Virus record (IMG/VR): IMGVR_UViG_3300035211_000056
Span: 1 to 59,880 of that record
Length of the DNA: 59,880 bases
Strand: one strand, 5' to 3'
Source of the DNA: a virus
Lineage: Duplodnaviria; Caudoviricetes
Shown here: one piece after another, positions 1-59,880 of the stretch
Layout of the letters: the number at the start of each line of letters is the position of its first letter
Position numbering within the stretch: position 1 is the stretch's first letter
Notes under the pieces: generated by a model
Seen by the model: only the letters and a program-made list of their open reading frames with translations
Databases searched by the model: none
Told to the model about the DNA's origin: nothing
Made by a program: the position numbers and the translations under genes

Positions 1-67
1 GTTTAGTATAAATACCAGTTATATTTGACGGAAGATTAAGTGACATATATCCCTCGCTTAAAAATTC

Positions 68-93
68 AAACTCGGGATAAATCTATTATAACA
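68..93 (-). promoter_or_regulatory. Extended -10 promoter TGTTATAAT with +1 motif ATCCCGAGT (duplicate of 58315-58340)
   Basis: Minus strand reads TGTTATAAT-AGATTT-ATCCCGAGTTT upstream of the baseplate J start. Confidence 0.65.
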
Positions 94-97
94 TATA

Positions 98-541
98 TTA
101 AAAATCAGTGTTAAGCCATAATTGATACGTGTAATTATCCGTGATACCATTCGGTTTACTAATTGCTATGTCAAGCTGAATTCCATCATCCGTGAAAGAC
201 GCTTCTGTATTGACTTCTGAGGCATATCCTTTATCAATAAGCCATTGCAGAGCGGTATTACAATATTCAGTTCCGAGATTTAATTTATCCTGGGTTTTCC
301 TGCCGTTTACCAGCCATAAATAAGAAAACTGCATACCCGTGATATTTACAGCCCAGTATCCGCCCCGTTTAAACGGTTGCGGCACTTGTTCCTCAGTTGC
401 CCTTTCGTTTAAGAACAAACTCATTAATATTGCAGTTTCAAGGCCGTCGTCTTGAACGAAATCTCCTGAATCATCGTCAAAATCAATATCAAAGACTCCG
501 TCAGTTTCAACAATTTTTATTTCGCCTGATAAATCGCTCAT
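98..541 (-). CDS. Mu gp46-like baseplate protein (allele A)
   Basis: DDGLETAILMSLF..RA, RGGYW, S.LWL and ALQWLID motifs; lies between spike and baseplate J genes. Confidence 0.85.
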   Translation of the reverse strand: MSDLSGEIKIVETDGVFDIDFDDDSGDFVQDDGLETAILMSLFLNERATEEQVPQPFKRGGYWAVNITGMQFSYLWLVNGRKTQDKLNLGTEYCNTALQWLIDKGYASEVNTEASFTDDGIQLDIAISKPNGITDNYTYQLWLNTDF

Positions 542-542
542 T

Positions 543-1061
543 TTATTCTGGCTCCTCCGTATTTACGTTAATGCCGGTTACAGCTCCTGTAGGTGGTCCA
601 CCTGGAACAACAGTAACCGATGTCTCTAAATCAGGCAATGGGTGCGTATGTGTTTTTAAACTTATTCCATCTGCCACAACATCGCCACCTGTAACTATTA
701 TATCACAATCTGTTGTTACTTGGTTTGCAGATATAACAACATCTTTTTCAGTTGTTATATTTATGTTTCCGTCTTCATCGAATTTTATAACTGATCCAAC
801 TTTGAAATTACCAGTTTCAAACTCTCCCTCTTTTAGATTTTTATTCCTGTCAAAAGCAGATAATGGAATTATAAATCTATTTGCTTCATTACCATTTAGA
901 CAAAATAATAAACAAGGTGAATTTTTAGGAGGTGATCCGTGCGTACCATAAGATTCACAAACAAGAGAATCAACAAGTTTTTCTAGATATGTTATCTGAA
1001 CATAAGGAAACAAACTATCGTCTTTCATTTCTTTTTTTGTTTTTGCAAGTTTAATCGTCAT
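543..1061 (-). CDS. Mu gp45-like baseplate spike (allele A)
   Basis: YGTHGSPP, LKEGE and the metal-binding tip motif GISLKTHTH; synteny. Confidence 0.85.
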   Translation of the reverse strand: MTIKLAKTKKEMKDDSLFPYVQITYLEKLVDSLVCESYGTHGSPPKNSPCLLFCLNGNEANRFIIPLSAFDRNKNLKEGEFETGNFKVGSVIKFDEDGNINITTEKDVVISANQVTTDCDIIVTGGDVVADGISLKTHTHPLPDLETSVTVVPGGPPTGAVTGINVNTEEPE

Positions 1062-1062
1062 A

Positions 1063-2172
1063 TCATAATCCTAATTGAGAAAAAATATCGTCTTTCTTGT
1101 TAAATTTTGACTCGATTCCTTTTTGCTGTTCTTCAAGGGTAAACGCATCTTTGTTTACCAAACTTATATCTGTAAACGTACCATCAAGCGATTTTATATA
1201 TCTGCAAGATTTAATTAATAATTCAGCATCAATTCCGAACCTTTCATCAATAACTTGGATTAAATTATTAGGTTCTATTAACACCGTACTTTTTGCATCA
1301 AGATAAAAGCCTCTTATTCTGCAATTATACTGAAATCCTTTTACACGTCTTATGTTTGATTCCCATTTTGCCCGGTCTGAGTTTGTTTGCAGATCACTTG
1401 ATATGTCCGAATTAATAACCATTATGCGGCCGGCCCTTATATTTAAATCCTGTGCTAAACTTTTTTTGGAAACCGTCGAATCATTAAATAACTGGTCTAT
1501 GGGATTTCCCTGAGAGATAACGATATATTCCCGGAATCTTGAAGCGTCATTGTCTTCAAAATCAGAACGCAATATATTATTTTCAGTGCCTCCGATTTCT
1601 TTTTTTAAAATGGTTGTATATTTACCTGATCCTGCCCGTGTTAATATAACATCACCGTCGGAGTTACTTGTTATTAATAATTGCCTCATTCTGCAAAATT
1701 TTTGCAAAAATTCAAACGCATTATCCCCTATTTTCGCACTGGCAAGTTCGGATTTTGAAAATCTGCGGACCGTTAATCCTTGTTGCATTTTTACATTAAT
1801 ACCTGTTATTCCTAAGGATCCGAGAACTCTTTTAAACATTGTAAGTATATCAACAGATGTCTTAAAATCTATGTCACTTTTTATATAGCTATCAACAAGG
1901 TCCTGAACCTTGTCCCTACCTCTTAATCGTATTTCTGTAGTTTCCGGATCAGAATAACCGCCTATGCTATTTGTAAATCCGGTCATTACTTTATTATCAT
2001 CAATCCAGATTTCGCACTCATCACCCTTTGATAACGGAAAAACATCAGCAGCAGTATTGCTTGCCTTAAAATTAAATTCTCCTGCCGCAGAACCTAAGGA
2101 CCGGAAGAATTCCATATAAGTAAAGTTATGATATAGGTTTCCGTTTACGTTTATGCTTAATAAATTACTCAC
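1063..2172 (-). CDS. Mu gp44/gpP-like baseplate hub
   Basis: GRDK..DLVD, RF.EY.V..Q and RAKWE.N.R motifs; synteny. Confidence 0.85.
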   Translation of the reverse strand: MSNLLSINVNGNLYHNFTYMEFFRSLGSAAGEFNFKASNTAADVFPLSKGDECEIWIDDNKVMTGFTNSIGGYSDPETTEIRLRGRDKVQDLVDSYIKSDIDFKTSVDILTMFKRVLGSLGITGINVKMQQGLTVRRFSKSELASAKIGDNAFEFLQKFCRMRQLLITSNSDGDVILTRAGSGKYTTILKKEIGGTENNILRSDFEDNDASRFREYIVISQGNPIDQLFNDSTVSKKSLAQDLNIRAGRIMVINSDISSDLQTNSDRAKWESNIRRVKGFQYNCRIRGFYLDAKSTVLIEPNNLIQVIDERFGIDAELLIKSCRYIKSLDGTFTDISLVNKDAFTLEEQQKGIESKFNKKDDIFSQLGL

Positions 2173-3337
2173 TTAATATTTTAACGCTCCCTTTAATAAA
2201 TCCCGGGTCATACGGCTGATTTAAATAAAATAAATCATCGTATTTATCAATGTCTCCGTAATTATCATATGCAAGCAACAAGATACAAGTCGGCTGTACC
2301 GTTGTTGTTGTCACGTCTGCAAGGTCAAGGCTATCAAGATATGCTAATGTATTTGTCCTTAATGTATCAAGTTCAGCAATTACATCATTATCAAGGTCCT
2401 GCTTAATGTCTTCATATTGATCTTCTATTTCTGCCCTGGCAACCGCAAGCTCATCATCATTTGCAAATTCAATCTGTGATATAGTACCGTATGCCATAGC
2501 AAGAGCATTTACGTTTATGCAATCGTTTATTGCCTTAAATGTTTTTTTACGTTCAATATGGGCCATTGTGTCTTCATTAATTGTATCGTCTTCAGCACCA
2601 AAACTAAACATAGATTTCCATATTTCTAATTGAGATTTATTATCACTTGATGCAAAACTAAATGTATTAAATAGATTTTTTAAAGCAAGTCCTAATGTTG
2701 CTGGAGCTACAGCATAACTTGCAATTTTATCTTGAAAATCAAGTATCCCCTCATTAAGTTCATTTGCCTTATCCGCAACTTTGTATGTCAAAGATGCTGC
2801 ATTATCAAAAGTATCAAATACATCATTTAATTTAGTAGCCGTAAGTATTGCATTATCGCTGAAAACTGCGGTTAGTGAGTCAAAACCATCCTCAATCACG
2901 CCAAGAACTGTATCAATACCTCTTAAAATCAAAGGCTTTGTATTTTCGGAAGTATCAGGATATGACGGGTTGCTGGCCTGTTGAAATGTTACAGTAAATC
3001 CGGAAATACCGAATCTTTTATCCATTTCTTTTAATTCGCAACTTATTGCAGCACATAGTATTTCACCCTGGTACGGGTGTACCAGTTTTCCAAGACTAGG
3101 TTCTTCAAGCTTTTGTTTAAGCCTGTTTCTTTTTTCAAGTAGTGATGGTCCCTTAACATATAAATCAATTTGAAACTGATCTTCTGCCAAACCTAAAAAT
3201 TCAACCTCAGTCCTGTTTGAATCCGGGTATTGATGCGGAACTGTTTTCTGCCCGAACCTGATACTTGAGTTTTCTATCAGTACAGAAACTCCCTTATATT
3301 TTGCTTGTCTTAGTCTTCCTAATAGTGCTAAATCCAT
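2165..3337 (-). CDS. Mu gpN-like 'DNA circularisation' tail protein
   Basis: N-terminal A.YKGV, HQYP...VE.LG and GKLVHPYQG motifs; C-terminal LAYDNYGD..P.F. Confidence 0.85.
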   Translation of the reverse strand: MDLALLGRLRQAKYKGVSVLIENSSIRFGQKTVPHQYPDSNRTEVEFLGLAEDQFQIDLYVKGPSLLEKRNRLKQKLEEPSLGKLVHPYQGEILCAAISCELKEMDKRFGISGFTVTFQQASNPSYPDTSENTKPLILRGIDTVLGVIEDGFDSLTAVFSDNAILTATKLNDVFDTFDNAASLTYKVADKANELNEGILDFQDKIASYAVAPATLGLALKNLFNTFSFASSDNKSQLEIWKSMFSFGAEDDTINEDTMAHIERKKTFKAINDCINVNALAMAYGTISQIEFANDDELAVARAEIEDQYEDIKQDLDNDVIAELDTLRTNTLAYLDSLDLADVTTTTVQPTCILLLAYDNYGDIDKYDDLFYLNQPYDPGFIKGSVKILSE

Positions 3338-3351
3338 ATTAAAACCTCTAG

Positions 3352-5040
3352 TTATTGACCCATATTAAAGCCTAAATTAAAAGGCAAACCTTCGTTTGTT
3401 GATGAATAATTTTTAATCATTTTCCCTGGATCGTGAAAATAGATATTAACATCTGATTTCCCTTGATTAACTGGCGTATAATTAATATCTGATTGTTCTT
3501 TTTTCCAAAAATCTCTGTTTCTTATTAGTTTATCCCTCTCTCTAGACTTAACTAGGGATCGTCCACCTTCGTACATTGCTTGTCCTATTACTTTGAAACC
3601 ACCTATTGGTAATGATTTAAGTAAAAATCCTACGTCACGCATTATTTTATAAAATCCTATAGCAAAATTATTCATCAGATCATTTACTCTTTGTATAACC
3701 CAATATACATACATAAATGCACCAGCAATAATAAGAACAGATTTCCCGGCAGTTAATAATACAGTACTACCTAATATTTTAACTATATACGACAAAACTA
3801 ATGCAACAGGCGTTGATATTGCAACAATAGCACCGAATCCAGTTATTAATTTTCTTATATCTGGATCTATATCTTCTAATGTTTTTGAAAGTTCTTTTGT
3901 TTTGTTGTTTATCATTTCTACATATGGAGCCAAATCTTCTCCTAATAATTTACTTATTGCCGAAAAGCTACCTCTTAACATTTTTAATTGCTGATCGGTT
4001 GATTTTAAATTTCTGTTGTATGCGTCTTGTAGTCCAGTGTTTTCTATTGTGTCTTTAGCTATTTTTCTCATTGATCTATCAATTATATCAAGTTTATCAG
4101 AAGATAACGTCATTAATCCTGTAAAAGCTCTTATATTAGGTATTGCTAAATCAAGGGCATCTGGATATTTTTTATTTGCAACAATTACTTGTTCAAGAAC
4201 TTTTCTTAAACCAACAGCCTTTATCTGCGTCCTTCCGTGTGCTATCCCTAATTTTTCTAATATTTTTCGTGCTTGTGTTCCCGGCTTAGATAATGCACTT
4301 AAAGCACCTCTTAAAGCTGTCGTAGCCTCATCAGTGCTTAAACCTCCAAGTGTTACAGCAGACATTGTACTTAATAATTCTTCAAAACCTACGCCTGCGA
4401 CTTTAGCAATAGGAGCAACCTTACCGACGTTATTTGCTAACTCCGATACAGTAGTTTTACCAAATATCTGTGCAGAATAAAAAGCATTTGCTACATCGCT
4501 TGCTTTTGTTGTTTCTCTCCCGTATGCGTTCACAACTGATGTTATACCGTCAAGAGACGTGCTTAATTCAGCATTACCACCTATTGCTAGTTTTTGTGCT
4601 TGTTCATAAGCGTTAAATGCCTGATTGCCTGATCCTAATGCAGATACAGTATCAAATAATCCCTTGTTTGAATCATCAATAGTAAAACCAGTTTTTACAG
4701 CCTGTAATTGTAAAGAATTTAATTTACCTGTATATTTTGTTATTTCATCTTTTTCCATAAGTCCCTGAACATTTAATATACCTCTTTCCATCTTTGCGAA
4801 ATTTCTTACAGATGCTACACCTATTGCAGTCGCAGCTAGTGATGCATATCTCATGTTGTTACCAAAACTTCTTATTTTACTACTTGCCATAGACGTTTTC
4901 TGAGAAAAAGTTTTAGCCTTATTTCCTGCACCTGAAAAAGCACCATCCAGACCCTTAACGTTTTTCTTAATAGTATTAAGATTCTGAGACATCTTGTCTA
5001 TAGCTTCAAAAATATATGCAACTGAATAATTATCGGCCAC
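3352..5040 (-). CDS. Tail tape measure protein (TP901-type core), GTG start
   Basis: EAIDKMS N-terminus, GKTTVSELA..G.V.P.A...G..FEEL core, hydrophobic C-terminal segment; follows the chaperone. Confidence 0.85.
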   Translation of the reverse strand: MADNYSVAYIFEAIDKMSQNLNTIKKNVKGLDGAFSGAGNKAKTFSQKTSMASSKIRSFGNNMRYASLAATAIGVASVRNFAKMERGILNVQGLMEKDEITKYTGKLNSLQLQAVKTGFTIDDSNKGLFDTVSALGSGNQAFNAYEQAQKLAIGGNAELSTSLDGITSVVNAYGRETTKASDVANAFYSAQIFGKTTVSELANNVGKVAPIAKVAGVGFEELLSTMSAVTLGGLSTDEATTALRGALSALSKPGTQARKILEKLGIAHGRTQIKAVGLRKVLEQVIVANKKYPDALDLAIPNIRAFTGLMTLSSDKLDIIDRSMRKIAKDTIENTGLQDAYNRNLKSTDQQLKMLRGSFSAISKLLGEDLAPYVEMINNKTKELSKTLEDIDPDIRKLITGFGAIVAISTPVALVLSYIVKILGSTVLLTAGKSVLIIAGAFMYVYWVIQRVNDLMNNFAIGFYKIMRDVGFLLKSLPIGGFKVIGQAMYEGGRSLVKSRERDKLIRNRDFWKKEQSDINYTPVNQGKSDVNIYFHDPGKMIKNYSSTNEGLPFNLGFNMGQ

Positions 5041-5700
5041 GATTTTTTACCTTCTCAATTTCTTTTTTCTCTTGGTTAATTATGATATCTGTTTCGTCTA
5101 AGACATCTAAGAATTCAGGTATGCTTAAACTATCCAAGTATTCCATCGTTAACCCTCCGCCGAAGTATTTGATTACTTGAAGTTTAAGACGTAAAAAGTC
5201 TTTTATATACTTCGGCTGATACCTAAAAAATTTATAATATACTTCCCTAAAATTTCTTTAGTATCGATAACCGAAAGTTCGTCAAAGTGTTCTTTTTTCA
5301 TGGGTACAGTGTCTATAAGACAGCTTGCTTTTGTTGTTTGTTTAGTTAGTATTTCTTTTAGAGCATCAAAGCATTTATTCATATCAGCACCGTTTTGTAT
5401 CATTTCGCTTATAATTTCTGAAGGTTCAGGAGTTTTTTCTTTTTCGGAACCTTGCATTTTTTTAAGCTGTTCTATTTTTGATTCGGACATATCTTTTACC
5501 ATGTCCATACTTTTTTGAACTGCGTTTGCTCTTGATTTGTTAAATTCAACATCTATTATGTTTACTTCTTTGTAAACTTTATTTGTAGGAGCAAATATTT
5601 CTACGCTTTGAGCTTCGATAATATCTCCGTCAACAGTTACAGAAACAGGAGATTTTAAATTTACACTTATTGATTTTACGTTTTTTTCTTTTTCACTCAT
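5030..5700 (-). CDS. Tail assembly chaperone, -1 frameshifted long form (lambda gpGT/P2 gpE+E' analogue)
   Basis: The -1 frame is open from T TTT TTA (5230-5224) to TAA at 5032-5030 and reads RYQPKYIKDFLRLKLQVIKYFGGGLTMEYLDSLSIPEF...KNRGR. Confidence 0.8.
5159..5230 (-). promoter_or_regulatory. -1 programmed frameshift signal (slippery heptamer plus hairpin)
   Basis: TTTTTTA, a 7-nt spacer, then a perfect 10-bp stem GCCGAAGTAT/ATACTTCGGC (5216-5207 with 5168-5159). Confidence 0.8.
5203..5700 (-). CDS. Tail assembly chaperone, short form
   Basis: Between tube and tape measure genes; ends just after a slippery site. Confidence 0.75.
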   Translation of the reverse strand: MSEKEKNVKSISVNLKSPVSVTVDGDIIEAQSVEIFAPTNKVYKEVNIIDVEFNKSRANAVQKSMDMVKDMSESKIEQLKKMQGSEKEKTPEPSEIISEMIQNGADMNKCFDALKEILTKQTTKASCLIDTVPMKKEHFDELSVIDTKEILGKYIINFLGISRSI

Positions 5701-5705
5701 TAAAC

Positions 5706-5726
5706 ACCCCGGATATTTTTATTTTA
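5706..5726 (-). promoter_or_regulatory. Putative -10 TAAAAT with +1 motif ATCCGGGGT
   Basis: Same 6-nt spacing between -10 and motif as three other late promoters; lacks the TG extension and overlaps the RBS. Confidence 0.4.
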
Positions 5727-5735
5727 AAACCGTTT

Positions 5736-6116
5736 TTATTTAGGAAGCGGATCTCCTTCACATTCAACTTCTATAACAGCGTCGTTGCTATCTGGATATT
5801 CCGGATCGTTAATAACACTCATTCTTTTATAATTTTCATAAACACCACCTACAACAAAACGGATGGTATTTGCACCTGTATTAAGTTTCCAATTATCAAC
5901 ATCCCTTGCACTTATGTCAGTTGGCTTTACGGAAAACTTAAAATAACTTTTTGCAGTCTCAAGGTCTGTACTTGCAACTGTTTCAACATTTCCATTTCCA
6001 AGACTTTGAGTCATGACTTTTGTTTCGCCACGTCCTTTTTTTCTTGTTACCGATCCAGGAATTACCGGTATCGGTTTATCATTAACAATGACACTGCCGT
6101 CAATTAAAGATGTCAT
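5736..6116 (-). CDS. Tail tube protein
   Basis: 126 aa, immediately downstream of the sheath; beta-rich with an IEVECEG C-terminus. Confidence 0.75.
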   Translation of the reverse strand: MTSLIDGSVIVNDKPIPVIPGSVTRKKGRGETKVMTQSLGNGNVETVASTDLETAKSYFKFSVKPTDISARDVDNWKLNTGANTIRFVVGGVYENYKRMSVINDPEYPDSNDAVIEVECEGDPLPK

Positions 6117-6139
6117 TTTTTTACCCTCCGTACATCATT

Positions 6140-7720
6140 TTAAAAAGATGATGAAAAATTAGTTTTCAACGTGCTTAATACTTCTCTAAGCTGTGTAACA
6201 ATAGGCCATTCGTTACTTGATGTTATACGACCAAGCACAAGACTTATTGTTACGCTCATGTTATCAGTAAAATATTTTGATGCTTCTTTGCTTTTTGGTA
6301 CAAGGGCATAATCCCCAAGTGTTTCAAAATAATCAAGCATCTTAGAAACAAAATCAGCCTCGTCAGTCATGGAATAACCACGCACAAGGTTGCCGCTTGT
6401 TAATCTGCTCTGTGCATAATCTGATTTAATATTATTGAAAATATACTCTGCGCAAACAGACATTGTGTCTACTGTGTTTAAGTATTTCCATGTTGTGTCA
6501 ACGTTTCCGGCTGCATCTGTTTTGTATGTAGTCCTTATCTTGTCAAGGATAACCTGATTTCCTGCGTTGTTATTTCCCATTATACAACCGCCGGCAGTAA
6601 ATAAATCTGATTTTTCAGTATCCGTCCAACCTCTACCATCTGGTTGTATTGGAGATCCGAAAATAGGAGTATTTGCATAAGGTAATGAAGCAATATGCAT
6701 ACCGCCATAACCATCTAAATCACCTCTTATGCTTGCAGGGGTGAAATTAACAATATTTGCATCAGTCATCAATCTTACTGCACGAGTAGCAGCAACACGA
6801 GCCGCAGCAACAAAGTCAAGTTCAAGGTCTTCACCTCCATCGAAATTATCCTCTGCAACTTCTTTATTGCAAAGTATAACAAGATTTTTAGAATTTAAAG
6901 CATCTAGTACAGAAACCAAATCTGCTTTTGCGTCAGTTGCTTTTAGTATAGCAACACCGTCTTTGATTGCATTTGCAACATTAAATCTTGGATCAAGAAA
7001 ATCAGTTGCTAAGTCTGTTCCGTATTCATACGGATATGTCATTGTCTGATATCTTATTTTACTTACAACATCAAGCAGACTTGTTAATGTCGGGTCTGTT
7101 GCCCCTGCAGAAAAAGGAGTTAACGCAACAACCAAAGATCCAAAAACATAATCATCGCCTGATTTTGCAAGTCCGTCTATTTTTATAGTCGCTGTATTAA
7201 AAATTGTACCGCCGTTGTTAGCTTCTATATCAACGGAGCCGTCTTCATTATCTGTAACAGTAACAGGTAATTCAAGCAAATCAACAGCCGCAGCAAAATC
7301 AGCAGCCGTGTCTGTGGATGGGTCATCGTCAACTGCAATAGTAAGTTCAACGTCTTCACCCATTATGTTAAAATTCAAAGTTCCGTTTTTATCTGCGGTT
7401 CCTGAAAAAGTAACAGTTGCTTTTGATTTAGTAGCTCCGCCAGCGTCTTCCAAAGGAATAACGTCAACCCTCGGTAAATTAGGGCTTGGAGCCTGGTCAA
7501 ACACATCAAATACCGCATTAAGAGCAGCACCCAAAGCAGATTGATCATCAAACTTATCGTCTATGTCTGATCTTTCAATATCGGTATAAAGTGTTTTTTC
7601 AATTGCCGAACCTGTAGAAAGTTTCTGACCTATAACAAGTAATTTCTGAGTATCAACACCTGAAGGTAGGCTTGCAGATTGTTTTGTTATTGAAACATAT
7701 GGATTTTTTGCCTGTGACAT
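6140..7720 (-). CDS. Tail sheath protein (Mu gpL-like)
   Basis: LLVIGQKL, GATDP, and TTYKTDAAGNVD..WKYLNTVDT motifs. Confidence 0.9.
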   Translation of the reverse strand: MSQAKNPYVSITKQSASLPSGVDTQKLLVIGQKLSTGSAIEKTLYTDIERSDIDDKFDDQSALGAALNAVFDVFDQAPSPNLPRVDVIPLEDAGGATKSKATVTFSGTADKNGTLNFNIMGEDVELTIAVDDDPSTDTAADFAAAVDLLELPVTVTDNEDGSVDIEANNGGTIFNTATIKIDGLAKSGDDYVFGSLVVALTPFSAGATDPTLTSLLDVVSKIRYQTMTYPYEYGTDLATDFLDPRFNVANAIKDGVAILKATDAKADLVSVLDALNSKNLVILCNKEVAEDNFDGGEDLELDFVAAARVAATRAVRLMTDANIVNFTPASIRGDLDGYGGMHIASLPYANTPIFGSPIQPDGRGWTDTEKSDLFTAGGCIMGNNNAGNQVILDKIRTTYKTDAAGNVDTTWKYLNTVDTMSVCAEYIFNNIKSDYAQSRLTSGNLVRGYSMTDEADFVSKMLDYFETLGDYALVPKSKEASKYFTDNMSVTISLVLGRITSSNEWPIVTQLREVLSTLKTNFSSSF

Positions 7721-7774
7721 AATTAACCCTCCATTTTTCCGTGGGAGGATTAATTATTATGCTTAATTATAACA
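7720..7774 (-). promoter_or_regulatory. Sheath promoter TGTTATAAT and RBS-sequestering leader hairpin
   Basis: Promoter at 7774-7766. Leader TAATTAATCCTCC-CACGGAAAAAT-GGAGGGTTAATTA forms a 13-bp stem covering the SD and the A of ATG. Confidence 0.75.
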
Positions 7775-7809
7775 CAATTTATTAAATCAACACAATTTTT
7801 TTAATATAT

Positions 7810-8901
7810 TTATGAAAAGTCCTCATCTTCATTAAGTGTACCATTTACCTGCTTTTTGACTTCTTCGTAATCGTCAAATTCCATTTTAATACCTATCTGG
7901 AAATCCCTAAAAGCTCTTGTTTCACCTATTGGCACGGAATCAGCATTTGTTATATTAAATACATTTTCAAAATCAAATCTGTGGACATAATATGCCTTTG
8001 TGTATGATTCTCCGGCATCACCAGCGAATACAGCACAATATTTTATCCCTTCATCCAAACCGCTATCAAATTCAGCACCATGCAGACATTTTAATATATA
8101 CTTCCTTAATGTATAAATATAGTTTATGGCAGATCTAGGGGTGGTTTCATCCTGAGTAGGTATTAAAACATAGACGCTGAAATCTTCAACGCATTCGGTT
8201 TGCAAATCTTCTTTTGATTGCTTTTTATTTTTTGCATCAGAAAAAATATGACGGTCCGCACTTGCCAGGACATTACCCATGACAACAAATATTGTATACT
8301 TGGTTAATGGTTCTGACTGATTTTCAATATAGTCCATAATATCCTGTTCAGAGCTTAATCCGTCAATTCTTATATTGTTTAATACGGTCCCGGATAAAGA
8401 ATAAGGTTCAAGTTCATATTCAACATCATATTTTACCGTATTATCATCATTATCAATTGTTACCTCTTTTCTGCCAGAATATCCTCTTGATTCCAATAAA
8501 TAAAAAGTCCCGGTCGGCTCAACCGCAGACTGAATTGTTATTTTGTCATTTTCTGGAACTTCTATTAACGTTTTTTCTCCTGAGAAATCACCAACAAAAG
8601 TAACTGTTTTAGTTATGCCGTTTTCCTGTTCAAGTTCTGAATATGTCTGATCATGATCTTCTTCTGTTGTTAAAATCCATTCGTTATCATTATCTCCTGC
8701 CGTAACATCTGTTATTTCAAGTTTGCAATAAATACCTTTTATATTTGCATGAGTATCAGAAACTAAGTCCGCATCAACGGTTAATATAACCTCGTTCCCG
8801 TCAATAACGGCATTAGTAACATTAACAACGTCGCTGAAATCTTCTGTATATTTCGGCAGTTGTGATTGTATTTGAGCGATAATGTCTTCTAATTTTGCGA
8901 T
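7810..8901 (-). CDS. Neck/tail-terminator-like protein, extended to a probable ATC start (363 aa)
   Basis: Frame is open for 135 codons upstream of the TTG at 8496 with no ATG/GTG/TTG; SD GAGGT lies 5 nt before ATC; YYVHRFDFE C-terminal motif; precedes sheath. Confidence 0.7.
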   Translation of the reverse strand: MAKLEDIIAQIQSQLPKYTEDFSDVVNVTNAVIDGNEVILTVDADLVSDTHANIKGIYCKLEITDVTAGDNDNEWILTTEEDHDQTYSELEQENGITKTVTFVGDFSGEKTLIEVPENDKITIQSAVEPTGTFYLLESRGYSGRKEVTIDNDDNTVKYDVEYELEPYSLSGTVLNNIRIDGLSSEQDIMDYIENQSEPLTKYTIFVVMGNVLASADRHIFSDAKNKKQSKEDLQTECVEDFSVYVLIPTQDETTPRSAINYIYTLRKYILKCLHGAEFDSGLDEGIKYCAVFAGDAGESYTKAYYVHRFDFENVFNITNADSVPIGETRAFRDFQIGIKMEFDDYEEVKKQVNGTLNEDEDFS

Positions 8902-8914
8902 ATCACACCTCTTT

Positions 8915-9388
8915 TTATTTACCCTTAATTTGTCTATTAATTTCCTTTATGACAATATTTCTAAATTGCTGATGCATCCTGTTTACAGTATACCCAACTA
9001 ATTTACGTTTTGCCATTTTTCTTGTACCTTCTTCAAGATATTTTGCATAAGTTGTATCAATTCCTTTACTCGGATTTTTTATACCGAAAATCATCTTCTT
9101 ATAAGTAAAAACTTTAAAAGCAACTGCACCCCTTAATGTTCCAAAGATCCTTTGTGGATATTCCCCGGGTGCAGATGAAGTTCTTGTAAAAGAACCGCCG
9201 CCAGGTCTTTTGTGTGTGTATACCTTTCCTGATCGTCCTCCGAATTTTAATCCTTTCTGTAATGATTTTCTCATTACTCTTGCACCTTCAGTGTATCCTC
9301 TTTCTATTGCGTGTCTAACTTCCTGACCCATCATGTCTAACTTAAGAAATACTTTTTTATTTCCAGAGTCCTGTTTTATTCTTATCAT
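8915..9388 (-). CDS. HK97 gp10-like neck/tail completion protein
   Basis: SAPGEYP...G.L and YAKYLEEGTRKMAKR motifs. Confidence 0.85.
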   Translation of the reverse strand: MIRIKQDSGNKKVFLKLDMMGQEVRHAIERGYTEGARVMRKSLQKGLKFGGRSGKVYTHKRPGGGSFTRTSSAPGEYPQRIFGTLRGAVAFKVFTYKKMIFGIKNPSKGIDTTYAKYLEEGTRKMAKRKLVGYTVNRMHQQFRNIVIKEINRQIKGK

Positions 9389-9404
9389 GATTTTATCACT
9401 CCAT

Positions 9405-9785
9405 TCATGATTTAGACCCGTCCTTTGTATCGCTTCCGGTTTCAGTGCAATAAAGCAACATAAATTGACCTTCGTTTGCTGTTTCTATTGATTCTATTTT
9501 AAATCTATTATTATTAAACTTAACCCAATATTCACTTGTTAATCCTGATATCGTACGTATTTTAAATATATGAGTAATAGCACCATCAACAACAATGCCG
9601 GAAAATTTATCAATCCCGGATCGTGTTTCTATATCAGCCCATACAGTCCATACAGTTTCAAAACTATAAACAGATTGAGTATTTTTATATTCAACAAGTC
9701 TTTTTTGAATTTCTATTCTATTTGACATTGACCCGATGCATAATTTCTTTTTTTTAGAAGATATATATTTACTTCTGCAAGCCAT
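9405..9785 (-). CDS. Head-tail adaptor/head closure (SPP1 gp16-like)
   Basis: G.M..RI.IQ, TVWADI, THIFKIR and RFKIESI motifs. Confidence 0.85.
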   Translation of the reverse strand: MACRSKYISSKKKKLCIGSMSNRIEIQKRLVEYKNTQSVYSFETVWTVWADIETRSGIDKFSGIVVDGAITHIFKIRTISGLTSEYWVKFNNNRFKIESIETANEGQFMLLYCTETGSDTKDGSKS

Positions 9786-9786
9786 A

Positions 9787-10377
9787 TCAGTAATGACATC
9801 CAGTATTTATTATTCGGTTATTTTTATATATCAACTGACAAGTTAAGGGCAATAACATCTTTTCAAATTCATTTACGTCGACACAATCGCCTCTGTTTTC
9901 GTATAAATATCCAACATGTGTTTTTATTGCCATTAAAATATCAGCCGGTATGTCGGCTGCGGTAGTACCGTATCCTGCAACAAAAGTAATTTTAATTGCT
10001 TCGGGATGAATATCATAATCTGATTCTGGTAAATCAATTCCATCAATTTTTCCAAAAATACCGCCTTGAGCTAAATCATATTCTGTTGACGCAAGTAAAA
10101 CATAAGAACCATCGACCATATATTCTATCTTTATCAAAGAACTATAGGGACCTCTGCGTAATGTTAAATCTTGATGAATAGAATCCCTGCAATTTTCATA
10201 AGTAGCATTTAATAAATCGCGGTTCATTTGTTTTTCAGCCGTCTTAATAGCTGCGGTTATCATTGCCGCAATTAATGTATCTTCTGTAGACTGATCGACA
10301 CGTAAAAACAATTTCATATCAGATGTTGATATTAACGTAGCTGATGTTTTAGAAATTTGTTTATAGGTATCGTTCAT
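9787..10377 (-). CDS. Head-tail connector (gp6/phiE125 gp8-like)
   Basis: K.FLRVD..ED.LI..I.AA, F.AGYG...IP.DI..AI and YENRG motifs. Confidence 0.9.
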   Translation of the reverse strand: MNDTYKQISKTSATLISTSDMKLFLRVDQSTEDTLIAAMITAAIKTAEKQMNRDLLNATYENCRDSIHQDLTLRRGPYSSLIKIEYMVDGSYVLLASTEYDLAQGGIFGKIDGIDLPESDYDIHPEAIKITFVAGYGTTAADIPADILMAIKTHVGYLYENRGDCVDVNEFEKMLLPLTCQLIYKNNRIINTGCHY

Positions 10378-10395
10378 AATTCCGTCCTTAAACTC

Positions 10396-10476
10396 GAGAG
10401 CCGGAGTTACCTTACATCCCGAGTTTTTTGTAAAGTATTCCGGCTCTCAATATCTCAATCCTCCCACGGATTAAGA
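10396..10476 (-). ncRNA. Putative two-hairpin regulatory RNA in the capsid-operon 3' intergenic region
   Basis: Hairpin 1: UCUUAAUCC-GUGGGA-GGAUUGAGA. Hairpin 2: GAGAGCCGGA..UUUACA-AAAAACUCGGGA-UGUAAG..UCCGGCUCUC. Both loops are complementary to late-gene leaders. Confidence 0.6.
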
Positions 10477-10483
10477 AACTTTT

Positions 10484-10882
10484 TTATTCTGCGGTGTAAG
10501 TAGGCTGATGTGCAGCTCTACCTTTATAAGCAATACCAGAAGCGATAACATTTACGCTACCAGCTCCGGCAACTTTTGCCCTGACATATCTTTTGTTACC
10601 AACGTAACCGATATGTGCTGTTTGTGATCCTGTGCTTGAAATAACCAACGCACCTATAAGCTGAGAAGAATCAACTGTGTCTTCATCACTCATGTCTGAT
10701 TCATCACCTTCATAGATTGCGATAGTTATCGACGTTGCTGTTGTTATTTCAAAATTGAAACAAAAATCAAGTGCTTCATAACCTTTAGTATCAATAGTTT
10801 CACCAGTATGTGTATTGGTGTCCGCAATTTCCTGAGAATCTAAAGCACTATCAATGTCGGCTTTTGTCCTTATATCGTACAT
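10484..10882 (-). CDS. Capsid decoration/cement-like protein
   Basis: Directly after the major capsid gene; IDTKGY, D.SD and GY.G.KRYVR motifs. Confidence 0.65.
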   Translation of the reverse strand: MYDIRTKADIDSALDSQEIADTNTHTGETIDTKGYEALDFCFNFEITTATSITIAIYEGDESDMSDEDTVDSSQLIGALVISSTGSQTAHIGYVGNKRYVRAKVAGAGSVNVIASGIAYKGRAAHQPTYTAE

Positions 10883-10914
10883 AATTTATCTAACCTCCAT
10901 ATCCCTATTTTTTA

Positions 10915-12258
10915 TTAGGCTGCTGTTTTTAGCACTTTAAATGCTTCGGCTATGGCCACCTGACCGTTATTCCATTGTTTCCATGTGAATTCTACTATTC
11001 CGGTTCTCTTGCTTGTGTAATCATCTCTGATTAGAGAGATTCCAACAGCGTCAAGGATGTAATAACCATAGAAGAAATCACCTACCATAACAGAAAGAGA
11101 GCTCCCTGCAATATCTGCCATGTTTGGCATAATAACAAAAGGCTTACCTGCAATCTGGTTAGGCATTGTTTCACCGCCTGGTCTCCACAAGAAGTTACCG
11201 GCAGTATCTTTTTCAACCCTTAATGTATAAAGGGTGCTTTGGTTCATTGCAAAACGAGCGTTTGGAAGATATCCAGATTTAGGATATTTAAGAAGACCGA
11301 TAACGTCAGCAAGTCCAACAACACCACTTGATGCTGAATCGACTGTGTTATCTGTTATATCAGAATTAACCAAAATTCCTTCAGGCTGTTTCTTTCCAGT
11401 TCCTAAAAGAAAGCAATAGTTTTCTTTCTGTGCAAAACCCATTGCTGCATCTTTTGTAAGCTGAGAAATCATGTCAGTCATTGAGAAGTTTAGAGAATCC
11501 CAGGTTATTTTACTTGTCAAACCTAGCCTGTAGGCTGTAAGTGTTTCAAACCTGTAAGTTGATTCGTCTTCCTGATCTGATTCAGATTCACCCTCGTAAT
11601 ATGCAACTGGCAAAGTAGTCCTGATTGCAACGCTAAGAGACTTCACCTTTGACGCAAACTTTCTGCACAATGCACGTACGGGATCGATTTCTTCAACTTC
11701 TTCCATTATCTGGTTGTACACAGAGTCAGGGACAAGAAAACCACCGTCTGCATTACTGTCAGTCCTGAGATATTTTTTATCTGTAGGAATCTGCTGGTTG
11801 TTAAGAATTTCTCCGTTATTCATCTTTACGATTTCTTCCGGTTCTATTCCTTTCATTACATAGTCTTGCAGACCTTCGTATTCTTTACCAAAATGTTTTT
11901 TGTTTTGTTTTGCATCAGATGGCTTCATGTTGCTAAGATTAGCAATTTCTATTTCCATATCCTTGATGCGTTTTAGGTTTTCCTCACCGTTGTTATCCTT
12001 TATTTCCTTGATTGATTCTTCAAGATGTCGGATTTTTGTTTCGTGAGCGTCTTTTTCTGTTTGAATTTTCTGCAACGTCTTGTCTTTTTCATCAAGCGAT
12101 GCCTCTATTTTTTTTACCTGCTCTTTTGCTTCACTTGATAATGAATTAACCTTATCCTCATAAGTTTTTTTATCATTTTCAGTATTTTTGAGTTTATCCT
12201 GAAGATCCGCAAGTATTTTGTTCGATTCTTCCAATTGTTTTTTAAGTTCTTCGTTCAT
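10915..12258 (-). CDS. Major capsid protein, HK97 fold with long coiled-coil delta domain
   Basis: DGGFLVP, F.LGTG..QPEGI, KD..GNFLW.P and GDF..GY motifs; start moved to the ATG at 12258 behind SD GGAGGT. Confidence 0.95.
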   Translation of the reverse strand: MNEELKKQLEESNKILADLQDKLKNTENDKKTYEDKVNSLSSEAKEQVKKIEASLDEKDKTLQKIQTEKDAHETKIRHLEESIKEIKDNNGEENLKRIKDMEIEIANLSNMKPSDAKQNKKHFGKEYEGLQDYVMKGIEPEEIVKMNNGEILNNQQIPTDKKYLRTDSNADGGFLVPDSVYNQIMEEVEEIDPVRALCRKFASKVKSLSVAIRTTLPVAYYEGESESDQEDESTYRFETLTAYRLGLTSKITWDSLNFSMTDMISQLTKDAAMGFAQKENYCFLLGTGKKQPEGILVNSDITDNTVDSASSGVVGLADVIGLLKYPKSGYLPNARFAMNQSTLYTLRVEKDTAGNFLWRPGGETMPNQIAGKPFVIMPNMADIAGSSLSVMVGDFFYGYYILDAVGISLIRDDYTSKRTGIVEFTWKQWNNGQVAIAEAFKVLKTAA

Positions 12259-13348
12259 TAGACGAGACCTCCGATCCAAGTTTTTTTATTCTTTCAAAAA
12301 ACTCATTAAGACCGGCATCTCGCAGGCTGGCTTCTTGATCTTTTTCGTATCCGGTTTGTCCTTCCCGAACAAACTTTTTAATCTTTGATATAATTATATT
12401 ACACTTCTTTGTGGAAAGTCCACAAGTTTTTAAATAATTATCAATTTCTCTTAAATTCGTTATGTCTTCAAGCGATTTTTCAAAAGGGGAAACTATATCC
12501 TCATCATTAAATTCAGAACGCATTTTCGCATAGTATTTATTTATGTTGGTTATTACACCTTTTTTTTCTGAATCAGGAATATTAACTCCGCCTCTTGCTC
12601 CTGACATTGCGCCGGCCGCAGCAAATATAGCACGTGGAACAGCAACAAGTTTTCCATCTATAACATCGGCAATTGGTAGTTTATAAGACCCGAATTTGTC
12701 ATCACTTTCTTTATCATACCAAAGAAAAGCTTTTTTATATTTTGAACTTGGAGAATCTTCTGAATCAGTAAATGATCGTACCCTGCCCAGGGCAGAAGAT
12801 TTATCCCATTCTCTTTCTCTGTCTGCAAGTGGCAAATTCTGGTAAGGCACAACTGATTTCATATCTGTTATCATTGCTTCAGGATTTGCAGGAATAGTAA
12901 CAAGTGAAATTTCCCATAATGTTAATTTCTGCAAATAGCAAATGCCGGAATTTTCATCATAGTTATATTTTTCTATTGAATAACCTATAGACATAGACTT
13001 AACAGATCCGATTTTCATTTGAGGAACTACTCGTCCCCTGACAAAATCATCATCAAGAGGCATTTTTCCTTCTACATATAATCCTTTGTCATCTTCATAA
13101 CATGAAACAAATATACCGATAGGTTCTCCCCAGTTATGCTGCCACAGAAGCATAGGCATGAATTCTTTTAAAGAATCAAGAAACGCACCCCTGACAACAA
13201 CGTCGTCAACACGGTCTAGATTTCCAAAAGTAGAACCATATCCTTTAAATGTAAAATATTTAGTACCGTTTTCTTTTGTTTCTTTTGTCTCTATTATAGA
13301 AAAAGGTACTTTTATATGTTTTACTTCTGCGGATTTTCTATCCTTCAT
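12242..13348 (-). CDS. HK97-family prohead protease with extra C-terminal domain
   Basis: F.GYGSTFGNLD..D, MLLWQH...PIG, MSIGY and LWEISLVT.PAN motifs, followed by a YKLP.AD..DG.L.AVPRA..GARGG domain. Confidence 0.9.
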   Translation of the reverse strand: MKDRKSAEVKHIKVPFSIIETKETKENGTKYFTFKGYGSTFGNLDRVDDVVVRGAFLDSLKEFMPMLLWQHNWGEPIGIFVSCYEDDKGLYVEGKMPLDDDFVRGRVVPQMKIGSVKSMSIGYSIEKYNYDENSGICYLQKLTLWEISLVTIPANPEAMITDMKSVVPYQNLPLADREREWDKSSALGRVRSFTDSEDSPSSKYKKAFLWYDKESDDKFGSYKLPIADVIDGKLVAVPRAIFAAAGAMSGARGGVNIPDSEKKGVITNINKYYAKMRSEFNDEDIVSPFEKSLEDITNLREIDNYLKTCGLSTKKCNIIISKIKKFVREGQTGYEKDQEASLRDAGLNEFFERIKKLGSEVSSNERRT

Positions 13349-13349
13349 T

Positions 13350-14216
13350 TCAAACTCCTTTTGTCACTGTCATTATAGATTCACAGCGACAACGCATTAC
13401 ATTTTTAAGACTTGCTCCATGTCCGGTATCGCCAGGATACATAAGATGTTCACCCCAAACCGTAAATAAACTATTTTGAGGAACCTTTTGACCGTGTGCT
13501 TTTACGTGTTCCGGTCTGGTCTTTTGATCTAATGTTGCAATCCAGGTTTTGTCTAAAGACTGCCCTACTCTTGCAGCTTTTTCAGAAATATAACCGCCCA
13601 TTTCCTGCTTTGTTGCTTGATATATGTTTTGTGTTTCCGTTTCTGCAATTCCTGGTTTTCTGTTTTCTACTCTTTGAGTTAAGTTATCCATTATCAAACT
13701 GTTTCTTTCTTCAAGTGTAACAACTCTTTGAGCTTCATCCAATATGTCATCAACAAACTTAGTAGCTTGTTCAAAATTCCTTTCTGTAGTTGCCAATATT
13801 TCAGGTGATACAAATGTTTCACGTGAAACAATATAGTGGTCCATGTTTGACATTGTTTCATCAATTATTCTTCTTATCTCTGGCTTTGAGAATAACTGAT
13901 TTAAGTATTCATCTTTTTGGAAAAATTCGATAGCTTTTTGCGAACCACGTCTATAATTTATTGTGAGTAAATTATCAAGGTCCTGTTCAAAGGCCTGTAC
14001 AAGACTATTTGTAGAGCTTGCCCTTGTTACTGCCTGCACTGTTTTGGGCAATAGATTTATATCAACGTATCTTAAGACCTTATTAAAGAATTTATCAAGG
14101 TCCCTTAAAAACAAATATTCTACATATAATTTAGCAGCAAGTTCTTCAATTGCCTGTTCGTTTTCTGCGTTTGCAACCTGTTCTGTGTCTTGTTCATTTT
14201 CAATTAGTAATATCAT
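13350..14216 (-). CDS. Head morphogenesis/minor head protein (SPP1 gp7/Mu F-like)
   Basis: IAETET, KTW....D.KTR.EH..AHGQ, L.YPGD and CRC motifs. Confidence 0.85.
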   Translation of the reverse strand: MILLIENEQDTEQVANAENEQAIEELAAKLYVEYLFLRDLDKFFNKVLRYVDINLLPKTVQAVTRASSTNSLVQAFEQDLDNLLTINYRRGSQKAIEFFQKDEYLNQLFSKPEIRRIIDETMSNMDHYIVSRETFVSPEILATTERNFEQATKFVDDILDEAQRVVTLEERNSLIMDNLTQRVENRKPGIAETETQNIYQATKQEMGGYISEKAARVGQSLDKTWIATLDQKTRPEHVKAHGQKVPQNSLFTVWGEHLMYPGDTGHGASLKNVMRCRCESIMTVTKGV

Positions 14217-15616
14217 AAGTCATCACCGTCATGATAATATTTATTAACCCTTTCTGTTATTTGCTCGTCGGTGAAACCAGCTCTTTTTAATATTTTTGCA
14301 AGATTGTTTTTTGCCTGGTCCGTTACGGTATCAGAAGCACTAGACATGTCCATTCCAACCGGAACAAGATTATAGTTTTGATATAGCACACTATTTTCAG
14401 GACCCATCGGATCACTACCGAACATTTCCCTTATTTCGTTATTTGTATATACGCCTGTTTCTTTTTTGTTTTTAATTTCTTCAATGAACCTTGTTTGTAG
14501 AGCTGGTATTGAGTTCGGATCATATGTTATTTCTTCGTTATCTTTTAATATGCCTCTGCGTCTAAAACCTGCGGTCAATCCAGAAAAGATACTGTTAACG
14601 CAAGGAATAACAGCCATATCAAAAAGAACAAGTCTTGCAGTCTCGTAGTTTGAATACGTTTCTGTTCCCAAGGACCTTAGAGGTGATGGGATTTGGAATC
14701 TGTCATAAATAACTTTTCTTACAGCCTCGCTGTTACCGAGTGCTTCCATGTCTTTATTTGTTGACTGTATCGGCTTAAACTCTATGCCTTTTCCTTTACT
14801 TGCTATATATTTACCTGCATTTGCCGAACCTGCAAAATAATTTCTTGCATCAAGAATAAACTGGTCAACAACTTCTTGGTCTTCTGTGTCTATGCTGAAA
14901 ACTCCAGACAGATTTATACCGTTAAGAAGCATTGATAAATTGTGATTATTTCCTGAGTTTAATACTTCTATTTCGTATAAAATACTATTCAATATTGAGT
15001 TCGCTACATACCCGTTTGTTGTAGTGTAGTTAATAAAGTTATTTATAAAAAACATTTCTGCAAGATTATTTGCAAGATACCTGCCTGTTTTTTCATCAAA
15101 GACATATTCCTTTTCTAAATACTGCAATGCTGGTTGTGGGAATACCTGAAATCTATGATTAAGACCTTCACCCTGTGCAACTATTGTATCGGTTGGTGTT
15201 ACGTATAACTGAGACGGTGCAGATTTAACATTTACGTTACCAAAAGCAGAAATAAATAAATTTCCTGTTAATAGTTTATATATAATACAAGACTCAATAA
15301 ATTCGGGATAGTTTTGCATCTTGTTAGGATTTTTAAGAAGAGTTAATATGTCATGGTCATCGACAAAAGTATCTGCTCTTTTTATTAAAGGTTTTATCGT
15401 TTTTGCATTGTCTTTTATCGTATCAACGGAGTCCGCAACCGCAGAGTTTTTTTCATAAAGTTGCATTGCTAAAGCAGCAGTAACTTTGTACCAACCCTTT
15501 GTCTGCATATAACCAAGAAAATCACTTAAACGGAAAGTCCGTTTAGTTGTGTTAGTCTTTTTTTCTATATTATTTCTGTAAAATTTATTAAAAGGCCACA
15601 AATGAAGATACCCCAT
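14213..15616 (-). CDS. Portal protein (HK97 family)
   Basis: LL..PN, L.GN.F, G..NAGK, TYSN.E.A and T.NE.R motifs; follows terminase. Confidence 0.9.
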   Translation of the reverse strand: MGYLHLWPFNKFYRNNIEKKTNTTKRTFRLSDFLGYMQTKGWYKVTAALAMQLYEKNSAVADSVDTIKDNAKTIKPLIKRADTFVDDHDILTLLKNPNKMQNYPEFIESCIIYKLLTGNLFISAFGNVNVKSAPSQLYVTPTDTIVAQGEGLNHRFQVFPQPALQYLEKEYVFDEKTGRYLANNLAEMFFINNFINYTTTNGYVANSILNSILYEIEVLNSGNNHNLSMLLNGINLSGVFSIDTEDQEVVDQFILDARNYFAGSANAGKYIASKGKGIEFKPIQSTNKDMEALGNSEAVRKVIYDRFQIPSPLRSLGTETYSNYETARLVLFDMAVIPCVNSIFSGLTAGFRRRGILKDNEEITYDPNSIPALQTRFIEEIKNKKETGVYTNNEIREMFGSDPMGPENSVLYQNYNLVPVGMDMSSASDTVTDQAKNNLAKILKRAGFTDEQITERVNKYYHDGDDL

Positions 15617-15624
15617 ACAATTGT

Positions 15625-15649
15625 AACCCGGGATGCTTTAATTATAACA
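15625..15649 (-). promoter_or_regulatory. Extended -10 promoter with +1 motif ATCCCGGGT (portal/head operon)
   Basis: Minus strand reads TGTTATAAT-TAAAGC-ATCCCGGGTT. Confidence 0.65.
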
Positions 15650-15691
15650 TAAAATAAGTAATATAAAGCAAAAAAATAAATTTATGGGATA

Positions 15692-16942
15692 TCACACGAA
15701 ACCGTAATGGATTTTATCCACAACTTTTAAGTGTGCAAGCAGGAATGAATCGGCATGGTCAGGGGATCTATAACCTCTTTTTTTATAATTGTCCTTTGAT
15801 TCGACCTGGTATCTGCCGTATTTATCAACTTTATATTTTCTTGTAGTTAATTCTTTTTTAAGTCTGTCCGTAGGTGTAATATGCGATTCTCCTATTATTT
15901 TTTTAAATTCAAACCACATTTCGGATATTATATCTGCGTATTTATCCGGGAATTGAGATTTGCCTCCGAAATTAATTTCTTTTACGTTATATTTATGGTC
16001 CTTTAATGTGTCATATGTCCCGGCTCCTAGTCCTCCGATATCTATTTTTATCGGAACTTTTTTATCCTGCCCGACTTCATGCATAACTATCCTTGCAAGT
16101 TCGGTTGTTGATTTTTTGTTGTATTCTTTGGTCCAGACGTGATTAAGTCCTTTGATTTTGGTTATACTGCTTGAATCGTTGCCATACCTGGCACAGTCAA
16201 CCCCGTATTGAATTGCTCCGAGATTTTCTATTTCACGTCTTACAGCCTTGTTATATTCCAGCGACGATATAATGATGTCATCACCAATTTTTCTAAGTTC
16301 ACCCATGTATATATTCAAATAATCTTCAAAGCTTGCTTCCATAAGCCTGTTTATTTCTGCCTGTAGCTCCGGACTGACGTAAGGATTGTTTTTATAATTT
16401 GTGTATAAATAATAAGTATCATCCCTTTGTGGCAACATGAAATCATCCCATACCGGATCTGTTTCTTCATTAGGGTTTATCGTAAAAATAATTTTTGGTT
16501 TTTTATTTCTTAAAATAGTTGGAATTAATACGTCAAGCGATTCTTTTGAAACCGCTTCTGCCTGTTCTATCCATGCGATATTTACGTCGTCCATTGATTT
16601 AATTTTATCAAGGTTTCTATAAAGACCGCCAAAAATAAATGTAGTACCGGTATAAGGATTTTGTATATACCGGTCCGTAATTATATAAGGGAATTTATAT
16701 CGCTCTATCAGCGTCTTAAGCATCGAATGAACGGAATCGCTCAAAGAATTATATATTTCTCTTAAACATAATATTTTTAATTTTTCATTACACCCCAAAA
16801 TAAGTAAAAGCAAAGCAGTAGTCCATGACTTACCAGAACCTCGGCCGCCATAAATAAAATGAAAAACAAATTTATAAAATTCTGTTTTTACCCAGTCTTG
16901 ATAAACTTTTGGGAAAGATATTTTTAATCTGTTTTCTTGCAT
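15692..16942 (-). CDS. terL: Terminase large subunit (PBSX-like)
   Basis: Walker A GGRGSGKS, LCLRE, AWIEQAE, nuclease GVDCARYG.D and SPDHADS motifs. Confidence 0.95.
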   Translation of the reverse strand: MQENRLKISFPKVYQDWVKTEFYKFVFHFIYGGRGSGKSWTTALLLLILGCNEKLKILCLREIYNSLSDSVHSMLKTLIERYKFPYIITDRYIQNPYTGTTFIFGGLYRNLDKIKSMDDVNIAWIEQAEAVSKESLDVLIPTILRNKKPKIIFTINPNEETDPVWDDFMLPQRDDTYYLYTNYKNNPYVSPELQAEINRLMEASFEDYLNIYMGELRKIGDDIIISSLEYNKAVRREIENLGAIQYGVDCARYGNDSSSITKIKGLNHVWTKEYNKKSTTELARIVMHEVGQDKKVPIKIDIGGLGAGTYDTLKDHKYNVKEINFGGKSQFPDKYADIISEMWFEFKKIIGESHITPTDRLKKELTTRKYKVDKYGRYQVESKDNYKKRGYRSPDHADSFLLAHLKVVDKIHYGFV

Positions 16943-17352
16943 TTATTTTCGTCGTCCGTGCCGCCTATTTTGTCATCAGATTCGTTATCAATAAAACAAA
17001 TATCTATCCCTGTTATATTCGCATCAATATCAAGTTTCTTAACTGGCATTTCTCCTGCGGTGTCACGGACAGCACAGAAACTATTTAAATCTCCATTAAA
17101 AGCTTTTTCAATCTGCTTAGCAAGCATTGCCGATCTATATGTCATTTCTTCAATATCAATTTCCGGCATTATTTCTTTTAGCAGTTCTTTTTTGTCTTCA
17201 GGTAAATTGTGATTTAACATCATCTTAGCGAGTGATTCAAAGGTCTGCTTTTTGCGTTTTGCCTTGACTGATGCCTTCCCTCCTTTCTTGCCGAATTCCG
17301 TAGCTTGTTCATGGGTTAATTTAATTGGTCTTAAGTTCTGATTATTTGCCAT
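16924..17352 (-). CDS. terS: Terminase small subunit
   Basis: N.QNL.P and G.KGG.AS motifs; directly upstream of terL. Confidence 0.75.
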   Translation of the reverse strand: MANNQNLRPIKLTHEQATEFGKKGGKASVKAKRKKQTFESLAKMMLNHNLPEDKKELLKEIMPEIDIEEMTYRSAMLAKQIEKAFNGDLNSFCAVRDTAGEMPVKKLDIDANITGIDICFIDNESDDKIGGTDDENKCKKTD

Positions 17353-17361
17353 AGCTTGATA

Positions 17362-17391
17362 ATTATATCATTTTTTCATTTATTTTGGCAA
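17362..17391 (-). promoter_or_regulatory. Sigma70-type promoter for terS, near-leaderless
   Basis: TTGCCA-18 nt-TATAAT with TG extension; ATG only 9 nt after the -10 box; no SD. Confidence 0.6.
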
Positions 17392-18240
17392 GAGTGAGTT
17401 TTAAAACGGATGTGTGTTAATATGTCATTACTGTTTCAATTAATCAAGTAATGCTATTTTTAAATCAGGAAACAATAAATTATAACAACAAATAAAACCA
17501 AAAAGTCAATATTGATATTGTTATTATATATGTAAGTATAAAAACATATCAATATAAAATTAACATTTTTATAAAACCACATTTATCTTTATTGTTGATA
17601 TTATTGATTTTGTAAAGATATGTAAGAATGTCCAGAAAACAAACCATCCATAAAAAGAGATAAAAACATTTATAAAACAAGTGAATATTGATTTTGATAA
17701 TTATACGAAACATATTTTATTAATCATACCTTTACACAGAAAAGCATAGTTTGTAATGAAAAAGTTCCGATTTGTAACATAAAGAATCAATATAATAAAT
17801 ATAATAAATAAAATAAAATAAAATAAATATATATATAATAAGGACTTATATACATTGCATTATATGCTAAATTTAGCTGATTACATATCAAGTTACAAAT
17901 TACGTGCCGCATCCGTTTATATTTTTATTTTTGTTTATTAGTTTATATTAAACACAAATATATGGTAAAATATATCCGGTATAACGTGTGTAACTTTTGT
18001 AATTCGGCTGTAAAGCTTAACAGTAAAGGGTTTGATGGGTTACAGGGCTTGTAATACTTGGTATTCGGTGTAATGATTTTTTGATTTTATTTATTTTTTT
18101 TAATGACAAATCTGTATTTTTAATACAAAATAATTTTAGAAAGTTTTTAAAGTTGTAATCAGATAGTTTTTTTATTGTATTTAAAGAAATAGTGTTTAAA
18201 AAAAGATTATTAAAAAAAACAATTTGATGCATAACTTGAA
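17392..18240. other. AT-rich non-coding region with repeated TGTAA/TTACA and ATATTGAT motifs (candidate origin/pac region)
   Basis: About 850 bp without a credible ORF at the late/early divergence point; at least 12 TGTAA/TTACA and about 5 TATTGAT/ATCAATA copies. Confidence 0.5.
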
Positions 18241-18261
18241 TCTTAACACAAAGGGGTATTT

Positions 18262-18786
18262 ATGTCAGTTAAAATTTTAATCGAATTAAAAAAAGAACAC
18301 TCGGATATAATAAGAACATTAAAAGCAACATACTTAAAGGATTTATCATCAGAAGAAATTATCGGGTATTGCCTGGCAGATACAAAAAAGAGACTTATTC
18401 AAAATAAAGAAATAGACATAAATAAAGATATTTTCTGTAGAGTTCTTGATACTATTATTGAATTATCAGATTTTTCAAAGATGCAAATACGAGATATGAT
18501 AAAAAGCATTAGAAAAGAAGATAAATTTAAAGAGTTTTTCCGGAAAGAATTAATAAAAAATGGTATCTATATACATAAAAACGAATATAAAGGTATTGTT
18601 CTTTTGCCTGGTAATAGTTTTTTGAATTCATTTTCTATAAGAAAAAAATATTTAAAAGATTTTGAAAACAGTTTGTTTTATAAAAAACAATCGGTAGTTG
18701 TTCCTACCGGGAAGAAATATCCGAATCCAAGTTCTGTTAGAGGTTTATTGTTTGATACGGATTTTGAAATAGATTCACGGATTTAA
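18262..18786 (+). CDS. Putative DNA-binding protein resembling the primase-helicase C-terminal domain
   Basis: L..NGI...N.......S.R.L pattern resembles the C-terminus of 23145-25796 by eye. Confidence 0.35.
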   Translation: MSVKILIELKKEHSDIIRTLKATYLKDLSSEEIIGYCLADTKKRLIQNKEIDINKDIFCRVLDTIIELSDFSKMQIRDMIKSIRKEDKFKEFFRKELIKNGIYIHKNEYKGIVLLPGNSFLNSFSIRKKYLKDFENSLFYKKQSVVVPTGKKYPNPSSVRGLLFDTDFEIDSRI

Positions 18787-18867
18787 AATTTGATACAAGA
18801 CAAAAATAAATCAAAATCAAGTTTTTTAAATCGAAATAACAAAAATTAAAAATAAATTTATTTTTTG

Positions 18868-18895
18868 TTGACATGATTTGGATTTGTGTAAAAAT
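18868..18895 (+). promoter_or_regulatory. Early promoter TTGACA...TGTGTAAAAAT
   Basis: Perfect -35 box preceded by A/T tracts; degenerate -10. Confidence 0.5.
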
Positions 18896-18904
18896 GGTTT
18901 TTAA

Positions 18905-19083
18905 TGAAAGGTCGGATAAGATGGAAGAAAAAGCTTAACAGGTTTTTTAAACACACGAAATCGAATGTCTGCCGTTTGTGTGAGTCCTGCAGGCAACCTT
19001 TCAAGCAGTTGAAATGTGAGACCGGTATTTATTTGCTTAGCGGTAAATAATTAATCTATTGAATTGGGCCGGCTCACACTGTT
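18905..19083 (+). ncRNA. Structured leader RNA with possible pseudoknot
   Basis: Nested stems TGAAAGGT/ACCTTTCA, CACACGAA/TTTGTGTG and TGTGAG-A-CCGG/CCGG-CTCACA; loop TGTCTGC can pair with GCAGGCA. Confidence 0.45.
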
Positions 19084-19104
19084 AAAAATCATGGGGGTGA
19101 CTGG

Positions 19105-20139
19105 ATGGGGTCAAATCCTGTAGGTATTATATCAGGTTTTAGAAAAATATCTGGCAGCAGAATCGCCGCAATCCTGGGAGAATCAGAATATAAGACAGAG
19201 GTTGATATCTGGCTTGATATATTATCAGAAATAGATCCGGAATTTGTCAAAAAATATAATTACGAAAAATTTGAGGGAAATGCATCAACAAGATTCGGGA
19301 CCGCATTTGAGGATTCGTTAATTTCATTAACTCAGAAAAAATTAAGCTGCGAAATAAAAGACCGGGAAAAGTTTTTTTGTGTTGGAAATAGAACGTGTCA
19401 TATAGATGGCATAATTTCTGGTGAAAAATTATACGAAGGGAATAAATTATACGAAGGGAAAACTTCTTTTGAAATGGCGTTTAGAAATAAATTCGGAACT
19501 CCGGACACGGATAGGATTCCAAGGGAATATATGATTCAAGTTCAGCACAACTTAGATTTGTGCGGATTAAAAGAATCGGTCATGTCAGTGCTAGTATTTC
19601 CTAAAAGTCCAGAAGAATGGGAAGAAATGGGCTGGCAGGTTGAATGGTGTGCTGAAGGTTATATTTTGAAAAGATATAATGAAGACAAAACTGTGAAAAA
19701 TTGCTTAAGTCCTGGTTTTTGGGCTGATGTATTATTCCAAATGGGATACTTCCATAATTACTATATCCAGGAAAATAAAGACGTTCAGAAAATGCTAAAA
19801 GAATTATCAGAAGAATGGTGGCAAAAGCATATAATTGAACGTAAAGAGCCGGAACCGAAAAATTATGAAGACTTAAAAATGTTAATCCCTGAACCGGTTG
19901 GAACTATTTTAGCAGATGATGAACTCGAAAAATGGGCTGTCGAATATAGAGAGATAACAAAAGAGATAGGAAAATCCGGCCGGCTTGAGAAAAGAAAAGA
20001 AACATTGAAATTTAACATATTAAACAAGATGCGATCAATGGATAAACATATTGATAATGACACAAGGGAACGGACGAAGTTGGTCGGGCAAGACGGGAAA
20101 AGGTTGATAACTTGGAATGGAAAAATGTTTAGGGCGTGA
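19105..20139 (+). CDS. YqaJ/lambda-exonuclease-like recombination nuclease
   Basis: ISGSRIAAILG, G..FE, HIDG..E.K and IP.EY..QVQH motifs. Confidence 0.85.
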   Translation: MGSNPVGIISGFRKISGSRIAAILGESEYKTEVDIWLDILSEIDPEFVKKYNYEKFEGNASTRFGTAFEDSLISLTQKKLSCEIKDREKFFCVGNRTCHIDGIISGEKLYEGNKLYEGKTSFEMAFRNKFGTPDTDRIPREYMIQVQHNLDLCGLKESVMSVLVFPKSPEEWEEMGWQVEWCAEGYILKRYNEDKTVKNCLSPGFWADVLFQMGYFHNYYIQENKDVQKMLKELSEEWWQKHIIERKEPEPKNYEDLKMLIPEPVGTILADDELEKWAVEYREITKEIGKSGRLEKRKETLKFNILNKMRSMDKHIDNDTRERTKLVGQDGKRLITWNGKMFRA

Positions 20140-20327
20140 TGATGGATAAAGAAATAAAAAAAACATATTCTATTGATGATAAATATATTTATGTTTTAGA
20201 TGGTGTTTGTCAATACTGGAAAAGCAAAGAAGGTAAAATGTATAAAGAAAACTTACAGACCGGTCTTGCTTTTCCTTTAAGAAGTTATGAGCTACCGATT
20301 AGTTTTAATATGTTAATAAGGCGATAA
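20136..20327 (+). CDS. Hypothetical protein
   Basis: Coupled ORF in the early operon. Confidence 0.5.
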   Translation: MMMDKEIKKTYSIDDKYIYVLDGVCQYWKSKEGKMYKENLQTGLAFPLRSYELPISFNMLIRR

Positions 20328-20328
20328 A

Positions 20329-20592
20329 ATGAAAATGACAGAAATTGAAAAAATATTAAATAAAATCAGAAATTATTTACCATATCATATAAACAAAATT
20401 GTAAAACCAAATACAAATATTCATTATCTTCTGATTCTAACGTCCATAATAATTTTAGATTTAGAAAATTATTATAATACTATAGAACATAAATTAGATG
20501 AAAGAGATAAATTTCAGTTGTCAAAAATTATAAACAAACTAGAAACTTTACCATCAGAAGTAATAAGAAAAATATTAAGGAATGAGTTTTAA
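20329..20592 (+). CDS. Hypothetical protein
   Basis: Tightly packed ORF. Confidence 0.5.
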   Translation: MKMTEIEKILNKIRNYLPYHINKIVKPNTNIHYLLILTSIIILDLENYYNTIEHKLDERDKFQLSKIINKLETLPSEVIRKILRNEF

Positions 20593-20802
20593 ATGTCAGT
20601 ATTAGATATTAAAATGGAAAGCTGTGGCGACACTGTAATATTAGAGTTTGGAGACCGCAATAGAACATTCATAACAACAAAAAGGTACATTATGTTTAAT
20701 TTTATTACAAACACATTAGAAGAAACTGACGACATATCTGTTAGTAATATTAAATGGACTAACTGTAAAGAAGTATCTGATATAGAAATTAAAAAGGCGT
20801 GA
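20593..20802 (+). CDS. Hypothetical protein, paralogue 1
   Basis: DIKMESCGDTVILEFGDRNRTFITTKRYI is nearly identical to 20999-21226. Confidence 0.65.
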   Translation: MSVLDIKMESCGDTVILEFGDRNRTFITTKRYIMFNFITNTLEETDDISVSNIKWTNCKEVSDIEIKKA

Positions 20803-20996
20803 AAATGAAAAGATATAGAGTGACAGGCACAGAAACAAGATATTTAGAAGAAAAAATAATAGAATCTAAAAGCCATGACAAGGCAATGGAAAAAGCATAT
20901 AAAATCCACGAAGATGACTTTTGGGAAGAAACAGACACGATAACAGAGTTTAAGATTGAAGAAATAAAAAACAAAATAGGTTTTAAAACGAAATAA
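20799..20996 (+). CDS. Small hypothetical protein
   Basis: Coupled ORF between the two paralogues. Confidence 0.55.
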   Translation: MKMKRYRVTGTETRYLEEKIIESKSHDKAMEKAYKIHEDDFWEETDTITEFKIEEIKNKIGFKTK

Positions 20997-20998
20997 TA

Positions 20999-21226
20999 AT
21001 GGATATTAAAATGGATATTAAAATGGAATGTTGCGGCGATACTGTAATATTAAAATTTGGAGATCGCAAAAGGACATTTATAACCACAAAAAGGTATATT
21101 AGATATAATTTTATAAAAAAAGTATTAGAAGAATCAGACGACACAAATAATGAACCTGATAAATGGACTGACTGTAAAGAAGTAACTGATTTAGAAATTA
21201 AAAAGGAGAAGGAGAAAAATGTATGA
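20999..21226 (+). CDS. Hypothetical protein, paralogue 2
   Basis: Paralogue of 20593-20802; starts with a 12-bp tandem ATGGATATTAAA. Confidence 0.65.
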   Translation: MDIKMDIKMECCGDTVILKFGDRKRTFITTKRYIRYNFIKKVLEESDDTNNEPDKWTDCKEVTDLEIKKEKEKNV

Positions 21227-21642
21227 GTAATTTATTTTTAGTAATTTGGTTGAGTGAGTGTATAAAAAGTTTTTTTATTAATCCGTTTTTTATTGCTATT
21301 ATTGTTTTGTATTCTATAGCTTTAATTATCTTTTTTACTTTCTTTATCGCTTCAAAATGTGAAGATATTGATAAGGACGATATCGAAAAACTAAATAACT
21401 TTAGAAAATATATCAAAATTAAAACATATATATTTTCTGTTCTCTTTTTGATTTTTATATCGTCTTTTATGCCAAGTAAAGCAACAATCATAACCTTTGC
21501 ATCATTATATCAAATAGACAAATATAACGAAAAAAACACGACATCAAAACTCAACCCAGAGGAAATGATTAAGACAATAGACATGACAATTAAAAAAGTT
21601 GATGAGTACTTGAAACCAAAAGAAATTGAAAAAAAGGAATAA
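21223..21642 (+). CDS. Membrane protein
   Basis: Two hydrophobic helices followed by a PSK motif. Confidence 0.6.
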   Translation: MSNLFLVIWLSECIKSFFINPFFIAIIVLYSIALIIFFTFFIASKCEDIDKDDIEKLNNFRKYIKIKTYIFSVLFLIFISSFMPSKATIITFASLYQIDKYNEKNTTSKLNPEEMIKTIDMTIKKVDEYLKPKEIEKKE

Positions 21643-21654
21643 AGGAGAAAAACG

Positions 21655-22617
21655 ATGTCAATTAAAAACCTAACGCCTCGATTAGCCGAGGTTGGAAAAA
21701 TTAAGATAGGCGGATTAGGAGAAGAAAGGACAGCAAAGAATGGAAATAAATACCGCCTACCTGTAAGGTATAATCACTTTGTTGTCACTACTACCGAAAG
21801 AGACGCAACAGGTAATTTAATACCAGACAAAGATATTATGAAACAACTTGGAAAAGATCCGACCGAGATTCCTATTAAGCTTTTATTTGATAGTATAGAT
21901 ATGAATTTTTATACATCATATCAGTATTATCATGGCAAAAAGTGTTTGTGCAAAGGCGACGGCGAAAAAGCTCAGCGTTGGGTTACTAAAGACAAAAAAG
22001 AACCTGAATTGACAGAGATAGAATGTAATCCTGATAAATGCGAGTATGCAGTATCAGGGAAATGTAAAGTCTCGGGAATTTTGTCTTGCTTATTAACTCA
22101 TTTCCCTACTTTTGGAGGCTGTTATAGATACAGAACTCATGGGTGGAACGCTGTTAATAATATATTGGCAGCACTTGAATTTTTTAAATCAAATACAAAT
22201 GGGGTTTTGCAGGGTTTACCTCTTAAATTAGTAATGCTTAAAAAAGCAACTGCGGAACATGGGAATATTAACACTGTGTCTTTAGTTTTGGATAATATCG
22301 AAATTGCAAAAATGAGACAACTTGCATTACAGGAATATAAAAACAGAAAAGCTCTTGGTGTTAATATGGTTGACTACGAAACAAAAGTAAAAGCTTTAGA
22401 TTTCCATAAAGACACAGATCCAGAAGATATAGTTCAAGAAGAATTTTATCCAGAAATAGAAGACGCTGAATATACCGAGCCTGAAAAGGGTGTCAGTGCG
22501 GACGATTTAAAAAAGGATTTGGAAAAGAAATCAGAAACAGAAAAAAAGCCGGAACAGGAGAAAAAAACGGAACCTGAAAAAAAGGACGAGAAGAAAAAAG
22601 CAGAGGATTTGTTTTAA
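21655..22617 (+). CDS. Gp3-like ('recombination directionality factor-like') protein, probable single-strand annealing protein
   Basis: PRL.E.GKIKIG, C.GDGE.A, C...C.....CK and GG.Y..RT.GW motifs; acidic tail; linked to the exonuclease. Confidence 0.65.
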   Translation: MSIKNLTPRLAEVGKIKIGGLGEERTAKNGNKYRLPVRYNHFVVTTTERDATGNLIPDKDIMKQLGKDPTEIPIKLLFDSIDMNFYTSYQYYHGKKCLCKGDGEKAQRWVTKDKKEPELTEIECNPDKCEYAVSGKCKVSGILSCLLTHFPTFGGCYRYRTHGWNAVNNILAALEFFKSNTNGVLQGLPLKLVMLKKATAEHGNINTVSLVLDNIEIAKMRQLALQEYKNRKALGVNMVDYETKVKALDFHKDTDPEDIVQEEFYPEIEDAEYTEPEKGVSADDLKKDLEKKSETEKKPEQEKKTEPEKKDEKKKAEDLF

Positions 22618-22627
22618 TTAAATGTAT

Positions 22628-22727
22628 GGCACGGTTGCAATAAAGGGTAATTTCCCGACCTTTGTCGGTGAGGGTAATAGGGACGCTGAATAACCTCAGT
22701 GTTGGGTTCGATTCCCAACCCGTGTCT
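22628..22727 (+). ncRNA. tRNA-like element with non-canonical anticodon arm
   Basis: Acceptor stem GGCACGG/CCGTGTC, T arm GTTGGG-TTCGATT-CCCAAC, D-like loop GGGTA; anticodon-position hairpin CCGAC-CTTT-GTCGG; long extra arm; no CCA. Confidence 0.55.
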
Positions 22728-22754
22728 CTTTTAAAAAAAAGGAGGTAACCTATT

Positions 22755-23123
22755 TTGACAATTAGTATAAAAAACATTATAGATGTGAAAATTGAAGAAA
22801 AAATATTAGAGTTTAATAACTTAAAAGATTTTTTTGATTTTCTTATAAAAAGAAGGGATGATTTATCAAAACAAGTTGAAGAGAATAGATTTACTAATAG
22901 TTTTGATGCGCAAATATTAAGCACAAGATTGTCAGAAGTTCATAATCTTATATTACAAATAGAACATAACGAACATCGTCTTGATAATTTTAATGGTTTA
23001 TTAAAGTTCTCAAAAATTTTATCAGAATTAGAAAGTAATAAAATAATAACTAGATCAATTTCTGATATTATAATGGATAAAGTAAAAAAAGAATTACAAA
23101 TATGCACTACTTCAGATTTTTAA
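22755..23123 (+). CDS. Hypothetical protein (TTG start)
   Basis: Strong SD GGAGGT upstream. Confidence 0.6.
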   Translation: MTISIKNIIDVKIEEKILEFNNLKDFFDFLIKRRDDLSKQVEENRFTNSFDAQILSTRLSEVHNLILQIEHNEHRLDNFNGLLKFSKILSELESNKIITRSISDIIMDKVKKELQICTTSDF

Positions 23124-23144
23124 AATAAAACATAAGGATATTTA

Positions 23145-25796
23145 ATGTCAAAAATAGACAAACAAGAATACAAGTACCGCATCAGAGAATATCTTGAATA
23201 TAAAAACGTAGATTTTAATACCCGTGTTAATCCTCCGGTTATGCGGTGCTTGATTCCTGGTCATGATGATAGAAATCCATCGGCTGTTATTTATGAAGAT
23301 AAAGTATGGTGTCCTGTGTGCAATGAATCGTACGATATATTTAAATGTGCAGGGTTTTTAATTGCATCTGATGATTTTAAATTGCAAGTAAAAGATATTC
23401 AGGAAACATTAAATATAACTCAACGTGATGATAATAGATTAATTTCTTTATCAAAAACAGAGGCCGAAACCATATTTAATAATGATAAAAATTATGAGTG
23501 GTTTTTAAAAGACAAAAAAGACTGCCAAATTACTGGTAAATGGTTTTATTATAATAAATACAACGACGTTGATATTTGCGATGTCAGATTTGATTATATA
23601 GATGATAAGGATAAAAAAAGAAAAGACATAATTTCGTTTTATTATAACGGCGAATATGTAAAATGCAAAAATTATCCTGTTTTGATTTATAATCGTCATT
23701 TAATAGAACAGGAACCTGACACACCAATATTAATTGTTGAAGGTCCTAAGTGTGCCGATGCTGCTTTAAAATTAAAAAAATATATCCCTATTACATGGAA
23801 CGGCGGATGTAAGAAATATAAAAAACCTGACTGGTCGGTTATTAAAAACAGAACAATATATATATGGCCTGATGATGACGAACCTGGGATTGATACATCT
23901 TTTGGTCTTAAAAAAATACTTCAAAAAAACAATGAAGTAAAAGTTTTAAAACCAATGCCGGAATTAAGAAAATTAAAAACAAAAGGTGCGGATATTATCG
24001 AAGCATTTCAGATATATGATATAGATGCTTTGATTGACTATATTGATAATTCTCTTGAGTTTGTTCAGGAAAATCCAGATGCTCCCACCTGTAGGAGCAA
24101 CGCCGGCGGTGCTGTCGTTCCATCCAAACGCAGTACCGCCGGCAATACCAAAAAAAACGATACATATAGTAATAAAATATTCCCTTTTGAAATACTTGGA
24201 GTTGCCGATGACGGAAAAGCTTATTTTATAGACAGATCTGACAGATTACAAAAATATAATTTATGCGGAATCGCAAAGCCTCAATTATTAATGCTTGCTC
24301 AGCGTGCCTGGTGGATAATGTCTGATTTCGGAAATGGTGAATCAAAAGTTTATTGGGATATGGCAATAGATTCTTTAATTGAAGAATCAAATAAAATTGA
24401 TTTTAATCTTGACAATCTGCGTGGTCGTGGTGCATGGAAGGATAACGATAATCTCATATATAACGACGGTAAAATAGTAAATGGAAAAACAGAAGAAAAA
24501 GGCGTTATATATTTAAGAAAAAGTCAAGTTGATATTGGCATTAATGATAATCCGCTTGATTATGATACAAGACGGGCTATGAGAGATTTAATATTTAAAC
24601 TATCCTTTGAAACTCCGGCTGATGCTATACGCTGTATTGCATGGGCAACACTTGCACCTTTTGGAGGGTGCTTGTATTGGCGGCCCGCAATACTTATAAC
24701 AGGACCTTCAGGATCTGGTAAAACAACAATTGCAAATAATGTAATACGTAAAATTGCAAATCCAGTTTGGCTTGATGGGTCTGAATCAACACCAGCCGGA
24801 GTTAGGGGGCTGATTCAAAATGATACATGCTCAATTGTTTTTGAAGAAGCCGAAACCGATACCGTAAAAAAACGTGAGAACAGGAAAAATTTATTTTCTT
24901 TAATGAGAACAAACACAAGCGACGACTCACCTGACACAGCAAAAGGTACTTCTGAAGGTGGTGTCAGAAGTTATAAAATGCGTAATATGTTTTGCTTTAT
25001 TGCAATAAGTCCTGAAATTGATAGTATTGCCGATGAAAACAGAATATTTAAAATAAATCTTAAAATACCAGCAAAGTCAAAATGGCAAGATACGCAATCA
25101 TTATTAAATAGAATTATGACAGTTAGAAACTGTAGAGGATTGAGATCTTTTGTGTGGAAAAATTTAGAGAATATAATTAAAAAAATAAATTTAATTATTC
25201 CTTTTGTTCAGACAAAAAACGATATGGATTTTAGATATTGCTATGCAGAAAGTTTATTACTCAGTGCATATTTTAATGTATGGTCTGATAAAGAATTAAC
25301 AGATGAATATTTAGAGGCTGCAATTGACCAGTTTTATAAATGGCTTCCGACATCAGGAGCAAGAGACGAGACAGACGAGATTATTGATAGATTAATGGAT
25401 CAATTAGTACCGGTAACAGGGTACAACGACAAACAAACCATAAGAGAAATAATACAAACAATTTATACGGGTAAAGAAACATCTGTTAGCATGGGAACCG
25501 AAACAGAAACAGACATAGAACCAAAAAAAATAATAACAATGCGTCAGGTATTGCACCGTTACGGTATAGACGTAAACAGCGACGGAGAAATAGCAATTGC
25601 AAATAATCATCATGAAATAATGAACATAATAGAAAAAGGAAAAGGTTATCACATGCAGTTGGTCAGGCATAAAAACTGTGTAGATAAATCAAGAGTAGTA
25701 TCAATTGCAAAGAAATCAAGACGCTGTGTTGTATTAAAAGATATAATTGAATATGGAATTATAAAGGATATAAATGATAGTGAGGTTCCGTTTTGA
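23145..25796 (+). CDS. Primase-helicase (CHC2 zinc finger, TOPRIM, P-loop helicase)
   Basis: C..P.H.D..PS...CPVC, IVEG.K.AD, WPDDDEPG, GADI, GPSGSGKT and FEEAE motifs. Confidence 0.9.
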   Translation: MSKIDKQEYKYRIREYLEYKNVDFNTRVNPPVMRCLIPGHDDRNPSAVIYEDKVWCPVCNESYDIFKCAGFLIASDDFKLQVKDIQETLNITQRDDNRLISLSKTEAETIFNNDKNYEWFLKDKKDCQITGKWFYYNKYNDVDICDVRFDYIDDKDKKRKDIISFYYNGEYVKCKNYPVLIYNRHLIEQEPDTPILIVEGPKCADAALKLKKYIPITWNGGCKKYKKPDWSVIKNRTIYIWPDDDEPGIDTSFGLKKILQKNNEVKVLKPMPELRKLKTKGADIIEAFQIYDIDALIDYIDNSLEFVQENPDAPTCRSNAGGAVVPSKRSTAGNTKKNDTYSNKIFPFEILGVADDGKAYFIDRSDRLQKYNLCGIAKPQLLMLAQRAWWIMSDFGNGESKVYWDMAIDSLIEESNKIDFNLDNLRGRGAWKDNDNLIYNDGKIVNGKTEEKGVIYLRKSQVDIGINDNPLDYDTRRAMRDLIFKLSFETPADAIRCIAWATLAPFGGCLYWRPAILITGPSGSGKTTIANNVIRKIANPVWLDGSESTPAGVRGLIQNDTCSIVFEEAETDTVKKRENRKNLFSLMRTNTSDDSPDTAKGTSEGGVRSYKMRNMFCFIAISPEIDSIADENRIFKINLKIPAKSKWQDTQSLLNRIMTVRNCRGLRSFVWKNLENIIKKINLIIPFVQTKNDMDFRYCYAESLLLSAYFNVWSDKELTDEYLEAAIDQFYKWLPTSGARDETDEIIDRLMDQLVPVTGYNDKQTIREIIQTIYTGKETSVSMGTETETDIEPKKIITMRQVLHRYGIDVNSDGEIAIANNHHEIMNIIEKGKGYHMQLVRHKNCVDKSRVVSIAKKSRRCVVLKDIIEYGIIKDINDSEVPF

Positions 25797-26062
25797 AGAT
25801 AATAGAGAGAGTTATTAATGACAAAATAGAAAAAGAAAAAGGATATCTATATTTCATAGATAAAGAAGGTGATGTATCAAGAATATGTATGGGGCGACAG
25901 GTTCCTTTGTTTAATACATGTAAAGATATCCCAAAAGAAAAAAACAAACCAGAAAAAGTATTATTGCTTAAATTAAAAATAGAACCTAGTTTTTTATACT
26001 ACATAGACAAAGGAGGTTATATTTGCAAAACAAAAATGGCGAGGGGAGGTAAGAAAAAATGA
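25793..26062 (+). CDS. Small basic two-repeat protein
   Basis: Internal repeat GYLYFIDKEG / SFLYYIDKGG; ends MARGGKK. Confidence 0.6.
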   Translation: MKIIERVINDKIEKEKGYLYFIDKEGDVSRICMGRQVPLFNTCKDIPKEKNKPEKVLLLKLKIEPSFLYYIDKGGYICKTKMARGGKKK

Positions 26063-26128
26063 TAAACGGTAAAAAAATAAACAAAAATGACGAATGGATC
26101 ACCCCTGAAAGGAAATTATATATGAGGT

Positions 26129-26449
26129 GTGAAGATGATTAAAAATCCAATTATATTAATTAAAAATTTAGATGATATTGAAATGCTTATAAAAACGAAA
26201 AAAATTTACATAGATGGTTTGCTAAATCATGCAAAACAAATAATGGCAAAAAGGGTTTGTAATTATGAAATTAACTCATCAATTAAATCAATACTGGAAC
26301 CGCAAGAAGGTGATATTGTTTATCGTATTGATTTTGAACGTGATGAACAAGTAAAGCGTAATGATGAATATGATAAAACAATTGCTGAATTTATTTATAT
26401 AAAAGAAAGTGGAGATGTAAGGTTTATTACTTATAAACCAGAAATCTAA
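26129..26449 (+). CDS. Hypothetical protein
   Basis: ORF with SD GAGGTG. Confidence 0.5.
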   Translation: MKMIKNPIILIKNLDDIEMLIKTKKIYIDGLLNHAKQIMAKRVCNYEINSSIKSILEPQEGDIVYRIDFERDEQVKRNDEYDKTIAEFIYIKESGDVRFITYKPEI

Positions 26450-26470
26450 AGCTTTTTATAGAGGTGTAAA

Positions 26471-26845
26471 ATGGATAAAATTTTTAAATTATGGGACGAC
26501 ACACAAAAAAAAATGCACGAGGTTTCAACAATAGAAGAAATTATTGATGGATGTATACCTTACGGACTTATGTATACACATGTATCACAATTCACCGGAC
26601 TTCACGACAAGAACAACACCCCTATTTATGAAAATGATTTATTACAATTCGATGATGACGCCGATCTTCCTTATGAATACGAAGGGAATCAAATTGTAAA
26701 AGTTGAATGGTCTATTGAACTTTGTGGATTTCTTCCTTTTTGTGATCATGATTCAGATTGTGGTGTTTATGTAAAAACAGAAGAATGTTTAATTGTTGGA
26801 AATATTTTTGAAACACCAGAATTATATAAAAATATTAAAACATGA
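26471..26845 (+). CDS. YopX family protein
   Basis: QFTGLHDKN..IYEND and VGNIFETPEL motifs. Confidence 0.85.
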   Translation: MDKIFKLWDDTQKKMHEVSTIEEIIDGCIPYGLMYTHVSQFTGLHDKNNTPIYENDLLQFDDDADLPYEYEGNQIVKVEWSIELCGFLPFCDHDSDCGVYVKTEECLIVGNIFETPELYKNIKT

Positions 26846-26854
26846 GGCTTTTAA

Positions 26855-28498
26855 ATGGAACTCCGAGACTACCAAACAAGAATGAAAGACGAAATTAGAA
26901 CGTCATTAAGAAATAATCAGGCTGTTTTATGCAACATGAAAACAGGACTTGGCAAAACTGTTTTTGCAACTGATATAATGCGTTCTGTTTATCTCAATAA
27001 TTTATCAAGCTGGTTTGGAGTTCCGAGAAATGAGTTATTAAAGCAGACATCGAAACATCTTTTTAAATATAAAGTACCGCATAATTTTATTAATCCAAAA
27101 TCGAATGAGTCAAAGGCTTTTACTTGTCATGTTGTAAGTATCGATACTCTTTTAAGAAGATTAAAAAATAAAAAGATAAATAAATTTCCAGATTTATTCT
27201 TTTGGGACGAAGCACATTTAAGGTTACAACAGCAACTAGATATAAAAGCCATGATGCCTAATACAAAATTTATAGGATTAACAGCAACACCGGAACGAGC
27301 AGACACAAAAGGTTTATCTGAAATGTATGACGATATTATATATGGCCCGACATTTAGAGAATCTATTGAAAATGGTTATCTTACAAATTTTAAATACTTT
27401 GCAGTTCCGCTTGAAGGCTTAAACGAACTACACAGGCAAGGAACAGAGTTTGACGCTGATGAATTAAATACATTATTAGAACAAAGAAAAATATTCGGAT
27501 CAGCAATAGAGCATTACGGAGATATCGCACAAGGCAAAACATCAATTATTTTCACAAGAGATATTAAATCCGCAGAAGAAACAGCATATAGATTTAGTAA
27601 TGCCGGATTTAGATTTGAAGCCATACACGGGAAAATGAACATGAAAAAACGTAATGCTCTAACTGAAGCATTAAATAATAAAAAAATAGATGGTTTATGC
27701 TCGGCTGAAATTTTAACGTACGGATTCGACTGTCCGAAAGTAGAATGTATAATAATGCTAAGACCGACGCTGTCAAGGACTTTATATTTTCAGGTTTTAG
27801 GACGTGGAATAAGACCATATAGTTTATATAATATAGACGGTATTAATGTTGAAAATCCTTTTAATCCAGATGATAACGCAAGGTTAGTTTATAAAAAAGA
27901 AAACTGCATAGTATTAGATCATGTAAACAATATTACAATTCATGTTCCAATGACTAGCGATAATTTAATAGATAGTTTTGACGATATTGAATGGAATTTT
28001 AGAGGACGTAAAAAGAAAATAATTAATAATGATAATTCTGCTATTAAGTTAAAAATATGTACAACCTGCTTTATGTATTATGAAGGTGATGTATGTCCTA
28101 ACTGCGGAACAGCAAGAGAAATAAAAGAGCGTGGTAATTTAGAGGTTGTTGACGGTAGACTTGTCGAAATAAAAACACCTGAAATTGTAAAACTAAAAGA
28201 CAGACCACGAGAAGAAAAAAGAGATATAACAGACAGGATAAATGTTAATATAATGAATTTCAAAATGGCAGAAAAAAGAGGGGAATTTGACGAGCATAGT
28301 GTTGAACAATTATTAAATATAGCAAAAGAAGTAGGACGGCAACCATTATCTGTATACTGGCAATTATCACACTATAAGCACGCTGTAGATGTAACATTAT
28401 TATATTGCATACAAAGATTGTCGGGATACAAAAACGGATGGGCTTATTTTAAAAAGCAGGAGATAGAAAAGAGACTTGATGAGAGGAGGGCAGGGTGA
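26855..28498 (+). CDS. SF2 DEAH helicase with C-terminal zinc ribbon
   Basis: LRDYQ, TGLGKT, DEAH, GLTATP.R, GFDCP, Q.LGRG.R and CxxC..CxxC motifs. Confidence 0.9.
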   Translation: MELRDYQTRMKDEIRTSLRNNQAVLCNMKTGLGKTVFATDIMRSVYLNNLSSWFGVPRNELLKQTSKHLFKYKVPHNFINPKSNESKAFTCHVVSIDTLLRRLKNKKINKFPDLFFWDEAHLRLQQQLDIKAMMPNTKFIGLTATPERADTKGLSEMYDDIIYGPTFRESIENGYLTNFKYFAVPLEGLNELHRQGTEFDADELNTLLEQRKIFGSAIEHYGDIAQGKTSIIFTRDIKSAEETAYRFSNAGFRFEAIHGKMNMKKRNALTEALNNKKIDGLCSAEILTYGFDCPKVECIIMLRPTLSRTLYFQVLGRGIRPYSLYNIDGINVENPFNPDDNARLVYKKENCIVLDHVNNITIHVPMTSDNLIDSFDDIEWNFRGRKKKIINNDNSAIKLKICTTCFMYYEGDVCPNCGTAREIKERGNLEVVDGRLVEIKTPEIVKLKDRPREEKRDITDRINVNIMNFKMAEKRGEFDEHSVEQLLNIAKEVGRQPLSVYWQLSHYKHAVDVTLLYCIQRLSGYKNGWAYFKKQEIEKRLDERRAG

Positions 28499-28904
28499 CC
28501 AGAGCAGAATTTGAAAAATATATGAATGATAATGGAATTGAATATTTATATAACGAAGAAATATTATCTCCTACTCTTAATATATTAACACTTAAAAAGC
28601 ATAAAAATAAAATCGAAGAATTCAAATATAATTTTTTACCAGTTAACATTTTACTTAACGTTGTTTACGTTGATGATTTGTTACCTTACAAAAAACAGAA
28701 GGTGATATCATGACCCAAAAATCATACTGGTACAACGAAAGCAAAAAAACTTATGTCGAAATAATTTCTTCTGATAATGAAATAAAGACTATAACAACTA
28801 TTAACGGTCAACGTACAGAGAACACATTTACAGACTTAAAAAATCTTGTAAAGGTTTTAAAACAAAAACAGTACGAAAATTACATGGTGACTCGTGGGTT
28901 ATAA
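28495..28904 (+). CDS. Two small hypothetical proteins (28495-28713, 28710-28904)
   Basis: Overlapping stop/start coupling. Confidence 0.5.
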
Positions 28905-29244
28905 AGAAAACATAAAAATAAAAGAAATTTTATCAGAATTAAAACTTAACGAAAGACTATTCCGTGTAAATTGCGGCATGGCGTGGACCGGTAAGGTTAT
29001 TAATAAAATAAAAAACAAAATAGTTTTAGAAAATCCAAGACCTTTTTACGGTATGCCAGAGGGAACATCTGACTTAATCGGTTTTACATCAATAGAGATA
29101 ACAAAAGAAATGGTCGGTAACAAAATAGCAGTTTTCACAGCTATAGAAGTAAAAACAAAAAATGTTACAACGTCAGAAGAACAAAATAATTTCATAAAGA
29201 TGGTTCAAGATTTAGGCGGTATAGCAAAGATTGTTAAGGGGTGA
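28894..29244 (+). CDS. VRR-NUC domain nuclease
   Basis: G.SDLIG, AIEVK, EQ..F...V...GG.A motifs. Confidence 0.85.
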   Translation: MGYKENIKIKEILSELKLNERLFRVNCGMAWTGKVINKIKNKIVLENPRPFYGMPEGTSDLIGFTSIEITKEMVGNKIAVFTAIEVKTKNVTTSEEQNNFIKMVQDLGGIAKIVKG

Positions 29245-29247
29245 TTT

Positions 29248-29731
29248 ATGAAAGTATTAATTTTGTTTTTGGTTTTAGTTTTTATTGGTGTTTTTGTAAT
29301 CAAAAAACAAGAAAACGAAATATTTTCTGATTACAAAACAAAACTAGGCAAACAAGAACGTGACACAAAGATAAAATCAGCCCGGATTAGAAAGTTGATA
29401 AACATATTAATAAACGAAAAAAAAGCTGAAATTAACGACTATGCAAGACATGAAAAAATAACGCCGTTAGAAGCTTGCGAAATATTAAACAAAGACAAAT
29501 ATTTATGTGATGAATTTTATGGAGGGTGACAGAATGATTTTCAAAAGATGCAAACATGACTGGAAAGTGATTATCAACCAAAAGGAGTTGTCACAATATG
29601 AAAAAATGATGCAAAGCACAAAAAACTTCTCCGCAGAAAGGTTATCTCCTTCTTTTTTTAAGGGGAAAAGAATTATTATCCTGCAATGTGTTAAATGTGG
29701 GAAGCTAGATAAAACCATAGAGGAGTGTTAA
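29248..29731 (+). CDS. Two small proteins: membrane-anchored (29248-29529) and CxHxW..CxKCGK type (to 29731)
   Basis: N-terminal hydrophobic helix in the first; Cys/His motif in the second. Confidence 0.5.
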
Positions 29732-29853
29732 AAAAATGTACAAAGACTATGAATCAGCCTACGACTGGGAATATACAGAGGAGCAACAGGAGTACGCTGA
29801 CAGGCAGGCAGAGGCTTTAATTGATACATATCAGGAAGAAAAGGAGAAATACG

Positions 29854-30339
29854 ATGAAAACAATTAAAATAAAAATTGAATGTCCATCATGTAACGGTAC
29901 TGGATTATATCAAGGTATGGCAGAATCTAAGGATGTAGCAGTAGTATGTCGCAAGTGTAACGGTACAGGAGCCTACAACTACGAATATCATTACAATGAT
30001 TTTAAAGGTCGGAAAAAAAGAAAAGATATAAAAAGAGTCTATTTGTCAGGTAGCAGGTATAAACTAGGACTTGGAGTAATAGACTTTGACGGAATTGGTA
30101 AAGTAGACATGGATAAAGAGGGTGTAAGTTATAAAGAATTTCTCGACGGGGAAATACCAAAACCAATAAAGCAACTTGAATGTCCTATGACTCATGACCA
30201 GTCTACTTGTACCTCTGAATTTAAAGACGTATGTAATGATTTACATGGTGGTTGGCTTTCATATATACCGTCATGCAAAAACTTTAAAAACAGGCAGGAA
30301 TGCTGGAAAAGGTTTGAAAAGGAGCAAGACGATGAGTAA
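29854..30339 (+). CDS. DnaJ-type zinc-finger protein
   Basis: CPSCNGTG..CRKCNGTG; start placed behind SD AAGGAG. Confidence 0.7.
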   Translation: MKTIKIKIECPSCNGTGLYQGMAESKDVAVVCRKCNGTGAYNYEYHYNDFKGRKKRKDIKRVYLSGSRYKLGLGVIDFDGIGKVDMDKEGVSYKEFLDGEIPKPIKQLECPMTHDQSTCTSEFKDVCNDLHGGWLSYIPSCKNFKNRQECWKRFEKEQDDE

Positions 30340-33300
30340 GCTAATAAGCGTGGACAGGGTTAAGGAGATAATTCAAGAAACATGTAACGCCGAATATGAA
30401 CCTGATTACAATAACGAAACACCAGACGATTATGACATATATTTAGGATCATGGGGTGAAGAATCCGCATTACTTAATGCAATAGACGCAGAGCCAGCCC
30501 AAGAGTTTTTCTGTTCTCAGTGTGGTAAACAAATACCGACTAATATATGTAGTGATTGCTGGTATGGACAAAGAGAGTGTAAGAGGTGCAAGGAATTAGA
30601 ACAACAACTAACCGACTACTTGCACACGTCAAGTCATAAGATAAAGGACAAAAGGATTAGGGAACTTGAGGACAAGATAAAGGAGCTTGAGGGGTTGCTG
30701 AGGGAAGTATTAGAAATATTTGAAATTGATGAGGAATGCACTTTTTCAGCGGATACCTACAAGGAACTACAACGACAATTTATTAACAAAATCAAGCAAG
30801 CTTTGGAGGGGAAATAATGATTAAATTTATAAAGAAAATAATAAAAATAATTAAAGAATTTGATAGTGTTCAGCAAAGAGCCGATCATGCCGTGCATTGT
30901 TCTGAAATGGCATTAAAAAATACAGAATTAGCAAGAAAATATATAAAGAAAGCAACAACTGTAAATGCAGATTTATCACCTTTTGGACATGATCCTAATA
31001 TTATTTTTATTGCTGGCAGGTATAGAAATGTTGATTATGTTCAATGTTATTCTATTCAACACAGAGAATTTGAACACATAGTTAGCGAGTTACAATCAAT
31101 GAAAAAATTTGCAAGAATAGAAAGGATTGATGCACCAAAAGGTTTTGAAATAGCCGTTAGACAAGAATTAAAAAAAGAAAATGATTAGCGTTGGGGAGGG
31201 GAAACAATGAGATACAATCCTGTTGTGCTGGAGGTGGAGGGGTGAGTAATATACAAATAAATCAATCAAAAGGTAATAGTATCTCTGTTGATTCAAAAAA
31301 AAGAGTAGTTATTAAAAACGGAAAGGAATATCCATTTTTGAAAAAAATGAGGGGTTGGAGTCAAACAATGGTTAATGATACTGTTTATGTTGACGGTTTT
31401 AAATTAACAGAAAAAGGATGGAAAAGAACTTTTTGGTCTTTTTTACATTTAATATTTTAAAGGACGGTGACTTATGAAATGCCCGAAATGCAAAACTCCT
31501 AATTTAGAAGTAGAAAACAAGGCTGGTATACTTATAAGATATACAGATAAAAAGAAACCATATTATAAAGCTAAGTGTTCCATGTGTGGATATTTCGACA
31601 TAGAAAAAGATAAGTTTATGCGTGAGGCAAGAAAACAAAAATTGATATAAAAGGACGGTGAGTAATGAAAAAGAAAGTAAAAAGATTTATGATAAGAACT
31701 TTATGTCTTGTACCAGTTTTGGTCATTATCTTGACAGCAATAATTTTGTATTGGTTTACTGGCAAGTATGTGACAGGACACTTAAACTTTTTTAATTATA
31801 ATTTATTAGGTAACTAAGCAGGGGGTGAGAGAGTGAGAATTAAGGATTTAAAAGAGCAAATAAAAGATTATAACGACGACTTAGAGGTTTATATTAGATG
31901 CGTTCATAATCCTTGTGGAAACATAAAGGAAGCTGGTAAAGCAAATAAAGACACTTACGGTTTTTTCGGGGAAAGCATACCTTGTGTAATTATTGAACCT
32001 GAAAAATATGACGAGGACGGTGAGTGATGAAGATAGTAAAGAAAGGAGAAGGGCGATGAGTAAACTATTTAGAAAATTCCCTTGTTGTAAAACAAAATAT
32101 GTCGGCTTGGGTATATTAAGTAATTCCAAATATGGTTATATGTGGATTTATAGAAAAATAACAGGTTCTTTATATTTAAGGATTCACGGGGAGAAAAGAT
32201 GACTAAACTAGAATCACTGGCAGACAGGCCAGCTAAAAAAAGAGATATAGGAAAAAAGATATTTTATATCTCATCAGATTATAACAGACCTTATTCAATC
32301 AGGGAGTACGAAATATCAGATATACAACATAGAACTATATACAGCTACGTTGAAGAATATGACAAAATGATGTATGTAGGACACAAAGACAGTCCTGGTT
32401 TATTTTGGCAAAAGCCCGTCATAATCTCAGAATCAGAACTTACCAAACTGAGGGACTTGGTCGAGAGGGCGAAATTAATATTTGTTGTTGATAATAAATT
32501 TAACTATTGTATCGACAAAGAACAATGGCTCAAGGAAGCTAAGGAGGTACAAGATGGAAAGACTAGTAAATGATGCTGTAATTGATAGATGTGGAAAGTG
32601 CAACCATTGCTTTGATAGTTATGCTGGTGAATACGATAAACCTTTTGTAATAACACCAGAGGACTATAAACATCCAGAATGTGATAATTTACCAATGACT
32701 AACGACGGTACATTTCCAGAGGTTGATGTTAATAAATTAAGACCAGACTGCCCGTTGCATACGGTTGAGGTAATCACAGACGAAGAAACTATTGGTCTAT
32801 TTGAAGAAGCTTTTTTCTATGATGAATTTGGAGTTGATTCCATTATATTAGTAAAAAAGGATAAGGAGGTGTCGGAGTGAGTAGAATATTAGGAAAAATA
32901 TGCAATGAGTTTAATACAAGATTTATTATTGAATTAAAGCTCGAAGACCCATGTTTAAAACCTAAGTTATGTAATGAAATAATAAGTCAGTATAATTACT
33001 TACACATTAATGAAGGATTCGTGATTTCTATAGACAAACGTAGTAAAAGTTACGAAGCTTTAATCAATTATTTTAAGAAACTAGGCAGGACAAATGACAA
33101 AGAGCCAACAGCCTCAGAACTTTTTGAATGGGCTAGGGATAGATGCTATACTTGTTCAAAGTGTATTTTATACAGATCAGAAAATCTTGAAAATTCATAT
33201 ACAGGATGTTCCTTAACTCCCAAAAATTTTCAAAAAGCTATAGAGATATATAAATCAAAACAGTCTTCTTTTAAATGGCTAAATGCAGAACACACTTCTT

Positions 33301-34451
33301 TTTCACTAACAATAAATAAGGAGGCAGACAGTGAGCGAGCTTAAGAAGTTTGAATTTATAAAATGGTACAACAATGAATTTAAAGAAAAACAGCCTGATT
33401 ATGTTAAATCTTCTCAGCGTGTTGTTATGCAAAATATGTTTATAGCTTGTCAAGCAGCACATGAGCATTACGAAAAGCAATGGAACACCAGACCAGAATA
33501 TAATTCTGTTGAGTGTAACACGAAACTAGATGGCGAGTACGTTAGAAAAAGTGATGTCGAAAAAGAATTTGATATTATGTATAATAAACTAATATACACA
33601 TGTCCTAATTTTGGCTTTACACAAAAAGCTTTAGAAACATTCTTGGATTTTAAAAAACATATCAACACCCTCGAAACCCACAGCGTGCCGAGTGAGGGGT
33701 TAAAAGTTGGGGATAACATTTATGATTTAAGAGGAGATAAATATAAAATAACTTCTATTTCAATTGATTACGAATTACAAAATGACACAGGAGATTACTC
33801 TTATCATGACACCCTGTATGATTTCTGTAGAACAAAAGAGCAGGCACTAGCCGAGAGCAAGGGGGAGTGAGGGATGAGCAAAATACTATTTATCACATTT
33901 ACACTATTTATTTCAGGCTGTGGCAACTTCAGCGAATTACCAGAAGAAGACATAGAACGATGCTTTAATTATTGTAAGCGTAATGAGCAGAAAATAAGCA
34001 CTCTGGTTTGCAACGAAAACGGTGACGTAAGGTGCTATTGTGATGATAGTTTTCTTGGGTACAAAAAGGAGGGTGCAAATTGAAACAGGTGAGGTTGAAA
34101 ATAGCAGTATTCTTTGATTTTAGCAAATATGACAAGCGTAAAAGAGTATATGTCGATATTGAAACAGATGAGTATAATAACCTTACAGACGAGATACACA
34201 AAGTTTTAGAAACCAAGATAGATATATATGCAAGTAAATGTAGTCTATGGGGATTAAATGCACTAAAACCAGGCGAAACATTCGAGAGCGTGTTAGAGGC
34301 ACTCTGGGAGTATCAATTAAGTCTTATACCAAATAAATATGGAGTAGGAGTGTTTAAATTTATTTATAACGAGAACAGGGAAGCGATAGCTTGTTTCTAC
34401 GACCCTGAAACTCGAATCATAACTATCACAAGCTGGGAGGGGGAAGCATGA
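30332..34451 (+). other. Array of about 14 small coupled hypothetical ORFs, including untracked 31474-31650 (zinc ribbon) and 31665-31817 (membrane peptide), and a lipoprotein-like 33874-34083
   Basis: Each has an SD and overlapping stop/start codons; no family recognised. Confidence 0.5.
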
Positions 34452-35593
34452 AAGTATTTAATTTCGATAAAAAAATAGTAAAAAGCTGGTGTAATGAGCC
34501 GGAAGATGGAGCTATAGAACAAGCAAAGAGCTTAGCTAATTTACCATTTATTTATAAGCATGTTGCATTGATGCCTGATACGCATCAGGGATATGGTATG
34601 CCTATTGGTGGGGTAATAGCGTGCAAAGAAGTGATAATTCCTAACGCTGTAGGTGTCGATATAGGTTGCGGTATGTTGGCTGTTAGAACCAGTTTAACAA
34701 ATTTAGAAACTAATAAATTGAAATCAATAATGAATGAAATAAGAAAGCTTATACCTGTTGGATTTGAACACCAAAAAGAAGCTCAAAAAGAATCATTAAT
34801 GCCTGATGAAAGATATGCAGGTAAAATTGTAAAAGAACAATATAATTCTGCATTAAAACAACTAGGAACGCTAGGCGGTGGGAATCATTTTATAGAGATA
34901 CAAAAAGGATCGGATGGTTTTGTTTGGTTTATGTTACATTCAGGTAGTAGAAATTTAGGCAAAAAAGTAGCTGATTGGTATAATAATGAGGCTAAATGTA
35001 ATAATGATATGTATTTTTCTTCTGTTCCCAAAGAATGGGATTTAGCATTTTTGCCACTTGAAGATGCAGGAAATTATTTAGACGAAATGAGATATTGCTT
35101 AGATTTTGCTCTTGCAAATAGAAAACTTATTTCTGAAAGAGTACAAGAGGCATTTATTAATATTTTACCAGATGTATCTTTTAAAGACGAAATAAATATA
35201 CATCATAATTATTGCCGAATAGAAAACCACTTTAATCAAAACGTATGGATACACAGAAAGGGTGCTACTTCTGCGAAAAAAGGAGAATTAGGAATTATTC
35301 CGGGAAGCCAAGGAACTAAATCGTATATAGTTGAAGGATTAGGAAATCCAGACAGCTTTATGTCTTGTTCACACGGTGCTGGTCGTAAAATGGGAAGAAA
35401 ACAGGCTCAAAGAAGTCTAAACTTGTTAGAAGAACAGAAAAAATTAGACGGGATATTACACTCAGTAAGAACACAAAAAGACCTTGATGAAGCAAGTGGA
35501 GCATACAAAGATATTAGTGTAGTGATGGAAGAACAAAAAGATTTAGTAAAAATAGTTACAGAACTAACGCCACTAGGAGTTATTAAGGGATAA
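34448..35593 (+). CDS. rtcB: RtcB RNA ligase
   Basis: MPDTHQGYG.PIG, VGVDIGCG, GTLGGGNHFIE, HSGSR, HHNY, HRKGAT, SHGAGR, DEA..AYK motifs. Confidence 0.95.
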   Translation: MKVFNFDKKIVKSWCNEPEDGAIEQAKSLANLPFIYKHVALMPDTHQGYGMPIGGVIACKEVIIPNAVGVDIGCGMLAVRTSLTNLETNKLKSIMNEIRKLIPVGFEHQKEAQKESLMPDERYAGKIVKEQYNSALKQLGTLGGGNHFIEIQKGSDGFVWFMLHSGSRNLGKKVADWYNNEAKCNNDMYFSSVPKEWDLAFLPLEDAGNYLDEMRYCLDFALANRKLISERVQEAFINILPDVSFKDEINIHHNYCRIENHFNQNVWIHRKGATSAKKGELGIIPGSQGTKSYIVEGLGNPDSFMSCSHGAGRKMGRKQAQRSLNLLEEQKKLDGILHSVRTQKDLDEASGAYKDISVVMEEQKDLVKIVTELTPLGVIKG

Positions 35594-35622
35594 CAAGCCA
35601 ACCCAAGAAGGAGGGCAGGGGA

Positions 35623-36192
35623 ATGAAAGAAATATTTAACGTTTATAAAATACCAAATAAAAAAATAAGCATATTTGAAATTAGTGAATTTGAAATTAAA
35701 AACAGAAACGAAAACATGGAATTGTTAAGATTAAGTTTTTCAAGAAGGGGTATAAAACCGGGAAAATATAAAAGACTCCTAAGAGGGACTACGTTAGTTA
35801 TGAGCAATACACCAGCAGAACTCAATGATGCTTGGAATTTTATTCGACAGGCAACAGGAAATGTTTTAATTAATGGACTTGGTCTAGGGGCTGTCCTATC
35901 AGAAATTCTTAAAAAAGAAGAAGTTACCAAGGTTACGATAATTGAGAAACATAAAGAAGTTATAGAACTTGTACAACCATATATAAATGACGAGAGGGTC
36001 AATATAATTCATTGTGATTGTTTTGAATATCATCCACCCAAAAACGAACAATATGACATAGTTTGGCATGACATATGGGACTATATTTGTTCTGATAATA
36101 TACCTGAGATGAAAAAGCTACATCGTAAATATGGTAAAAGAGCTAAAAAACAATTAAGTTGGTGCAGAGAGGAATGCGAAAGGCTTCGATAA
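35623..36192 (+). CDS. Spermidine-synthase-like SAM-dependent methyltransferase fold protein
   Basis: MSNTP.E, VLINGLGLG, IEK and DIW motifs. Confidence 0.7.
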   Translation: MKEIFNVYKIPNKKISIFEISEFEIKNRNENMELLRLSFSRRGIKPGKYKRLLRGTTLVMSNTPAELNDAWNFIRQATGNVLINGLGLGAVLSEILKKEEVTKVTIIEKHKEVIELVQPYINDERVNIIHCDCFEYHPPKNEQYDIVWHDIWDYICSDNIPEMKKLHRKYGKRAKKQLSWCREECERLR

Positions 36193-36216
36193 ATATAAAA
36201 ATAAGGAGACCCAAGA

Positions 36217-36702
36217 TGAAGAATAAAATAATTGAGCTGATAGATGAACTTGAAGATGCAGTTGAAGTTTACGATTGTCACAAGCTTAATCAATTAAAAG
36301 CCAAGATACAGGACATGGAGTTTCCTTTGACGTTGGAGGAAGTGAAAGACTGCTGTAACAAAAACAATAAACTATGCCCATTAAAAAAGGGTATGTTTAA
36401 ATGTCAGATAAGCGAAGACCCTAGAGACTGGGACATTGAAGAAATAACTAAGGCGGTGAGGCATGAACATTAAGGAATTGATAAACAAATACAAGAACAT
36501 GAATCAAGCATACTTAACGAGGACAGATGTCATATACTCTTTAGAGCAGTGCCTAGCATCCTGCGAGGCTGAGGTTGAGAGGGAGATAAAGAAAAGATTA
36601 GACATAATATCTGATGAAGTTTGCTTACCAGAAGATTTTTACGTTAATCAAAATCATAGATTAGGATTAGAGCAAGCAAAGAAAATATTCGGAGGGGAGT
36701 AA
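36217..36702 (+). CDS. Two small hypothetical proteins (36217-36473, 36463-36702)
   Basis: SD-preceded coupled ORFs. Confidence 0.45.
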
Positions 36703-36720
36703 ATATTTTTTAAATTTAAT

Positions 36721-36748
36721 TTGACTTTTTATAATCGTGGTATAAAAT
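36721..36748 (+). promoter_or_regulatory. Promoter upstream of the modification operon
   Basis: TTGACT followed by TGGTATAAAAT (16-nt spacer to TAAAAT) in the only sizeable gap before 36780. Confidence 0.55.
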
Positions 36749-36779
36749 TTGAAAATAAAATATATTTTTTGGGGTATTT

Positions 36780-37076
36780 ATGAATCATGAAATTGAGATA
36801 AATAATAATACATTTATCATTCCTAACATATCTGGTTATTCCAGAGTTGCAAATCACGGGCTGAACGGTAAGCCAGGATTTTTTGTTTTCCATTCCGGCA
36901 GAGCAACACTTATTGAATTTGATGACGATAAATCAGCAAATCTTAAACGTCAGGAATTAATAACTTCTATCGGTAATTTCTGGAACAGCAATGATAAATT
37001 TAATTCCGTTAATAAAGAAACTGGATTTAATGAACAAAATAAAGGATTTTTTAATAAAAATGCCAACAGACGATAA
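36780..37076 (+). CDS. Hypothetical protein
   Basis: First ORF after the promoter. Confidence 0.5.
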   Translation: MNHEIEINNNTFIIPNISGYSRVANHGLNGKPGFFVFHSGRATLIEFDDDKSANLKRQELITSIGNFWNSNDKFNSVNKETGFNEQNKGFFNKNANRR

Positions 37077-37293
37077 AAAAATAAATAAAGAAAAAGGATT
37101 TTATATACCTGAAATACTTACACCTTCTGAAGTTGCTGAAATTCTTAAATGCGAATTAAAAACAATACACGGTTTAATGAATCAAAGGAAAATAGCTACA
37201 ATAAAAGTAGGTAAATCAAGACGTATTAAACGAAATGATTTGCAGGAATTTATTAATAAACTTGGAGTAAAAGAGGCCCTGATTGAAAAGTGA
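37060..37293 (+). CDS. Excisionase-like helix-turn-helix protein
   Basis: LTPSEVAEIL and KVGKSRRI...DL..FI motifs. Confidence 0.8.
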   Translation: MPTDDKKINKEKGFYIPEILTPSEVAEILKCELKTIHGLMNQRKIATIKVGKSRRIKRNDLQEFINKLGVKEALIEK

Positions 37294-37489
37294 AAAAGTA
37301 ATAGATATTATATTAAGCTGTGGTTTTTGTGGATATCGAATTACAGAAACAGAAAAAACTCTTTTATCTGCTGGTGATGTATTATGTCCTCGATGTTCAA
37401 AAATGAAATTATCTAATTTTAATATAAAACAAATAATAAAAGACAAAACAGAGCGCAACTTTACTATAATAAATGGTGACAAATCATGA
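37283..37489 (+). CDS. Zinc-ribbon protein
   Basis: CGFC..CPRC. Confidence 0.6.
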   Translation: MKSEKVIDIILSCGFCGYRITETEKTLLSAGDVLCPRCSKMKLSNFNIKQIIKDKTERNFTIINGDKS

Positions 37490-38553
37490 GAAAAATTAAT
37501 CTAGGCTTATACTGTTATCTTGAAAACTCCGCAGTTAGTTATTATCGCTGGTACGGTGTTATAAAAGAACTTTGCAAGGTAACTGACGATATTAATGTAA
37601 TAGAGGTTCAAGATGCTCAGTGGTGTACTTTATCAGGTTTAGACGCTGTGTTTTTAAGTAAACCATATATGAAAAATCTTAAACTAAATGATGGCAGAAC
37701 AGCCGATCACGAAGTAGTAATGAATATAATTCAAAACAATAACAAAAAACTTATTGTTGATTATGATGATCTTCTTTCTGAGATACCGGAAGATTCAAAT
37801 TTTCATAAACAAAATATCGAATATGATTATAAATCAAATTTTCTTAAATTTATTAATATGGCTGACGGTGTTATCTTTTCAACTAGATATATGTCAGACT
37901 ATTTAAAAGACAACCAACATTTAAAACATGATAACTACACTATAATAAATAATGCATTTAATGATTACATATTCGATTTAAGTTATGATAACTTTTCAAA
38001 TTATAATAAAACAATTTTATGGCGAGGCTGTTCTACGCACTTCCCTGATTTTGAAAACTACATTGATAATCTTATCGAAGTTATAAAAGACAACAAAGAT
38101 TTTACTTTTATATTTCTTGGAATATGCCCGGATAGAAGGTTACAGTCACTAAGCAATACTAAAATTATAAACAAATCTATCGACGTTATAGAATATCATT
38201 ATTACATAAAAACTATAAAGCCATCTATGGTTTTTGTTCCACTTACCGACAATCATTTTAATAGGTCAAAATCTAATTGCTCTAAGCTAGAAGCTACATT
38301 TGCCGGAGCAATTACATTAAGCCCAAGATTTGAAGAATTTGACTGGAATCATGAATCAGATATAGAATACTTCACCCCTGAGACTTTTGGATCACAAATT
38401 GATTCTGCACTTGATTTAATAAGGAAAAAAGATCCAATAATAAAACAATTATATGAATATAATGTTGATTATATAAAAGAAAAATATCTTCTGAGCAACA
38501 TAAACAAAAAACGTGCGTCATTTATAAAAGATATTGTATTAAATAGAGGGTGA
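37486..38553 (+). CDS. GT-B fold glycosyltransferase (GT4-like)
   Basis: YYR, DYDDLL, ADGV..ST..., I.N, W.G..TH..D and PL.DN.FN.SKSN...LEA motifs. Confidence 0.8.
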   Translation: MRKINLGLYCYLENSAVSYYRWYGVIKELCKVTDDINVIEVQDAQWCTLSGLDAVFLSKPYMKNLKLNDGRTADHEVVMNIIQNNNKKLIVDYDDLLSEIPEDSNFHKQNIEYDYKSNFLKFINMADGVIFSTRYMSDYLKDNQHLKHDNYTIINNAFNDYIFDLSYDNFSNYNKTILWRGCSTHFPDFENYIDNLIEVIKDNKDFTFIFLGICPDRRLQSLSNTKIINKSIDVIEYHYYIKTIKPSMVFVPLTDNHFNRSKSNCSKLEATFAGAITLSPRFEEFDWNHESDIEYFTPETFGSQIDSALDLIRKKDPIIKQLYEYNVDYIKEKYLLSNINKKRASFIKDIVLNRG

Positions 38554-39230
38554 CAATGATAAAAGAAGCACTTGAAGAAATAAGAAATACTAATTTTGAA
38601 AGAAGTTTAGATGCTCCTGTTGACGTTGACAGAATTGAAGGTCTTAAAAAAGTTTTAAATTTATGTGACTTATCCGTGATCGAAGTTGGATCTCTCGACG
38701 GTTATCACACAGTACAGCTTGCTAAAACAGTATGTAACCTAACAACAAGCGATATAAGACCGGATAATTTAAAGAAAACACTTTATCGTTGTCTTTATGA
38801 AGATATTAAATATATAAAATTTAGATTATTAGATGTTGAAGATATGCATAATAAAATTGAAGAAGACGAATTTGATTTACTTTTTTGCTCAGGTCTTATC
38901 TATCATTTACATCACCCTGAAGAATTTATCTATAATATAAAACATCTTTTTAAATACATATTACTTGAAGGGCATATTGCTAATCCTGTTAAATATGGCC
39001 CATTACATAATATGATATTTATGGGACGTGAATTAGTATATACAGAATATTCAGAGGTAGGATTTGCAGACCCTCAATCATCAAAAGACAATAAAAAGTC
39101 AAAATGGTTTACAGAAGAATCATGGTTTAAAATATTTGATATATGTAAATTAAATTTAAGAAATATAATTTACAATGACATAGCTAACGAACACGGACGA
39201 CGAGTTTGTTATTTGCTGGAACGTAATTAA
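38550..39230 (+). CDS. Class I SAM methyltransferase (CmoB/DUF1698-like)
   Basis: VIEVGSLDG, D.R and FD...C.GL.YHL..P motifs. Confidence 0.8.
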   Translation: MTMIKEALEEIRNTNFERSLDAPVDVDRIEGLKKVLNLCDLSVIEVGSLDGYHTVQLAKTVCNLTTSDIRPDNLKKTLYRCLYEDIKYIKFRLLDVEDMHNKIEEDEFDLLFCSGLIYHLHHPEEFIYNIKHLFKYILLEGHIANPVKYGPLHNMIFMGRELVYTEYSEVGFADPQSSKDNKKSKWFTEESWFKIFDICKLNLRNIIYNDIANEHGRRVCYLLERN

Positions 39231-39251
39231 TTTATTGGAGAAAATGAATAT

Positions 39252-41180
39252 ATGAAATTTAGCTATATAGTTCCTACTTACAGGCAAGTAGAATTAAACG
39301 AAACATGCTTAAAATCTTTAAGAGAATTTCACCCTCATTCTGATGTAATATTAGTTTCTGACGGTGACAATAAAAACACACAATTAAAATTAAAAAAGAT
39401 ATGTGATAAATATGGTGCAAAATTATTATGTTCTTTTTGGAATAATTATTTTGCACATTCTGTAAATAGAGGTATGGACGCTGCCGTTGATTCTGATGTT
39501 GTTGTCTTATGTAATAACGATATTATTTTTACTCAAAACATTGAAGAAGAAACACAAAACATATTTGAAAATGACCCGTTAATCGGAGTTGTCGGATATT
39601 TATTGTATTACCCAAACGGCAGAATACAGCACGGCGGTATGAAGCGATTAACGCATACTCATTTATTTGCACATCACGATCACGGAAGCCAGGTAAACGA
39701 AGCTGATAAATCATTGATATCAAGATACTCAATAGGTTGCACAGGAGCATTGTTGTCTATACGCAGGGATTTAATTAACGAAATAGGAGTTATGAAAACT
39801 GGTGGCGGTATAGCAAATGAAGACACTGAATTTTGTTTAAGAACCTGGCATTGTGGATATAGAATATATTATACCGCAGATGTTTCAGCAATACATGCAG
39901 AAGGATATACAAGAGGACGTACACCTACAGAGAAAAAGAAAACAGGACTAGATCAGGCAGAAATACTTTCAGGGCAACAATTAAAAGAAGATTGCAAAAG
40001 ATTTGATATTGATAATATCGAAAAAAGGATTTCTGAACTTAATGGTGATGAATACACGAAACATGAATCTGATATTAATTTTAAAAAGAAAAGAATAGGA
40101 CTGACAAGAACTAACGCACTAGGAGATTGTATTTGTCTTACCGGGATAATAAACAAATTAAAAACCGATAATCCTAATTCAGAAATATATGTTGCTACAA
40201 AAGAGCCGTGGCCATTTGAAAACAATCCTACTATAAAAGGAATAGTTGACGATAAAAAATATATAAAAAACCACGCTGATGAAATAATTGATCTTGATTT
40301 GTGTTATGAAAAAGAACCGCATAAACCTATTTGGAAATCATATGCCGATAAAGTTTTTGGTGAAAATAACTATAATGAATTTGATATTAAACCATATCTT
40401 TTTACTGAACGTAAAGACAGGATGAGTTTATTAATTAAACTTAAAAAAGAAAAGGCTTTTATCGGAAGCAATTATGTTGTTATACATGCTGGCGGTAATA
40501 CTTGGGAAGAGAGAATTATTGATAAAGATATATGGACAGAGGTTTTTGATTATCTTATCGTAGAAAAAAAATACAAAGTCGTTGTAGTAGGAAAAAAAGG
40601 AGATTTAGAATATCAATCTTTTTTATTTGCTAAAGAAAAAACACAACAAGGATTTAATCTTATAGATAAATTAACGCTTACAGAAATACATCAGTTAATA
40701 ATTAATGCTGAAATGTTTATCGGTATTGATTCAGGTATTTTACACATAGCACAATGCACGAATACAAAACTAATAGGTATATTTACTGTTGCTGATCCAA
40801 CAAAGAGAATACATCGTCAACATTTTACAAAAGTTGTTGAGCCGGTATCAGAATGTAAATACTGCTTAACATACAAGATCAAACCTCCAGTTACAACAAT
40901 GAAATGTGAGACAGGAAACATGGAATGTAAAAAAAGCATAACGGCTGATATGATTATCGAAGCTGTGAAAAGTTTTGATATTGAAGATAATAACGCTGAT
41001 GGTTTTGCTATACCTAAAGAGTTATATAAAGAACTCATGGGAAACAAATATTTAGTTGGATATTCACCAGATGATTCAATAAAACTAGATACAGAATATT
41101 TTTATCCGACTAACACACCAGAAGAAAGAGAACAAGCATACAAAGAAATAATAGAAAATGATAAAAACAACAAGGAATAA
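39252..41180 (+). CDS. GT2 plus GT9 (heptosyltransferase-like) glycosyltransferase fusion
   Basis: GT2: IVPTY, FA..VNRG, NND, EDTEFCLR. GT9: ALGD, IHAG, FIGIDSG.LH.A, CxxC. Confidence 0.85.
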   Translation: MKFSYIVPTYRQVELNETCLKSLREFHPHSDVILVSDGDNKNTQLKLKKICDKYGAKLLCSFWNNYFAHSVNRGMDAAVDSDVVVLCNNDIIFTQNIEEETQNIFENDPLIGVVGYLLYYPNGRIQHGGMKRLTHTHLFAHHDHGSQVNEADKSLISRYSIGCTGALLSIRRDLINEIGVMKTGGGIANEDTEFCLRTWHCGYRIYYTADVSAIHAEGYTRGRTPTEKKKTGLDQAEILSGQQLKEDCKRFDIDNIEKRISELNGDEYTKHESDINFKKKRIGLTRTNALGDCICLTGIINKLKTDNPNSEIYVATKEPWPFENNPTIKGIVDDKKYIKNHADEIIDLDLCYEKEPHKPIWKSYADKVFGENNYNEFDIKPYLFTERKDRMSLLIKLKKEKAFIGSNYVVIHAGGNTWEERIIDKDIWTEVFDYLIVEKKYKVVVVGKKGDLEYQSFLFAKEKTQQGFNLIDKLTLTEIHQLIINAEMFIGIDSGILHIAQCTNTKLIGIFTVADPTKRIHRQHFTKVVEPVSECKYCLTYKIKPPVTTMKCETGNMECKKSITADMIIEAVKSFDIEDNNADGFAIPKELYKELMGNKYLVGYSPDDSIKLDTEYFYPTNTPEEREQAYKEIIENDKNNKE

Positions 41181-41184
41181 AATA

Positions 41185-41352
41185 ATGAATGATGATAAAA
41201 TAATTTACGATATAACAGTATTTAAAGACAGTTCTGTTATAAACAAATATGTTGCTAATAGTAAAGAAGAAATACTAAAAGAAATGAAAAAAGTTATAGA
41301 AGAAAACAAAGAATTTGATGAAATCTTAATTTTTGAATTAATAATGGACTAA
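41185..41352 (+). CDS. Small hypothetical protein
   Basis: ORF within the operon. Confidence 0.4.
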   Translation: MNDDKIIYDITVFKDSSVINKYVANSKEEILKEMKKVIEENKEFDEILIFELIMD

Positions 41353-41363
41353 GGAGTTGATTA

Positions 41364-41954
41364 ATGGCTTGGAAACTACAATTTGACCAAAAGATTCAAG
41401 AATATTTTTTGCACGGCAAGGATAATTTACGACGTCTTGAACTCCATCACACAATAATTGAAGAAGCTACAAACAAAAAAGATGTTGTAAATTTACAAGT
41501 CGGTGTTGCTCATAACGTAGATCACAAATATGGTGCGAACTGGTTGTCTATTGACTTATATGACAAACGTCCTTGTATTGATTACAATATGGATTTATCA
41601 AATCTTAAATTTCCGAGTGATATGTTTAATCTAATAATTTGTAACGCTGTACTAGAACATTGTAAAAATCCTTTTTTATGTGCATCTGAATTATACAGAG
41701 TATGCAAACCAGGCGGTAAGATATGGGTTGAAGTTCCGTATGTGCAATATTATCATCCGTTCAAAAACTATAACGAAGAAAGGGACGGCATATTGTGCGA
41801 TTTGCAAAGCGATTTAAAAGACGACCAGGAACACGGCGGTCATTACTTTAATTTCACCCCTCAAGGGATTACAGAAGTTATGAAACCATTTAAAATGGAA
41901 GAAATATTATTGATTAACGAGGGTGGAATAGCTTATTTAGGAGTTAAGGAATGA
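41364..41954 (+). CDS. Methyltransferase (type 11-like)
   Basis: C.AVLEH..NP and E.YRV.KPGG.I..EVP motifs. Confidence 0.8.
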   Translation: MAWKLQFDQKIQEYFLHGKDNLRRLELHHTIIEEATNKKDVVNLQVGVAHNVDHKYGANWLSIDLYDKRPCIDYNMDLSNLKFPSDMFNLIICNAVLEHCKNPFLCASELYRVCKPGGKIWVEVPYVQYYHPFKNYNEERDGILCDLQSDLKDDQEHGGHYFNFTPQGITEVMKPFKMEEILLINEGGIAYLGVKE

Positions 41955-42472
41955 ATAACAAACCACAAAATTTCAAATCAGAATGTGCAAAACTAAGACC
42001 TTACTTAGAGAAATATTGTCAGGGATGCGGACTTGATTTAGGTAGCGGAGGCGATAAGATTACTCCATCTGCAATTTCAGTTGATTTAGTCGATCCTTAT
42101 GCTGATGTTGGTAGTTATCCAGTGCAATTAAAAGGTGATGCAAGATATTTAATATGGTTTAAATCAAATACTCTTGATTACGTTCATTCGAGCCATTTGT
42201 TAGAAGATTTCCCGAACACAATAGAGATAATGATCGAATGGTCAAGAGTCCTAAAACAAGGCGGTTATCTAGTTTTAAATTTACCTCACGAGATAAAATA
42301 TCGTGAACATTGTAAAAAGACAGGACAGCCCTACAACCAACATCATACAATACTTGAAATGAGTGCAGATTATATTAAAAAATGTGCTGAACAAATACCG
42401 AATTTAAAATTTATATATAACACAAAAGTTTTATATGATTATAGTTTTGGTATTGTTTTTGAGAAGGTATAA
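41951..42472 (+). CDS. Methyltransferase (type 11-like)
   Basis: GLDLGSG, DYVHSSHLLED and EW.RVLK.GG.L.L.LP motifs. Confidence 0.85.
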   Translation: MNNKPQNFKSECAKLRPYLEKYCQGCGLDLGSGGDKITPSAISVDLVDPYADVGSYPVQLKGDARYLIWFKSNTLDYVHSSHLLEDFPNTIEIMIEWSRVLKQGGYLVLNLPHEIKYREHCKKTGQPYNQHHTILEMSADYIKKCAEQIPNLKFIYNTKVLYDYSFGIVFEKV

Positions 42473-42943
42473 ATGAAAGTACACGCAGGTAGCATTATTT
42501 TTGTAACTAGATATAATAATGACACAGGAGAATTAGAAGAAAGTACTACGATGTGCGGAAAAAGATATTTAGACGTATTGAAAGATAAAGAATTCATACA
42601 GGATGTTGCATCACCTAATTTATTGGAAAAAGTCACATGTAAAGAATGTTTAAGAATACTAAAAAAGGAGAAAAAAATGATTAAATTAGGACAAACTGTC
42701 AAAGAAGTAGTTACAGGAATTAAAGGTATAGCAATGGCAAGAACTCAGTATTATACAGGTTGTTCTCATATAGGTATATGTCCTAGAGAGCCAGTGAAAA
42801 AAGATGGTAAAATAGAAATTCCAGATTGGGTATGGGTTGATGAAACACGCTGTATTATTATAGATGAAAACATATTGCAACTAGGACAACCTGAAATAAA
42901 AGATTCCGTAAGTGGAAGTTTTCCGCACGCACCGAGTAATTAA
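42473..42943 (+). CDS. Hypothetical protein, possibly with an internal start at 42677
   Basis: Internal SD AAGGAG before MIKLGQTVKEVVTGIKG..R..Y.TGC. Confidence 0.5.
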   Translation: MKVHAGSIIFVTRYNNDTGELEESTTMCGKRYLDVLKDKEFIQDVASPNLLEKVTCKECLRILKKEKKMIKLGQTVKEVVTGIKGIAMARTQYYTGCSHIGICPREPVKKDGKIEIPDWVWVDETRCIIIDENILQLGQPEIKDSVSGSFPHAPSN

Positions 42944-43762
42944 ATGAAAATGTCACAGCGTATAAAAAAATCTGTTCAGGTTCAGGAAGAAAAGAACAAA
43001 GATAATAATACAGTTTTTTATGACATAAAAGGATATGAAGGTTATTATAAAATAAATAAAAAAGGTGATGTTATTTCATTGCCAAGACAAGGAGTGAAGG
43101 AAGTAAAAACAAAAAAAACAATACTTAGCAAAGATGGATATTTAAAAATATCTTTGAACAAAAAAAGAAAAAAAAGATATACATCAGTACATAGAATTTT
43201 AGCAGAAACATTTATACCAAAACCTTATGACAATGATAAATTACAGGTTAATCATAAAAACGGAATAAAACTAGACAACAGATTAGAAAATTTAGAATGG
43301 GTAACACAGAGTCAAAATGCTCAACATTCTTTTGATAATGGTTTACAAATACCACTAAAAGGAGAAAAAAATCCAGCTAGCAAATTAACCAAAGAAAAAG
43401 TTAGAGAAATTATTTTATTAATAAACAACAAAGAAAAAACAGATAAAGAAATAGCTGAAATATATAATGTTTCAAGAAATGTTATAACAAGCATAGCACA
43501 AAATAGAACATGGAAAGAAATAAAAAGAGAAAAAAGAGAATCAAAAACTTTTTATAATAAAGAATTCCAAAAAGAATTAGCGATAAAAAGAAAAAATAAT
43601 GGTTCTACAAAAGGTTCAAAAAATTATAGATATATAAACTTAGACATAAATAAAATAATAGAATTAAGAAAACAAAAATATAGTCATAGAAAAATAGCTG
43701 ATATTTTTAATTGTTCATTTACTGTTATAAGGAATAGATTAAAAGAGGTTGGTTTAAAATGA
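42944..43762 (+). CDS. NUMOD4-HNH homing endonuclease
   Basis: GYEG.Y.I...G.V.S, VHR..A.TF and VNHKNG.K.DN..ENLEW motifs; HTH tails. Confidence 0.9.
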   Translation: MKMSQRIKKSVQVQEEKNKDNNTVFYDIKGYEGYYKINKKGDVISLPRQGVKEVKTKKTILSKDGYLKISLNKKRKKRYTSVHRILAETFIPKPYDNDKLQVNHKNGIKLDNRLENLEWVTQSQNAQHSFDNGLQIPLKGEKNPASKLTKEKVREIILLINNKEKTDKEIAEIYNVSRNVITSIAQNRTWKEIKREKRESKTFYNKEFQKELAIKRKNNGSTKGSKNYRYINLDINKIIELRKQKYSHRKIADIFNCSFTVIRNRLKEVGLK

Positions 43763-44412
43763 TAATTATTTGTGGCTTGCCACGAACTGCCAGCTCGTTC
43801 CTATGCCAATGGTTTAAAACCGAAGGGTCACAAATGACTCCGAAATGCTATTCGGATCATTTACCGACTGATTATACGCAACAAAAAAATATTAAATATC
43901 AATTATGCGAACCGCTTAGATTAACTCACGAAATGACATTTAACAGAAATTACGTACACGATCAGATAATTGAAGAAATTAATTTTATAGAAAAACACAA
44001 TGTAAAGTTAGCAGAAGGAAAAGAACAGATATTAAAACTGGCCCCTATGGTTTTTTATAAATACTGTCTGCATAGATTCGATACTGTAATAATATGTATA
44101 CGTGATCAAGAATCATGGATTCAATCAGCAAAGAATCATGGTACATTTAATTGGATTTATAAAGTAAAGCCTAACTGGATACCGGATAATATTTATTTTC
44201 GTATTATAAATTCGATTAATCCAGAACTATTATTTTATGAATATTGGCGTCACGAGAGTAAAAAAACATTAAGTTATTGCGTTAGAAATAAAATTAATTG
44301 TCTTATTTATAGATACTCAGACGATGAATCATTTGCAGAACTGCATAAGTTTTTTGGGCTTGAACCTAAGAAGCATGAAGATTACAGTTATTGGTTAAGT
44401 AGGCGGTTTTGA
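43759..44412 (+). CDS. Sulfotransferase-fold protein
   Basis: 5'-PSB-like GLPRTASS and 3'-PB-like IRD..SWI.S motifs. Confidence 0.7.
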   Translation: MIIICGLPRTASSFLCQWFKTEGSQMTPKCYSDHLPTDYTQQKNIKYQLCEPLRLTHEMTFNRNYVHDQIIEEINFIEKHNVKLAEGKEQILKLAPMVFYKYCLHRFDTVIICIRDQESWIQSAKNHGTFNWIYKVKPNWIPDNIYFRIINSINPELLFYEYWRHESKKTLSYCVRNKINCLIYRYSDDESFAELHKFFGLEPKKHEDYSYWLSRRF

Positions 44413-45329
44413 TTATGGCAAAATGCTATTTCTTCACAGGCTTATCAGGTTCAGGAAAAACAACTCTTGCAAGAGAATTAAACAACCGTATACATGCTGT
44501 TTGGTTAGATGGTGACGACATAAGAAACACCCCTATCGTTGAAAATCCGCAAGATTTCAGTTTTGAAGCCAGAGCAAAACATATCAGGCGATTAGGTTAT
44601 ATTGCCAAAATGTTTATTGACCAGAATATAAATGTAATTATAAGTTGTATAGCTCCTGACCGTTCAGTCAGAAACGAAGTAAGAGGATATTTTAAGGCTG
44701 ATGAATTTGTCGAAATATATGTAAAAACACCGCTTGAAATATGCGAACAAAGAGACTGTAAGGGATTATATAAGCGTGCCAGAAACGGAGAAATACAAGA
44801 TTTTACAGGTATTGGATCAAGATATGAGGAGCCTTTGAATCCTGAATTTGTTGTTGATTATGAAAAGTTAGAAAAAGGATCAACGATAGGAAGATTACCG
44901 CTTGTTATAGCTAGTCAGTTTATAAACGTAATACCAAGACCTATTTGTTTCCTTATCGGACGTTTTCAACCTCTAACACTAGGTCATATTGAATTAATAA
45001 ACAAAGCACTAGAAACTTATCATGTGATAATAGGTGTTAAATTTACAACAATAAATATGAATAATCCTTTTACACCAAATCAAATAAAAAAACTTATACG
45101 TTCAGTATATCCAGATATTGAAATTCAAGTAATACCAGATTTTGATTTCATCGGTCATGGACGTAATACAGGCTATTCAATGAAAATGATTGATGTTGAT
45201 AATTACATTAAAAATATTTCTGCAACGCATGTAAGAAATTTAATAAGAGAGAATAATCGTTATTGGAAATTATATGTGCCAGAACAAGCTATACCTATTA
45301 TGGAGGAGGTAATTAAATGCAAGAAATGA
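44409..45329 (+). CDS. cysC: APS kinase fused to a HIGH-family nucleotidyltransferase
   Basis: TGLSGSGKTT, LDGD.IR, RD.KGLY.RA and FTGI...YE.P motifs; C-terminal GRFQPLTLGH and ISAT.VR. Confidence 0.9.
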   Translation: MIMAKCYFFTGLSGSGKTTLARELNNRIHAVWLDGDDIRNTPIVENPQDFSFEARAKHIRRLGYIAKMFIDQNINVIISCIAPDRSVRNEVRGYFKADEFVEIYVKTPLEICEQRDCKGLYKRARNGEIQDFTGIGSRYEEPLNPEFVVDYEKLEKGSTIGRLPLVIASQFINVIPRPICFLIGRFQPLTLGHIELINKALETYHVIIGVKFTTINMNNPFTPNQIKKLIRSVYPDIEIQVIPDFDFIGHGRNTGYSMKMIDVDNYIKNISATHVRNLIRENNRYWKLYVPEQAIPIMEEVIKCKK

Positions 45330-45479
45330 TAAAACAATCTTTTTTGTGTGTATGTTTAATATGCGGTGTCTTTTTTTTGGTTAAGTCAAATTGCGAAATT
45401 AGTATTAAATACATAATCGGATTAATTTTTTTATCGATATACGCAAATATAACATATATGAGAGGTAATTAAATGCAAG
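45306..45479 (+). repeat. 18-bp direct repeat GAGGTAATTAAATGCAAG flanking a 51-aa membrane ORF (45317-45472)
   Basis: Copies at 45306-45323 and 45462-45479. Confidence 0.8.
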
Positions 45480-46192
45480 TAGTAGCCAGCACCAGACCCA
45501 ACCGACCTTATCTTAAAAACGCTGATATTATCAGAGTAAATGGAGCTTATATATTTTCTGATGAGTTAATTAAAATGTGCGAGATGTACAGAGACAAACC
45601 TTTATTTGTTGACATACCTACAAAAAGAGAAAAAGTTAATATATCAAATATTAACGTAGCTGATGTTATTTCTATATTAAAAACAAAACATGAATTAAAT
45701 CCAGAGATAAAAGATATAATAGCTTTTTCAAAAGTAGAAACTCATGTTGAATTATTATTAGGTAGTCACTTTCTTGCATGTGCAAAAATAGAATCAATAT
45801 CAGGTGTATTTGGTATGCATGCAATAGCAAAAGAGGCTGACATTATTTGCATTGACAGAATAGATCTTATGAATGAAATAAAAGACATCAAATCATATTT
45901 CGCTTATGAAGATGCAATAATAAATATCGCTCAACAACACAACAAACAAGTTTTTATAGCAAGCGATATTTTACCAACAATGATAAAAGAAAAAAACATA
46001 ACATTCCCTGAAATGACACAGCTTAAATATTACAGAGATAAAAACATAGACGCTGTAATACTTGCAGAAGAAACGGCAGTCGGTTTTTATCCTTATCACA
46101 CAATTGATATTGTAAAAAAGATTGTTAAGAAGAAATTAAAGGTACATTTTTCAACAAAAATGACGGAGGTAAGTAATGGCCAAAAAGTATAG
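45473..46192 (+). CDS. Minimal pyruvate-kinase-like barrel
   Basis: R.N, S.V, AKIES..G, D.I.IDR.DL, A...L.TM and D.V.L..ETAVG.YP motifs; lacks the lid and C-terminal domains. Confidence 0.75.
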   Translation: MQVVASTRPNRPYLKNADIIRVNGAYIFSDELIKMCEMYRDKPLFVDIPTKREKVNISNINVADVISILKTKHELNPEIKDIIAFSKVETHVELLLGSHFLACAKIESISGVFGMHAIAKEADIICIDRIDLMNEIKDIKSYFAYEDAIINIAQQHNKQVFIASDILPTMIKEKNITFPEMTQLKYYRDKNIDAVILAEETAVGFYPYHTIDIVKKIVKKKLKVHFSTKMTEVSNGQKV

Positions 46193-46424
46193 GAAAAAAC
46201 CTGTAGTAATTGAGGCTATAATTGCAGAAAGTGCAAAAACTAATCCTAATAATGTAATTCTCTGGGTTCCAAATGCTTGTCGCAAAGGAAGTGATATTTA
46301 TATTAAAACCCTAGAAGGTGAAATGTCAGTTAATGAAGGTGATTACGTTATTAAAGGTGTTAATGGGGAATTTTATCCTTGTAAACCTGATATTTTTAAA
46401 AAGACTTACGAAGAAGTGATTTAA
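46176..46424 (+). CDS. PGDYG-like small phage protein
   Basis: KYRKKPVVIEA..TLEG....GDY.IKG..GEFYPCKPDIF..TYE. Confidence 0.75.
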   Translation: MAKKYRKKPVVIEAIIAESAKTNPNNVILWVPNACRKGSDIYIKTLEGEMSVNEGDYVIKGVNGEFYPCKPDIFKKTYEEVI

Positions 46425-46439
46425 TATAGGAGGTAAACA

Positions 46440-46667
46440 ATGTCATTATTTGACAGTAAAACAAACGATGAAAAAATATGCTACATTTACGATATAGATA
46501 CAGAAATGTTGCACGAATTAGCCGAAGTAAATGACTACTGGGAAAAAGCTTTAAAGTTTTTTATTGATGTAAAAGATAAAACTATTGATGAATTAACCTC
46601 TAGTCAAGTTGACTGGCTAGACCGTATATCAAACGAATATGTAAAACAATGGGAGAGGCTTTGTTAA
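46440..46667 (+). CDS. Hypothetical protein
   Basis: SD GGAGGT; WE..F...LT..Q..WL.RI pattern. Confidence 0.55.
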   Translation: MSLFDSKTNDEKICYIYDIDTEMLHELAEVNDYWEKALKFFIDVKDKTIDELTSSQVDWLDRISNEYVKQWERLC

Positions 46668-46668
46668 T

Positions 46669-47193
46669 ATGGCACACGCTGAACAAAGACAATTCTGCGA
46701 ATACGTAAAAAATAAATTTCCTATTTATTTTAAAAATAAGTTAGTGCTAGATTGCGGATCTCTTGATATTAACGGAAATAATAGATATTTATTTACAAAA
46801 TGTGATTATATCGGTGTTGATGTTATCGCAGGAAAAAACGTAGACGTAATATCTCCGGTGCATCAATTAACATACTGCCCTGAAATTTTTGATGTTATTA
46901 TATCAACAGAAATGCTTGAGCATGATAAATACTATCAATTAAGCTTGAAAAAAATGATTGGATTATTATTCCCTGGCGGTTTATTATTTTTTACTTGTGC
47001 AACAGAAGGAAGACAAGAACACGGAACAACTGACAAACACCCTGCTTGCTCTCCTGGTACATTGGATTATTACAAAAACATAACTGAACAAGATATTAGA
47101 TTTTGTCTTAATATAGATAAAATCTTCAAGGAATACGAGTTTAAGCTTAATACAGACACACACGATCTTTATTTCTGGGGGATCAAGAAATGA
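46669..47193 (+). CDS. Methyltransferase (type 11-like)
   Basis: [17 protein letters not shown] and [13 protein letters not shown] motifs. Confidence 0.85.
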
Positions 47194-47426
47194 TAGTATA
47201 CAAACCAAAGCCCGGATTTACACATAATCCACTTTTGAATAATATCGGCCGTAACGATGCCTGCCCGTGTGGGTCCGGCAAGAAGTACAAAAAATGCTGC
47301 CTCGGCCTAATGATGCGATATATTCCAGTTTATACAGCCGAAAAGATGAAAGGTAAGCCAATCGAGAAACAGATTGATATCTTTACTGAATATGTCAAGG
47401 ACTTCAATCACGCTAATTCTAAATAA
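47190..47426 (+). CDS. SEC-C motif protein
   Basis: [18 protein letters not shown]. Confidence 0.9.
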
Positions 47427-47434
47427 CAAACTTG

Positions 47435-47463
47435 TTGCATATCTGTTATTCTTGTGTTATAAT
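47435..47463 (+). promoter_or_regulatory. Sigma70-type promoter
   Basis: TTGCAT-17 nt-TATAAT with TG extension. Confidence 0.7.
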
Positions 47464-47492
47464 AGTAAATTACAATAAACAAAAAATCGGGG

Positions 47493-48091
47493 GTGATTGA
47501 AAAAATGAAGATCACAAACCAGATAAGAAAACTATCTAGCGACGAAAGGTTTGCCTGCTTGAATTATGTATATCTTGATATGAAACTTTTTGAAAACAAA
47601 TCAGAGTTTAAAAACTTTTTAAAAAAATTAATAAGGATTTCTTTAAAAAACGATAATTATAATCATCAAAACAACATGGTAGCACGATGTATATATTGCC
47701 TAGCTGTAGTATCTCAATATCCCATGATCCCAAAATTAAGATACAGGAGTTAGACATGAAAAATAACAACTTTGAAGACAACAAAAAAGCAAGAATTATC
47801 GGAGCATTATTTTATTTATTTATTATTATAATGATATTATTTATATTAATAATTAATAATCCAAAAGCACATGCAGAATTCACAGAGGAACAATATCAGT
47901 ATCGTATATTATATAATATTGCTCCGACTATTGATAACCAGGAAAAAAGCCTTTTTGAAAATTGCGAATCGCAGTATCAATATGTGCTGTGTATATCATA
48001 TGACTGGACCGGTGAGATCTGCCGGACAAAGATATATAACGAAAATCTGATATTAACTGAATGTTTGGAGGAAAAAAATAATGAAAACTAA
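47493..48091 (+). CDS. Two hypothetical proteins (47493-47753; membrane-anchored 47756-48091)
   Basis: Follow the promoter; the second has a hydrophobic helix. Confidence 0.5.
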
Positions 48092-48284
48092 ATACATCGA
48101 AACAACACAGCCTCACGTCTATTGTGACAAGAATCTTTATCGGGAATACCGAAACAAGCTTAAAGCTCTTGGGAGAGACCTCATGCAATATAACAGGCTT
48201 GTTTTTGAACGTGCAATAAAAAAAGAATTAGAGGCTCTTAAAAAATTAGATAATAAAACTGAAAAATTAATATCTGAGTTATAA
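48081..48284 (+). CDS. Putative ribbon-helix-helix regulator
   Basis: 67 aa with a strand-helix-helix pattern. Confidence 0.4.
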   Translation: MKTKYIETTQPHVYCDKNLYREYRNKLKALGRDLMQYNRLVFERAIKKELEALKKLDNKTEKLISEL

Positions 48285-48316
48285 AAAATAGGCCCGACTA
48301 GTTGACGGGCCTTATA
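48283..48316. terminator. Intrinsic terminator between convergent operons
   Basis: Stem AGGCCCG/CGGGCCT (48290-48312) with an A-tract on the left. Confidence 0.7.
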
Positions 48317-48359
48317 TAGGTTTATATACGTTTTTGTTTTATTTCTCTATTGAATCAGT

Positions 48360-48707
48360 TCAAGGCGGTTTTTGTTTTATATATTCAAAAAATATTTTCT
48401 TATTCCAAAAAACGGCAGATTCTAACAAAGCACAAATCTCAAGATAATCTTCAACAGACATTAATATATACTTTGAGTCTATCTCAGTATATTTAATTGT
48501 TGATTTATCCGCAGCAATAAATAGTTCTTTATCAGGTATAGGCTTATATAACTTAATGCCATCCCATCCACTTTCACCCTGTACCGGCTTTGTTGTAGAG
48601 CAACCCGAAACGATAAATAAACATGCCGTAATTATTATTAATCCGGCCATAACCGATAAACTACTTATTGATAATATCTTCAAGAATAGTAATATCCCCT
48701 GTTTCAT
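48360..48707 (-). CDS. Lipoprotein, o-spanin candidate
   Basis: Hydrophobic segment with lipobox VSGC; last gene of the lysis block. Confidence 0.45.
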   Translation of the reverse strand: MKQGILLFLKILSISSLSVMAGLIIITACLFIVSGCSTTKPVQGESGWDGIKLYKPIPDKELFIAADKSTIKYTEIDSKYILMSVEDYLEICALLESAVFWNKKIFFEYIKQKPP

Positions 48708-48861
48708 TATATTTTTTCCTTGCTTCTATTAATTTAGTTACCTTAGATTTACCGTCTGTGATGTAATAAATAAGTACCGTAAATAATGACCGGCAAATAT
48801 CTATAAATTTACCTGCACCCTCTGACTTTATGAAATCTAAAATAGCTTTTATTGTTGTCAT
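48661..48861 (-). CDS. Small lysis-block protein (i-spanin candidate)
   Basis: Overlaps the lipoprotein gene; weak hydrophobic segment. Confidence 0.3.
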   Translation of the reverse strand: MTTIKAILDFIKSEGAGKFIDICRSLFTVLIYYITDGKSKVTKLIEARKKYNETGDITILEDIINK

Positions 48862-48876
48862 TTCTTTACCTATAAA

Positions 48877-49278
48877 TTATTTTTTATCAGTAAAACCATT
48901 TATAACATGGTGAAAAGCAATAGATATTGATCCCGTACCTAAGGCCCCTGTAGCAATAATGTTTAAAAATCCAGACCAGGTAAAAGGACTAGGCAAATTC
49001 ATTATAAGTTCAACTACAGCACCAATAAACATCACAAGTAAAAATTTCCAGTTTCCGAATTTATCGAAAAATGTTTTTAATTTAGTCAACTTTAATATGC
49101 CAATGACAACCGTCATTGCGAAAGCAGTTATAATCATCCATCCCGATCCTGCGGTCGGCATTGATGCGAAAAACCAGTTTAAAAAACCTGATGTATCCTC
49201 TGGTGGCCCTGAAAAATTTGTATAACCTAAACACATTACAGGAAAAATAATCAATAAAAATAAAATAAATTTTTTCAT
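48877..49278 (-). CDS. Multi-pass membrane protein, holin candidate
   Basis: 3-4 hydrophobic helices; follows the endolysin; SD GGAGG before the ATG at 49278. Confidence 0.6.
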   Translation of the reverse strand: MKKFILFLLIIFPVMCLGYTNFSGPPEDTSGFLNWFFASMPTAGSGWMIITAFAMTVVIGILKLTKLKTFFDKFGNWKFLLVMFIGAVVELIMNLPSPFTWSGFLNIIATGALGTGSISIAFHHVINGFTDKK

Positions 49279-49300
49279 GCTAAAAACCTCCATTAAAATA

Positions 49301-49732
49301 TTAAAAACCTCCAAAAGTTTTTCTTACATTAAAATTAGGACATGTTTTTTTATCATCTAAATCACAGTGTCCACAAAGTATAAAGTCTCCGTACTTAAGC
49401 CGGAGTTCTTTTATTAAAGTCATCAAGGACCCTATCTGTTTATGAGTAAATTCATCAAGTCCTGCAAGGCAAATACTTATACTACAATCATTATAACCTA
49501 TGCAATGCGCACCTTGAACATTATCATGTCTGCCTTTTTTTATTTCTCCGGATCTTTCAATGTAGTAATGATAACCGATATCAGACCAGCCGTTGCCTCT
49601 TGTATCGTAATTTCCCCATTTAATTTCTTCCTCTGGTGATGCTGTATGTAAATGCTTGACAGCATCAAAAGATAATTGTTCTGGCTTATTAGTTGCCGAA
49701 CAATGTATTACTGCATATTTAATCTTATTCAT
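49301..49732 (-). CDS. Endolysin, T7-lysozyme-like N-acetylmuramoyl-L-alanine amidase
   Basis: IHCSAT, GWSDIGYHY, GAHC.GYN, GH.D and KTCPNF motifs. Confidence 0.92.
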   Translation of the reverse strand: MNKIKYAVIHCSATNKPEQLSFDAVKHLHTASPEEEIKWGNYDTRGNGWSDIGYHYYIERSGEIKKGRHDNVQGAHCIGYNDCSISICLAGLDEFTHKQIGSLMTLIKELRLKYGDFILCGHCDLDDKKTCPNFNVRKTFGGF

Positions 49733-49742
49733 AATTAACGTA

Positions 49743-49751
49743 ATTATAACA
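49743..49751 (-). promoter_or_regulatory. Extended -10 promoter for the endolysin, near-leaderless
   Basis: TGTTATAAT 10 nt before ATG; no SD. Confidence 0.55.
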
Positions 49752-49754
49752 CAT

Positions 49755-50024
49755 TTATTTAATAATATATACAGTAATTAATGTAATAAAAACAGCAACA
49801 AGGATACCCCATTGAATTTTTATATGACGCCAGACAGATTGTTTTTCGCATGCAGGAATTTTGTTTATTATTTTTTCAAGCTTTTCATTGTTGCTGCTTT
49901 GTATTTCATCAAGCTTGCTAAAAGTATAATCGAAGGCATCAAGCGTGTAATTATTCATAGTCGCCTGATCCTTTATCATTAACTTTTTTGTTTCATCACT
50001 CAGAAATACTTTGTCTTTTGTCAT
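49755..50024 (-). CDS. Coiled-coil protein with C-terminal TM helix (XhlA/holin-like)
   Basis: Architecture and position before the endolysin. Confidence 0.5.
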   Translation of the reverse strand: MTKDKVFLSDETKKLMIKDQATMNNYTLDAFDYTFSKLDEIQSSNNEKLEKIINKIPACEKQSVWRHIKIQWGILVAVFITLITVYIIK

Positions 50025-50033
50025 TTTAAATCC

Positions 50034-51143
50034 TTATAAAACGAAAGTTGGTTTTTCTTCAAGTTCTGCTTTACCACTAATCCAAGTTGAAGTTGCTGCT
50101 ACTTCAGCCTCAGCTAAAATATCATCAGTATTAGGATTACAATATGCGCTATTACCTTTTCCTCCTCCATACCAACAATTTATAGGTTGATAGTAAGTTG
50201 CAATATTTTTATATATAATTCCAGATGTTGTTATAGTTTGAGTTGAACTATTACTATGAGTTCCTACAATCATTTGCCATATATACCAATTTCCTGACAA
50301 AGTTTTAGTAACTTCACCAATAGCTTTAGTAGTGACCCAACTATTAGTACCAGTAACAGTTAAAGTATATTGAGGATTAGGTATATAATGATTCATCAAG
50401 ATCCAGCTAGTCCCGTCACTTACAATAGTTACGGCTTCATGATAAAAATCTAAACTAGGATTACTAACTCCGTTTATTGTTCCAGTTATTTGTGAGGCTG
50501 TATTTGTGCTTACGTTTTTGATTATTGTTATTGGTCTGTTTGTATTATTAGACGCATCCGGCAATGTTATTGCCACTCCTGCGGTATCTATTAATACAGT
50601 TCTTACCCTGTCCGTATCTGTTATTACGTAATTTGTTGATTTAGTAACGGCAAGATTGTTTTTCGATTGATCTATTATAGTTGCAAACAATGTAAAATTA
50701 GCTAATAGTATAAAACGATCATTTGATGAATCATAGCCAATTTTTACATAATCGTATTGTGTTATATCTCCGGCAGAAAGTGCATTGCCGTCTTGGTCTA
50801 CAATCGCTTTTGCCGTTAGTCCATCAACAGCAACGGTGCTTGCACCGGTATTAGTATTACCAACCTGAAATATAAATGTCTGTCCGTTCATTAATGCTGT
50901 TGCACGTTTTTGGTTTCCGGTCGGCTCTAAAACGTAAGCATCAGCAGCACCGGAATCACCCCTGAAATTACCTTTTGCTACAAGATTTGAAACGGCTTTT
51001 GATTGCTGTTCTCTGTCTGTGTCGTCAAATACAAGTTCGGCATCTTCTATTAAATTTTTCTGCTCAAGGTTAAATCCGTTAAGGTCGGCAGCGACTAAAT
51101 CAGGAGTTGTTCCGTCTACAAATACGCTATCAGTTGCACCCAA
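50034..51143 (-). CDS. Tail fibre/receptor-binding protein 2 (TTG start)
   Basis: N-terminal ~150 aa is paralogous to 55362-56306 (DLNGF.LE.NLIE, NTGAST); ITLP.A..I.K module. Confidence 0.75.
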   Translation of the reverse strand: MGATDSVFVDGTTPDLVAADLNGFNLEQKNLIEDAELVFDDTDREQQSKAVSNLVAKGNFRGDSGAADAYVLEPTGNQKRATALMNGQTFIFQVGNTNTGASTVAVDGLTAKAIVDQDGNALSAGDITQYDYVKIGYDSSNDRFILLANFTLFATIIDQSKNNLAVTKSTNYVITDTDRVRTVLIDTAGVAITLPDASNNTNRPITIIKNVSTNTASQITGTINGVSNPSLDFYHEAVTIVSDGTSWILMNHYIPNPQYTLTVTGTNSWVTTKAIGEVTKTLSGNWYIWQMIVGTHSNSSTQTITTSGIIYKNIATYYQPINCWYGGGKGNSAYCNPNTDDILAEAEVAATSTWISGKAELEEKPTFVL

Positions 51144-51168
51144 ATTAATATACCTCTTTTAATATATT

Positions 51169-51192
51169 ACTCGGGATATTTTAATTATAGCA
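51169..51192 (-). promoter_or_regulatory. Extended -10 promoter with +1 motif ATCCCGAGT (fibre/lysis operon)
   Basis: Minus strand reads TGCTATAAT-TAAAAT-ATCCCGAGT. Confidence 0.65.
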
Positions 51193-51199
51193 TAAAATA

Positions 51200-51559
51200 T
51201 TATTTTTCAGTTTTATTTTCTGGATTTTGTACCGGTTTAATGTGCTTTTTATTTCTTACTTCTTTTTTAAGCTCATTAAATACATCAAAATCATGCCCAA
51301 ATTCAATGATGCCTTGTTCAAGTCCGATTACTATTCGTTTCCGGTTCCCTTGTCCATAAAGGGTTAATTCGATTGCCCTTAATGATTCCCATTCAGCGAC
51401 TATTGGTTGTCCTTGTTCGTTTGCTAATATCTGCCCTTGATTATTCATTAAAAAACGTCTTGGAGATTTCAAATAGGAATGCTCAGCAACTTTATATTCA
51501 ATAGGTTCAGCCCCATTAATAGGTATAAAAGTTACCGTATAATAATCCGGAATTTTCAT
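51200..51559 (-). CDS. Hypothetical protein
   Basis: Start moved to 51559 because a terminator and a TGGTATATT promoter (51610-51602) lie in the longer track ORF. Confidence 0.55.
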   Translation of the reverse strand: MKIPDYYTVTFIPINGAEPIEYKVAEHSYLKSPRRFLMNNQGQILANEQGQPIVAEWESLRAIELTLYGQGNRKRIVIGLEQGIIEFGHDFDVFNELKKEVRNKKHIKPVQNPENKTEK

Positions 51560-51617
51560 ATTTTCTTTTTTAAGAATTACAGGAGATACGCTCATACATA
51601 TAATATACCACAAATTT

Positions 51618-51694
51618 AAAAAAATAAAAGGGCGGTCATCCATAGCCACCCCAAATTAAGGAGAAATGCAAAAATAAAGAAACAAGCAATGCAT
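51618..51694 (-). ncRNA. Putative ~75-nt anti-SD small RNA
   Basis: Promoter TGGTATAAT (51707-51699); body GCAUUGCUUGUUUC..AUUUCUCCUU; terminator GGGUGG..CCGCCC followed by UUUUAUUUUUUU. Confidence 0.6.
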
Positions 51695-51798
51695 ATATAT
51701 TATACCACAATCAATTTTTAAGAAAATATTAATTTATTAAATATCCTAACTTGTTGATATTATTGTAATAAAAATGTTGCAAATATGTTATTTTTTTG

Positions 51799-51827
51799 TT
51801 GCAAATATATACGGGGTGTGTTACAAT
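51799..51827 (+). promoter_or_regulatory. Sigma70-type early promoter
   Basis: TTGCAA-17 nt-TACAAT with TG extension. Confidence 0.7.
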
Positions 51828-51860
51828 GTATATATCAGGTCGAAAAAAGGAGAAAAAAAG

Positions 51861-52707
51861 ATGAATCTAAGAATAGCACATAAAACAAAAAGGATTGAAG
51901 ATTTACAAATTGATACTACTGACAACCTATACCAAGTGGACAAGAATTATTTTGTAGAAACAATAAAACAAAACGATTACCCAACTGGCAGATACATAGC
52001 TTATTTTGACAATGAGTCTGTTGAGTTTGAAGTAAAGGAGGGATGAAGATGATTATTGAAATTAACGAAAAAACACTAGTTGTAAAAGCCAACACAGAAA
52101 GTAAACACTGGCAAATAGCAAAGAATGCTTATGCTGGATTGTTACTGCAAGAAGTACACCGATTAATAAATGAAAAAATTTACCGACAGCAAAAAATAGA
52201 TATGGATATCAAAGAAAAAATCAGAAAAAACAATAACAAAGCATTTTTTGAGGTCGCTTAATTCCCTGAGCCTAGCCGGTACTGCCGGCCTGGTTGAGCG
52301 AATTAATAAAAGGAGAAAAAAGATGAAAAAGCAATGCAAAGTATGCGGCAAGACTGTCGATACAAAAACAGCAAAGTTTATTGGCGTACAAGAAGGATAT
52401 GGTTATGATCTTTATCTATATAACTGCACTTGCAATGGTACTGTATCTTTTAAAATTATGCACAAGAACAACAAAACAGAGGTGTTTTATGCTAGATAAA
52501 AAGATAAAAATAGTAAACGATTTATTAGAGTCATGTAACGAATCAATTGAATTTTTAAATGAGAGAAAAGAAATTATAGAAGATGCATTAACAAGCATTA
52601 AAAATCATGATCGTGAATTGACGCTTTTAAAATTAAATAAAATAAAAAACAACTTAGATATTCTTGAAAAAGAAATTCAAAAATCGCTCAGTTGTTACAA
52701 GGGGTGA
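51861..52707 (+). other. Four small early ORFs (51861-52046, 52043-52261, zinc finger 52323-52499, coiled coil 52489-52707)
   Basis: Starts chosen from SD sequences; CKVC..CTC in the third. Confidence 0.55.
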
Positions 52708-52714
52708 CAAATAA

Positions 52715-53074
52715 ATGCGTATGTGGATGGTAAATCCTGAGATATTATGCAATGTACATCTCGGTGGAGAATATTGCGAATTTTATAAGCATAGATGGAC
52801 ATTTGAACGCAAATTTAGAAAAGATGGATATATTAAAAATAATTGCTTAGAACCTAAATCAATGCAAGCCAGGCATGACGAATTAGTTATTGAACGCAGG
52901 AAAAGAGGTTTAAAAGCAAAGGGCACATTTATAGCACCTGATATTTCTTATTTACCGGAATGGCAACAGAATTATAAAGTAGATGTAAAGAAAAACTTAA
53001 AGAAATTACTAGCCAGGTGTGAAAAATGCAGGGAACGATATAATTTGATAATTATTAAAGGAGGTAAATCTTGA
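52715..53074 (+). CDS. Pyrimidine-dimer DNA glycosylase (T4 endonuclease V-like)
   Basis: MRMWMVNP..LC..HL.GE..E and RH.EL..E...RG motifs. Confidence 0.8.
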   Translation: MRMWMVNPEILCNVHLGGEYCEFYKHRWTFERKFRKDGYIKNNCLEPKSMQARHDELVIERRKRGLKAKGTFIAPDISYLPEWQQNYKVDVKKNLKKLLARCEKCRERYNLIIIKGGKS

Positions 53075-53262
53075 TGAAAGTTGAAGACATGGAAAAGGCA
53101 AACAATCTCATTAAAGAAATTCAGAAGCTTGAGAAAGAGATTGAAGCTATTAAGACACGTAAGTTTAAAAAGATTCAAGCCGTTGAAGACAATTTTGCTG
53201 AAAAACTTGCAGAAAAACAAGAACTACTTGAACAGAAAAAGAAAGAATTTGAGGAAATGTAA
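53074..53262 (+). CDS. Small coiled-coil protein
   Basis: SD GGAGGT; heptad pattern. Confidence 0.55.
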   Translation: MKVEDMEKANNLIKEIQKLEKEIEAIKTRKFKKIQAVEDNFAEKLAEKQELLEQKKKEFEEM

Positions 53263-53332
53263 ACGTAACGTAGACCGGGCGGTCTGGGATGGCAGGCCGC
53301 CAATTTAAAAAGGAGGAAAGCCATAATGGATA

Positions 53333-53360
53333 ACGTCGTAGAATTAATCTTATGTAAAGT
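53333..53360 (+). other. dif-like Xer site 1: ACGTCGTAGAA-TTAATC-TTATGTAAAGT
   Basis: 11-6-11 architecture; arms match the B. subtilis dif as I recall it (ACTTCCTAGAA / TTATGTAAACT) at 9/11 and 10/11. Confidence 0.7.
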
Positions 53361-53370
53361 AATAAGAAAA

Positions 53371-53409
53371 ATTAAGTATTTTTTACACATAAACATTAAG
53401 TATTTTTTA
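53371..53409. repeat. 15-bp direct repeat ATTAAGTATTTTTTA
   Basis: Copies at 53371-53385 and 53395-53409. Confidence 0.75.
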
Positions 53410-53445
53410 TATAATTCCGATAATTCATTCATGGCAAATTTTATC

Positions 53446-53952
53446 ATGAAGAAATTATTTTTAATGTTAGTTTTAGTTATCGTTGGGGTTGGGTGCGGAA
53501 AAGATCCTGTTCAGGTAATTAAGGAATGCGAGATTGATGAAGCTTTTAAATCTCATGCTGAACTGTTTTATAGTTACTCTTATAAACAAGATTGTGTACC
53601 TATTAAATTTACAGAAGGATTAAGTCAAGGAACAAATGAAGTCAGGGGAATATGTGATTATGAAAACAAGATTGTAGAGATTAATCCTGATCTTTACAAT
53701 GAGGCATCTGAACTTAGACAAGAAATGATAATTTTGCATGAACTAGGTCATTGTGTCTTAAACCTTATGCATAATAATACAACTATTTATTTCAGAGATG
53801 AAAATAATGAGTTGATAGTCACTGGAATAAGCTTAATGCATGAGTCATTATTTATTGATGAAAGATACTATGAAAAAAACAAAGACAAATATTTATCTGA
53901 GTTTTCTACACCTAAAAAAAGAGAAGACGGAGTAATTGAATTTTCATTATAG
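53446..53952 (+). CDS. Lipoprotein zinc metallopeptidase
   Basis: Signal MKKLFLMLVLVIVGVGC; HELGHC.L.L.H and S.M Met-turn. The frame also opens at 53326. Confidence 0.75.
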   Translation: MKKLFLMLVLVIVGVGCGKDPVQVIKECEIDEAFKSHAELFYSYSYKQDCVPIKFTEGLSQGTNEVRGICDYENKIVEINPDLYNEASELRQEMIILHELGHCVLNLMHNNTTIYFRDENNELIVTGISLMHESLFIDERYYEKNKDKYLSEFSTPKKREDGVIEFSL

Positions 53953-53971
53953 ATAAAGGAAAGGAGTTTTT

Positions 53972-54364
53972 ATGAACAAAAATTTATTAATCAAGATTTT
54001 TTTCAGTGTGTCTATGTTGTTTTTTGTTTTTATGATTTCTTTTGCCGTAATGACAGAAAAAAAGAATAACACAATAAAACAAAAGAAAGAAATTAAACAT
54101 TATTCAGACACAGTTAACGAAGGATATTTTGCGTGTCTGTTAGAAACAGATTATGATACTATTCTTACTTTTTCAGCAAACAAGGATAAGAGAGGTATAA
54201 AATCAATGCTAAAGTCAGGTGTTTGTATAATAACAAAAGGTGGTTTAAATTATTCTATAATAGATTCTGGTATCTTTACATATAAAATAAGAATATATAC
54301 TAATACAGGTGAATATTTAGATTTTTGGGTTCCTTTTGAGGCTATCAAAAACAATAAAAATTAA
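53972..54364 (+). CDS. Membrane-anchored/exported protein
   Basis: N-terminal hydrophobic helix; two Cys; ends WVP.EAI. Confidence 0.6.
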   Translation: MNKNLLIKIFFSVSMLFFVFMISFAVMTEKKNNTIKQKKEIKHYSDTVNEGYFACLLETDYDTILTFSANKDKRGIKSMLKSGVCIITKGGLNYSIIDSGIFTYKIRIYTNTGEYLDFWVPFEAIKNNKN

Positions 54365-54375
54365 CTAATTAACAT

Positions 54376-54406
54376 GGCCCGGCTATCTGTCGGGTCTTCC
54401 TTTTTT
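54376..54406 (+). terminator. Intrinsic terminator
   Basis: Stem GGCCCGGC/GTCGGGTC followed by TTCCTTTTTT. Confidence 0.65.
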
Positions 54407-54521
54407 ATAATGACAATTTTTTTCTTGTAGAGTAATGTTTCTATATGTCCAGTTTAAATAAAGAAACGAGACCAGAACCTACACCTAACGACAACGGTGA
54501 CAACACAGGAACAAAAGGACG

Positions 54522-55037
54522 CTAGATTATAAGCATTATTATCATCAAAATAAATGATATTATAAAACCAACAAAAATACTATTAAGTGCCCTATTTATA
54601 TTTAAACCTATCTTGGCATTAGTTTTTAAATTATTACTTATGCGTTCGTCATATGATAATAATTCACATTCTATCATATATAAAAAATCGTGTTTATTTT
54701 CATCTTTTCTGTTTAATAATATTTTTGTAGGACTATTACCGACATGATGGAAACTACCTGTTTTTGTAGCTTTTAACAAAAAGAAAAAACCTATTAAAAA
54801 ACTAGTAAGTAAGATGAAAGCTATTAATTTTTGTAATATATCAACCGATTCGTTCATGAATATAAAAGAACTTAACCCACCTATAAAAAGAATAAATATA
54901 TTAAATAATGATGATGCTTTTTTGAATAATCCATCACAAAAATCTGATGTTTGATTTAATCTTAATCTAGCCTCACCAAAAGCAAACATTGCATCTTTTT
55001 CGTCTATTGATTTCCAGTCTATTTTTTTATTTTCCAT
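54522..55037 (-). CDS. Three-TM membrane protein
   Basis: Two N-proximal TM helices, a soluble loop and a C-terminal TM helix. Confidence 0.6.
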   Translation of the reverse strand: MENKKIDWKSIDEKDAMFAFGEARLRLNQTSDFCDGLFKKASSLFNIFILFIGGLSSFIFMNESVDILQKLIAFILLTSFLIGFFFLLKATKTGSFHHVGNSPTKILLNRKDENKHDFLYMIECELLSYDERISNNLKTNAKIGLNINRALNSIFVGFIISFILMIIMLII

Positions 55038-55166
55038 AACTCACCATTATTATATATAGTTTTTTCAATTTATACATATAAAAGTTATTTTAATAATTTT
55101 TTGTATAGTGTTTTTGTTTGATTTGTTTTTATCATTTTATCGACGCTGTGCCCTACCCTTTTTATA

Positions 55167-55194
55167 CAGTCTCGTAATTAATCTTATGTAAAGT
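55167..55194 (+). other. dif-like Xer site 2: CAGTCTCGTAA-TTAATC-TTATGTAAAGT
   Basis: Shares 21 bp AATTAATCTTATGTAAAGTAA (55176-55196) with 53342-53362, same orientation. Confidence 0.6.
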
Positions 55195-55361
55195 AAAGTT
55201 TTATTATAAACATATTAATAACTTATAATACATAAAGTAACTTGTAAACTATTAACTCAAATTTGTAATAAACAGCTTAAAGTTTATGCAAAAACATAAA
55301 GTAAAATATTATGTTTACGATGTAAGTAATTAATATAACACAAGCACCTTGTATAATATAA

Positions 55362-56306
55362 TTACTTGATTCTAATTATGAAACGACAAGGTATACTCCT
55401 TGGCTGTATGCTCTGTGTTGTTGATAACTGATTGTCTGTACCAGGTGTCGCACCAGTTGATGTATCAGAAAAAGTATGTGTATGTACAGTACAAACAGAA
55501 ACACCGCCTGATGAAGTAACTAAAACCGATGCTTCACCCGAACTTGTTGTGCCAGATACATCATGGGTATGACTATCAACAGTATGACTATGCTCCAAGT
55601 CAACCGTATGCCCTGCGTTACCGACCGGACTAACAGACCATAACGCAGTATCAATATCTTCCCCTCCGTCAGTACCGAATCCTACTAAGTACCGCCCGGA
55701 TAAATCAGTTAACGTTTCACCGTTTAGTGGACTATCAGAATCACTTAATACTGAACCATCCATGTAAGCCCAGTAGTTAGAATCAAAAGCAACCGCATCA
55801 TTATAATCCATAAATGGAATTACCGTACCGACTGGCACTACAAGAGATAACAAAGAACCTCTATTTACAAGCCGCCACTCATCTGACCCAGATATATAAA
55901 TTATAGTTACGATTTCACCAGCTACTAACTCACTACCTACAAGAGCCGATCCGTCCCAATTTTTTAAATTCTTAGCACCCAACGAATTAACATTTACCGT
56001 ACTTGCTCCGGTATTTGTAGCAGGTACTACAAACCTTATTTGCGCTCCGTTTATAAGTGACGGTATACCGTAAAAATCACCCACAGGATTAGCAGCATAC
56101 GTATTAGCAGAGCCAGAGCCAGTATAGAAATTACCAACAGAAGAATACGCAGAAACCGCCTCGCCTGTCTGGTCATGGTCTTCGTCATCTAATGTCATTC
56201 CCACACTTTCAATTAAATTATTGTTCTCTAACTTAAAACCGTTTAAATCTTCTGCCGCACAAGTCGGAGTCTCTCCGTTTACCCATTCTTTTTCTGAACC
56301 TGCCAT
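55362..56306 (-). CDS. Tail fibre protein 1 with collar-like domain
   Basis: After gp48; VPVGTVIPF..DG..DL.GR collar, HSH/HTH motifs and an IQP....FIIRIK end. Confidence 0.8.
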   Translation of the reverse strand: MAGSEKEWVNGETPTCAAEDLNGFKLENNNLIESVGMTLDDEDHDQTGEAVSAYSSVGNFYTGSGSANTYAANPVGDFYGIPSLINGAQIRFVVPATNTGASTVNVNSLGAKNLKNWDGSALVGSELVAGEIVTIIYISGSDEWRLVNRGSLLSLVVPVGTVIPFMDYNDAVAFDSNYWAYMDGSVLSDSDSPLNGETLTDLSGRYLVGFGTDGGEDIDTALWSVSPVGNAGHTVDLEHSHTVDSHTHDVSGTTSSGEASVLVTSSGGVSVCTVHTHTFSDTSTGATPGTDNQLSTTQSIQPRSIPCRFIIRIK

Positions 56307-56326
56307 ATTTTTAATCCTCCATTAAT

Positions 56327-56932
56327 TTACATACTATGCGGAATACTGTACGGCAAATGCTCGTCGTAAACCACGCTTGTATCTATTTCTAAAACACCGA
56401 CATTAATCGGTAGTAATTTAGTAAAAAAATCAATTATCCCTGCAATATCTGTATCGCTATAATCAGCCTCTATTGCTACCATGAATTTTGATGTCAATGC
56501 ACTTTGTGGAATAAACGGAACGTCATACGGAGGGAATCTATAATTTTCCATATTATAAAACGTAACATCAAAATCAAGTCTGTCTGCAATGTCCTGAAAT
56601 TCATCTATTCCGATTAAATTTAATCCTGATTTTTTAAGTAAGATATTATTACGTCTTTCTGCCAGTGTTCCGGCAATATCAATTGTTTCATCAGGTAAAC
56701 CAAATTCAGACTCCCATCGTGTGATCAATGTTTCTGTTGTTTCAACTCCAAGTTCATCAATTACTTTTGACCAGTCTGATTCTATCAAGACAAAATACAT
56801 TGCAACAGCTTTCCACCATTTATAATGATTTGTAGTGCTATCGTATTTATCCTTCATGAGATAACCACGAGGCATTAAATCAAGAAATTTTCTTGCGTGC
56901 TGGTCTGCGTTATGTTTCTGTCCTGTACTCAT
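56327..56932 (-). CDS. Mu gp48/YmfQ-like baseplate wedge protein
   Basis: L.P.G and LI.RWE..FGLPD......TL.ERR motifs. Confidence 0.85.
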   Translation of the reverse strand: MSTGQKHNADQHARKFLDLMPRGYLMKDKYDSTTNHYKWWKAVAMYFVLIESDWSKVIDELGVETTETLITRWESEFGLPDETIDIAGTLAERRNNILLKKSGLNLIGIDEFQDIADRLDFDVTFYNMENYRFPPYDVPFIPQSALTSKFMVAIEADYSDTDIAGIIDFFTKLLPINVGVLEIDTSVVYDEHLPYSIPHSM

Positions 56933-56973
56933 ATATTAAATAACCTCATTTATAAAACAACCTCATATATAAA

Positions 56974-58293
56974 TTAAATACTCCACGTAGTGCCGTCATA
57001 AGTTGATAATTCATCATCGTCAGGGTCGATATCTCCTGACGGTGAATCTAATGTAAATGTACTTACTCTTTCTAAAGTGCTTGGATCTACTGTATTTGCT
57101 ATTACTCCTAAATAAGCAGCCTCGGTAATTGTTTCTCCAACTTCTGAACGTTCTAAAAATAAAGCCTCCAAATTTGCCTCAATTGCTGCCCTCATTGTAG
57201 ATGTATCAGGATCTAAAGCACTGAACGTAAAAGCAATTGCATTTTCGCTAGGTGCTGAAACTATTATAATTGTAAAATCACAATTTATTGGTAAATAAGG
57301 TTCAAAAAAAGCTTTAGCAGTTGTTATTTCTCCTGCACTTGGTATTCCGTTATCTTCTTTTACAAGATATATAGTTGCATTTCCAACAGCAGGGGTGACA
57401 CGTTTTATAAAAACTCTTTTTACCCAGGATAAAGTTAGAAATCTAGCTTCAACTTCTGCAGAATTAAAAAAGGATGATGGGTTTTTCTTTCTTTGTTGTA
57501 GTCTTGGTCTTAAATCTGTGTCACTTTCTTCATCTGTTCCACCTGTTATTTCTGTATATACAACAACAGCCTCGTTATCTATGTTTTCTAATGATGCACC
57601 AATTGTAAGAACTTCACCAGAACCAAGATTATAATCTTCTCCGAACCCATCACTTGTTACAGCAACAACAGCATTACTATATGTAGATATACCTGAATCA
57701 GATCCCGATCCCGCTATATCAGCAGTATATGATAATGTTGTTGCAGATAATACACTGACTTCAAAATCTCCATTAAGTTCAGAATTGCTCATCCCTGATA
57801 CTGTTATTTCCTGACCTGTTCCTAATCCATGAGCAACCAATGTTTTATGATCTTCATCAGAATAAAAAGTTAATGTAACAACTCCATCGTCATAAGCTGC
57901 TACAACATAATACGATTTTTCGCTAATATCAGTATCGGTATCAACGGTATAAACTAAAGAGTTAATAATAAATTCTGTGCCTAACGGGACGGTTTCCCCT
58001 GCCGTACCCATGACGCTGATATTTCCTTTTGCTACCGTTGCAGAATTTCTTGTAATACCATAATCTGCACATTCTCTTTCAAGATAAATACCGGTTCTTG
58101 TATCGTCAAACATCTGATCGATAAATGCTTCAACCTGTTTATAGTAATCCCATACACGGCCAGCAAACGATACCAGTATTGCTTTTGTTAAAGAATTTTT
58201 CTTAAAAGGATTTGCTTTTGTGATTAAAGACTTAACATCATTTGCAAGTTTAGTATAAATACCAGTTATATTTGACGGAAGATTAAGTGACAT
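56974..58293 (-). CDS. Baseplate J/Mu gp47-like protein with inserted beta-barrel
   Basis: YGITR..AT.A.G, G..YNL and GGTDEESD..LR.R motifs; insert HGL.TGQ.ITVSG..NG.F.V. Confidence 0.9.
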   Translation of the reverse strand: MSLNLPSNITGIYTKLANDVKSLITKANPFKKNSLTKAILVSFAGRVWDYYKQVEAFIDQMFDDTRTGIYLERECADYGITRNSATVAKGNISVMGTAGETVPLGTEFIINSLVYTVDTDTDISEKSYYVVAAYDDGVVTLTFYSDEDHKTLVAHGLGTGQEITVSGMSNSELNGDFEVSVLSATTLSYTADIAGSGSDSGISTYSNAVVAVTSDGFGEDYNLGSGEVLTIGASLENIDNEAVVVYTEITGGTDEESDTDLRPRLQQRKKNPSSFFNSAEVEARFLTLSWVKRVFIKRVTPAVGNATIYLVKEDNGIPSAGEITTAKAFFEPYLPINCDFTIIIVSAPSENAIAFTFSALDPDTSTMRAAIEANLEALFLERSEVGETITEAAYLGVIANTVDPSTLERVSTFTLDSPSGDIDPDDDELSTYDGTTWSI

Positions 58294-58295
58294 AT

Positions 58296-58340
58296 ATCCC
58301 TCGCTTAAAAATTCAAACTCGGGATAAATCTATTATAACA
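58296..58340 (-). promoter_or_regulatory. Baseplate J promoter, +1 motif and RBS-sequestering leader hairpin
   Basis: TGTTATAAT-N6-ATCCC GA GTTTGA ATTT TTAAGC GA GGGAT-ATATG. Confidence 0.65.
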
Positions 58341-58344
58341 TATA

Positions 58345-58788
58345 TTAAAAATCAGTGTTAAGCCATAATTGATATGTATAATTATCCGTGATACCATTCG
58401 GTTTACTAATTGCTATATCAAGCTGAATTTCCTCATCCGTGAAAGATGCATCTGTATTGACCTCTGTGGCATATCCTTTATCAATAAGCCATTGCAGGGC
58501 AGTATTGCAATATTCAGTTCCGAGATTTAATTTATCCTGGGTTTTCCTGCCGTTAACAAGCCAAAGATGTGAAAATTGCATACCCGTGATATTTACAAAT
58601 AAGTATCCTCCACGTTTAAACGGTTGCGGAACCTGTTCCTCTGTTGCCCTTTCGTTCAGAAATAAACTCATTAATATTGCGGTTTCAAGTCCGTCATCTT
58701 GAACGAGATCGCCGGAATCGTCGTCAAAATTAATATCAAAGACTCCGTCTGTTTCGACAATTTTTATTTCACCTGATAATTCACTCAT
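58345..58788 (-). CDS. Mu gp46-like baseplate protein (allele B)
   Basis: 10 substitutions in 147 aa relative to 98-541. Confidence 0.85.
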   Translation of the reverse strand: MSELSGEIKIVETDGVFDINFDDDSGDLVQDDGLETAILMSLFLNERATEEQVPQPFKRGGYLFVNITGMQFSHLWLVNGRKTQDKLNLGTEYCNTALQWLIDKGYATEVNTDASFTDEEIQLDIAISKPNGITDNYTYQLWLNTDF

Positions 58789-59264
58789 TAACTTGGGACC
58801 TCCGTCTCTGCTTCGGTATTGCCTCCGCTATCTGCGGCTTGTGCGTGCGTATGTGTTTTTAAACTTATTCCATCTGCCACAACATCGCCACCGGTCACTA
58901 TTATATCACAATCTGTGGTTACTTGGTTTGCAGAAATAATAACATCTTTTTCAGTCGTTATATTTATGTTGCCATCTTCATCAAATTTTATTACTGACCT
59001 GACCTTAAAATTCCCGGTAACAAACTCGCCCTCTTTTAAATTTTTTGTCCTATCAAAAGCAGATAAAGGAATTATAAATCTGTTTGCTTCATCTCCGTTT
59101 ATGCAAAACAAAAGGCATGGTGAATCTTTTGGAGGCGATCCGTGTGTTCCGTATTGTTCACAAATAAGAGCATCAACAAGTTTTTCAAGATAGGTTATTT
59201 GAACATATGGAAACAAACTATCGTCTTTCATTTCCTTTTTTGTTTTTGCCAGTTTAATCGTCAT
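58788..59264 (-). CDS. Mu gp45-like spike (allele B, different tip)
   Basis: Colinear with 543-1061 up to THTH, then AQAADSGGNTEAETEVPS. Confidence 0.85.
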   Translation of the reverse strand: MTIKLAKTKKEMKDDSLFPYVQITYLEKLVDALICEQYGTHGSPPKDSPCLLFCINGDEANRFIIPLSAFDRTKNLKEGEFVTGNFKVRSVIKFDEDGNINITTEKDVIISANQVTTDCDIIVTGGDVVADGISLKTHTHAQAADSGGNTEAETEVPS

Positions 59265-59266
59265 AT

Positions 59267-59880
59267 TTATAATCCTAATTGAGAAAAAATATCATCTTTT
59301 TTATTAAAAGAGTTTTCGATCGCTTTCTGCTGTTCTTCAAGAGTAAATGCGTCACGATTTACAAGTGTTATGTCGGTGAAAGTGCCATCTAGTGACTTAA
59401 TATATCTGCACGACTTTATCAATAGTTCAGCATCAATACCAAACCTTTCATCAATGACTTGAATTAAATTATTAGGCTCTATTAACGTAGTCCCTTTTGC
59501 ATCAAGATAAAAACCTCTAATCCTGCAATTATACTGGAATCCTTTTACACGCCTTATATTTGATTCCCATTTTGCCCGGTCTGAGTTTGTCTGTAAATCA
59601 CTTGATATGTCAGAATTTATAACCATTATTCGGCCTGATCTTATATTTAAATCCTGTGCTATGCTTTTTTTTGAAACTGTAGAATCATTAAATAACTGGT
59701 CTATGGGATTTCCCTGCGAGATAACAATATATTCCCTGAATCTTGAAGCGTCATTATCTTCAAAATCAGAACGCAATATATTATTTTCAGTACCTCCGAT
59801 TTCTTTTTTTAAAATTGTTGTATATTTACCTGACCCTGCCCGTGTTAATATAACATCACCGTCGGAGTTACTTGTTATTA
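59267..59880 (-). CDS. Baseplate hub allele B, 5'-truncated by the window edge
   Basis: Near-identical to the C-terminal half of 1063-2172. Confidence 0.85.
   Translation of the reverse strand, partial: ITSNSDGDVILTRAGSGKYTTILKKEIGGTENNILRSDFEDNDASRFREYIVISQGNPIDQLFNDSTVSKKSIAQDLNIRSGRIMVINSDISSDLQTNSDRAKWESNIRRVKGFQYNCRIRGFYLDAKGTTLIEPNNLIQVIDERFGIDAELLIKSCRYIKSLDGTFTDITLVNRDAFTLEEQQKAIENSFNKKDDIFSQLGL

What the first reader, a model, noticed from the sequence alone, without database searches (positions are those of the whole stretch)
7720..7756. Sheath mRNA leader is a locked hairpin with a 14-nt perfect key 2.7 kb away
Seen: the leader forms a 13-bp stem burying GGAGG up to the start codon. 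Its anti-SD arm plus loop (AAUCCUCCCACGGA, 7751-7738) is perfectly complementary to UCCGUGGGAGGAUU (10470-10457), extendable to 16 bp with one G-U. Both are on minus-strand RNA, and the loops CAC/GUG could nucleate by kissing. Inference: a natural toehold-like switch in which pairing frees the RBS and ties sheath synthesis to capsid-operon expression.
Basis: partly seen in the sequence, partly recalled or inferred. Interest (0 to 1): 0.85.

Follow-up and report, generated by a model that had tools for sequence, protein, structure and literature searches.

The report
Sheath mRNA hairpin lock with distant complement
A phage tail-sheath mRNA starts with a conserved hairpin that hides its ribosome-binding site, and a matching sequence after the capsid genes may open it, but that pairing has not been shown to occur.

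Summary
The sheath gene (6140-7720, minus strand) has its own TGnTATAAT promoter. Its leader folds into a 14-bp hairpin (7757-7719, about -16.8 kcal/mol) that buries GGAGG and the AU of the AUG. AAUCCUCCCACGGA (7751-7738) is exactly complementary to UCCGUGGGAGGAUU (10470-10457), extendable to 16 bp with one G-U.

New facts:
- The complement lies 14 nt after the stop of the 132-aa ORF that follows the capsid gene. It sits inside its own hairpin, just upstream of a large terminator-like stem, so it looks like a 3'UTR element.
- The lock hairpin recurs, with changed sequence, in the two nearest relatives whose DNA I could read. It is absent from all more distant ones.
- In the only relative that holds both sites (L003), the homologous 3'UTR site is again the best duplex partner of the diverged leader. 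Cognate pairs beat non-cognate pairs by 7.5-18 kcal/mol.
- By my hand alignment, the 14 pairs show two compensatory changes, one co-deletion and three breaks.

Cautions:
- The net gain from pairing is small (-7.9 and -5.3 kcal/mol) because both partners are hairpins.
- The freed SD partly re-pairs in the predicted complex.
- There is only one informative relative and no RNA data.

Verdict: the lock is real. A capsid-3'UTR to sheath-5'UTR RNA pairing is plausible (about 0.4) but unproven.

The parts
7766..7774 (-). Extended -10 promoter element TGTTATAAT just upstream of the sheath leader. A -35-like TTGTGT lies at 7794-7789, 17 nt upstream. The predicted start of transcription is about 7760-7758.
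   Evidence: TGNTATAAT is enriched, 21 sites against 7.9 expected; a TGnTATAAT or GGTATAAT box sits at the same place in every relative with 58% or more sheath identity. The -35 element and the start site are my reading, not measured.
7719..7757 (-). Leader hairpin ('lock'). 5' arm 7757-7744 (AUAAUUAAUCCUCC), loop 7743-7733 (CACGGAAAAAU), 3' arm 7732-7719 (GGAGGGUUAAUUAU), which contains the SD GGAGG (7732-7728) and the first two bases of the start codon.
   Evidence: -16.8 kcal/mol, z -3.3; it is the only CCTCC..GGAGG pair within 33 nt in the window (0.10 expected); analogous hairpins in L003 and L010.
7738..7759 (-). Leader segment complementary to the upstream site. The exact 14 nt are 7751-7738, 16 bp with one G-U reach 7753, and a further 5 bp (UAAUA with UAUUG, one G-U) reach 7759.
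   Evidence: duplex -31.2 kcal/mol.
6140..7720 (-). Tail sheath gene (526 aa).
   Evidence: phrog_165 tail sheath, E 1.9e-41; homologues named 'phage tail sheath gpL-like' by JGI. No Pfam hit at E<=0.01.
10453..10476 (-). Hairpin that holds the complementary 'key'. Stem UCUUAAUCC/GGAUUGAGA, loop GUGGGA. The exact 14-nt complement is 10470-10457. The hairpin starts 7 nt after the TAA stop (10486-10484) of the 132-aa ORF.
   Evidence: -12.1 kcal/mol for the hairpin alone.
10394..10450 (-). Large G+C-rich, terminator-like hairpin immediately after the key hairpin. In the window it is followed only by GAGUUUAAGG (weak U-tract). The homologous stems in relatives carry U-runs.
   Evidence: the whole intergenic region folds at -41.5 kcal/mol, z -5.35. 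Searches show the relatives.
10484..10882 (-). 132-aa ORF of unknown function downstream of the capsid gene. The key lies in its 3' untranslated region.
   Evidence: ORF; phrog_5707, unknown function.
10915..12279 (-). Major capsid protein gene.
   Evidence: PF05065, E 5.8e-44.
9787..10377 (-). Head-tail connector gene, the first gene downstream of the key and terminator-like region.
   Evidence: PF05135, E 8.9e-07.

Best explanation
The sheath mRNA, made from its own host-type promoter, begins with a 5'-terminal hairpin that occludes the Shine-Dalgarno sequence and the start codon. The 3' untranslated end of the capsid/132-aa-ORF transcript carries the exact complement of the hairpin's anti-SD arm plus the start of its loop. 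That complement sits in a short hairpin just before the terminator-like stem. The two RNAs may be separate molecules, or the two ends of a 2.7-kb loop on a read-through transcript. When they pair, the leader's 5' arm is captured and the lock is remodelled, which raises sheath translation and/or protects the sheath mRNA's 5' end. Sheath output would then follow the abundance of capsid mRNA. Shown here: both hairpins, the complementarity, its rarity, conservation of the lock, and cognate-specific complementarity in one relative. Inferred: the transcript ends, that pairing happens in the cell, its direction and its effect. One further inference: ribosomes terminating 7 nt upstream of the key hairpin would loosen it and expose the key.
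For: 1. The lock is real and conserved.: -16.8 kcal/mol, z -3.3. L003 (69% sheath identity) has a different-sequence SD-burying hairpin, AAAAUCCCCA../..UGGGGGUUUU (-24.2 kcal/mol, 0 of 200 shuffles as good). L010 (72%) has AAAAAUCCUCCC/GGGAGGAUUUUU (-17.1). So 3 of 3 phages with 69% or more sheath identity whose leader I could read carry it.
2. The lock is absent elsewhere: the 62% clade (L006/7/8/11, identical leaders), the 58% clade (L012/L167) and 31 of 31 distinct leaders of more distant relatives (MFE -1.4 to -10.5 kcal/mol, no anti-SD arm by inspection).
3. The complementarity is rare.
4. In L003 the homologous site after the 130-aa ORF (about 3321-3345) is the top duplex partner of its own leader arm across the L003 and L164 loci, which overlap and together span about 18 kb of the contig: -24.2 against -20.0 for the next best (mean -7.8, sd 3.1).
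5. Cognate pairs are stronger than non-cognate ones: window x window -31.2 and L003 x L003 -24.2, against window leader x L003 key -16.7 and L003 leader x window key -13.1.
6. My hand alignment: leader CCCACGG becomes CCCCAGG while key CCGUGGG becomes CCUGGGG. That is two compensatory pair changes, plus one co-deleted pair.
7. The 13-mer AAUCCUCCCACGG, which includes loop bases not needed for the hairpin, is the longest block shared by the window and L010 leaders.
8. Lock and key co-occur. The 62% clade, which has no lock, has only a terminator plus a new promoter at the homologous site.
9. Pairing is thermodynamically downhill: dimer minus monomers is -7.9 kcal/mol in the window and -5.3 in L003.
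10. A precedent exists. The hly 3'UTR pairs with the 5' end of prsA2 mRNA in Listeria (PMC8722363, abstract read).
Against: 1. Only one relative holds both sites, so covariation rests on n=1. In that comparison 3 of the 14 pairs are broken, and only 8 contiguous bp remain in L003.
2. Both partners are stable hairpins. The net gain is small, which I estimate as a Kd in the micromolar range.
3. In a scan of all 80-nt segments by net cofold gain, the site is not among the top 8 of 2981 (mean -4.8, sd 2.2). The better-scoring segments pair with the unstructured coding part and leave the lock closed.
4. Single-stranded nucleation is short: a 3-nt loop-loop contact, 6 nt of leader loop, and a 3-nt 5' tail. 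In L003 the complementary leader bases are all inside a -21 to -24 kcal/mol stem.
5. In the predicted complex, GGAGG re-pairs with the key's freed 5' flank and with codons 7-8.
6. Part of the match comes from SD mimicry. GGAGGAUUAA-type ribosome sites give 10-nt matches at 2 of the other 25 GGAGG sites.
Confidence: 0.4

Rival explanations
1. The leader hairpin works alone. It would be a 5'-terminal stabiliser and translational attenuator that sets sheath output, opened by standby ribosomes or by an unidentified protein, as I recall for Com acting on Mu mom. The match to 10470-10457 would then be a by-product. The upstream site is an orphan SD-like element or a 3'-end stabilising hairpin that resembles the leader's own SD arm, so it is complementary to the anti-SD arm by transitivity and by shared ancestry.
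For: The hairpin is conserved on its own and starts within a few nt of the predicted transcript start in all three phages (my reading). SD-plus-spacer mimicry alone gives 10-nt matches elsewhere. The L010 leader's own 3' arm, CGGGAGGAUU, nearly equals the window's key. The net pairing energy is unexceptional. L167 has a short hairpin of opposite polarity (C-rich loop) at the homologous place without any lock, so a hairpin there need not be a key.
Against: It does not explain the 6 nt beyond the SD (UCCGUG with CACGGA), nor the conservation of those loop bases in L010. It also does not explain why the homologous site is again the best partner after both sides diverged in L003, nor the cognate over non-cognate energy gaps. 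By my arithmetic from the base composition, a 14-nt match at any of 26 GGAGG sites has probability about 4e-4.
Confidence: 0.33
2. The two sites are one double-stranded DNA element (AATCC-N6-GGATT type) present in opposite orientations and bound by a phage or host DNA-binding protein. One copy would be an operator just downstream of the sheath promoter. Co-evolution would then reflect the protein's specificity and not RNA pairing.
For: The upstream site is a DNA palindrome with an asymmetric centre (TTAATCC GTGGGA GGATT), and the leader carries the same stem half with the centre inverted (TTAATCC TCCCAC GGA). The leader copy lies about +3 to +22 from the predicted start, a classic operator position. 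Orientation-independent identity is what a duplex-DNA reader would see.
Against: There are only two copies in 59.9 kb, and a third appears only at 3 mismatches, which is chance level. The upstream copy is not near any promoter in the window. In L003 what is shared is the asymmetric centre plus one flank (TCCCCAGG, 8 bp) and not the palindromic half-sites. Extensions of the match in both phages use G-U pairs, which are mismatches in DNA.
Confidence: 0.08
3. The pairing is real but has a different purpose. One option is that it forms a long-range duplex of about 21 bp on read-through transcripts, which RNase III or another nuclease cuts to separate capsid, connector and sheath mRNAs of different stability. 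The other option is that the leader arm acts on the upstream site to modulate termination or read-through at the 10394-10450 stem.
For: The extended duplex is 5+16 bp in the window and 5+8+5 bp in L003, close to two helical turns. The key lies directly against a terminator-like stem. DsrA-rpoS pairing is reported to create an RNase III site (PMC2831331, start of abstract seen in the listing).
Against: No alternative antiterminator fold was found by inspection. The duplex is interrupted and short for RNase III. No RNA data are available. The SD-burying design of the leader points to translation as the controlled step.
Confidence: 0.1

Closest known systems
hly 3'UTR - prsA2 5'UTR mRNA-mRNA interaction in Listeria monocytogenes (PMC8722363; abstract and outline read)
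   Same: The 3' untranslated end of one full-length mRNA is complementary to the extreme 5' region of a second mRNA whose product works with the first. This couples their expression without a dedicated sRNA gene.
   Different: In Listeria the effect is protection from RNase J1, and no SD-burying hairpin is opened. That case is experimentally shown, this one is only predicted. Here both genes are phage structural genes 2.7 kb apart on the same strand and may share a transcript.
Anti-antisense activation of rpoS by DsrA (PMC2831331; only the start of the abstract seen in the listing)
   Same: A leader hairpin blocks ribosome access, and a second RNA pairs with the inhibitory arm and relieves the block.
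   Different: DsrA is a dedicated Hfq-dependent sRNA with an accessible seed. Here the activator would be an mRNA 3'UTR whose seed is itself in a hairpin. The chaperone and host are unknown, and the predicted net energy is small.
Engineered toehold switches
   Same: The logic is the same: a trigger RNA strand-displaces a hairpin that blocks translation initiation.
   Different: As I recall them, toehold switches keep the RBS in the loop, the AUG in a bulge, and a single-stranded 5' toehold of 12 nt or more. Here the RBS and AUG are in the stem, and the free nucleotides are a 5' tail of about 3 nt and a 6-nt loop segment.
Hairpin-locked late genes of phages (recalled from memory: T4 e lysozyme and soc, where late transcripts start inside the hairpin; Mu mom opened by the Com protein). 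The T4 review PMC3014915 was seen in the listing only.
   Same: A phage late gene whose ribosome-binding site is buried in a leader hairpin and needs a phage-timed event to open.
   Different: Here the predicted promoter leaves the whole 5' arm in the transcript, unlike the T4 arrangement. The candidate opener is an RNA and not a protein.
Long-distance interaction between the MS2 coat and replicase regions (recalled from memory)
   Same: Pairing at a distance between an upstream highly translated region and a downstream ribosome-binding region, with upstream ribosomes modulating it.
   Different: As I recall it, the MS2 pairing represses and is melted by translation. Here the pairing would activate, and the upstream partner lies just beyond a stop codon and is not inside a coding region.

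Membership tests
SD-sequestering 5' leader hairpin (translational lock) | The stem includes the Shine-Dalgarno sequence and/or the start codon. | tested here: met
   7732-7719 (GGAGGGUUAAUUAU, including the AU of the AUG) pairs with 7757-7744.
SD-sequestering 5' leader hairpin (translational lock) | More stable than composition-matched sequence. | tested here: met
   z -3.34, 1 of 200 shuffles as good. (L003): z -4.21, 0 of 200.
SD-sequestering 5' leader hairpin (translational lock) | Structure kept while sequence changes in relatives. | tested here: met
   window UCCUCC/GGAGGG, L010 UCCUCCC/GGGAGGA, L003 UCCCCA/UGGGGG. That is 3 of 3 phages with 69% or more sheath identity. The automatic alignment misaligned the loops and counted only 1 of 10 pairs as compensatory, so the comparison is by individual folds.
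SD-sequestering 5' leader hairpin (translational lock) | Lowers translation initiation. | not testable with these tools
   Needs a reporter assay or toeprinting.
Trans- or long-range-acting RNA activator (anti-antisense type) | The activator is complementary to the inhibitory (anti-SD) arm. | tested here: met
   14 exact, 16 with one G-U.: -31.2 kcal/mol.
Trans- or long-range-acting RNA activator (anti-antisense type) | The complex is favoured over the two separate folds. | tested here: inconclusive
   -7.9 and -5.3 kcal/mol net, so downhill but weak; not exceptional among all segments by this metric.
Trans- or long-range-acting RNA activator (anti-antisense type) | The SD is accessible in the complex. 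| tested here: inconclusive
   in the dimer MFE, GGAGG is released from the lock but partly re-paired with weak A/U-rich partners.
Trans- or long-range-acting RNA activator (anti-antisense type) | Two-sided covariation between the partners. | tested here: inconclusive
   One informative relative (L003). By my hand alignment: 2 compensatory pairs, 1 co-deleted pair, 8 unchanged, 3 broken. One search shows the cognate over non-cognate energies.
Trans- or long-range-acting RNA activator (anti-antisense type) | Both RNAs are present with the required ends. | not testable with these tools
   No RNA data could be laid. The promoter and terminator are predictions.
3'UTR-embedded regulator sharing the mRNA's terminator | The seed lies between the stop codon and an intrinsic terminator. 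| tested here: inconclusive
   The key starts 14 nt after the TAA and lies just before a long G+C stem. The window's stem lacks a good U-tract. L003 has CUUUUCAUU after its stem, and L011 and L167 have clear T-runs.
Engineered-style toehold switch | RBS in the loop, and a long single-stranded 5' toehold (features recalled from memory). | tested here: not met
   the RBS is in the stem, and only about 3 nt at the 5' end and an 11-nt loop are unpaired.
Palindromic DNA operator | The same half-sites are present at each copy, near a promoter. | tested here: not met
   The leader copy has one full half-site (AATCC) and 3 of 5 bases of the other. L003 shares the centre and not the half-sites. The upstream copy has no promoter nearby.
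Any curated RNA family (Rfam 15) | A covariance-model match. | tested here: not met
   nothing in 7000-11000 except one chance hit (E 0.54, 20 bits against a 50-bit threshold) elsewhere.

The most novel reading that the evidence does not exclude
The 3'UTR of the capsid-operon mRNA is a built-in riboregulator. Ribosomes finishing the last head gene loosen its hairpin. The exposed seed then captures the 5' arm of the sheath mRNA's lock, in trans or across a 2.7-kb loop. Tail-sheath synthesis would then be licensed by, and scaled to, ongoing head-protein translation. This would be an RNA-only head-to-tail stoichiometry coupling, with lineage-specific (orthogonal) lock-key pairs in related phages.
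Probability: 0.25. Interest if true: 0.8.

Novelty: new variant of a known kind. Interest (0 to 1): 0.55.

Why it matters
How tailed phages balance the output of head and tail proteins is mostly explained by promoters, terminators and ribosome-site strength. A conserved lock on the most abundant tail protein, plus a co-varying complement at the 3' end of the head-gene message, would add direct mRNA-to-mRNA cross-talk between assembly modules. I know of no such case for phage structural genes: nothing of the kind appeared in the listings, although that search was limited. The two natural, mutually non-cognate lock-key pairs (window/L010 type and L003 type) would also be ready-made orthogonal parts for a clean swap experiment. 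If the pairing turns out to be inert, the finding reduces to a conserved SD-burying 5' hairpin on a sheath mRNA. That would be useful for annotation but ordinary.

Tried and rejected
- **Close relatives in public phage records.** blastn found none. tblastn found 6 records, all Ralstonia phages at about 22% identity, so not useful.
- **Metagenome and genome scans.** Scans with the two-sequence sheath alignment found nothing. Scans with the 18-sequence alignment gave L010, L011 and L012 and only relatives at 25-32% identity in genomes.
- **DNA-pattern scans of viral contigs** for the key-type and lock-type motifs. They returned 112+ and 36 stretches. None of the stored loci encodes a relative of the sheath, capsid, 132-aa, connector or 228-aa proteins.
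- **Connector as a single-protein query**: nothing. The connector alignment gave 80 loci, used only to show that more distant leaders lack a lock.
- **Net-energy scan of all 80-nt segments**. Its unfavourable result is reported in the Against line.
- **RNAalifold on three leaders**: the loops were misaligned, so I did not use it.
- **Small ORF started by the orphan GGGAGG.** A 12-14 codon frame exists in the window, but L003 has no start codon there. Rejected.
- **Rfam**: no family.
- **Sequencing runs**: no RNA holder listed.
- **Laid contigs**. Only the probable source run X1 covers 10457-10470. Run X3 holds a relative with 24 differing letters and 3 gaps over 339 letters that covers the leader. 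It has a 2-nt deletion at 7756 and a 1-nt insertion behind 7720, both at the base of the stem. The substitution table was truncated (171 rows not shown), so I can say nothing about the 14-mer there. No cover is no finding.
- **Supplementary files** of papers were not opened. They do not bear on the claims here.
- **RNA thermometer reading of the leader:** considered and not pursued, as there is no evidence either way.
Full report
**What the window is**

The window is a complete 59,880-bp virus record from IMG/VR with 32% G+C. Around the finding, the minus strand carries a head-to-tail structural module:
- prohead protease (12242-13348)
- major capsid protein (10915-12279; PF05065)
- a 132-aa ORF (10484-10882; phrog_5707, function unknown)
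- a 106-nt intergenic region
- head-tail connector (9787-10377; PF05135)
- head completion protein (9405-9785)
- tail completion/Neck1-like protein (8915-9388)
- a 228-aa ORF (7810-8496)
- an 89-nt gap
- the 526-aa tail sheath (6140-7720; phrog_165, E 1.9e-41)
- further downstream, the tape measure protein

**Checking the observation**

The leader folds into a 14-bp stem: 7757-7744 pairs with 7732-7719, with one U-G pair. The loop is the 11-nt CACGGAAAAAU. The stem buries GGAGG (7732-7728) and the first two bases of the AUG. It folds at -16.8 kcal/mol with z = -3.3. It is the only CCTCC...GGAGG pair within 33 nt in the whole window, where 0.10 is expected.

The 14-mer at 7751-7738 is the exact complement of 10470-10457 on the same strand, and 16 bp form with one G-U.

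Three tests argue against chance:
- The window holds 92 exact 14-mer inverted pairs. This one has 8 G+C and every other has 5 or fewer. By my arithmetic from the base composition, about 0.05 such pairs with 8 or more G+C are expected in the window.
- Of the 26 other GGAGG sites on the minus strand, 23 match the leader arm over 5-7 nt, two over 10 nt (they share the common GGAGGAUUAA ribosome-site form), and only this one over 14 nt.
- As a duplex partner of the first 27 nt of the predicted transcript, it scores -31.2 kcal/mol. The next best of 7458 positions scores -18.1 (mean -5.8, sd 2.6).

- The complement is not free. It lies in its own hairpin (UCUUAAUCC-GUGGGA-GGAUUGAGA, 10476-10453, -12.1 kcal/mol), which starts 7 nt after the stop codon of the 132-aa ORF. 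A 57-nt G+C-rich stem (10450-10394) follows directly. The whole intergenic region folds at -41.5 kcal/mol with z = -5.35. This is the layout of an mRNA 3' end: stop codon, short hairpin, terminator-like stem.
- The sheath gene has its own promoter. TGTTATAAT (7774-7766) belongs to a motif class enriched in this genome, with 21 sites against 7.9 expected. An equivalent box sits at the same place in every relative with 58% or more sheath identity. A start about 7 nt downstream of the -10 box is my inference. It would put the hairpin within about 3 nt of the mRNA's 5' end and leave the 5' arm inside the transcript.
- At the DNA level the two sites share the same stem half with the 6-nt centre inverted (TTAATCC-GTGGGA-GGATT against TTAATCC-TCCCAC-GGA). 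This raises the rival reading of one double-stranded element in two orientations.

**Relatives**

Public phage records hold nothing close. A protein search found sheath homologues at 94, 80, 76, 72, 72 and 69% identity and lower.

Through pattern-based scans I obtained DNA for:
- L003 (69% identity, both sites)
- L010 (72%, a 2.5-kb contig with the leader only)
- L006/7/8/11 (62%, with identical leaders)
- L012/L167 (58%)
- L004/L005 (33-36%)
- 31 further distinct leaders from more distant loci

The lock appears in 3 of 3 phages at 69% or more identity. Its sequence changes but its structure is kept:
- window: UCCUCC/GGAGGG
- L010: AAAAAUCCUCCC/GGGAGGAUUUUU (-17.1 kcal/mol)
- L003: AAAAUCCCCA.../...UGGGGGUUUU (-24.2 kcal/mol, 0 of 200 shuffles as good)

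It is absent from the 62% and 58% clades and from all 31 distant leaders. The lock is therefore a real element specific to this clade.

**Does the complement travel with the lock?**

In L003 the homologous region after the 130-aa ORF reads ...CUUUACCUGGGGAGGUUGAGAUA..., followed by a stem with a U-rich tail. Its exact match to the L003 leader is only 8 nt (CCUGGGGA with UCCCCAGG). Even so, with flanking pairs it is the best duplex partner of the L003 leader arm anywhere in the L003 and L164 loci, which overlap and together span about 18 kb of that contig: -24.2 against -20.0 kcal/mol (mean -7.8, sd 3.1).

Cross-combinations are much weaker:

| Leader | Key | Duplex (kcal/mol) |
|---|---|---|
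| window | window | -31.2 |
| L003 | L003 | -24.2 |
| window | L003 | -16.7 |
| L003 | window | -13.1 |
| L010 | window | -27.6 |

I aligned the keys by hand on the shared GGGAGG(A)UUGAGAUA. Of the 14 pairs, 8 are unchanged, 2 change on both sides and stay paired (G-C to U-A and U-A to G-C), 1 is deleted on both sides, and 3 are broken.

The L010 leader shares the 13-mer AAUCCUCCCACGG with the window. This block includes loop bases that its own hairpin does not use, and it is the longest conserved block in the promoter-leader region.

The 62% clade has no lock, and at the homologous place it has only a terminator followed by a new TGATATAAT promoter. L167 (58% clade) has a short hairpin there with a C-rich loop, which is the opposite polarity. 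A hairpin at that spot therefore need not be a key.

**Energetics**

Because both partners are folded, the net gain from pairing is modest: -7.9 kcal/mol in the window and -5.3 in L003. I estimate that this corresponds to a micromolar Kd for separate molecules. It would be more favourable if both sites lie on one read-through transcript.

By net gain, the site does not stand out among all 80-nt segments. The segments that score better bind the open coding part and leave the lock shut.

In the predicted complex the SD leaves the lock but partly re-pairs with A/U-rich neighbours. Unpaired nucleation sites are short.

A ribosome terminating at 10486-10484 would reach the first base pairs of the key hairpin and could expose it. 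This rests on what I know of ribosome footprints and was not tested.

**Weighing the explanations**

The lock itself is secure. I put the probability that the complementarity is selected at roughly 0.6. The evidence for this is its rarity in the window and the rank-1, cognate-specific match in L003. The limit is that only one informative relative exists and three pairs are broken.

Within that, an RNA-level reading is favoured over a DNA operator for four reasons:
- There are only two copies.
- There is no promoter at the upstream copy.
- L003 shares the asymmetric centre and not the half-sites.
- The extensions of the match use G-U pairs.

My committed model, at 0.4, is a capsid-operon 3'UTR pairing with the sheath mRNA 5' leader. 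The pairing would open or remodel the lock, giving translation activation and/or 5'-end protection.

The rivals are:
- The lock acts alone and the match is a by-product of SD mimicry and shared ancestry (0.33).
- The pairing serves processing or termination control (0.1).
- The two sites are a DNA operator (0.08).

**Comparison with known systems**

The closest documented parallel is the Listeria hly 3'UTR pairing with the 5' end of prsA2 mRNA (PMC8722363, abstract read). The closest mechanistic parallel is DsrA opening the rpoS leader (PMC2831331, start of abstract seen in the listing).

It is not an engineered-type toehold switch, because the RBS is in the stem and there is no long toehold. 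No Rfam family matches.

The listings of three literature searches showed no report of a phage head-gene 3'UTR regulating a tail gene. That is a limited search and does not prove absence.

**Verdict**

If true, this is a new variant of known riboregulation, in an unexpected place.

Noticed in passing
window 49730-49751 (minus strand): A second promoter resembles the sheath promoter (82% over 39 nt). Its TGTTATAAT box is followed after only 10 nt by an ATG with no Shine-Dalgarno sequence, so this may be a leaderless mRNA.
   Followed up: partly
whole window: TGNTATAAT extended -10 boxes are enriched: 21 against 7.9 expected, and 0 of 100 shuffles reach 21. Of these, 17 are on the minus strand. 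The phage appears to rely on host-type promoters throughout, including inside the structural module.
   Followed up: partly
window 10394-10450 (minus strand); L003 3337-3380; L011 3420-3450; L167 1555-1595: The stem after the head genes has a clear U-run in the relatives but only GAGUUUAAGG in the window. In the 62% clade a new TGATATAAT promoter follows the terminator, so the connector genes are re-promoted there but must be read through in the window.
   Followed up: partly
L167 1530-1550 and 1593-1606: At the place of the 'key', this 58%-clade phage has a hairpin AAGGA-CUCCCC-UCCUU. Its CUCCUU is complementary to the connector gene's own SD (AAGGAG) about 60 nt downstream, beyond the terminator. 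This could be a different local anti-SD arrangement.
   Followed up: no
window 7723-7734 (minus strand): A three-codon mini-frame AUG GAG GGU UAA lies inside the 3' arm of the lock and overlaps the SD. It has no ribosome site of its own and is not conserved in L010 or L003.
   Followed up: partly
window 7748, 7770 and 7789 (runs X3 and X1): Short contigs from other wetland runs match up to these positions and then continue with unrelated sequence. This suggests mosaic junctions of related phages inside the sheath promoter/leader region.
   Followed up: no
window 7700-7706 (minus strand): Codons 7-8 of the sheath gene (AAAAAAUCCA) can pair with GGGUU of the SD region once the lock's 5' arm is removed (dimer MFE). 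This may be a second, weaker layer of occlusion.
   Followed up: no

What the first reader, a model, noticed from the sequence alone, without database searches (positions are those of the whole stretch)
10396..10476. Candidate new system: a two-loop RNA after the capsid operon that can pair with five late-gene leaders
Seen: two hairpins on the minus strand. Loop 1 region matches the sheath leader (14/14). Loop 2, AAAAACUCGGGA(U), is complementary to the predicted 5' ends of the baseplate J (AUCCCGAGUUU, 11/11), fibre (AUCCCGAGU, 9/9), portal (AUCCCGGGUU, one G-U) and chaperone (one mismatch, one G-U) transcripts. In baseplate J and portal that 5' sequence otherwise pairs over the SD or start codon. 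The site has no -10 box at the corresponding position, so it is not just another promoter copy. Inference: a 3'UTR-derived or cis long-range RNA that unlocks or coordinates translation of virion genes, with feedback on its own operon. I know of no described equivalent but could not search.
Basis: partly seen in the sequence, partly recalled or inferred. Interest (0 to 1): 0.9.

Follow-up and report, generated by a model that had tools for sequence, protein, structure and literature searches.

The report
Phage hairpins complementary to late-gene leaders
Right after the capsid genes of an uncultured tailed phage sit two RNA hairpins whose exposed bases match the predicted first bases of the portal, sheath, baseplate and fibre messages, a match that changes in step in a related phage, so it may be an RNA switch linking head and tail production, though no RNA data exist yet.

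Summary
Two hairpins lie at 10453-10476 and 10394-10450 on the minus strand (-42.4 kcal/mol, z -5.3), between a 132-aa head gene and the head-tail adaptor gene. Hairpin 1 is 14/14 complementary to the sheath leader. Loop 2 is 11/11, 9/9 and 10 bp (one G-U) complementary to the predicted +1 bases of the baseplate, fibre-like and portal transcripts. The fifth target, the "chaperone", was not found.

These leaders are the best late-strand partners genome-wide. No random genomic segment of 1000 equalled the element.

In the only close relative reachable (G001, capsid 65% identical), the leaders carry a different 5' motif, CCCCAGG. Hairpin 1 there carries its complement. Cross-phage swaps fail.

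More distant relatives have plain intrinsic terminators at this site and no C-rich leaders.

Best reading, about 0.5: an attenuator/3'-end module of the head operon that also base-pairs with 5' ends of virion mRNAs. Those 5' ends otherwise fold onto their own ribosome-binding sites.

The RNA species, the transcription starts and the direction of control are all unshown. I found no RNA data and no described equivalent.

The parts
10453..10476 (-). Hairpin 1 (hp1): 9-bp stem, loop GUGGGA, SD-like GGGAGGA
   Evidence: fold. Two compensatory pair changes and one broken pair against G001 hp1, read.
10457..10470 (-). Seed 1: 14 nt complementary to the sheath leader
   Evidence: 14/14, longest complement on the late strand; -29.5, rank 1; net -7.0 kcal/mol.
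10394..10450 (-). Hairpin 2 (hp2): 12-bp GC-rich lower stem, 9-bp AU-rich upper stem, 12-nt apical loop. Positional homologue of the terminator in relatives.
   Evidence: No canonical terminator was called here: only UUU follows the stem.
10416..10428 (-). Seed 2 (loop 2, AAAAACUCGGGA plus U): complementary to the 5' ends of the baseplate, fibre-like and portal leaders
10484..10882 (-). Upstream gene, 132 aa (phrog_5707, unknown function), last gene before the element
9787..10377 (-). Downstream gene, head-tail adaptor. No promoter-like site lies between it and the element.
15625..15649 (-). Portal promoter TGTTATAAT (15649..15641) and predicted 5' end AUCCCGGGUU (15634..15625)
   Evidence: net -6.8.
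7738..7774 (-). Sheath promoter TGTTATAAT (7774..7766) and leader target AAUCCUCCCACGGA (7751..7738). The leader folds into a 14-bp stem that holds the SD GGAGGG.
58315..58340 (-). Baseplate-wedge promoter TGTTATAAT and predicted 5' end AUCCCGAGUUU. The same sequence occurs at 68..93.
   Evidence: net -8.9.
51169..51192 (-). Promoter TGCTATAAT and predicted 5' end AUCCCGAGU of the fibre-like gene 50034..51143
   Evidence: net -4.5.

Best explanation
The element is the 3'-end module of the portal-to-capsid (head) operon: a leaky terminator or 3' hairpin pair. In this phage lineage it has also acquired two exposed G-rich seeds, the hp1 loop with its 3' arm and the hp2 apical loop. These seeds base-pair with the C-rich extreme 5' ends of the mRNAs for portal, sheath, baseplate wedge and a fibre-like protein.

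Those 5' ends are predicted to start 7 nt after strong TGnTATAAT promoters and to fold back on their own Shine-Dalgarno or start region. The element could act as the 3' UTR of the abundant head mRNA, as a 3' fragment derived from it, or in cis for the portal mRNA. Pairing with it would compete with that fold-back. The most likely effect is to free the ribosome-binding site (anti-antisense activation) and/or to cap the 5' end. Either way, synthesis of tail, baseplate and fibre proteins would be tied to head-operon output.

Shown: the structures as predictions, the complementarity, its specificity, its co-variation in one relative, and the positional homology to terminators. Inferred: the transcription starts, the existence and form of the RNA, pairing in vivo, and the direction of the effect.
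For: Structure: (z -5.3).

Complementarity.

Genome-wide rank: the top 3 windows for loop 2 are the 3 leaders, and the top window for hp1 is the sheath leader. In the reciprocal scan the element is the best late-strand partner for 3 of 4 window leaders (third for portal). It is the best partner for 3 of 5 G001 leaders (second for portal, third for sheath).

Random-segment control: 0 of 1000 for the window and 2 of 1000 for G001. The sampling included the leaders' own antisense strand.

Co-variation. All 5 G001 late promoters are followed by (A)UCCCCAGG(U/C), or by CCUCCCUGGGUAA at the baseplate. G001 hp1 carries UCUUUACCUGGGGAGG. Four of the 5 leaders are among the 10 best of about 8,900 windows for G001 hp1, and no leader reaches the top 10 in any cross-phage swap.

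Three of the 4 substitutions inside the duplexes keep pairing through G-U: A to G in the window portal leader, and C to U plus A to G in the G001 baseplate leader. The fourth, in the G001 sheath leader, gives an A-C mismatch. Individual leaders also extend the duplex in their own way: G001 sheath 13/14, G001 baseplate 13 bp, window sheath 14/14.

Rough accessibility-corrected energies are favourable for 9 of 9 cognate pairs (-1.1 to -12.3 kcal/mol) and for 4 of 18 non-cognate pairs.

In 8 of 9 leaders the 5' C-run is paired in the minimum-energy fold, enclosing the SD or start.

At the same site L006/7/8/12 and L009/11 carry classical A-tract/stem/U-tract terminators, and G001 hp2 is followed by UUUU.
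Against: No RNA evidence of any kind, and no transcription start has been mapped.

Only two genomes carry the system, so co-variation rests on a single comparison.

The three window leaders share one motif and are not independent.

Part of the signal is generic G-rich against C-rich (SD against anti-SD) pairing. In one search the swap of the window element against the G001 leaders was reached by only 2 of 1000 random segments, and the reverse swap by 24 of 1000.

An 11-bp helix inside a 12-nt hairpin loop is sterically strained unless the weak upper stem opens. This was not modelled.

The seed sits in different places in the two phages: hp2 loop plus hp1 in the window, hp1 only in G001.

The window portal leader's 5' end is unpaired in its minimum-energy fold.

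In G001, a 13-nt complement joins the hp2 3' arm and U-tract to the baseplate promoter's -10 and spacer. Most of that target should not be transcribed from that promoter, which hints at DNA-level relatedness.

Terminase, lysis and three other consensus promoters on the late strand lack any match.
Confidence: 0.5

Rival explanations
1. A plain attenuator, terminator or processing hairpin (an RNase III-type or 3'-stabilising structure) that sets the ratio of capsid to connector proteins. On this reading the matches to the leaders are non-functional: relics of sequence exchange between promoter/leader regions and this intergenic region, or side effects of SD-like and anti-SD-like composition.
For: Relatives carry simple intrinsic terminators at exactly this site. 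G001 hp2 has a U-tract. There is no promoter between the element and the adaptor gene, so leaky termination is needed anyway. The swapped pairs are also better than random. The G001 13-mer reaches into the untranscribed -10 and spacer.
Against: 14/14 and 11/11 matches that land exactly on predicted leaders, and rank first genome-wide in both directions, are hard to get by composition alone (0 of 1000). A relic would not be expected to track a changed leader motif in a second phage whose intergenic sequence has otherwise diverged. The window hp2 lacks a U-tract and was not called a terminator.
Confidence: 0.2
2. A DNA-level motif: one phage DNA-binding regulator, for example a repressor or roadblock sitting at +1 to +11 of the virion-gene promoters, recognises ATCCCGAG (window) or CCCCAGG (G001) in either orientation. 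The element simply holds one more, inverted, site.
For: The motif has a fixed position next to the -10 in 3 window promoters and 4-5 G001 promoters. The cores fit degenerate palindromes: CYCGRG in the window, where 6 of 9 sites lie in leaders or the element, and CCWGG in G001. A protein and its sites co-evolving would also produce a coordinated motif switch. The G001 13-mer covers promoter DNA.
Against: The window sheath match is a different 14-mer, 15 nt further from the -10. The G001 baseplate variant differs from the core at two central positions yet keeps 13 pairs through G-U wobble, which DNA recognition would not reward. Each leader extends the match differently. The core-to-(-10) spacing varies by 2 nt. 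The inverted copy lies in a hairpin loop with no promoter, where a DNA site has no obvious role. No candidate regulator was identified (not searched for).
Confidence: 0.15
3. An SD-like decoy: the G-rich loops (GGGAGGA, CGGGAUGU) bind 30S subunits as a STAB-SD-type stabiliser for the downstream adaptor mRNA. Alternatively they bind a GGA-binding protein of the CsrA type. Complementarity to the anti-SD-like leaders is then secondary.
For: Both phages keep a perfect SD-like run in hp1, plus the conserved block (A)UUGAGAUA after it. GGA lies in both window loops, about 45 nt apart. The STAB-SD and CsrA motif rules are recalled from memory and were not tested in any call.
Against: This does not explain 8 or more further matched bases beyond the SD core, or the specificity in the swaps. 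The G001 hp2 loop (GUAAAA) has no GGA.
Confidence: 0.07

Closest known systems
icaR mRNA 5'-3' UTR pairing in Staphylococcus aureus (PMC3868564; abstract read)
   Same: A motif in the 3' untranslated end of a message pairs with the ribosome-binding region of a 5' leader. The pairing is of SD/anti-SD type (UCCCCUG against SD). The organism uses strong SDs.
   Different: In icaR the C-rich motif is in the 3' UTR, blocks the SD of the same mRNA and creates an RNase III substrate, so it represses. Here the polarity is reversed: the C-rich run is at the 5' end and the G-rich seed is in the 3' element. At least four different mRNAs are matched, and the predicted effect is to release an SD that the leader itself sequesters.
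Anti-antisense translational activation by small RNAs (DsrA-rpoS: PMC3675490, search listing and start of abstract only. RNAIII-hla, RprA and GlmZ are recalled.)
   Same: A leader arm that sequesters the SD is captured by a complementary RNA, which opens the ribosome-binding site.
   Different: Those are stand-alone host sRNAs, mostly Hfq-dependent, each with its own promoter. Here the seeds are embedded in the hairpins at the end of a phage structural operon, and the targets share a 5'-terminal tag.
3'UTR- or terminator-derived regulatory RNAs that touch phage biology (CisR acting on CTXphi cep mRNA, PMC13250501; StxS from the Stx phage late transcript, PMC7547250; both seen as search listing and start of abstract only). 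Terminator loops of sRNAs needed for regulation (PMC11979758; abstract read).
   Same: Regulatory RNA function resides in the 3' end or terminator hairpin of a longer transcript. Terminator loops can be functional.
   Different: CisR is host-encoded and represses. StxS is a short 5' product of the late promoter that acts on host rpoS. The section heading in PMC11979758 says the terminator loops probably act without base-pairing. None of these links a phage head operon to the leaders of the other virion operons.
P1/P7 c4 and P4 CI antisense RNAs (recalled from memory; no call)
   Same: Phage-encoded, processed from a longer transcript. They have two loops or segments complementary to sites in a leader that controls ribosome access or elongation.
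   Different: They are immunity repressors acting on one downstream target in the same early operon. They are not activators or coordinators of several late structural operons.
Intrinsic terminator or attenuator after the major capsid gene cluster (relatives L006/7/8/12 and L009/11; T7 Tphi recalled)
   Same: Same genomic position, with a GC-rich stem. G001 hp2 has a U-tract. Read-through is needed for the downstream connector genes.
   Different: The window hp2 is a 57-nt composite stem with a 12-nt loop and only UUU behind it, and it was not called by the scan. The extra hp1 and the leader-complementary seeds have no counterpart in the plain terminators.

Membership tests
Rho-independent (intrinsic) terminator | GC-rich stem directly followed by a U-rich tract (at least 5 U in 8) | tested here: not met
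   The window hp2 is followed by GAGUUUAAGG. The consensus scan lists no terminator at 10394-10476. G001 hp2 is followed by UUUUCAUU, a partial fit.
Rho-independent (intrinsic) terminator | Short loop (3-8 nt) on a continuous stem | tested here: not met
   12-nt loop and two stem segments with bulges. In G001 the loop is 6 nt.
Rho-independent (intrinsic) terminator | Position at an operon end, homologous to terminators in relatives | tested here: met
   All 6 of the more distant relative loci folded (L006, L007, L008, L012, L009, L011) have classical terminators between the p132 and adaptor genes.
3'UTR-derived base-pairing sRNA | Lies at the 3' end of an mRNA and shares its terminal hairpin | tested here: met
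   It starts 7 nt after the stop codon of the last head gene. There is no consensus extended -10 promoter between the portal promoter and the element. A weak 10-of-12 site at 12393-12422 is at chance level.
3'UTR-derived base-pairing sRNA | A discrete stable RNA species is detected | not testable with these tools
   No RNA run holds the sequence.
3'UTR-derived base-pairing sRNA | Accessible seed complementary to several targets, maintained in relatives | tested here: met
   This rests on one relative only.
Anti-antisense activator (DsrA-rpoS type) | The target leader forms an inhibitory hairpin that holds the SD or start | tested here: met
   Predicted in 8 of 9 leaders. The window portal leader is the exception. 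In silico only.
Anti-antisense activator (DsrA-rpoS type) | The regulator pairs with the inhibitory (anti-SD) arm, not with the SD | tested here: met
   All duplexes start at leader nt 1-6, which is the C-rich arm.
Anti-antisense activator (DsrA-rpoS type) | Translation rises when the regulator is present | not testable with these tools
   Needs reporters or toeprints.
icaR-type 5'-3' UTR interaction | The 3' UTR motif pairs with the SD of the same mRNA and represses it | tested here: not met
   The element is G-rich and matches the anti-SD arm, not the SD. Three of the four matched leaders belong to other transcription units.
Any curated Rfam family | Score at or above the family's gathering threshold | tested here: not met
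   0 matches in the whole window. Around the element the best match was 18.7 bits against a threshold of 80, E 0.23.

The most novel reading that the evidence does not exclude
A phage RNA 'address code'. All virion-module mRNAs (head, tail sheath, baseplate, fibre) carry a short phage-specific 5'-terminal tag that locks their own ribosome-binding site. A hub at the 3' end of the head-operon mRNA carries the matching keys. Head-operon output then licenses translation and/or stability of the other structural operons. Tag and key co-evolve between related phages, as seen with CCCGAG/CUCGGG against CCCCAGG/CCUGGGG. Such a code could also keep co-infecting relatives from cross-activating each other.
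Probability: 0.3. Interest if true: 0.85.

Novelty: new variant of a known kind. Interest (0 to 1): 0.7.

Why it matters
Timing and stoichiometry of phage structural genes are usually explained by transcription: late activators, antiterminators and leaky terminators. A base-pairing hub embedded in the terminator region of the head operon, addressing the 5' ends of the other virion operons, would be a post-transcriptional layer of late-gene coordination. It would also be a natural example of a one-to-many anti-antisense regulator with co-evolving specificity. The idea can be tested directly with leader-reporter fusions and compensatory seed swaps. It would give a small, portable RNA switch for phage engineering. 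If it is false, the case still documents how terminator hairpins and SD-locking leaders can share sequence.

Tried and rejected
Close relatives.
- Megablast of 9000-13000 against the GenBank phage collection: no match.
- tblastn with the capsid protein: 389 records, all below 60% identity.
- Capsid-profile scans of viral, genome and metagenome contigs gave only L005-L013. The first single-protein scan gave two 28% hits.
- The adaptor-profile scan gave 80 loci. Of the 14 I folded upstream of the adaptor gene, none showed a comparable two-hairpin element.
- The second genome-contig scan gave only 24-32% hits, plus one 26-residue hit.

DNA pattern scans.
- GGGAGG(N0-1)TTGAGATA: 112 or more stretches. 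None of the 112 encodes a relative.
- TATAAT-N6-ATCCCGAG: 69 stretches, one per contig. None of the 69 encodes a relative of 8 late proteins.

RNA evidence.
- No RNA holder is listed for 7600-15700.
- Laying four DNA runs (contigs) showed variant strains that change the sheath leader. The bin 10310-10580 had no cover in X2 and X3 and only 1.41 in X4, so strain-level co-variation could not be tested. The small-share runs say nothing about habitat.

Rfam: nothing.

Energy calculations.
- RNAcofold cannot represent loop-to-end (kissing) pairs, so it gave about 0 for loop 2.
- A first opening-energy calculation let the duplex spread over the whole hairpin and was meaningless for the window. It was redone with fixed seeds.

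Other leads.
- The 'chaperone' target was not found.
- Early-strand targets: none stood out.
- A 12-codon ORF after the SD-like run in hp1 is not conserved in G001 (read) and was rejected.
- A possible internal promoter at 12393-12422 is a chance-level 10/12 match without a C-rich leader.

Full report
CONTEXT. The window is a complete-looking virus record of 59,880 nt, labelled linear, with a CheckV estimate of 100% and 32.5% G+C. Its two ends are diverged copies of each other. Positions 1-1633 correspond to 58248-59880, and the first 127 nt are identical. The unit genome is therefore about 58.2 kb, and the baseplate leader at 68-93 is the same locus as the one at 58315-58340.

The virion genes lie on the minus strand, in this order:
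- a 142-aa ORF of unknown function, possibly the small terminase by its position (16924-17352), and large terminase (15692-16942)
- portal (14213-15616)
- head morphogenesis (13350-14216)
- protease (12242-13348)
- major capsid protein (10915-12279)
- a 132-aa protein of unknown function (10484-10882)
- the element
- head-tail adaptor (9787-10377), head closure and neck genes
- sheath (6140-7720)
- across the record's end, baseplate wedge (56974-58293) and two fibre-like genes (55362-56306 and 50034-51143).

THE OBSERVATION. Folding 10370-10500 on the minus strand gives two hairpins. hp1 lies at 10476..10453. hp2 lies at 10450..10394 and has the 12-nt loop AAAAACUCGGGA. The energy is -42.4 kcal/mol against -25.4 +/- 3.2 for shuffles (z -5.3, 0 of 200 as good).

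An exact-match scan of the 106-nt intergenic region against the whole late strand gave, as its longest complement, 14/14 between hp1 (10470..10457) and the sheath leader (7751..7738). It also gave 11/11 with the baseplate leader and 9/9 with the fibre-like leader. The portal leader pairs over 10 bp with one G-U.

Three of these targets begin exactly 7 nt after a TGnTATAAT box, and the sheath target lies 15 nt after one. The inverted copy inside hp2 has no such box beside it.

IS IT MORE THAN CHANCE? 11-mers by themselves are not rare: there are three other exact 11-mer complements on the late strand, and the 11-mer with up to two mismatches occurs at chance frequency. The placement is what stands out.

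- In a duplex-energy scan of about 11,700 late-strand windows, the three best partners of loop 2 are the portal, baseplate and fibre-like leaders (-20.3, -18.6, -17.8; next best -14.5). The best partner of hp1 is the sheath leader (-29.5; next best -21.8).
- In the reverse direction, the element is the best partner of three of the four leaders and the third best for the portal leader.
- None of 1000 random genomic segments of equal length reached the element's summed energy with the four leaders.

The three ATCCCGRG leaders are copies of one motif. The independent events are therefore loop 2 with that motif, and hp1 with the sheath leader.

RELATIVES. The capsid protein has relatives of 45-72% identity, but only some of them sit in collections from which DNA can be fetched.

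The closest reachable relative is G001 (locus L005, a 44,416-nt record, capsid 65% identical). It has the same two-hairpin layout at the same site. Its hp2 is a good terminator-like stem followed by UUUU, with a 6-nt loop that lacks any seed. Its hp1 reads AUCUUUACCUGGGGAGGUUGAGAU. Compared with the window, hp1 has two compensatory pair changes and one broken pair (read).

G001 has five TGnTATAAT promoters in front of virion genes: portal, sheath, baseplate wedge, fibre 1 and fibre-like 2. Their predicted 5' ends are AUCCCCCAGGUG, AUCCCCAGGCAAAGA, GCCUCCCUGGGUAA, AUUCCCCAGGUG and ACCCCAGGUA. None has the window's CCCGAG motif. All are complementary to G001 hp1: 8-9 contiguous pairs for three of them, 13/14 for the sheath leader, and 13 pairs including two G-U for the baseplate leader (and read from the sequences).

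Four of the five leaders rank among the ten best of about 8,900 windows for G001 hp1 (ranks 2, 4, 6, 8). In the swaps (G001 hp1 against the window; window loop 2 or hp1 against G001) no leader reaches the top ten.

With random-segment controls, the cognate G001 set was reached by 2 of 1000. The sampling included the leaders' own antisense strand. The swaps are weaker, at -15.9 and -12.3 kcal/mol per leader against -20.3 and -22.8 for cognate sets. They are still above background (2 and 24 of 1000). Part of the signal is therefore generic G-rich against C-rich pairing.

A rough accessibility-corrected energy (duplex plus opening costs, fixed seeds) is favourable for 9 of 9 cognate pairs and for 4 of 18 non-cognate pairs.

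The next clades (L006/7/8/12 and L009/11, capsid 47-53% identical) have classical intrinsic terminators at this site. In the first group a TGATATAAT promoter follows, and in L012, the longest of those loci, the leaders have no C-rich 5' ends. More distant adaptor-gene relatives show nothing comparable (14 of 80 loci examined).

THE LEADERS. In 8 of 9 predicted leaders the 5'-terminal C-run is paired in the minimum-energy fold, so that the SD or start codon is enclosed. Examples:
- window sheath: a 14-bp stem holding GGAGGG
- window baseplate: AUCCC paired with GGGAU of the SD
- G001 sheath: a 13-bp stem holding GGGGG.

The window portal leader is the exception. Its annotated ATG has no SD, and the real start may lie a few codons downstream with the run GGGG serving as SD; that is my inference. 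The element's seeds are better complements of the C-rich arms than the leaders' own SD arms are.

WHAT IT MOST LIKELY IS. Position, relatives and the absence of a promoter before the adaptor gene argue that hp1-hp2 marks the 3' end of the head-operon mRNA and lets some transcription through. That makes it an attenuator or a 3'-stabilising or processing hairpin.

On top of that, this lineage keeps seeds that match the 5' tags of the other virion operons. I read it as an RNA-RNA pairing hub, probably acting by the anti-antisense principle, with confidence about 0.5. That pairing occurs at all, its form (3' fragment, whole mRNA, or in cis for the portal mRNA) and its sign are all inferred.

Points that favour RNA-level over DNA-level recognition:
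- G-U-compatible substitutions in 3 of 4 cases
- leader-specific extensions of the duplex
- placement in loops
- the link to SD-locking hairpins.

Points against:
- only two genomes
- steric strain of an 11-bp helix in a 12-nt loop
- different seed locations in the two phages
- an unexplained 13-nt complement in G001 between the hp2 3' arm and the -10/spacer of the baseplate promoter.

COMPARISON WITH KNOWN SYSTEMS. No Rfam family matches.

The nearest mechanisms are listed here with what I saw of each.
- The 5'-3' UTR pairing of icaR mRNA (PMC3868564; abstract read). It has the opposite polarity and sign, and acts within a single mRNA.
- Anti-antisense activators such as DsrA (PMC3675490; listing only).
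- 3'-end-derived sRNAs connected with phages, CisR and StxS (PMC13250501 and PMC7547250; listings only).
- Terminator-loop-dependent regulation (PMC11979758; abstract read).
- The P1 c4 and P4 CI antisense RNAs (recalled from memory).

Three full-text searches listed no phage system in which a head-operon 3' element addresses the leaders of other virion operons. A transcriptome paper on phage 201phi2-1 (PMC11512511; passages read) notes that phage sRNAs are still largely unexplored. Supplementary files were not consulted.

VERDICT. The function is plausible but unproven. It is a new variant of a known kind (a 3'-end-embedded base-pairing regulator), with interest 0.7.

Noticed in passing
window 1-1633 and 58248-59880: The two ends of the record are diverged copies of the same region. 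The first 127 nt are identical, and 847 of 1633 positions differ at fixed offset, probably partly through indels. This looks like an assembly of a circularly permuted genome of about 58.2 kb that ran on into a second strain's allele.
   Followed up: partly
L005 8450-8462 and G001rc 18699-18711: In G001 the 3' arm of hp2 plus its U-tract (GGCCUUUUCAUUA) is 13/13 complementary to the end of the -10 box, the spacer and the first 3 nt of the baseplate promoter region. Most of that target should not be transcribed from that promoter. Unexplained; it may point to DNA-level relatedness between promoter regions and the element.
   Followed up: partly
window 2199-2210 (-): ACCCGGGAU, at the junction of ORFs 2165-3337 and 1063-2172, is 9/9 complementary to the portal leader's 5' end. 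It is that leader's best late-strand partner (-19.2). The core CCCGGG is a palindrome, so the weight of this match is uncertain.
   Followed up: no
L006 1744-1851 (the same in L007, L008, L012): In this clade the post-capsid terminator is immediately followed by a TGATATAAT promoter for the adaptor gene. The window and G001 have no promoter there and must rely on read-through.
   Followed up: partly
L009 1525-1606 and L011 1949-2030: Upstream of the terminator there is a small hairpin, AAGGA-CUCCCC-UCCUU, with a C-rich (anti-SD-like) loop. This is the opposite polarity to the G-rich hp1 loops of the window and G001.
   Followed up: no
window 17353-18016: A 660-nt, very AT-rich, gene-free region between the late and early gene blocks. 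It has runs of TTTTA repeats and two full sigma-70-type promoters facing the terminase genes (17487 and 17370, minus strand). Probably the regulatory or origin region.
   Followed up: no
L127 7538-7580 (+), G001 early strand: The first codons of an early 272-aa ORF contain AAAAUCCCCAGGACAAAGA, a near copy of the sheath leader's 5' end with a one-base insertion. It did not rank among the best hp1 partners on that strand.
   Followed up: partly
window 7720-7765: Contigs of two other runs (X3, X4) show related strains with substitutions and small indels in the sheath promoter-leader, for example at 7740, 7761-7765 and an insertion after 7737. The matching part of the element was not covered, so co-variation at strain level is open.
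   Followed up: partly
window, 9 CYCGRG sites (71, 2202, 9164, 10393, 10418, 15627, 22071, 51170, 58318): The count is close to my own back-of-envelope expectation of about 10 from base composition (not from a call). Six of the 9 sites lie in the late leaders or in the element.
   Followed up: yes

Follow-up and report, generated by a model that had tools for sequence, protein, structure and literature searches.

The analysed window, a stretch of 59,880 nucleotides of viral DNA, holds the ∼58-kb genome of a contractile-tailed phage, in which three cargo genes are enclosed by two dif-like sites (Table 1). The centre and the XerD-type arm are identical in the two sites. Direct reading and a repeat finder (family D6) located the same exact direct repeat, AATTAATCTTATGTAAAGTAA, whose copies at 53342-53362 and 55176-55196 are 100% identical, on the same strand and 1834 bp apart from start to start. 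The preliminary description had listed two 11-6-11 sites with identical spacer and right arm, 1834 bp apart, and this geometry is borne out; its end coordinate, 55196, is right for the 21-bp repeat but wrong for the 28-mer, which ends at 55194. Within 1677-58248 (the non-duplicated genome), no exact direct repeat exceeds these 21 bp; this length was reached in none of 100 Markov-1 simulations, the simulated maximum being 20. The 17-mer formed by the centre and the XerD arm occurs at two places only in the window at ≤3 mismatches, a count that is no significance test, as at least two matches were obtained in 39 of 100 shuffles; the significance of the pair is taken from the repeat-length simulations and from those of the host dif match described below.

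The sites show the features of chromosomal-type dif: 28 bp in 11-6-11 arrangement, a TTATG..AA XerD arm, a XerC arm ending in ..AA, and a skew switch, the cumulative GC skew of the phage genome peaking at 53-55 kb, where the sites lie. Site 1 presumably resembles the dif of B. subtilis. According to a table of proteobacterial dif sites (PMC2731167), the XerD arm of Caulobacter is the same as that of the phage sites. The region around the sites is AT-rich, with many short repeats; immediately to the right of site 2 there are two occurrences of a related word, ACATAAAGTAA. The word TAAAGTAA was also considered as a dispersed regulatory word and rejected, with 8 copies found in the window versus 7.8 expected.

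Table 1. Positions of the sites, genes and other features in the window.
Feature	Position	Strand	Description
Site 1	53333..53360	+	ACGTCGTAGAA-TTAATC-TTATGTAAAGT; dif-like 11-6-11 (XerC-type arm, centre, XerD-type arm)
Site 2	55167..55194	+	CAGTCTCGTAA-TTAATC-TTATGTAAAGT; dif-like 11-6-11, direct orientation relative to site 1
Left repeat copy	53342..53362	+	21 bp: last 2 XerC-arm bases, centre, XerD arm, 2 further bases
Right repeat copy	55176..55196	+	same exact 21 bp; family D6
Left phage flank	51774..53262	+	block of small accessory genes ending 70 bp left of site 1; without counterpart in the relative
Shine-Dalgarno and ATG	53311..53328	+	strong AGGAGG; opens a 40-codon frame that crosses site 1 in the reading frame of the peptidase
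Cargo 1	53446..53952	+	small lipoprotein zinc metallopeptidase, HExxH..H..MH; alternative starts 53431, 53326
Cargo 2	53972..54364	+	small protein, N-terminal hydrophobic segment (exported or membrane-anchored); phrog_29411, E 8.6e-7
Hairpin	54376..54396	.	G+C-rich with T run, between convergent cargo genes
Cargo 3	54522..55037	-	helical membrane protein with three hydrophobic segments; resembles PycTM in features and predicted structure only
Right phage flank	55362..56306	-	tail-fibre gene ending 166 bp right of site 2; phrog_4900; 56% identical homologue in relative L003
Gp3-like RDF-family protein	21655-22617		
Excisionase-family HTH protein	36991-37293		TIGR01764, E 2.3e-10
HNH endonuclease	42944-43762		HTH_7 resolvase-type DNA-binding domain

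Cargo 1 matches the SprT-like (E 1.3e-4) and PhageMetallopep (E 9e-3) families of Pfam, both under the curated cut-offs, and phrog_1233 (E 4e-8) of PHROGs. In three sequences compared, Cys17 of the lipobox and the HE.GHC, HNN and S.MH motifs are invariant. Its closest relative is P0004, 64% identical and located on a 56.8-kb contig; the peptidase homologues in the IMG/VR cargo search share 28-29% identity only and lie on unrelated contigs, and no dif-like sites were found in three further viral contigs with peptidase homologues. With a pLDDT of 49, the AF2 model of cargo 1 is too poor for structure search. Neither of the later peptidase ATGs, 53431 and 53446, has GGAG or GAGG upstream. For cargo 2, a word-indexed search returned no homologue besides the window's own protein, and the Atlas gave weak leads only.

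The AF2 model of cargo 3 (pLDDT 94.5) has long helices at residues 13-61, 67-91 and 118-170. The Atlas placed it near clusters that partly carry PF18967, by features (0.97) and by structure (TM 0.72-0.75); Foldseek against the PDB gave nothing at E ≤ 0.001. Cargo 3 has 64 homologues; among the 65 members scanned, PycTM was matched by one and 8xMP by four, the window protein matching nothing. The closest relative, P0002, is 55% identical and lies on a 53.7-kb contig. No Pfam or PADLOC match identified cargo 3 as a Pycsar PycTM effector, and no cyclase was recognised in the phage by PHROGs or Pfam; we take the PycTM-like resemblance of the modelled protein as a lead. For the three cargo proteins together, PADLOC gave 0 matches and NCBIfam nothing, and no IMG/VR relatives of cargo 2 or cargo 3 were found. 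A role of the cassette in exclusion or defence, as suggested in the preliminary description, would be hypothetical, with the PycTM-like resemblance of cargo 3 as its one lead. The content assigned to the cassette beforehand (a lipoprotein metallopeptidase, an exported protein and a protein with three membrane segments) agrees with the invariant lipobox cysteine and HExxH..H..MH of cargo 1 and with the hydrophobic segments, read by eye, of cargo 2 (one, N-terminal) and cargo 3 (three). Two terminator-like sites were found in the region versus 0.5 expected; the hairpin was called on the + strand, and judging from its position it may act as a bidirectional terminator. In size and content, three ORFs in 1.8 kb among which no mobility function was recognised, the cassette looks like a dif module.

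The phage had been called integrase-less, and scans of its ORFs support this: PHROGs (75 ORFs) and Pfam (16, 36 and 45 ORFs) detected neither integrase or transposase families nor a resolvase catalytic domain, and there is no recombinase among the three cargo ORFs. The sole resolvase-related match is the DNA-binding domain on the HNH endonuclease. In blastn searches, 51000-57000 gave no match among GenBank phages; neither tRNA nor Rfam family was found in the phage.

To identify a candidate host dif, we compared the 19-mer shared by the two sites, chosen from the phage alone, with the genomes of 185,579 species. Only 13 matches were obtained. Six of them are canonical intergenic dif sites, ATGTCGCATAA-TTAATC-TTATGTAAAGT followed by AA, and all six fall within one uncultured order, represented by nine small MAGs with the titles Bdellovibrionales or Proteobacteria; the other seven are in non-dif contexts. 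The exact 17-mer is present once per genome in that order. A scan of metagenomes gave 19 matches, four of them further canonical dif sites. XerD was detected above the curated cut-off in seven of the nine genomes, and at least four (G001, G002, G003 and G008) carry a second Xer paralogue on the contig of XerD. Site 1 matches the candidate host dif at 25/28 positions and site 2 at 24/28, against 21 for the best of 300 simulations; 19 of the 28 compared positions match by construction, as the 19-mer of the phage had served to find this dif. At the XerC-arm positions outside those 19 bases, site 1 agrees with the host dif at 6/9 and site 2 at 5/9; the GTC at positions 3-5 of the host dif is retained in both. 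The match to a candidate host dif that had been proposed as a check was found, in an order that carries XerCD. There is strong support for the sites being dif-like: the centre, the XerD arm and the next two bases are identical to this dif, and GTC and AA of the XerC arms are kept in register in both sites.

The uncultured order is probably the host of the phage, the site being the sole link between the two. When the whole window was compared with the nine genomes by BLAST, dif was matched in six of them at window 53331-53362, and the rest consisted of weak matches, including one to a SEC-C motif. Beyond this, neither CRISPR-type nor further DNA matches link the phage to these nine genomes, and the host loci examined have no phage protein at 2 kb or less from dif. 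The cargo proteins and TerL were found in 0/9 genomes of the order, and the major capsid protein in 0/401 genomes of the phylum, these genomes being incomplete MAGs and a sample; nor did these MAGs show any element integrated at the chromosomal dif between hybrid dif-like junctions. In the host clade, a second dif-like site is located 350 bp away from dif, forming an unusual conserved pair. Three of the 19-mer matches come from Aquimarina/Bacteroidia; this group was rejected as host, as the match sits inside a 790-codon open frame, and is also disfavoured by the presence of GGAG or GAGG upstream of 34/71 phage genes versus 4.4% in the background. A scan of viral contigs with the 17-mer gave one match, on an unrelated contig whose left arm is unlike dif.

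In addition to the sites, we analysed contigs and relatives for evidence of mobility. The region is no assembly chimera: a single unitig covers 53057-56127 at a depth of about 41, similar to that of the remaining phage genome, and fragments of identical sequence are present in a second study. Neither the empty site nor the 1834-bp joint or circle, which had been suggested as a check, was seen in the contigs of two wetland runs, where the filled form was the only one; contigs drop rare variants and are weak on absence. One of these runs (X1) is the probable source of the window and not independent, and among the contigs listed for the other (X2) none bridges either site. IMG/VR holds one relative at 50-73% amino acid identity (L003/L054) and one at 24-43% (L055); in neither was there a site that matches the host dif at ≥19/28 or the generic dif pattern. 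L003 carries a distant peptidase homologue (28.6% over 77 residues) at the same position beside the tail-fibre gene, without a site. As the stretch 51650-55361 differs from the relative over its whole length, there is no change in content that would mark the left boundary; a change of gene content at the boundaries among relatives had been expected, and no relative changes exactly there. Of the mobile cassette put forward in the preliminary description, the dif-like bounding sites stand, whereas its movement is a deduction, and only the filled form is present in the contigs of the two runs.

Taken together, these observations are best explained, with a probability of about 0.5, by an Xer-bounded accessory module: in the present arrangement, a small circle would be joined as a cointegrate to a dif-like site that the phage carried. 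The sites imitate the chromosomal dif of the probable host order and would thus be bound as substrates by its XerC/XerD. The 1834-bp unit would be a self-contained accessory module of lipoprotein metallopeptidase, small exported protein and membrane protein. XerCD would have formed the cointegrate by recombining the phage dif-like site with that of a small circular module, which had only one; equally, the module may have been a neighbouring element in a dif array. The original site of the phage would have been ACGTCGTAGAA, the centre, the XerD arm and AAAGTT, and that of the module CAGTCTCGTAA, the centre, the XerD arm and AATAAG. In principle, host XerCD could reverse the event, leaving one site in a phage of ∼56.4 kb and releasing a 1.8-kb circle. 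Drawn as a circle, the module would be coherent, with one ∼240-bp divergent intergenic region that has the site mid-way, and two convergent transcription units that share the hairpin terminator; the phage minus the module would have a single site between convergent phage transcription units, at the cumulative GC-skew peak. In plasmid and IMEX sites, the XerD arm is well kept and the XerC arm degraded. Besides the results on contigs, relatives and host genomes given above, two points count against the module: the cargo has PHROG matches and looks phage-accessory, unlike chromosomal IMEX cargo, and a pair of active sites in direct orientation and with the same centre would be expected to be unstable, whereas no form other than the filled one was seen.

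A different reading, which we consider unlikely, is that the phage is a temperate Xer-exploiting element; one site would be the attP for the host dif, and the second site, together with the genes, would have been gained by joint excision from a tandem array. It would account for two dif mimics in a phage that has no integrase, and tandem IMEX arrays and joint excision are described for Vibrio in parts of PMC12715192 and PMC5357621. The excisionase-family HTH protein and the Gp3-like RDF-family protein could steer a borrowed recombinase, and the second dif-like site of the host clade, 350 bp from dif, would also fit. However, the scanned ORFs include no recognisable repressor, antirepressor or XafT-like (DUF3653) protein, the nine genomes of the order and 401 of the phylum gave no prophage or capsid homologue, and no phage gene was found ≤2 kb from dif in any host locus examined. 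The contig closes on itself and carries no host flank, and the cargo families are of phage type.

It is quite improbable that one site resolves multimers of a circular form of the phage (replicative or plasmid prophage) in the manner of cer, psi or P1 lox, the second copy being secondary and the cassette incidental. The sites lie at a terminus-like maximum of cumulative GC skew, roughly opposite an AT-rich divergent region at ∼17.5 kb, and the genome closes on itself. With a conserved XerD arm and a degenerate XerC arm, the sites resemble cer and psi. According to passages of PMC8026635, circular plasmid prophages need a dimer-resolving recombinase, which is usually self-encoded, and this phage encodes none. 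However, one site suffices for such a role, two direct copies would delete the intervening DNA, and the exact 21-bp duplication is left unexplained. PHROGs and Pfam recognised no genes of the ParA/ParB/Rep type for partition or plasmid replication, and the skew switch coincides with a switch of gene orientation and need not be a replication terminus.

Very improbably, the repeats are not Xer substrates at all but a regulatory or recombination scar with chance resemblance to dif (a promoter or operator present twice, or short stretches of homology through which DNA was inserted illegitimately): the AT-rich surroundings with their short repeats, ACATAAAGTAA included, and the occurrence of the 17-mer in one unrelated viral contig and of the 19-mer in the seven non-dif contexts point that way, whereas TAAAGTAA is not enriched and the 11-6-11 geometry, 19/19 bases shared with a real dif, GTC..AA kept in both XerC arms and restriction of the canonical site to one XerCD-bearing order are jointly very unlikely by chance.

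The Xer-bounded module was compared to known Xer systems. The IMEX elements of Vibrio cholerae (CTXphi, VGJphi, TLCphi and RS1) have no recombinase of their own, carry a dif-mimic attachment site, form direct repeats and leave singly or jointly, as described in portions of PMC5357621 and PMC12715192. The phage is similar in having no recombinase, dif-imitating sites (25/28 and 24/28, a host-dif match only if that order is the host, which is itself deduced from the site) and direct repeats that bound a unit. Different from known IMEX, which are filamentous or satellite phages and genomic islands in the chromosome, the sites here lie inside a free 58-kb contractile-tailed genome, the unit lacks replication and morphogenesis genes, and no chromosomal copy was found in the genomes searched. 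As in part of the small tailless prophages described in PMC12715192, mimicry extends over exactly the centre and XerD arm (17 bp); those prophages have rstR and xafT at their ends, whereas neither was recognised in this phage.

On Acinetobacter plasmids, pdif or dif modules reside on Rep_3 replicons, and their flanking sites are inverted. Like the phage unit, they are small and consist of one to a few accessory genes without mobility genes between 28-bp XerC/XerD sites, and are thought to be shuffled by host XerCD; the phage sites, however, are direct and the replicon is a phage. In cer (ColE1) and psi (pSC101), host XerCD acts on a plasmid core whose XerD arm is good and whose XerC arm is weaker, according to extracts of PMC5357621. 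These systems have one site per replicon, ∼180 bp of accessory sequence and PepA/ArgR/ArcA, whereas the phage has two sites, around which accessory sequences of the cer/psi type could not be recognised, the host being uncultured. Full-text literature searches turned up no report of a tailed phage with host-dif mimics or an Xer-bounded cassette. If it is indeed Xer-bounded, the module would bring the IMEX or dif-module theme to a tailed phage.

Exploitation of Xer is known for filamentous phages, tailless double-jelly-roll phages, satellites, genomic islands and Acinetobacter plasmids. If the sites work, tailed phages would swap accessory (‘moron’) genes through a housekeeping recombinase of the host, with no recombinase of their own, and ‘integrase-less’ would no longer equal ‘strictly lytic’. 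A dif mimic would also be a signal for host prediction, taking one wetland phage to one uncultured order among 185,579 species; the same match identifies the order's dif locus as well. It is a tentative and rather doubtful extension that host XerC/XerD shuttle small modules through tailed phages and that the same mimic lets an integrase-less myovirus lysogenise a small-genome, Bdellovibrionota-like order at dif. If true, this reading would add Caudoviricetes to the filamentous and tailless phages that exploit Xer, and hosts of such phages could be assigned from sequence only.

The element AATTAATCTTATGTAAAGTAA occurs as two identical direct copies, at 53342–53362 and 55176–55196, with a spacing of 1834 bp. 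It is the longest exact direct repeat of the non-duplicated genome; the longest found in 100 Markov-1 simulations was 20. The preliminary description had reported two direct 11-6-11 sites 1834 bp apart with the same spacer TTAATC and right arm, enclosing three genes in an integrase-less phage, and sequence inspection, repeat finding and ORF calling confirmed this arrangement. No integrase, transposase-family or resolvase catalytic domain was found by PHROGs (75 ORFs) or by Pfam (16, 36 and 45 ORFs).

Features of the cassette, its two sites and two directionality-factor-like genes elsewhere in the phage
Feature	Position	Strand	Remarks
Site 1	53333–53360		ACGTCGTAGAA-TTAATC-TTATGTAAAGT, read as 11-6-11
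Site 2	55167–55194		CAGTCTCGTAA-TTAATC-TTATGTAAAGT, read as 11-6-11
Small lipoprotein zinc peptidase	53446–53952	+	PHROGs phrog_1233
Protein with N-terminal hydrophobic segment	53972–54364	+	phrog_29411
G+C-rich hairpin with T run	54376–54396		convergence point of plus-strand pair and minus-strand gene
Helical membrane protein	54522–55037	-	confident model, pLDDT 94.5
Gp3-like protein, recombination-directionality-factor family	21655–22617	+	PF18897, E 1.5e-35
Excisionase-family HTH protein	36991–37293	+	profile matches

The 19-mer common to both sites (the last two XerC-arm bases, the centre and the XerD arm) was scanned against 185,579 species, each represented by a single genome, and 13 matches were obtained. 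Six of them are the same full site, ATGTCGCATAA-TTAATC-TTATGTAAAGT, followed by AA, in records titled Bdellovibrionales (4), Proteobacteria (1) and Pseudomonadota (1); five overlap no open frame of at least 80 codons, and the sixth (locus L015) overlaps a 122-codon frame on the opposite strand. The left arms of the other seven are unlike dif, and three of these (Aquimarina/Bacteroidia) lie inside a 790-codon frame. All six canonical matches fall in one GTDB order of nine genomes, 1.3–1.7 Mb in size. The exact 17-mer is single-copy per genome in six of the nine; XerD scores above the NCBIfam cut-off in seven, and a second Xer paralogue (275–282 bits) is located on the contig of XerD in several. 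Four further copies of the same 28-mer were present among 19 matches in JGI metagenome contigs. The arms of the host-clade site are of dif type: the last five bases of the XerC arm are CATAA, and TTATGTAAAGT, the XerD arm, is identical to the 11-mer given for Caulobacter in a table of PMC2731167.

Compared to this dif, the phage sites match at 25/28 and 24/28 positions (best in 300 simulated windows, 21), of which 19 match by construction, as the dif was found with the phage 19-mer. Only the outer XerC arm is independent of the search, with 6/9 and 5/9 matches; GTC at positions 3–5 and AA at positions 10–11 are retained in both sites. The match to a candidate host dif proposed at the outset was thus obtained in one XerCD-bearing order, and we consider the sites to be dif mimics aimed at XerC and XerD of this clade, with a probability of about 0.85. 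Because the sites mimic its dif, the clade is likely the host of the phage, judging from the site alone. Shine-Dalgarno sequences precede 34 of 71 phage genes (background, 4.4%), which is compatible with the host clade; the same frequent use opposes the Bacteroidota matches as host. When the whole window was compared with the nine genomes by BLAST, no recurrent similarity was detected except the dif-like site and a SEC-C motif match in two genomes. The cargo proteins and TerL were found in none of the nine, the capsid protein in none of 401 genomes, and no prophage, CRISPR-type or tRNA link between phage and clade was found.

The dif locus of the clade has a feature of its own. In all six species with enough flank (L007, L011, L012, L014, L015 and L028, compared from dif to dif+380 bp), the invariant 28-bp dif is followed ∼350 bp on by a second direct dif-like site, composed of ....AAAATAA, a centre varying between species, and TTATGTAAAG plus T or C. 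Identity of the AT-rich spacer between species is 45–57%, whereas beyond the two sites the DNA is unrelated; dif may have been conserved here as a two-site locus, or the pair may represent a mini-element fixed long ago. A third variant of the phage sites, TAGTCTGATAA-TTAATC-TTATGTAAAGT, lies at 1223–1250 of L031, a metagenome contig of 1674 bp and 27.5% G+C, immediately behind an ORF of 84 aa that weakly matches HTH domains of the Cro/C1 type. Its XerC arm agrees with that of the phage module at 8/11 positions. This variant speaks for further small elements that share the core, and L031 may itself represent one that exploits Xer in the same clade.

The window comprises an entire IMG/VR phage record (59,880 bp), classed as linear, with a CheckV completeness of 100%. 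Positions 1–1676 and 58248–59880 are 85.8% identical and represent the same baseplate region; in the source run, depth is high for the head version (43–53x), and the tail version, at 5.7x, represents a minor variant. Therefore, the two ends of the contig meet across two co-occurring strain variants, which gives a circular or circularly permuted genome of ∼58.2 kb and not a linear 59.9-kb molecule with duplicated baseplate genes. PHROGs (75 ORFs) identified a contractile-tailed phage with terminase, portal, HK97-type capsid, sheath, tape measure, Mu/P2-like baseplate, tail fibres and amidase, together with a replication block and a sugar/methyl-transfer gene block. The latter is long (37486–47423); it contains glycosyltransferases, several SAM methyltransferases, an APS kinase/cytidylyltransferase fusion, a pyruvate-kinase-barrel fragment and a SEC-C-motif protein, and RtcB (34448–35593) is grouped with it, which suggests a phage-encoded pathway for sugar or sulfate modification. 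An internal 193-bp duplication of 81% identity (20605–20797 and 21014–21206) gave rise to paralogous small ORFs at 20593–20802 and 20999–21226.

Two directionality-factor-like proteins are encoded in this phage, which has no recognisable integrase. Xer-dependent lysogeny by the phage itself would agree with the missing integrase and with these Xis-like and RDF-like genes; however, no prophage was found in the host-order genomes searched, and we regard this reading as unlikely. No CI/Cro-type repressor or XafT-like protein was recognised among the phage ORFs scanned.

Among the cargo proteins, the peptidase has its lipobox Cys17 and the motif HE.GHC..HNN..S.MH invariant in three aligned homologues; its Pfam matches are sub-threshold (SprT-like, 1.3e-4; PhageMetallopep, 9e-3). 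A word-indexed search with the second protein returned nothing but itself. For the membrane protein, which falls in an unnamed family with 64 or more sequence representatives or clusters, the functional lead is a PycTM-like resemblance only (ESM Atlas features, 0.97; structure TM, 0.72–0.75), without backing from Pfam, PADLOC or PDB. A Pycsar PycTM effector-like fold, as modelled, would be unusual on a phage instead of in a defence island. Because the cassette adjoins receptor-binding genes, the most likely role of the cargo would be to alter the infected cell's envelope or receptor, serving either exclusion or the protection of progeny.

Several sequence features surround the sites. Within 53311–53445, the strongest ribosome-binding site of the region, AGGAGG, lies 9 nt before the ATG at 53326 and opens a 40-codon frame that crosses site 1 in frame with the peptidase; without the cassette, this frame would shrink to a 22-codon ORF. 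Shine-Dalgarno sequences are absent at the signal-peptide ATGs of the peptidase, 53431 and 53446. Two tandem 19-bp repeats (AAAAATTAAGTATTTTTTA, 53367–53385; AAACATTAAGTATTTTTTA, 53391–53409) lie between site 1 and the peptidase gene, close to the site, and may be an operator, promoter element or accessory sequence. Just outside site 2, AATACATAAAGTAA (55227–55240) and AAAACATAAAGTAA (55291–55304), 64 bp apart, have TAAAGTAA in common with the XerD arm. Over the genome, this 8-mer is no more frequent than expected (8 copies against 7.8); four of the eight copies are within 53355–55304.

If the segment is circularised at its sites, its non-coding DNA all comes together in a single divergent control region of ∼240 bp, with the Xer site mid-way, a compact, self-contained layout. 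If it is removed, a single site remains in the gap that separates the plus-strand accessory operon, ending at 53262, from the tail-fibre gene, ending at 55362, at a point coinciding with the switch of gene orientation and of cumulative GC skew. This skew position would suit resolution of multimers of a circular phage form, which is nevertheless very unlikely, as it does not account for the exact duplication. Least probable is a repeat unconnected with Xer, which is at odds with the match to a real dif of one XerCD-bearing order. The most economical account of an exact core duplication around a self-contained module is site-specific recombination. XerCD would have recombined a dif-like site carried by the phage with that of a small circle; an equivalent route would be exit of the phage from a dif array together with a neighbour. 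With a crossover in the shared centre, site 1 would combine the XerC arm of the phage with the XerD side of the module, and site 2 the reverse. The filled form might be stabilised by weak XerC arms, by dependence on an FtsK-type activation not given to phage DNA, or by selection for the cargo.

An empty site and an 1834-bp circle had been proposed as signs of mobility; only the filled form was seen in contigs of two wetland runs, none of which omits the 1834 bp, and rare forms are beyond the reach of contigs. In the probable source run one unitig spans 53057–56127 and is as deep as the phage is elsewhere, and a second wetland study yielded identical fragments from within the cassette and from both flanks. 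The IMG/VR relatives L003/L054 (47–73% protein identity) and L055 (24–43%) contain neither a site matching dif at 19/28 or more nor the generic ..AA-N6-TTATG.AA pattern. In L003 the stretch between two tail-fibre genes is wholly different, except for a distant peptidase homologue (28.6% over 77 aa) in the same place, at the operon end abutting the tail-fibre gene, without a site. Among the relatives, the variable region therefore covers 51650–55361. A change of gene content at the sites had been proposed as a check; the right boundary of the variable region lies near site 2, and its left boundary is uninformative. Judging from these sequences, peptidases of this family look native to the position rather than obviously imported. 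The closest homologues of the peptidase (64%, 56.8-kb contig) and the membrane protein (55%, 53.7-kb contig) are on two different phage-sized contigs, hinting that the three cargo genes may not always travel together. Elsewhere in L003, ∼3.8 kb of small opposite-strand genes (11868–15645) separates the Mu gp48-like baseplate and tail-fibre genes, which are adjacent in the window; this block is therefore a second accessory-gene hot spot of the phage group.

As far as its sequence tells, the cassette would work in the manner of an IMEX or dif module. Like IMEX, it has no recombinase of its own and carries a dif-mimic site; chromosomal integration, however, was not found in the host-order genomes examined. 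It differs from the Acinetobacter dif modules in site orientation and replicon, and from cer and psi in site copy number. IMEX appear in passages of PMC12715192 and PMC5357621 as filamentous or tailless phages, satellites and islands, and phage-encoded Xer-like enzymes are the subject of passages in plasmid-prophage papers (PMC8026635, PMC9703825); no tailed-phage case was found in full-text searches of the literature. Taken together, while the segment is unproven as a mobile cassette, the role of its sites as a dif mimic and as a pointer to the host is well founded.
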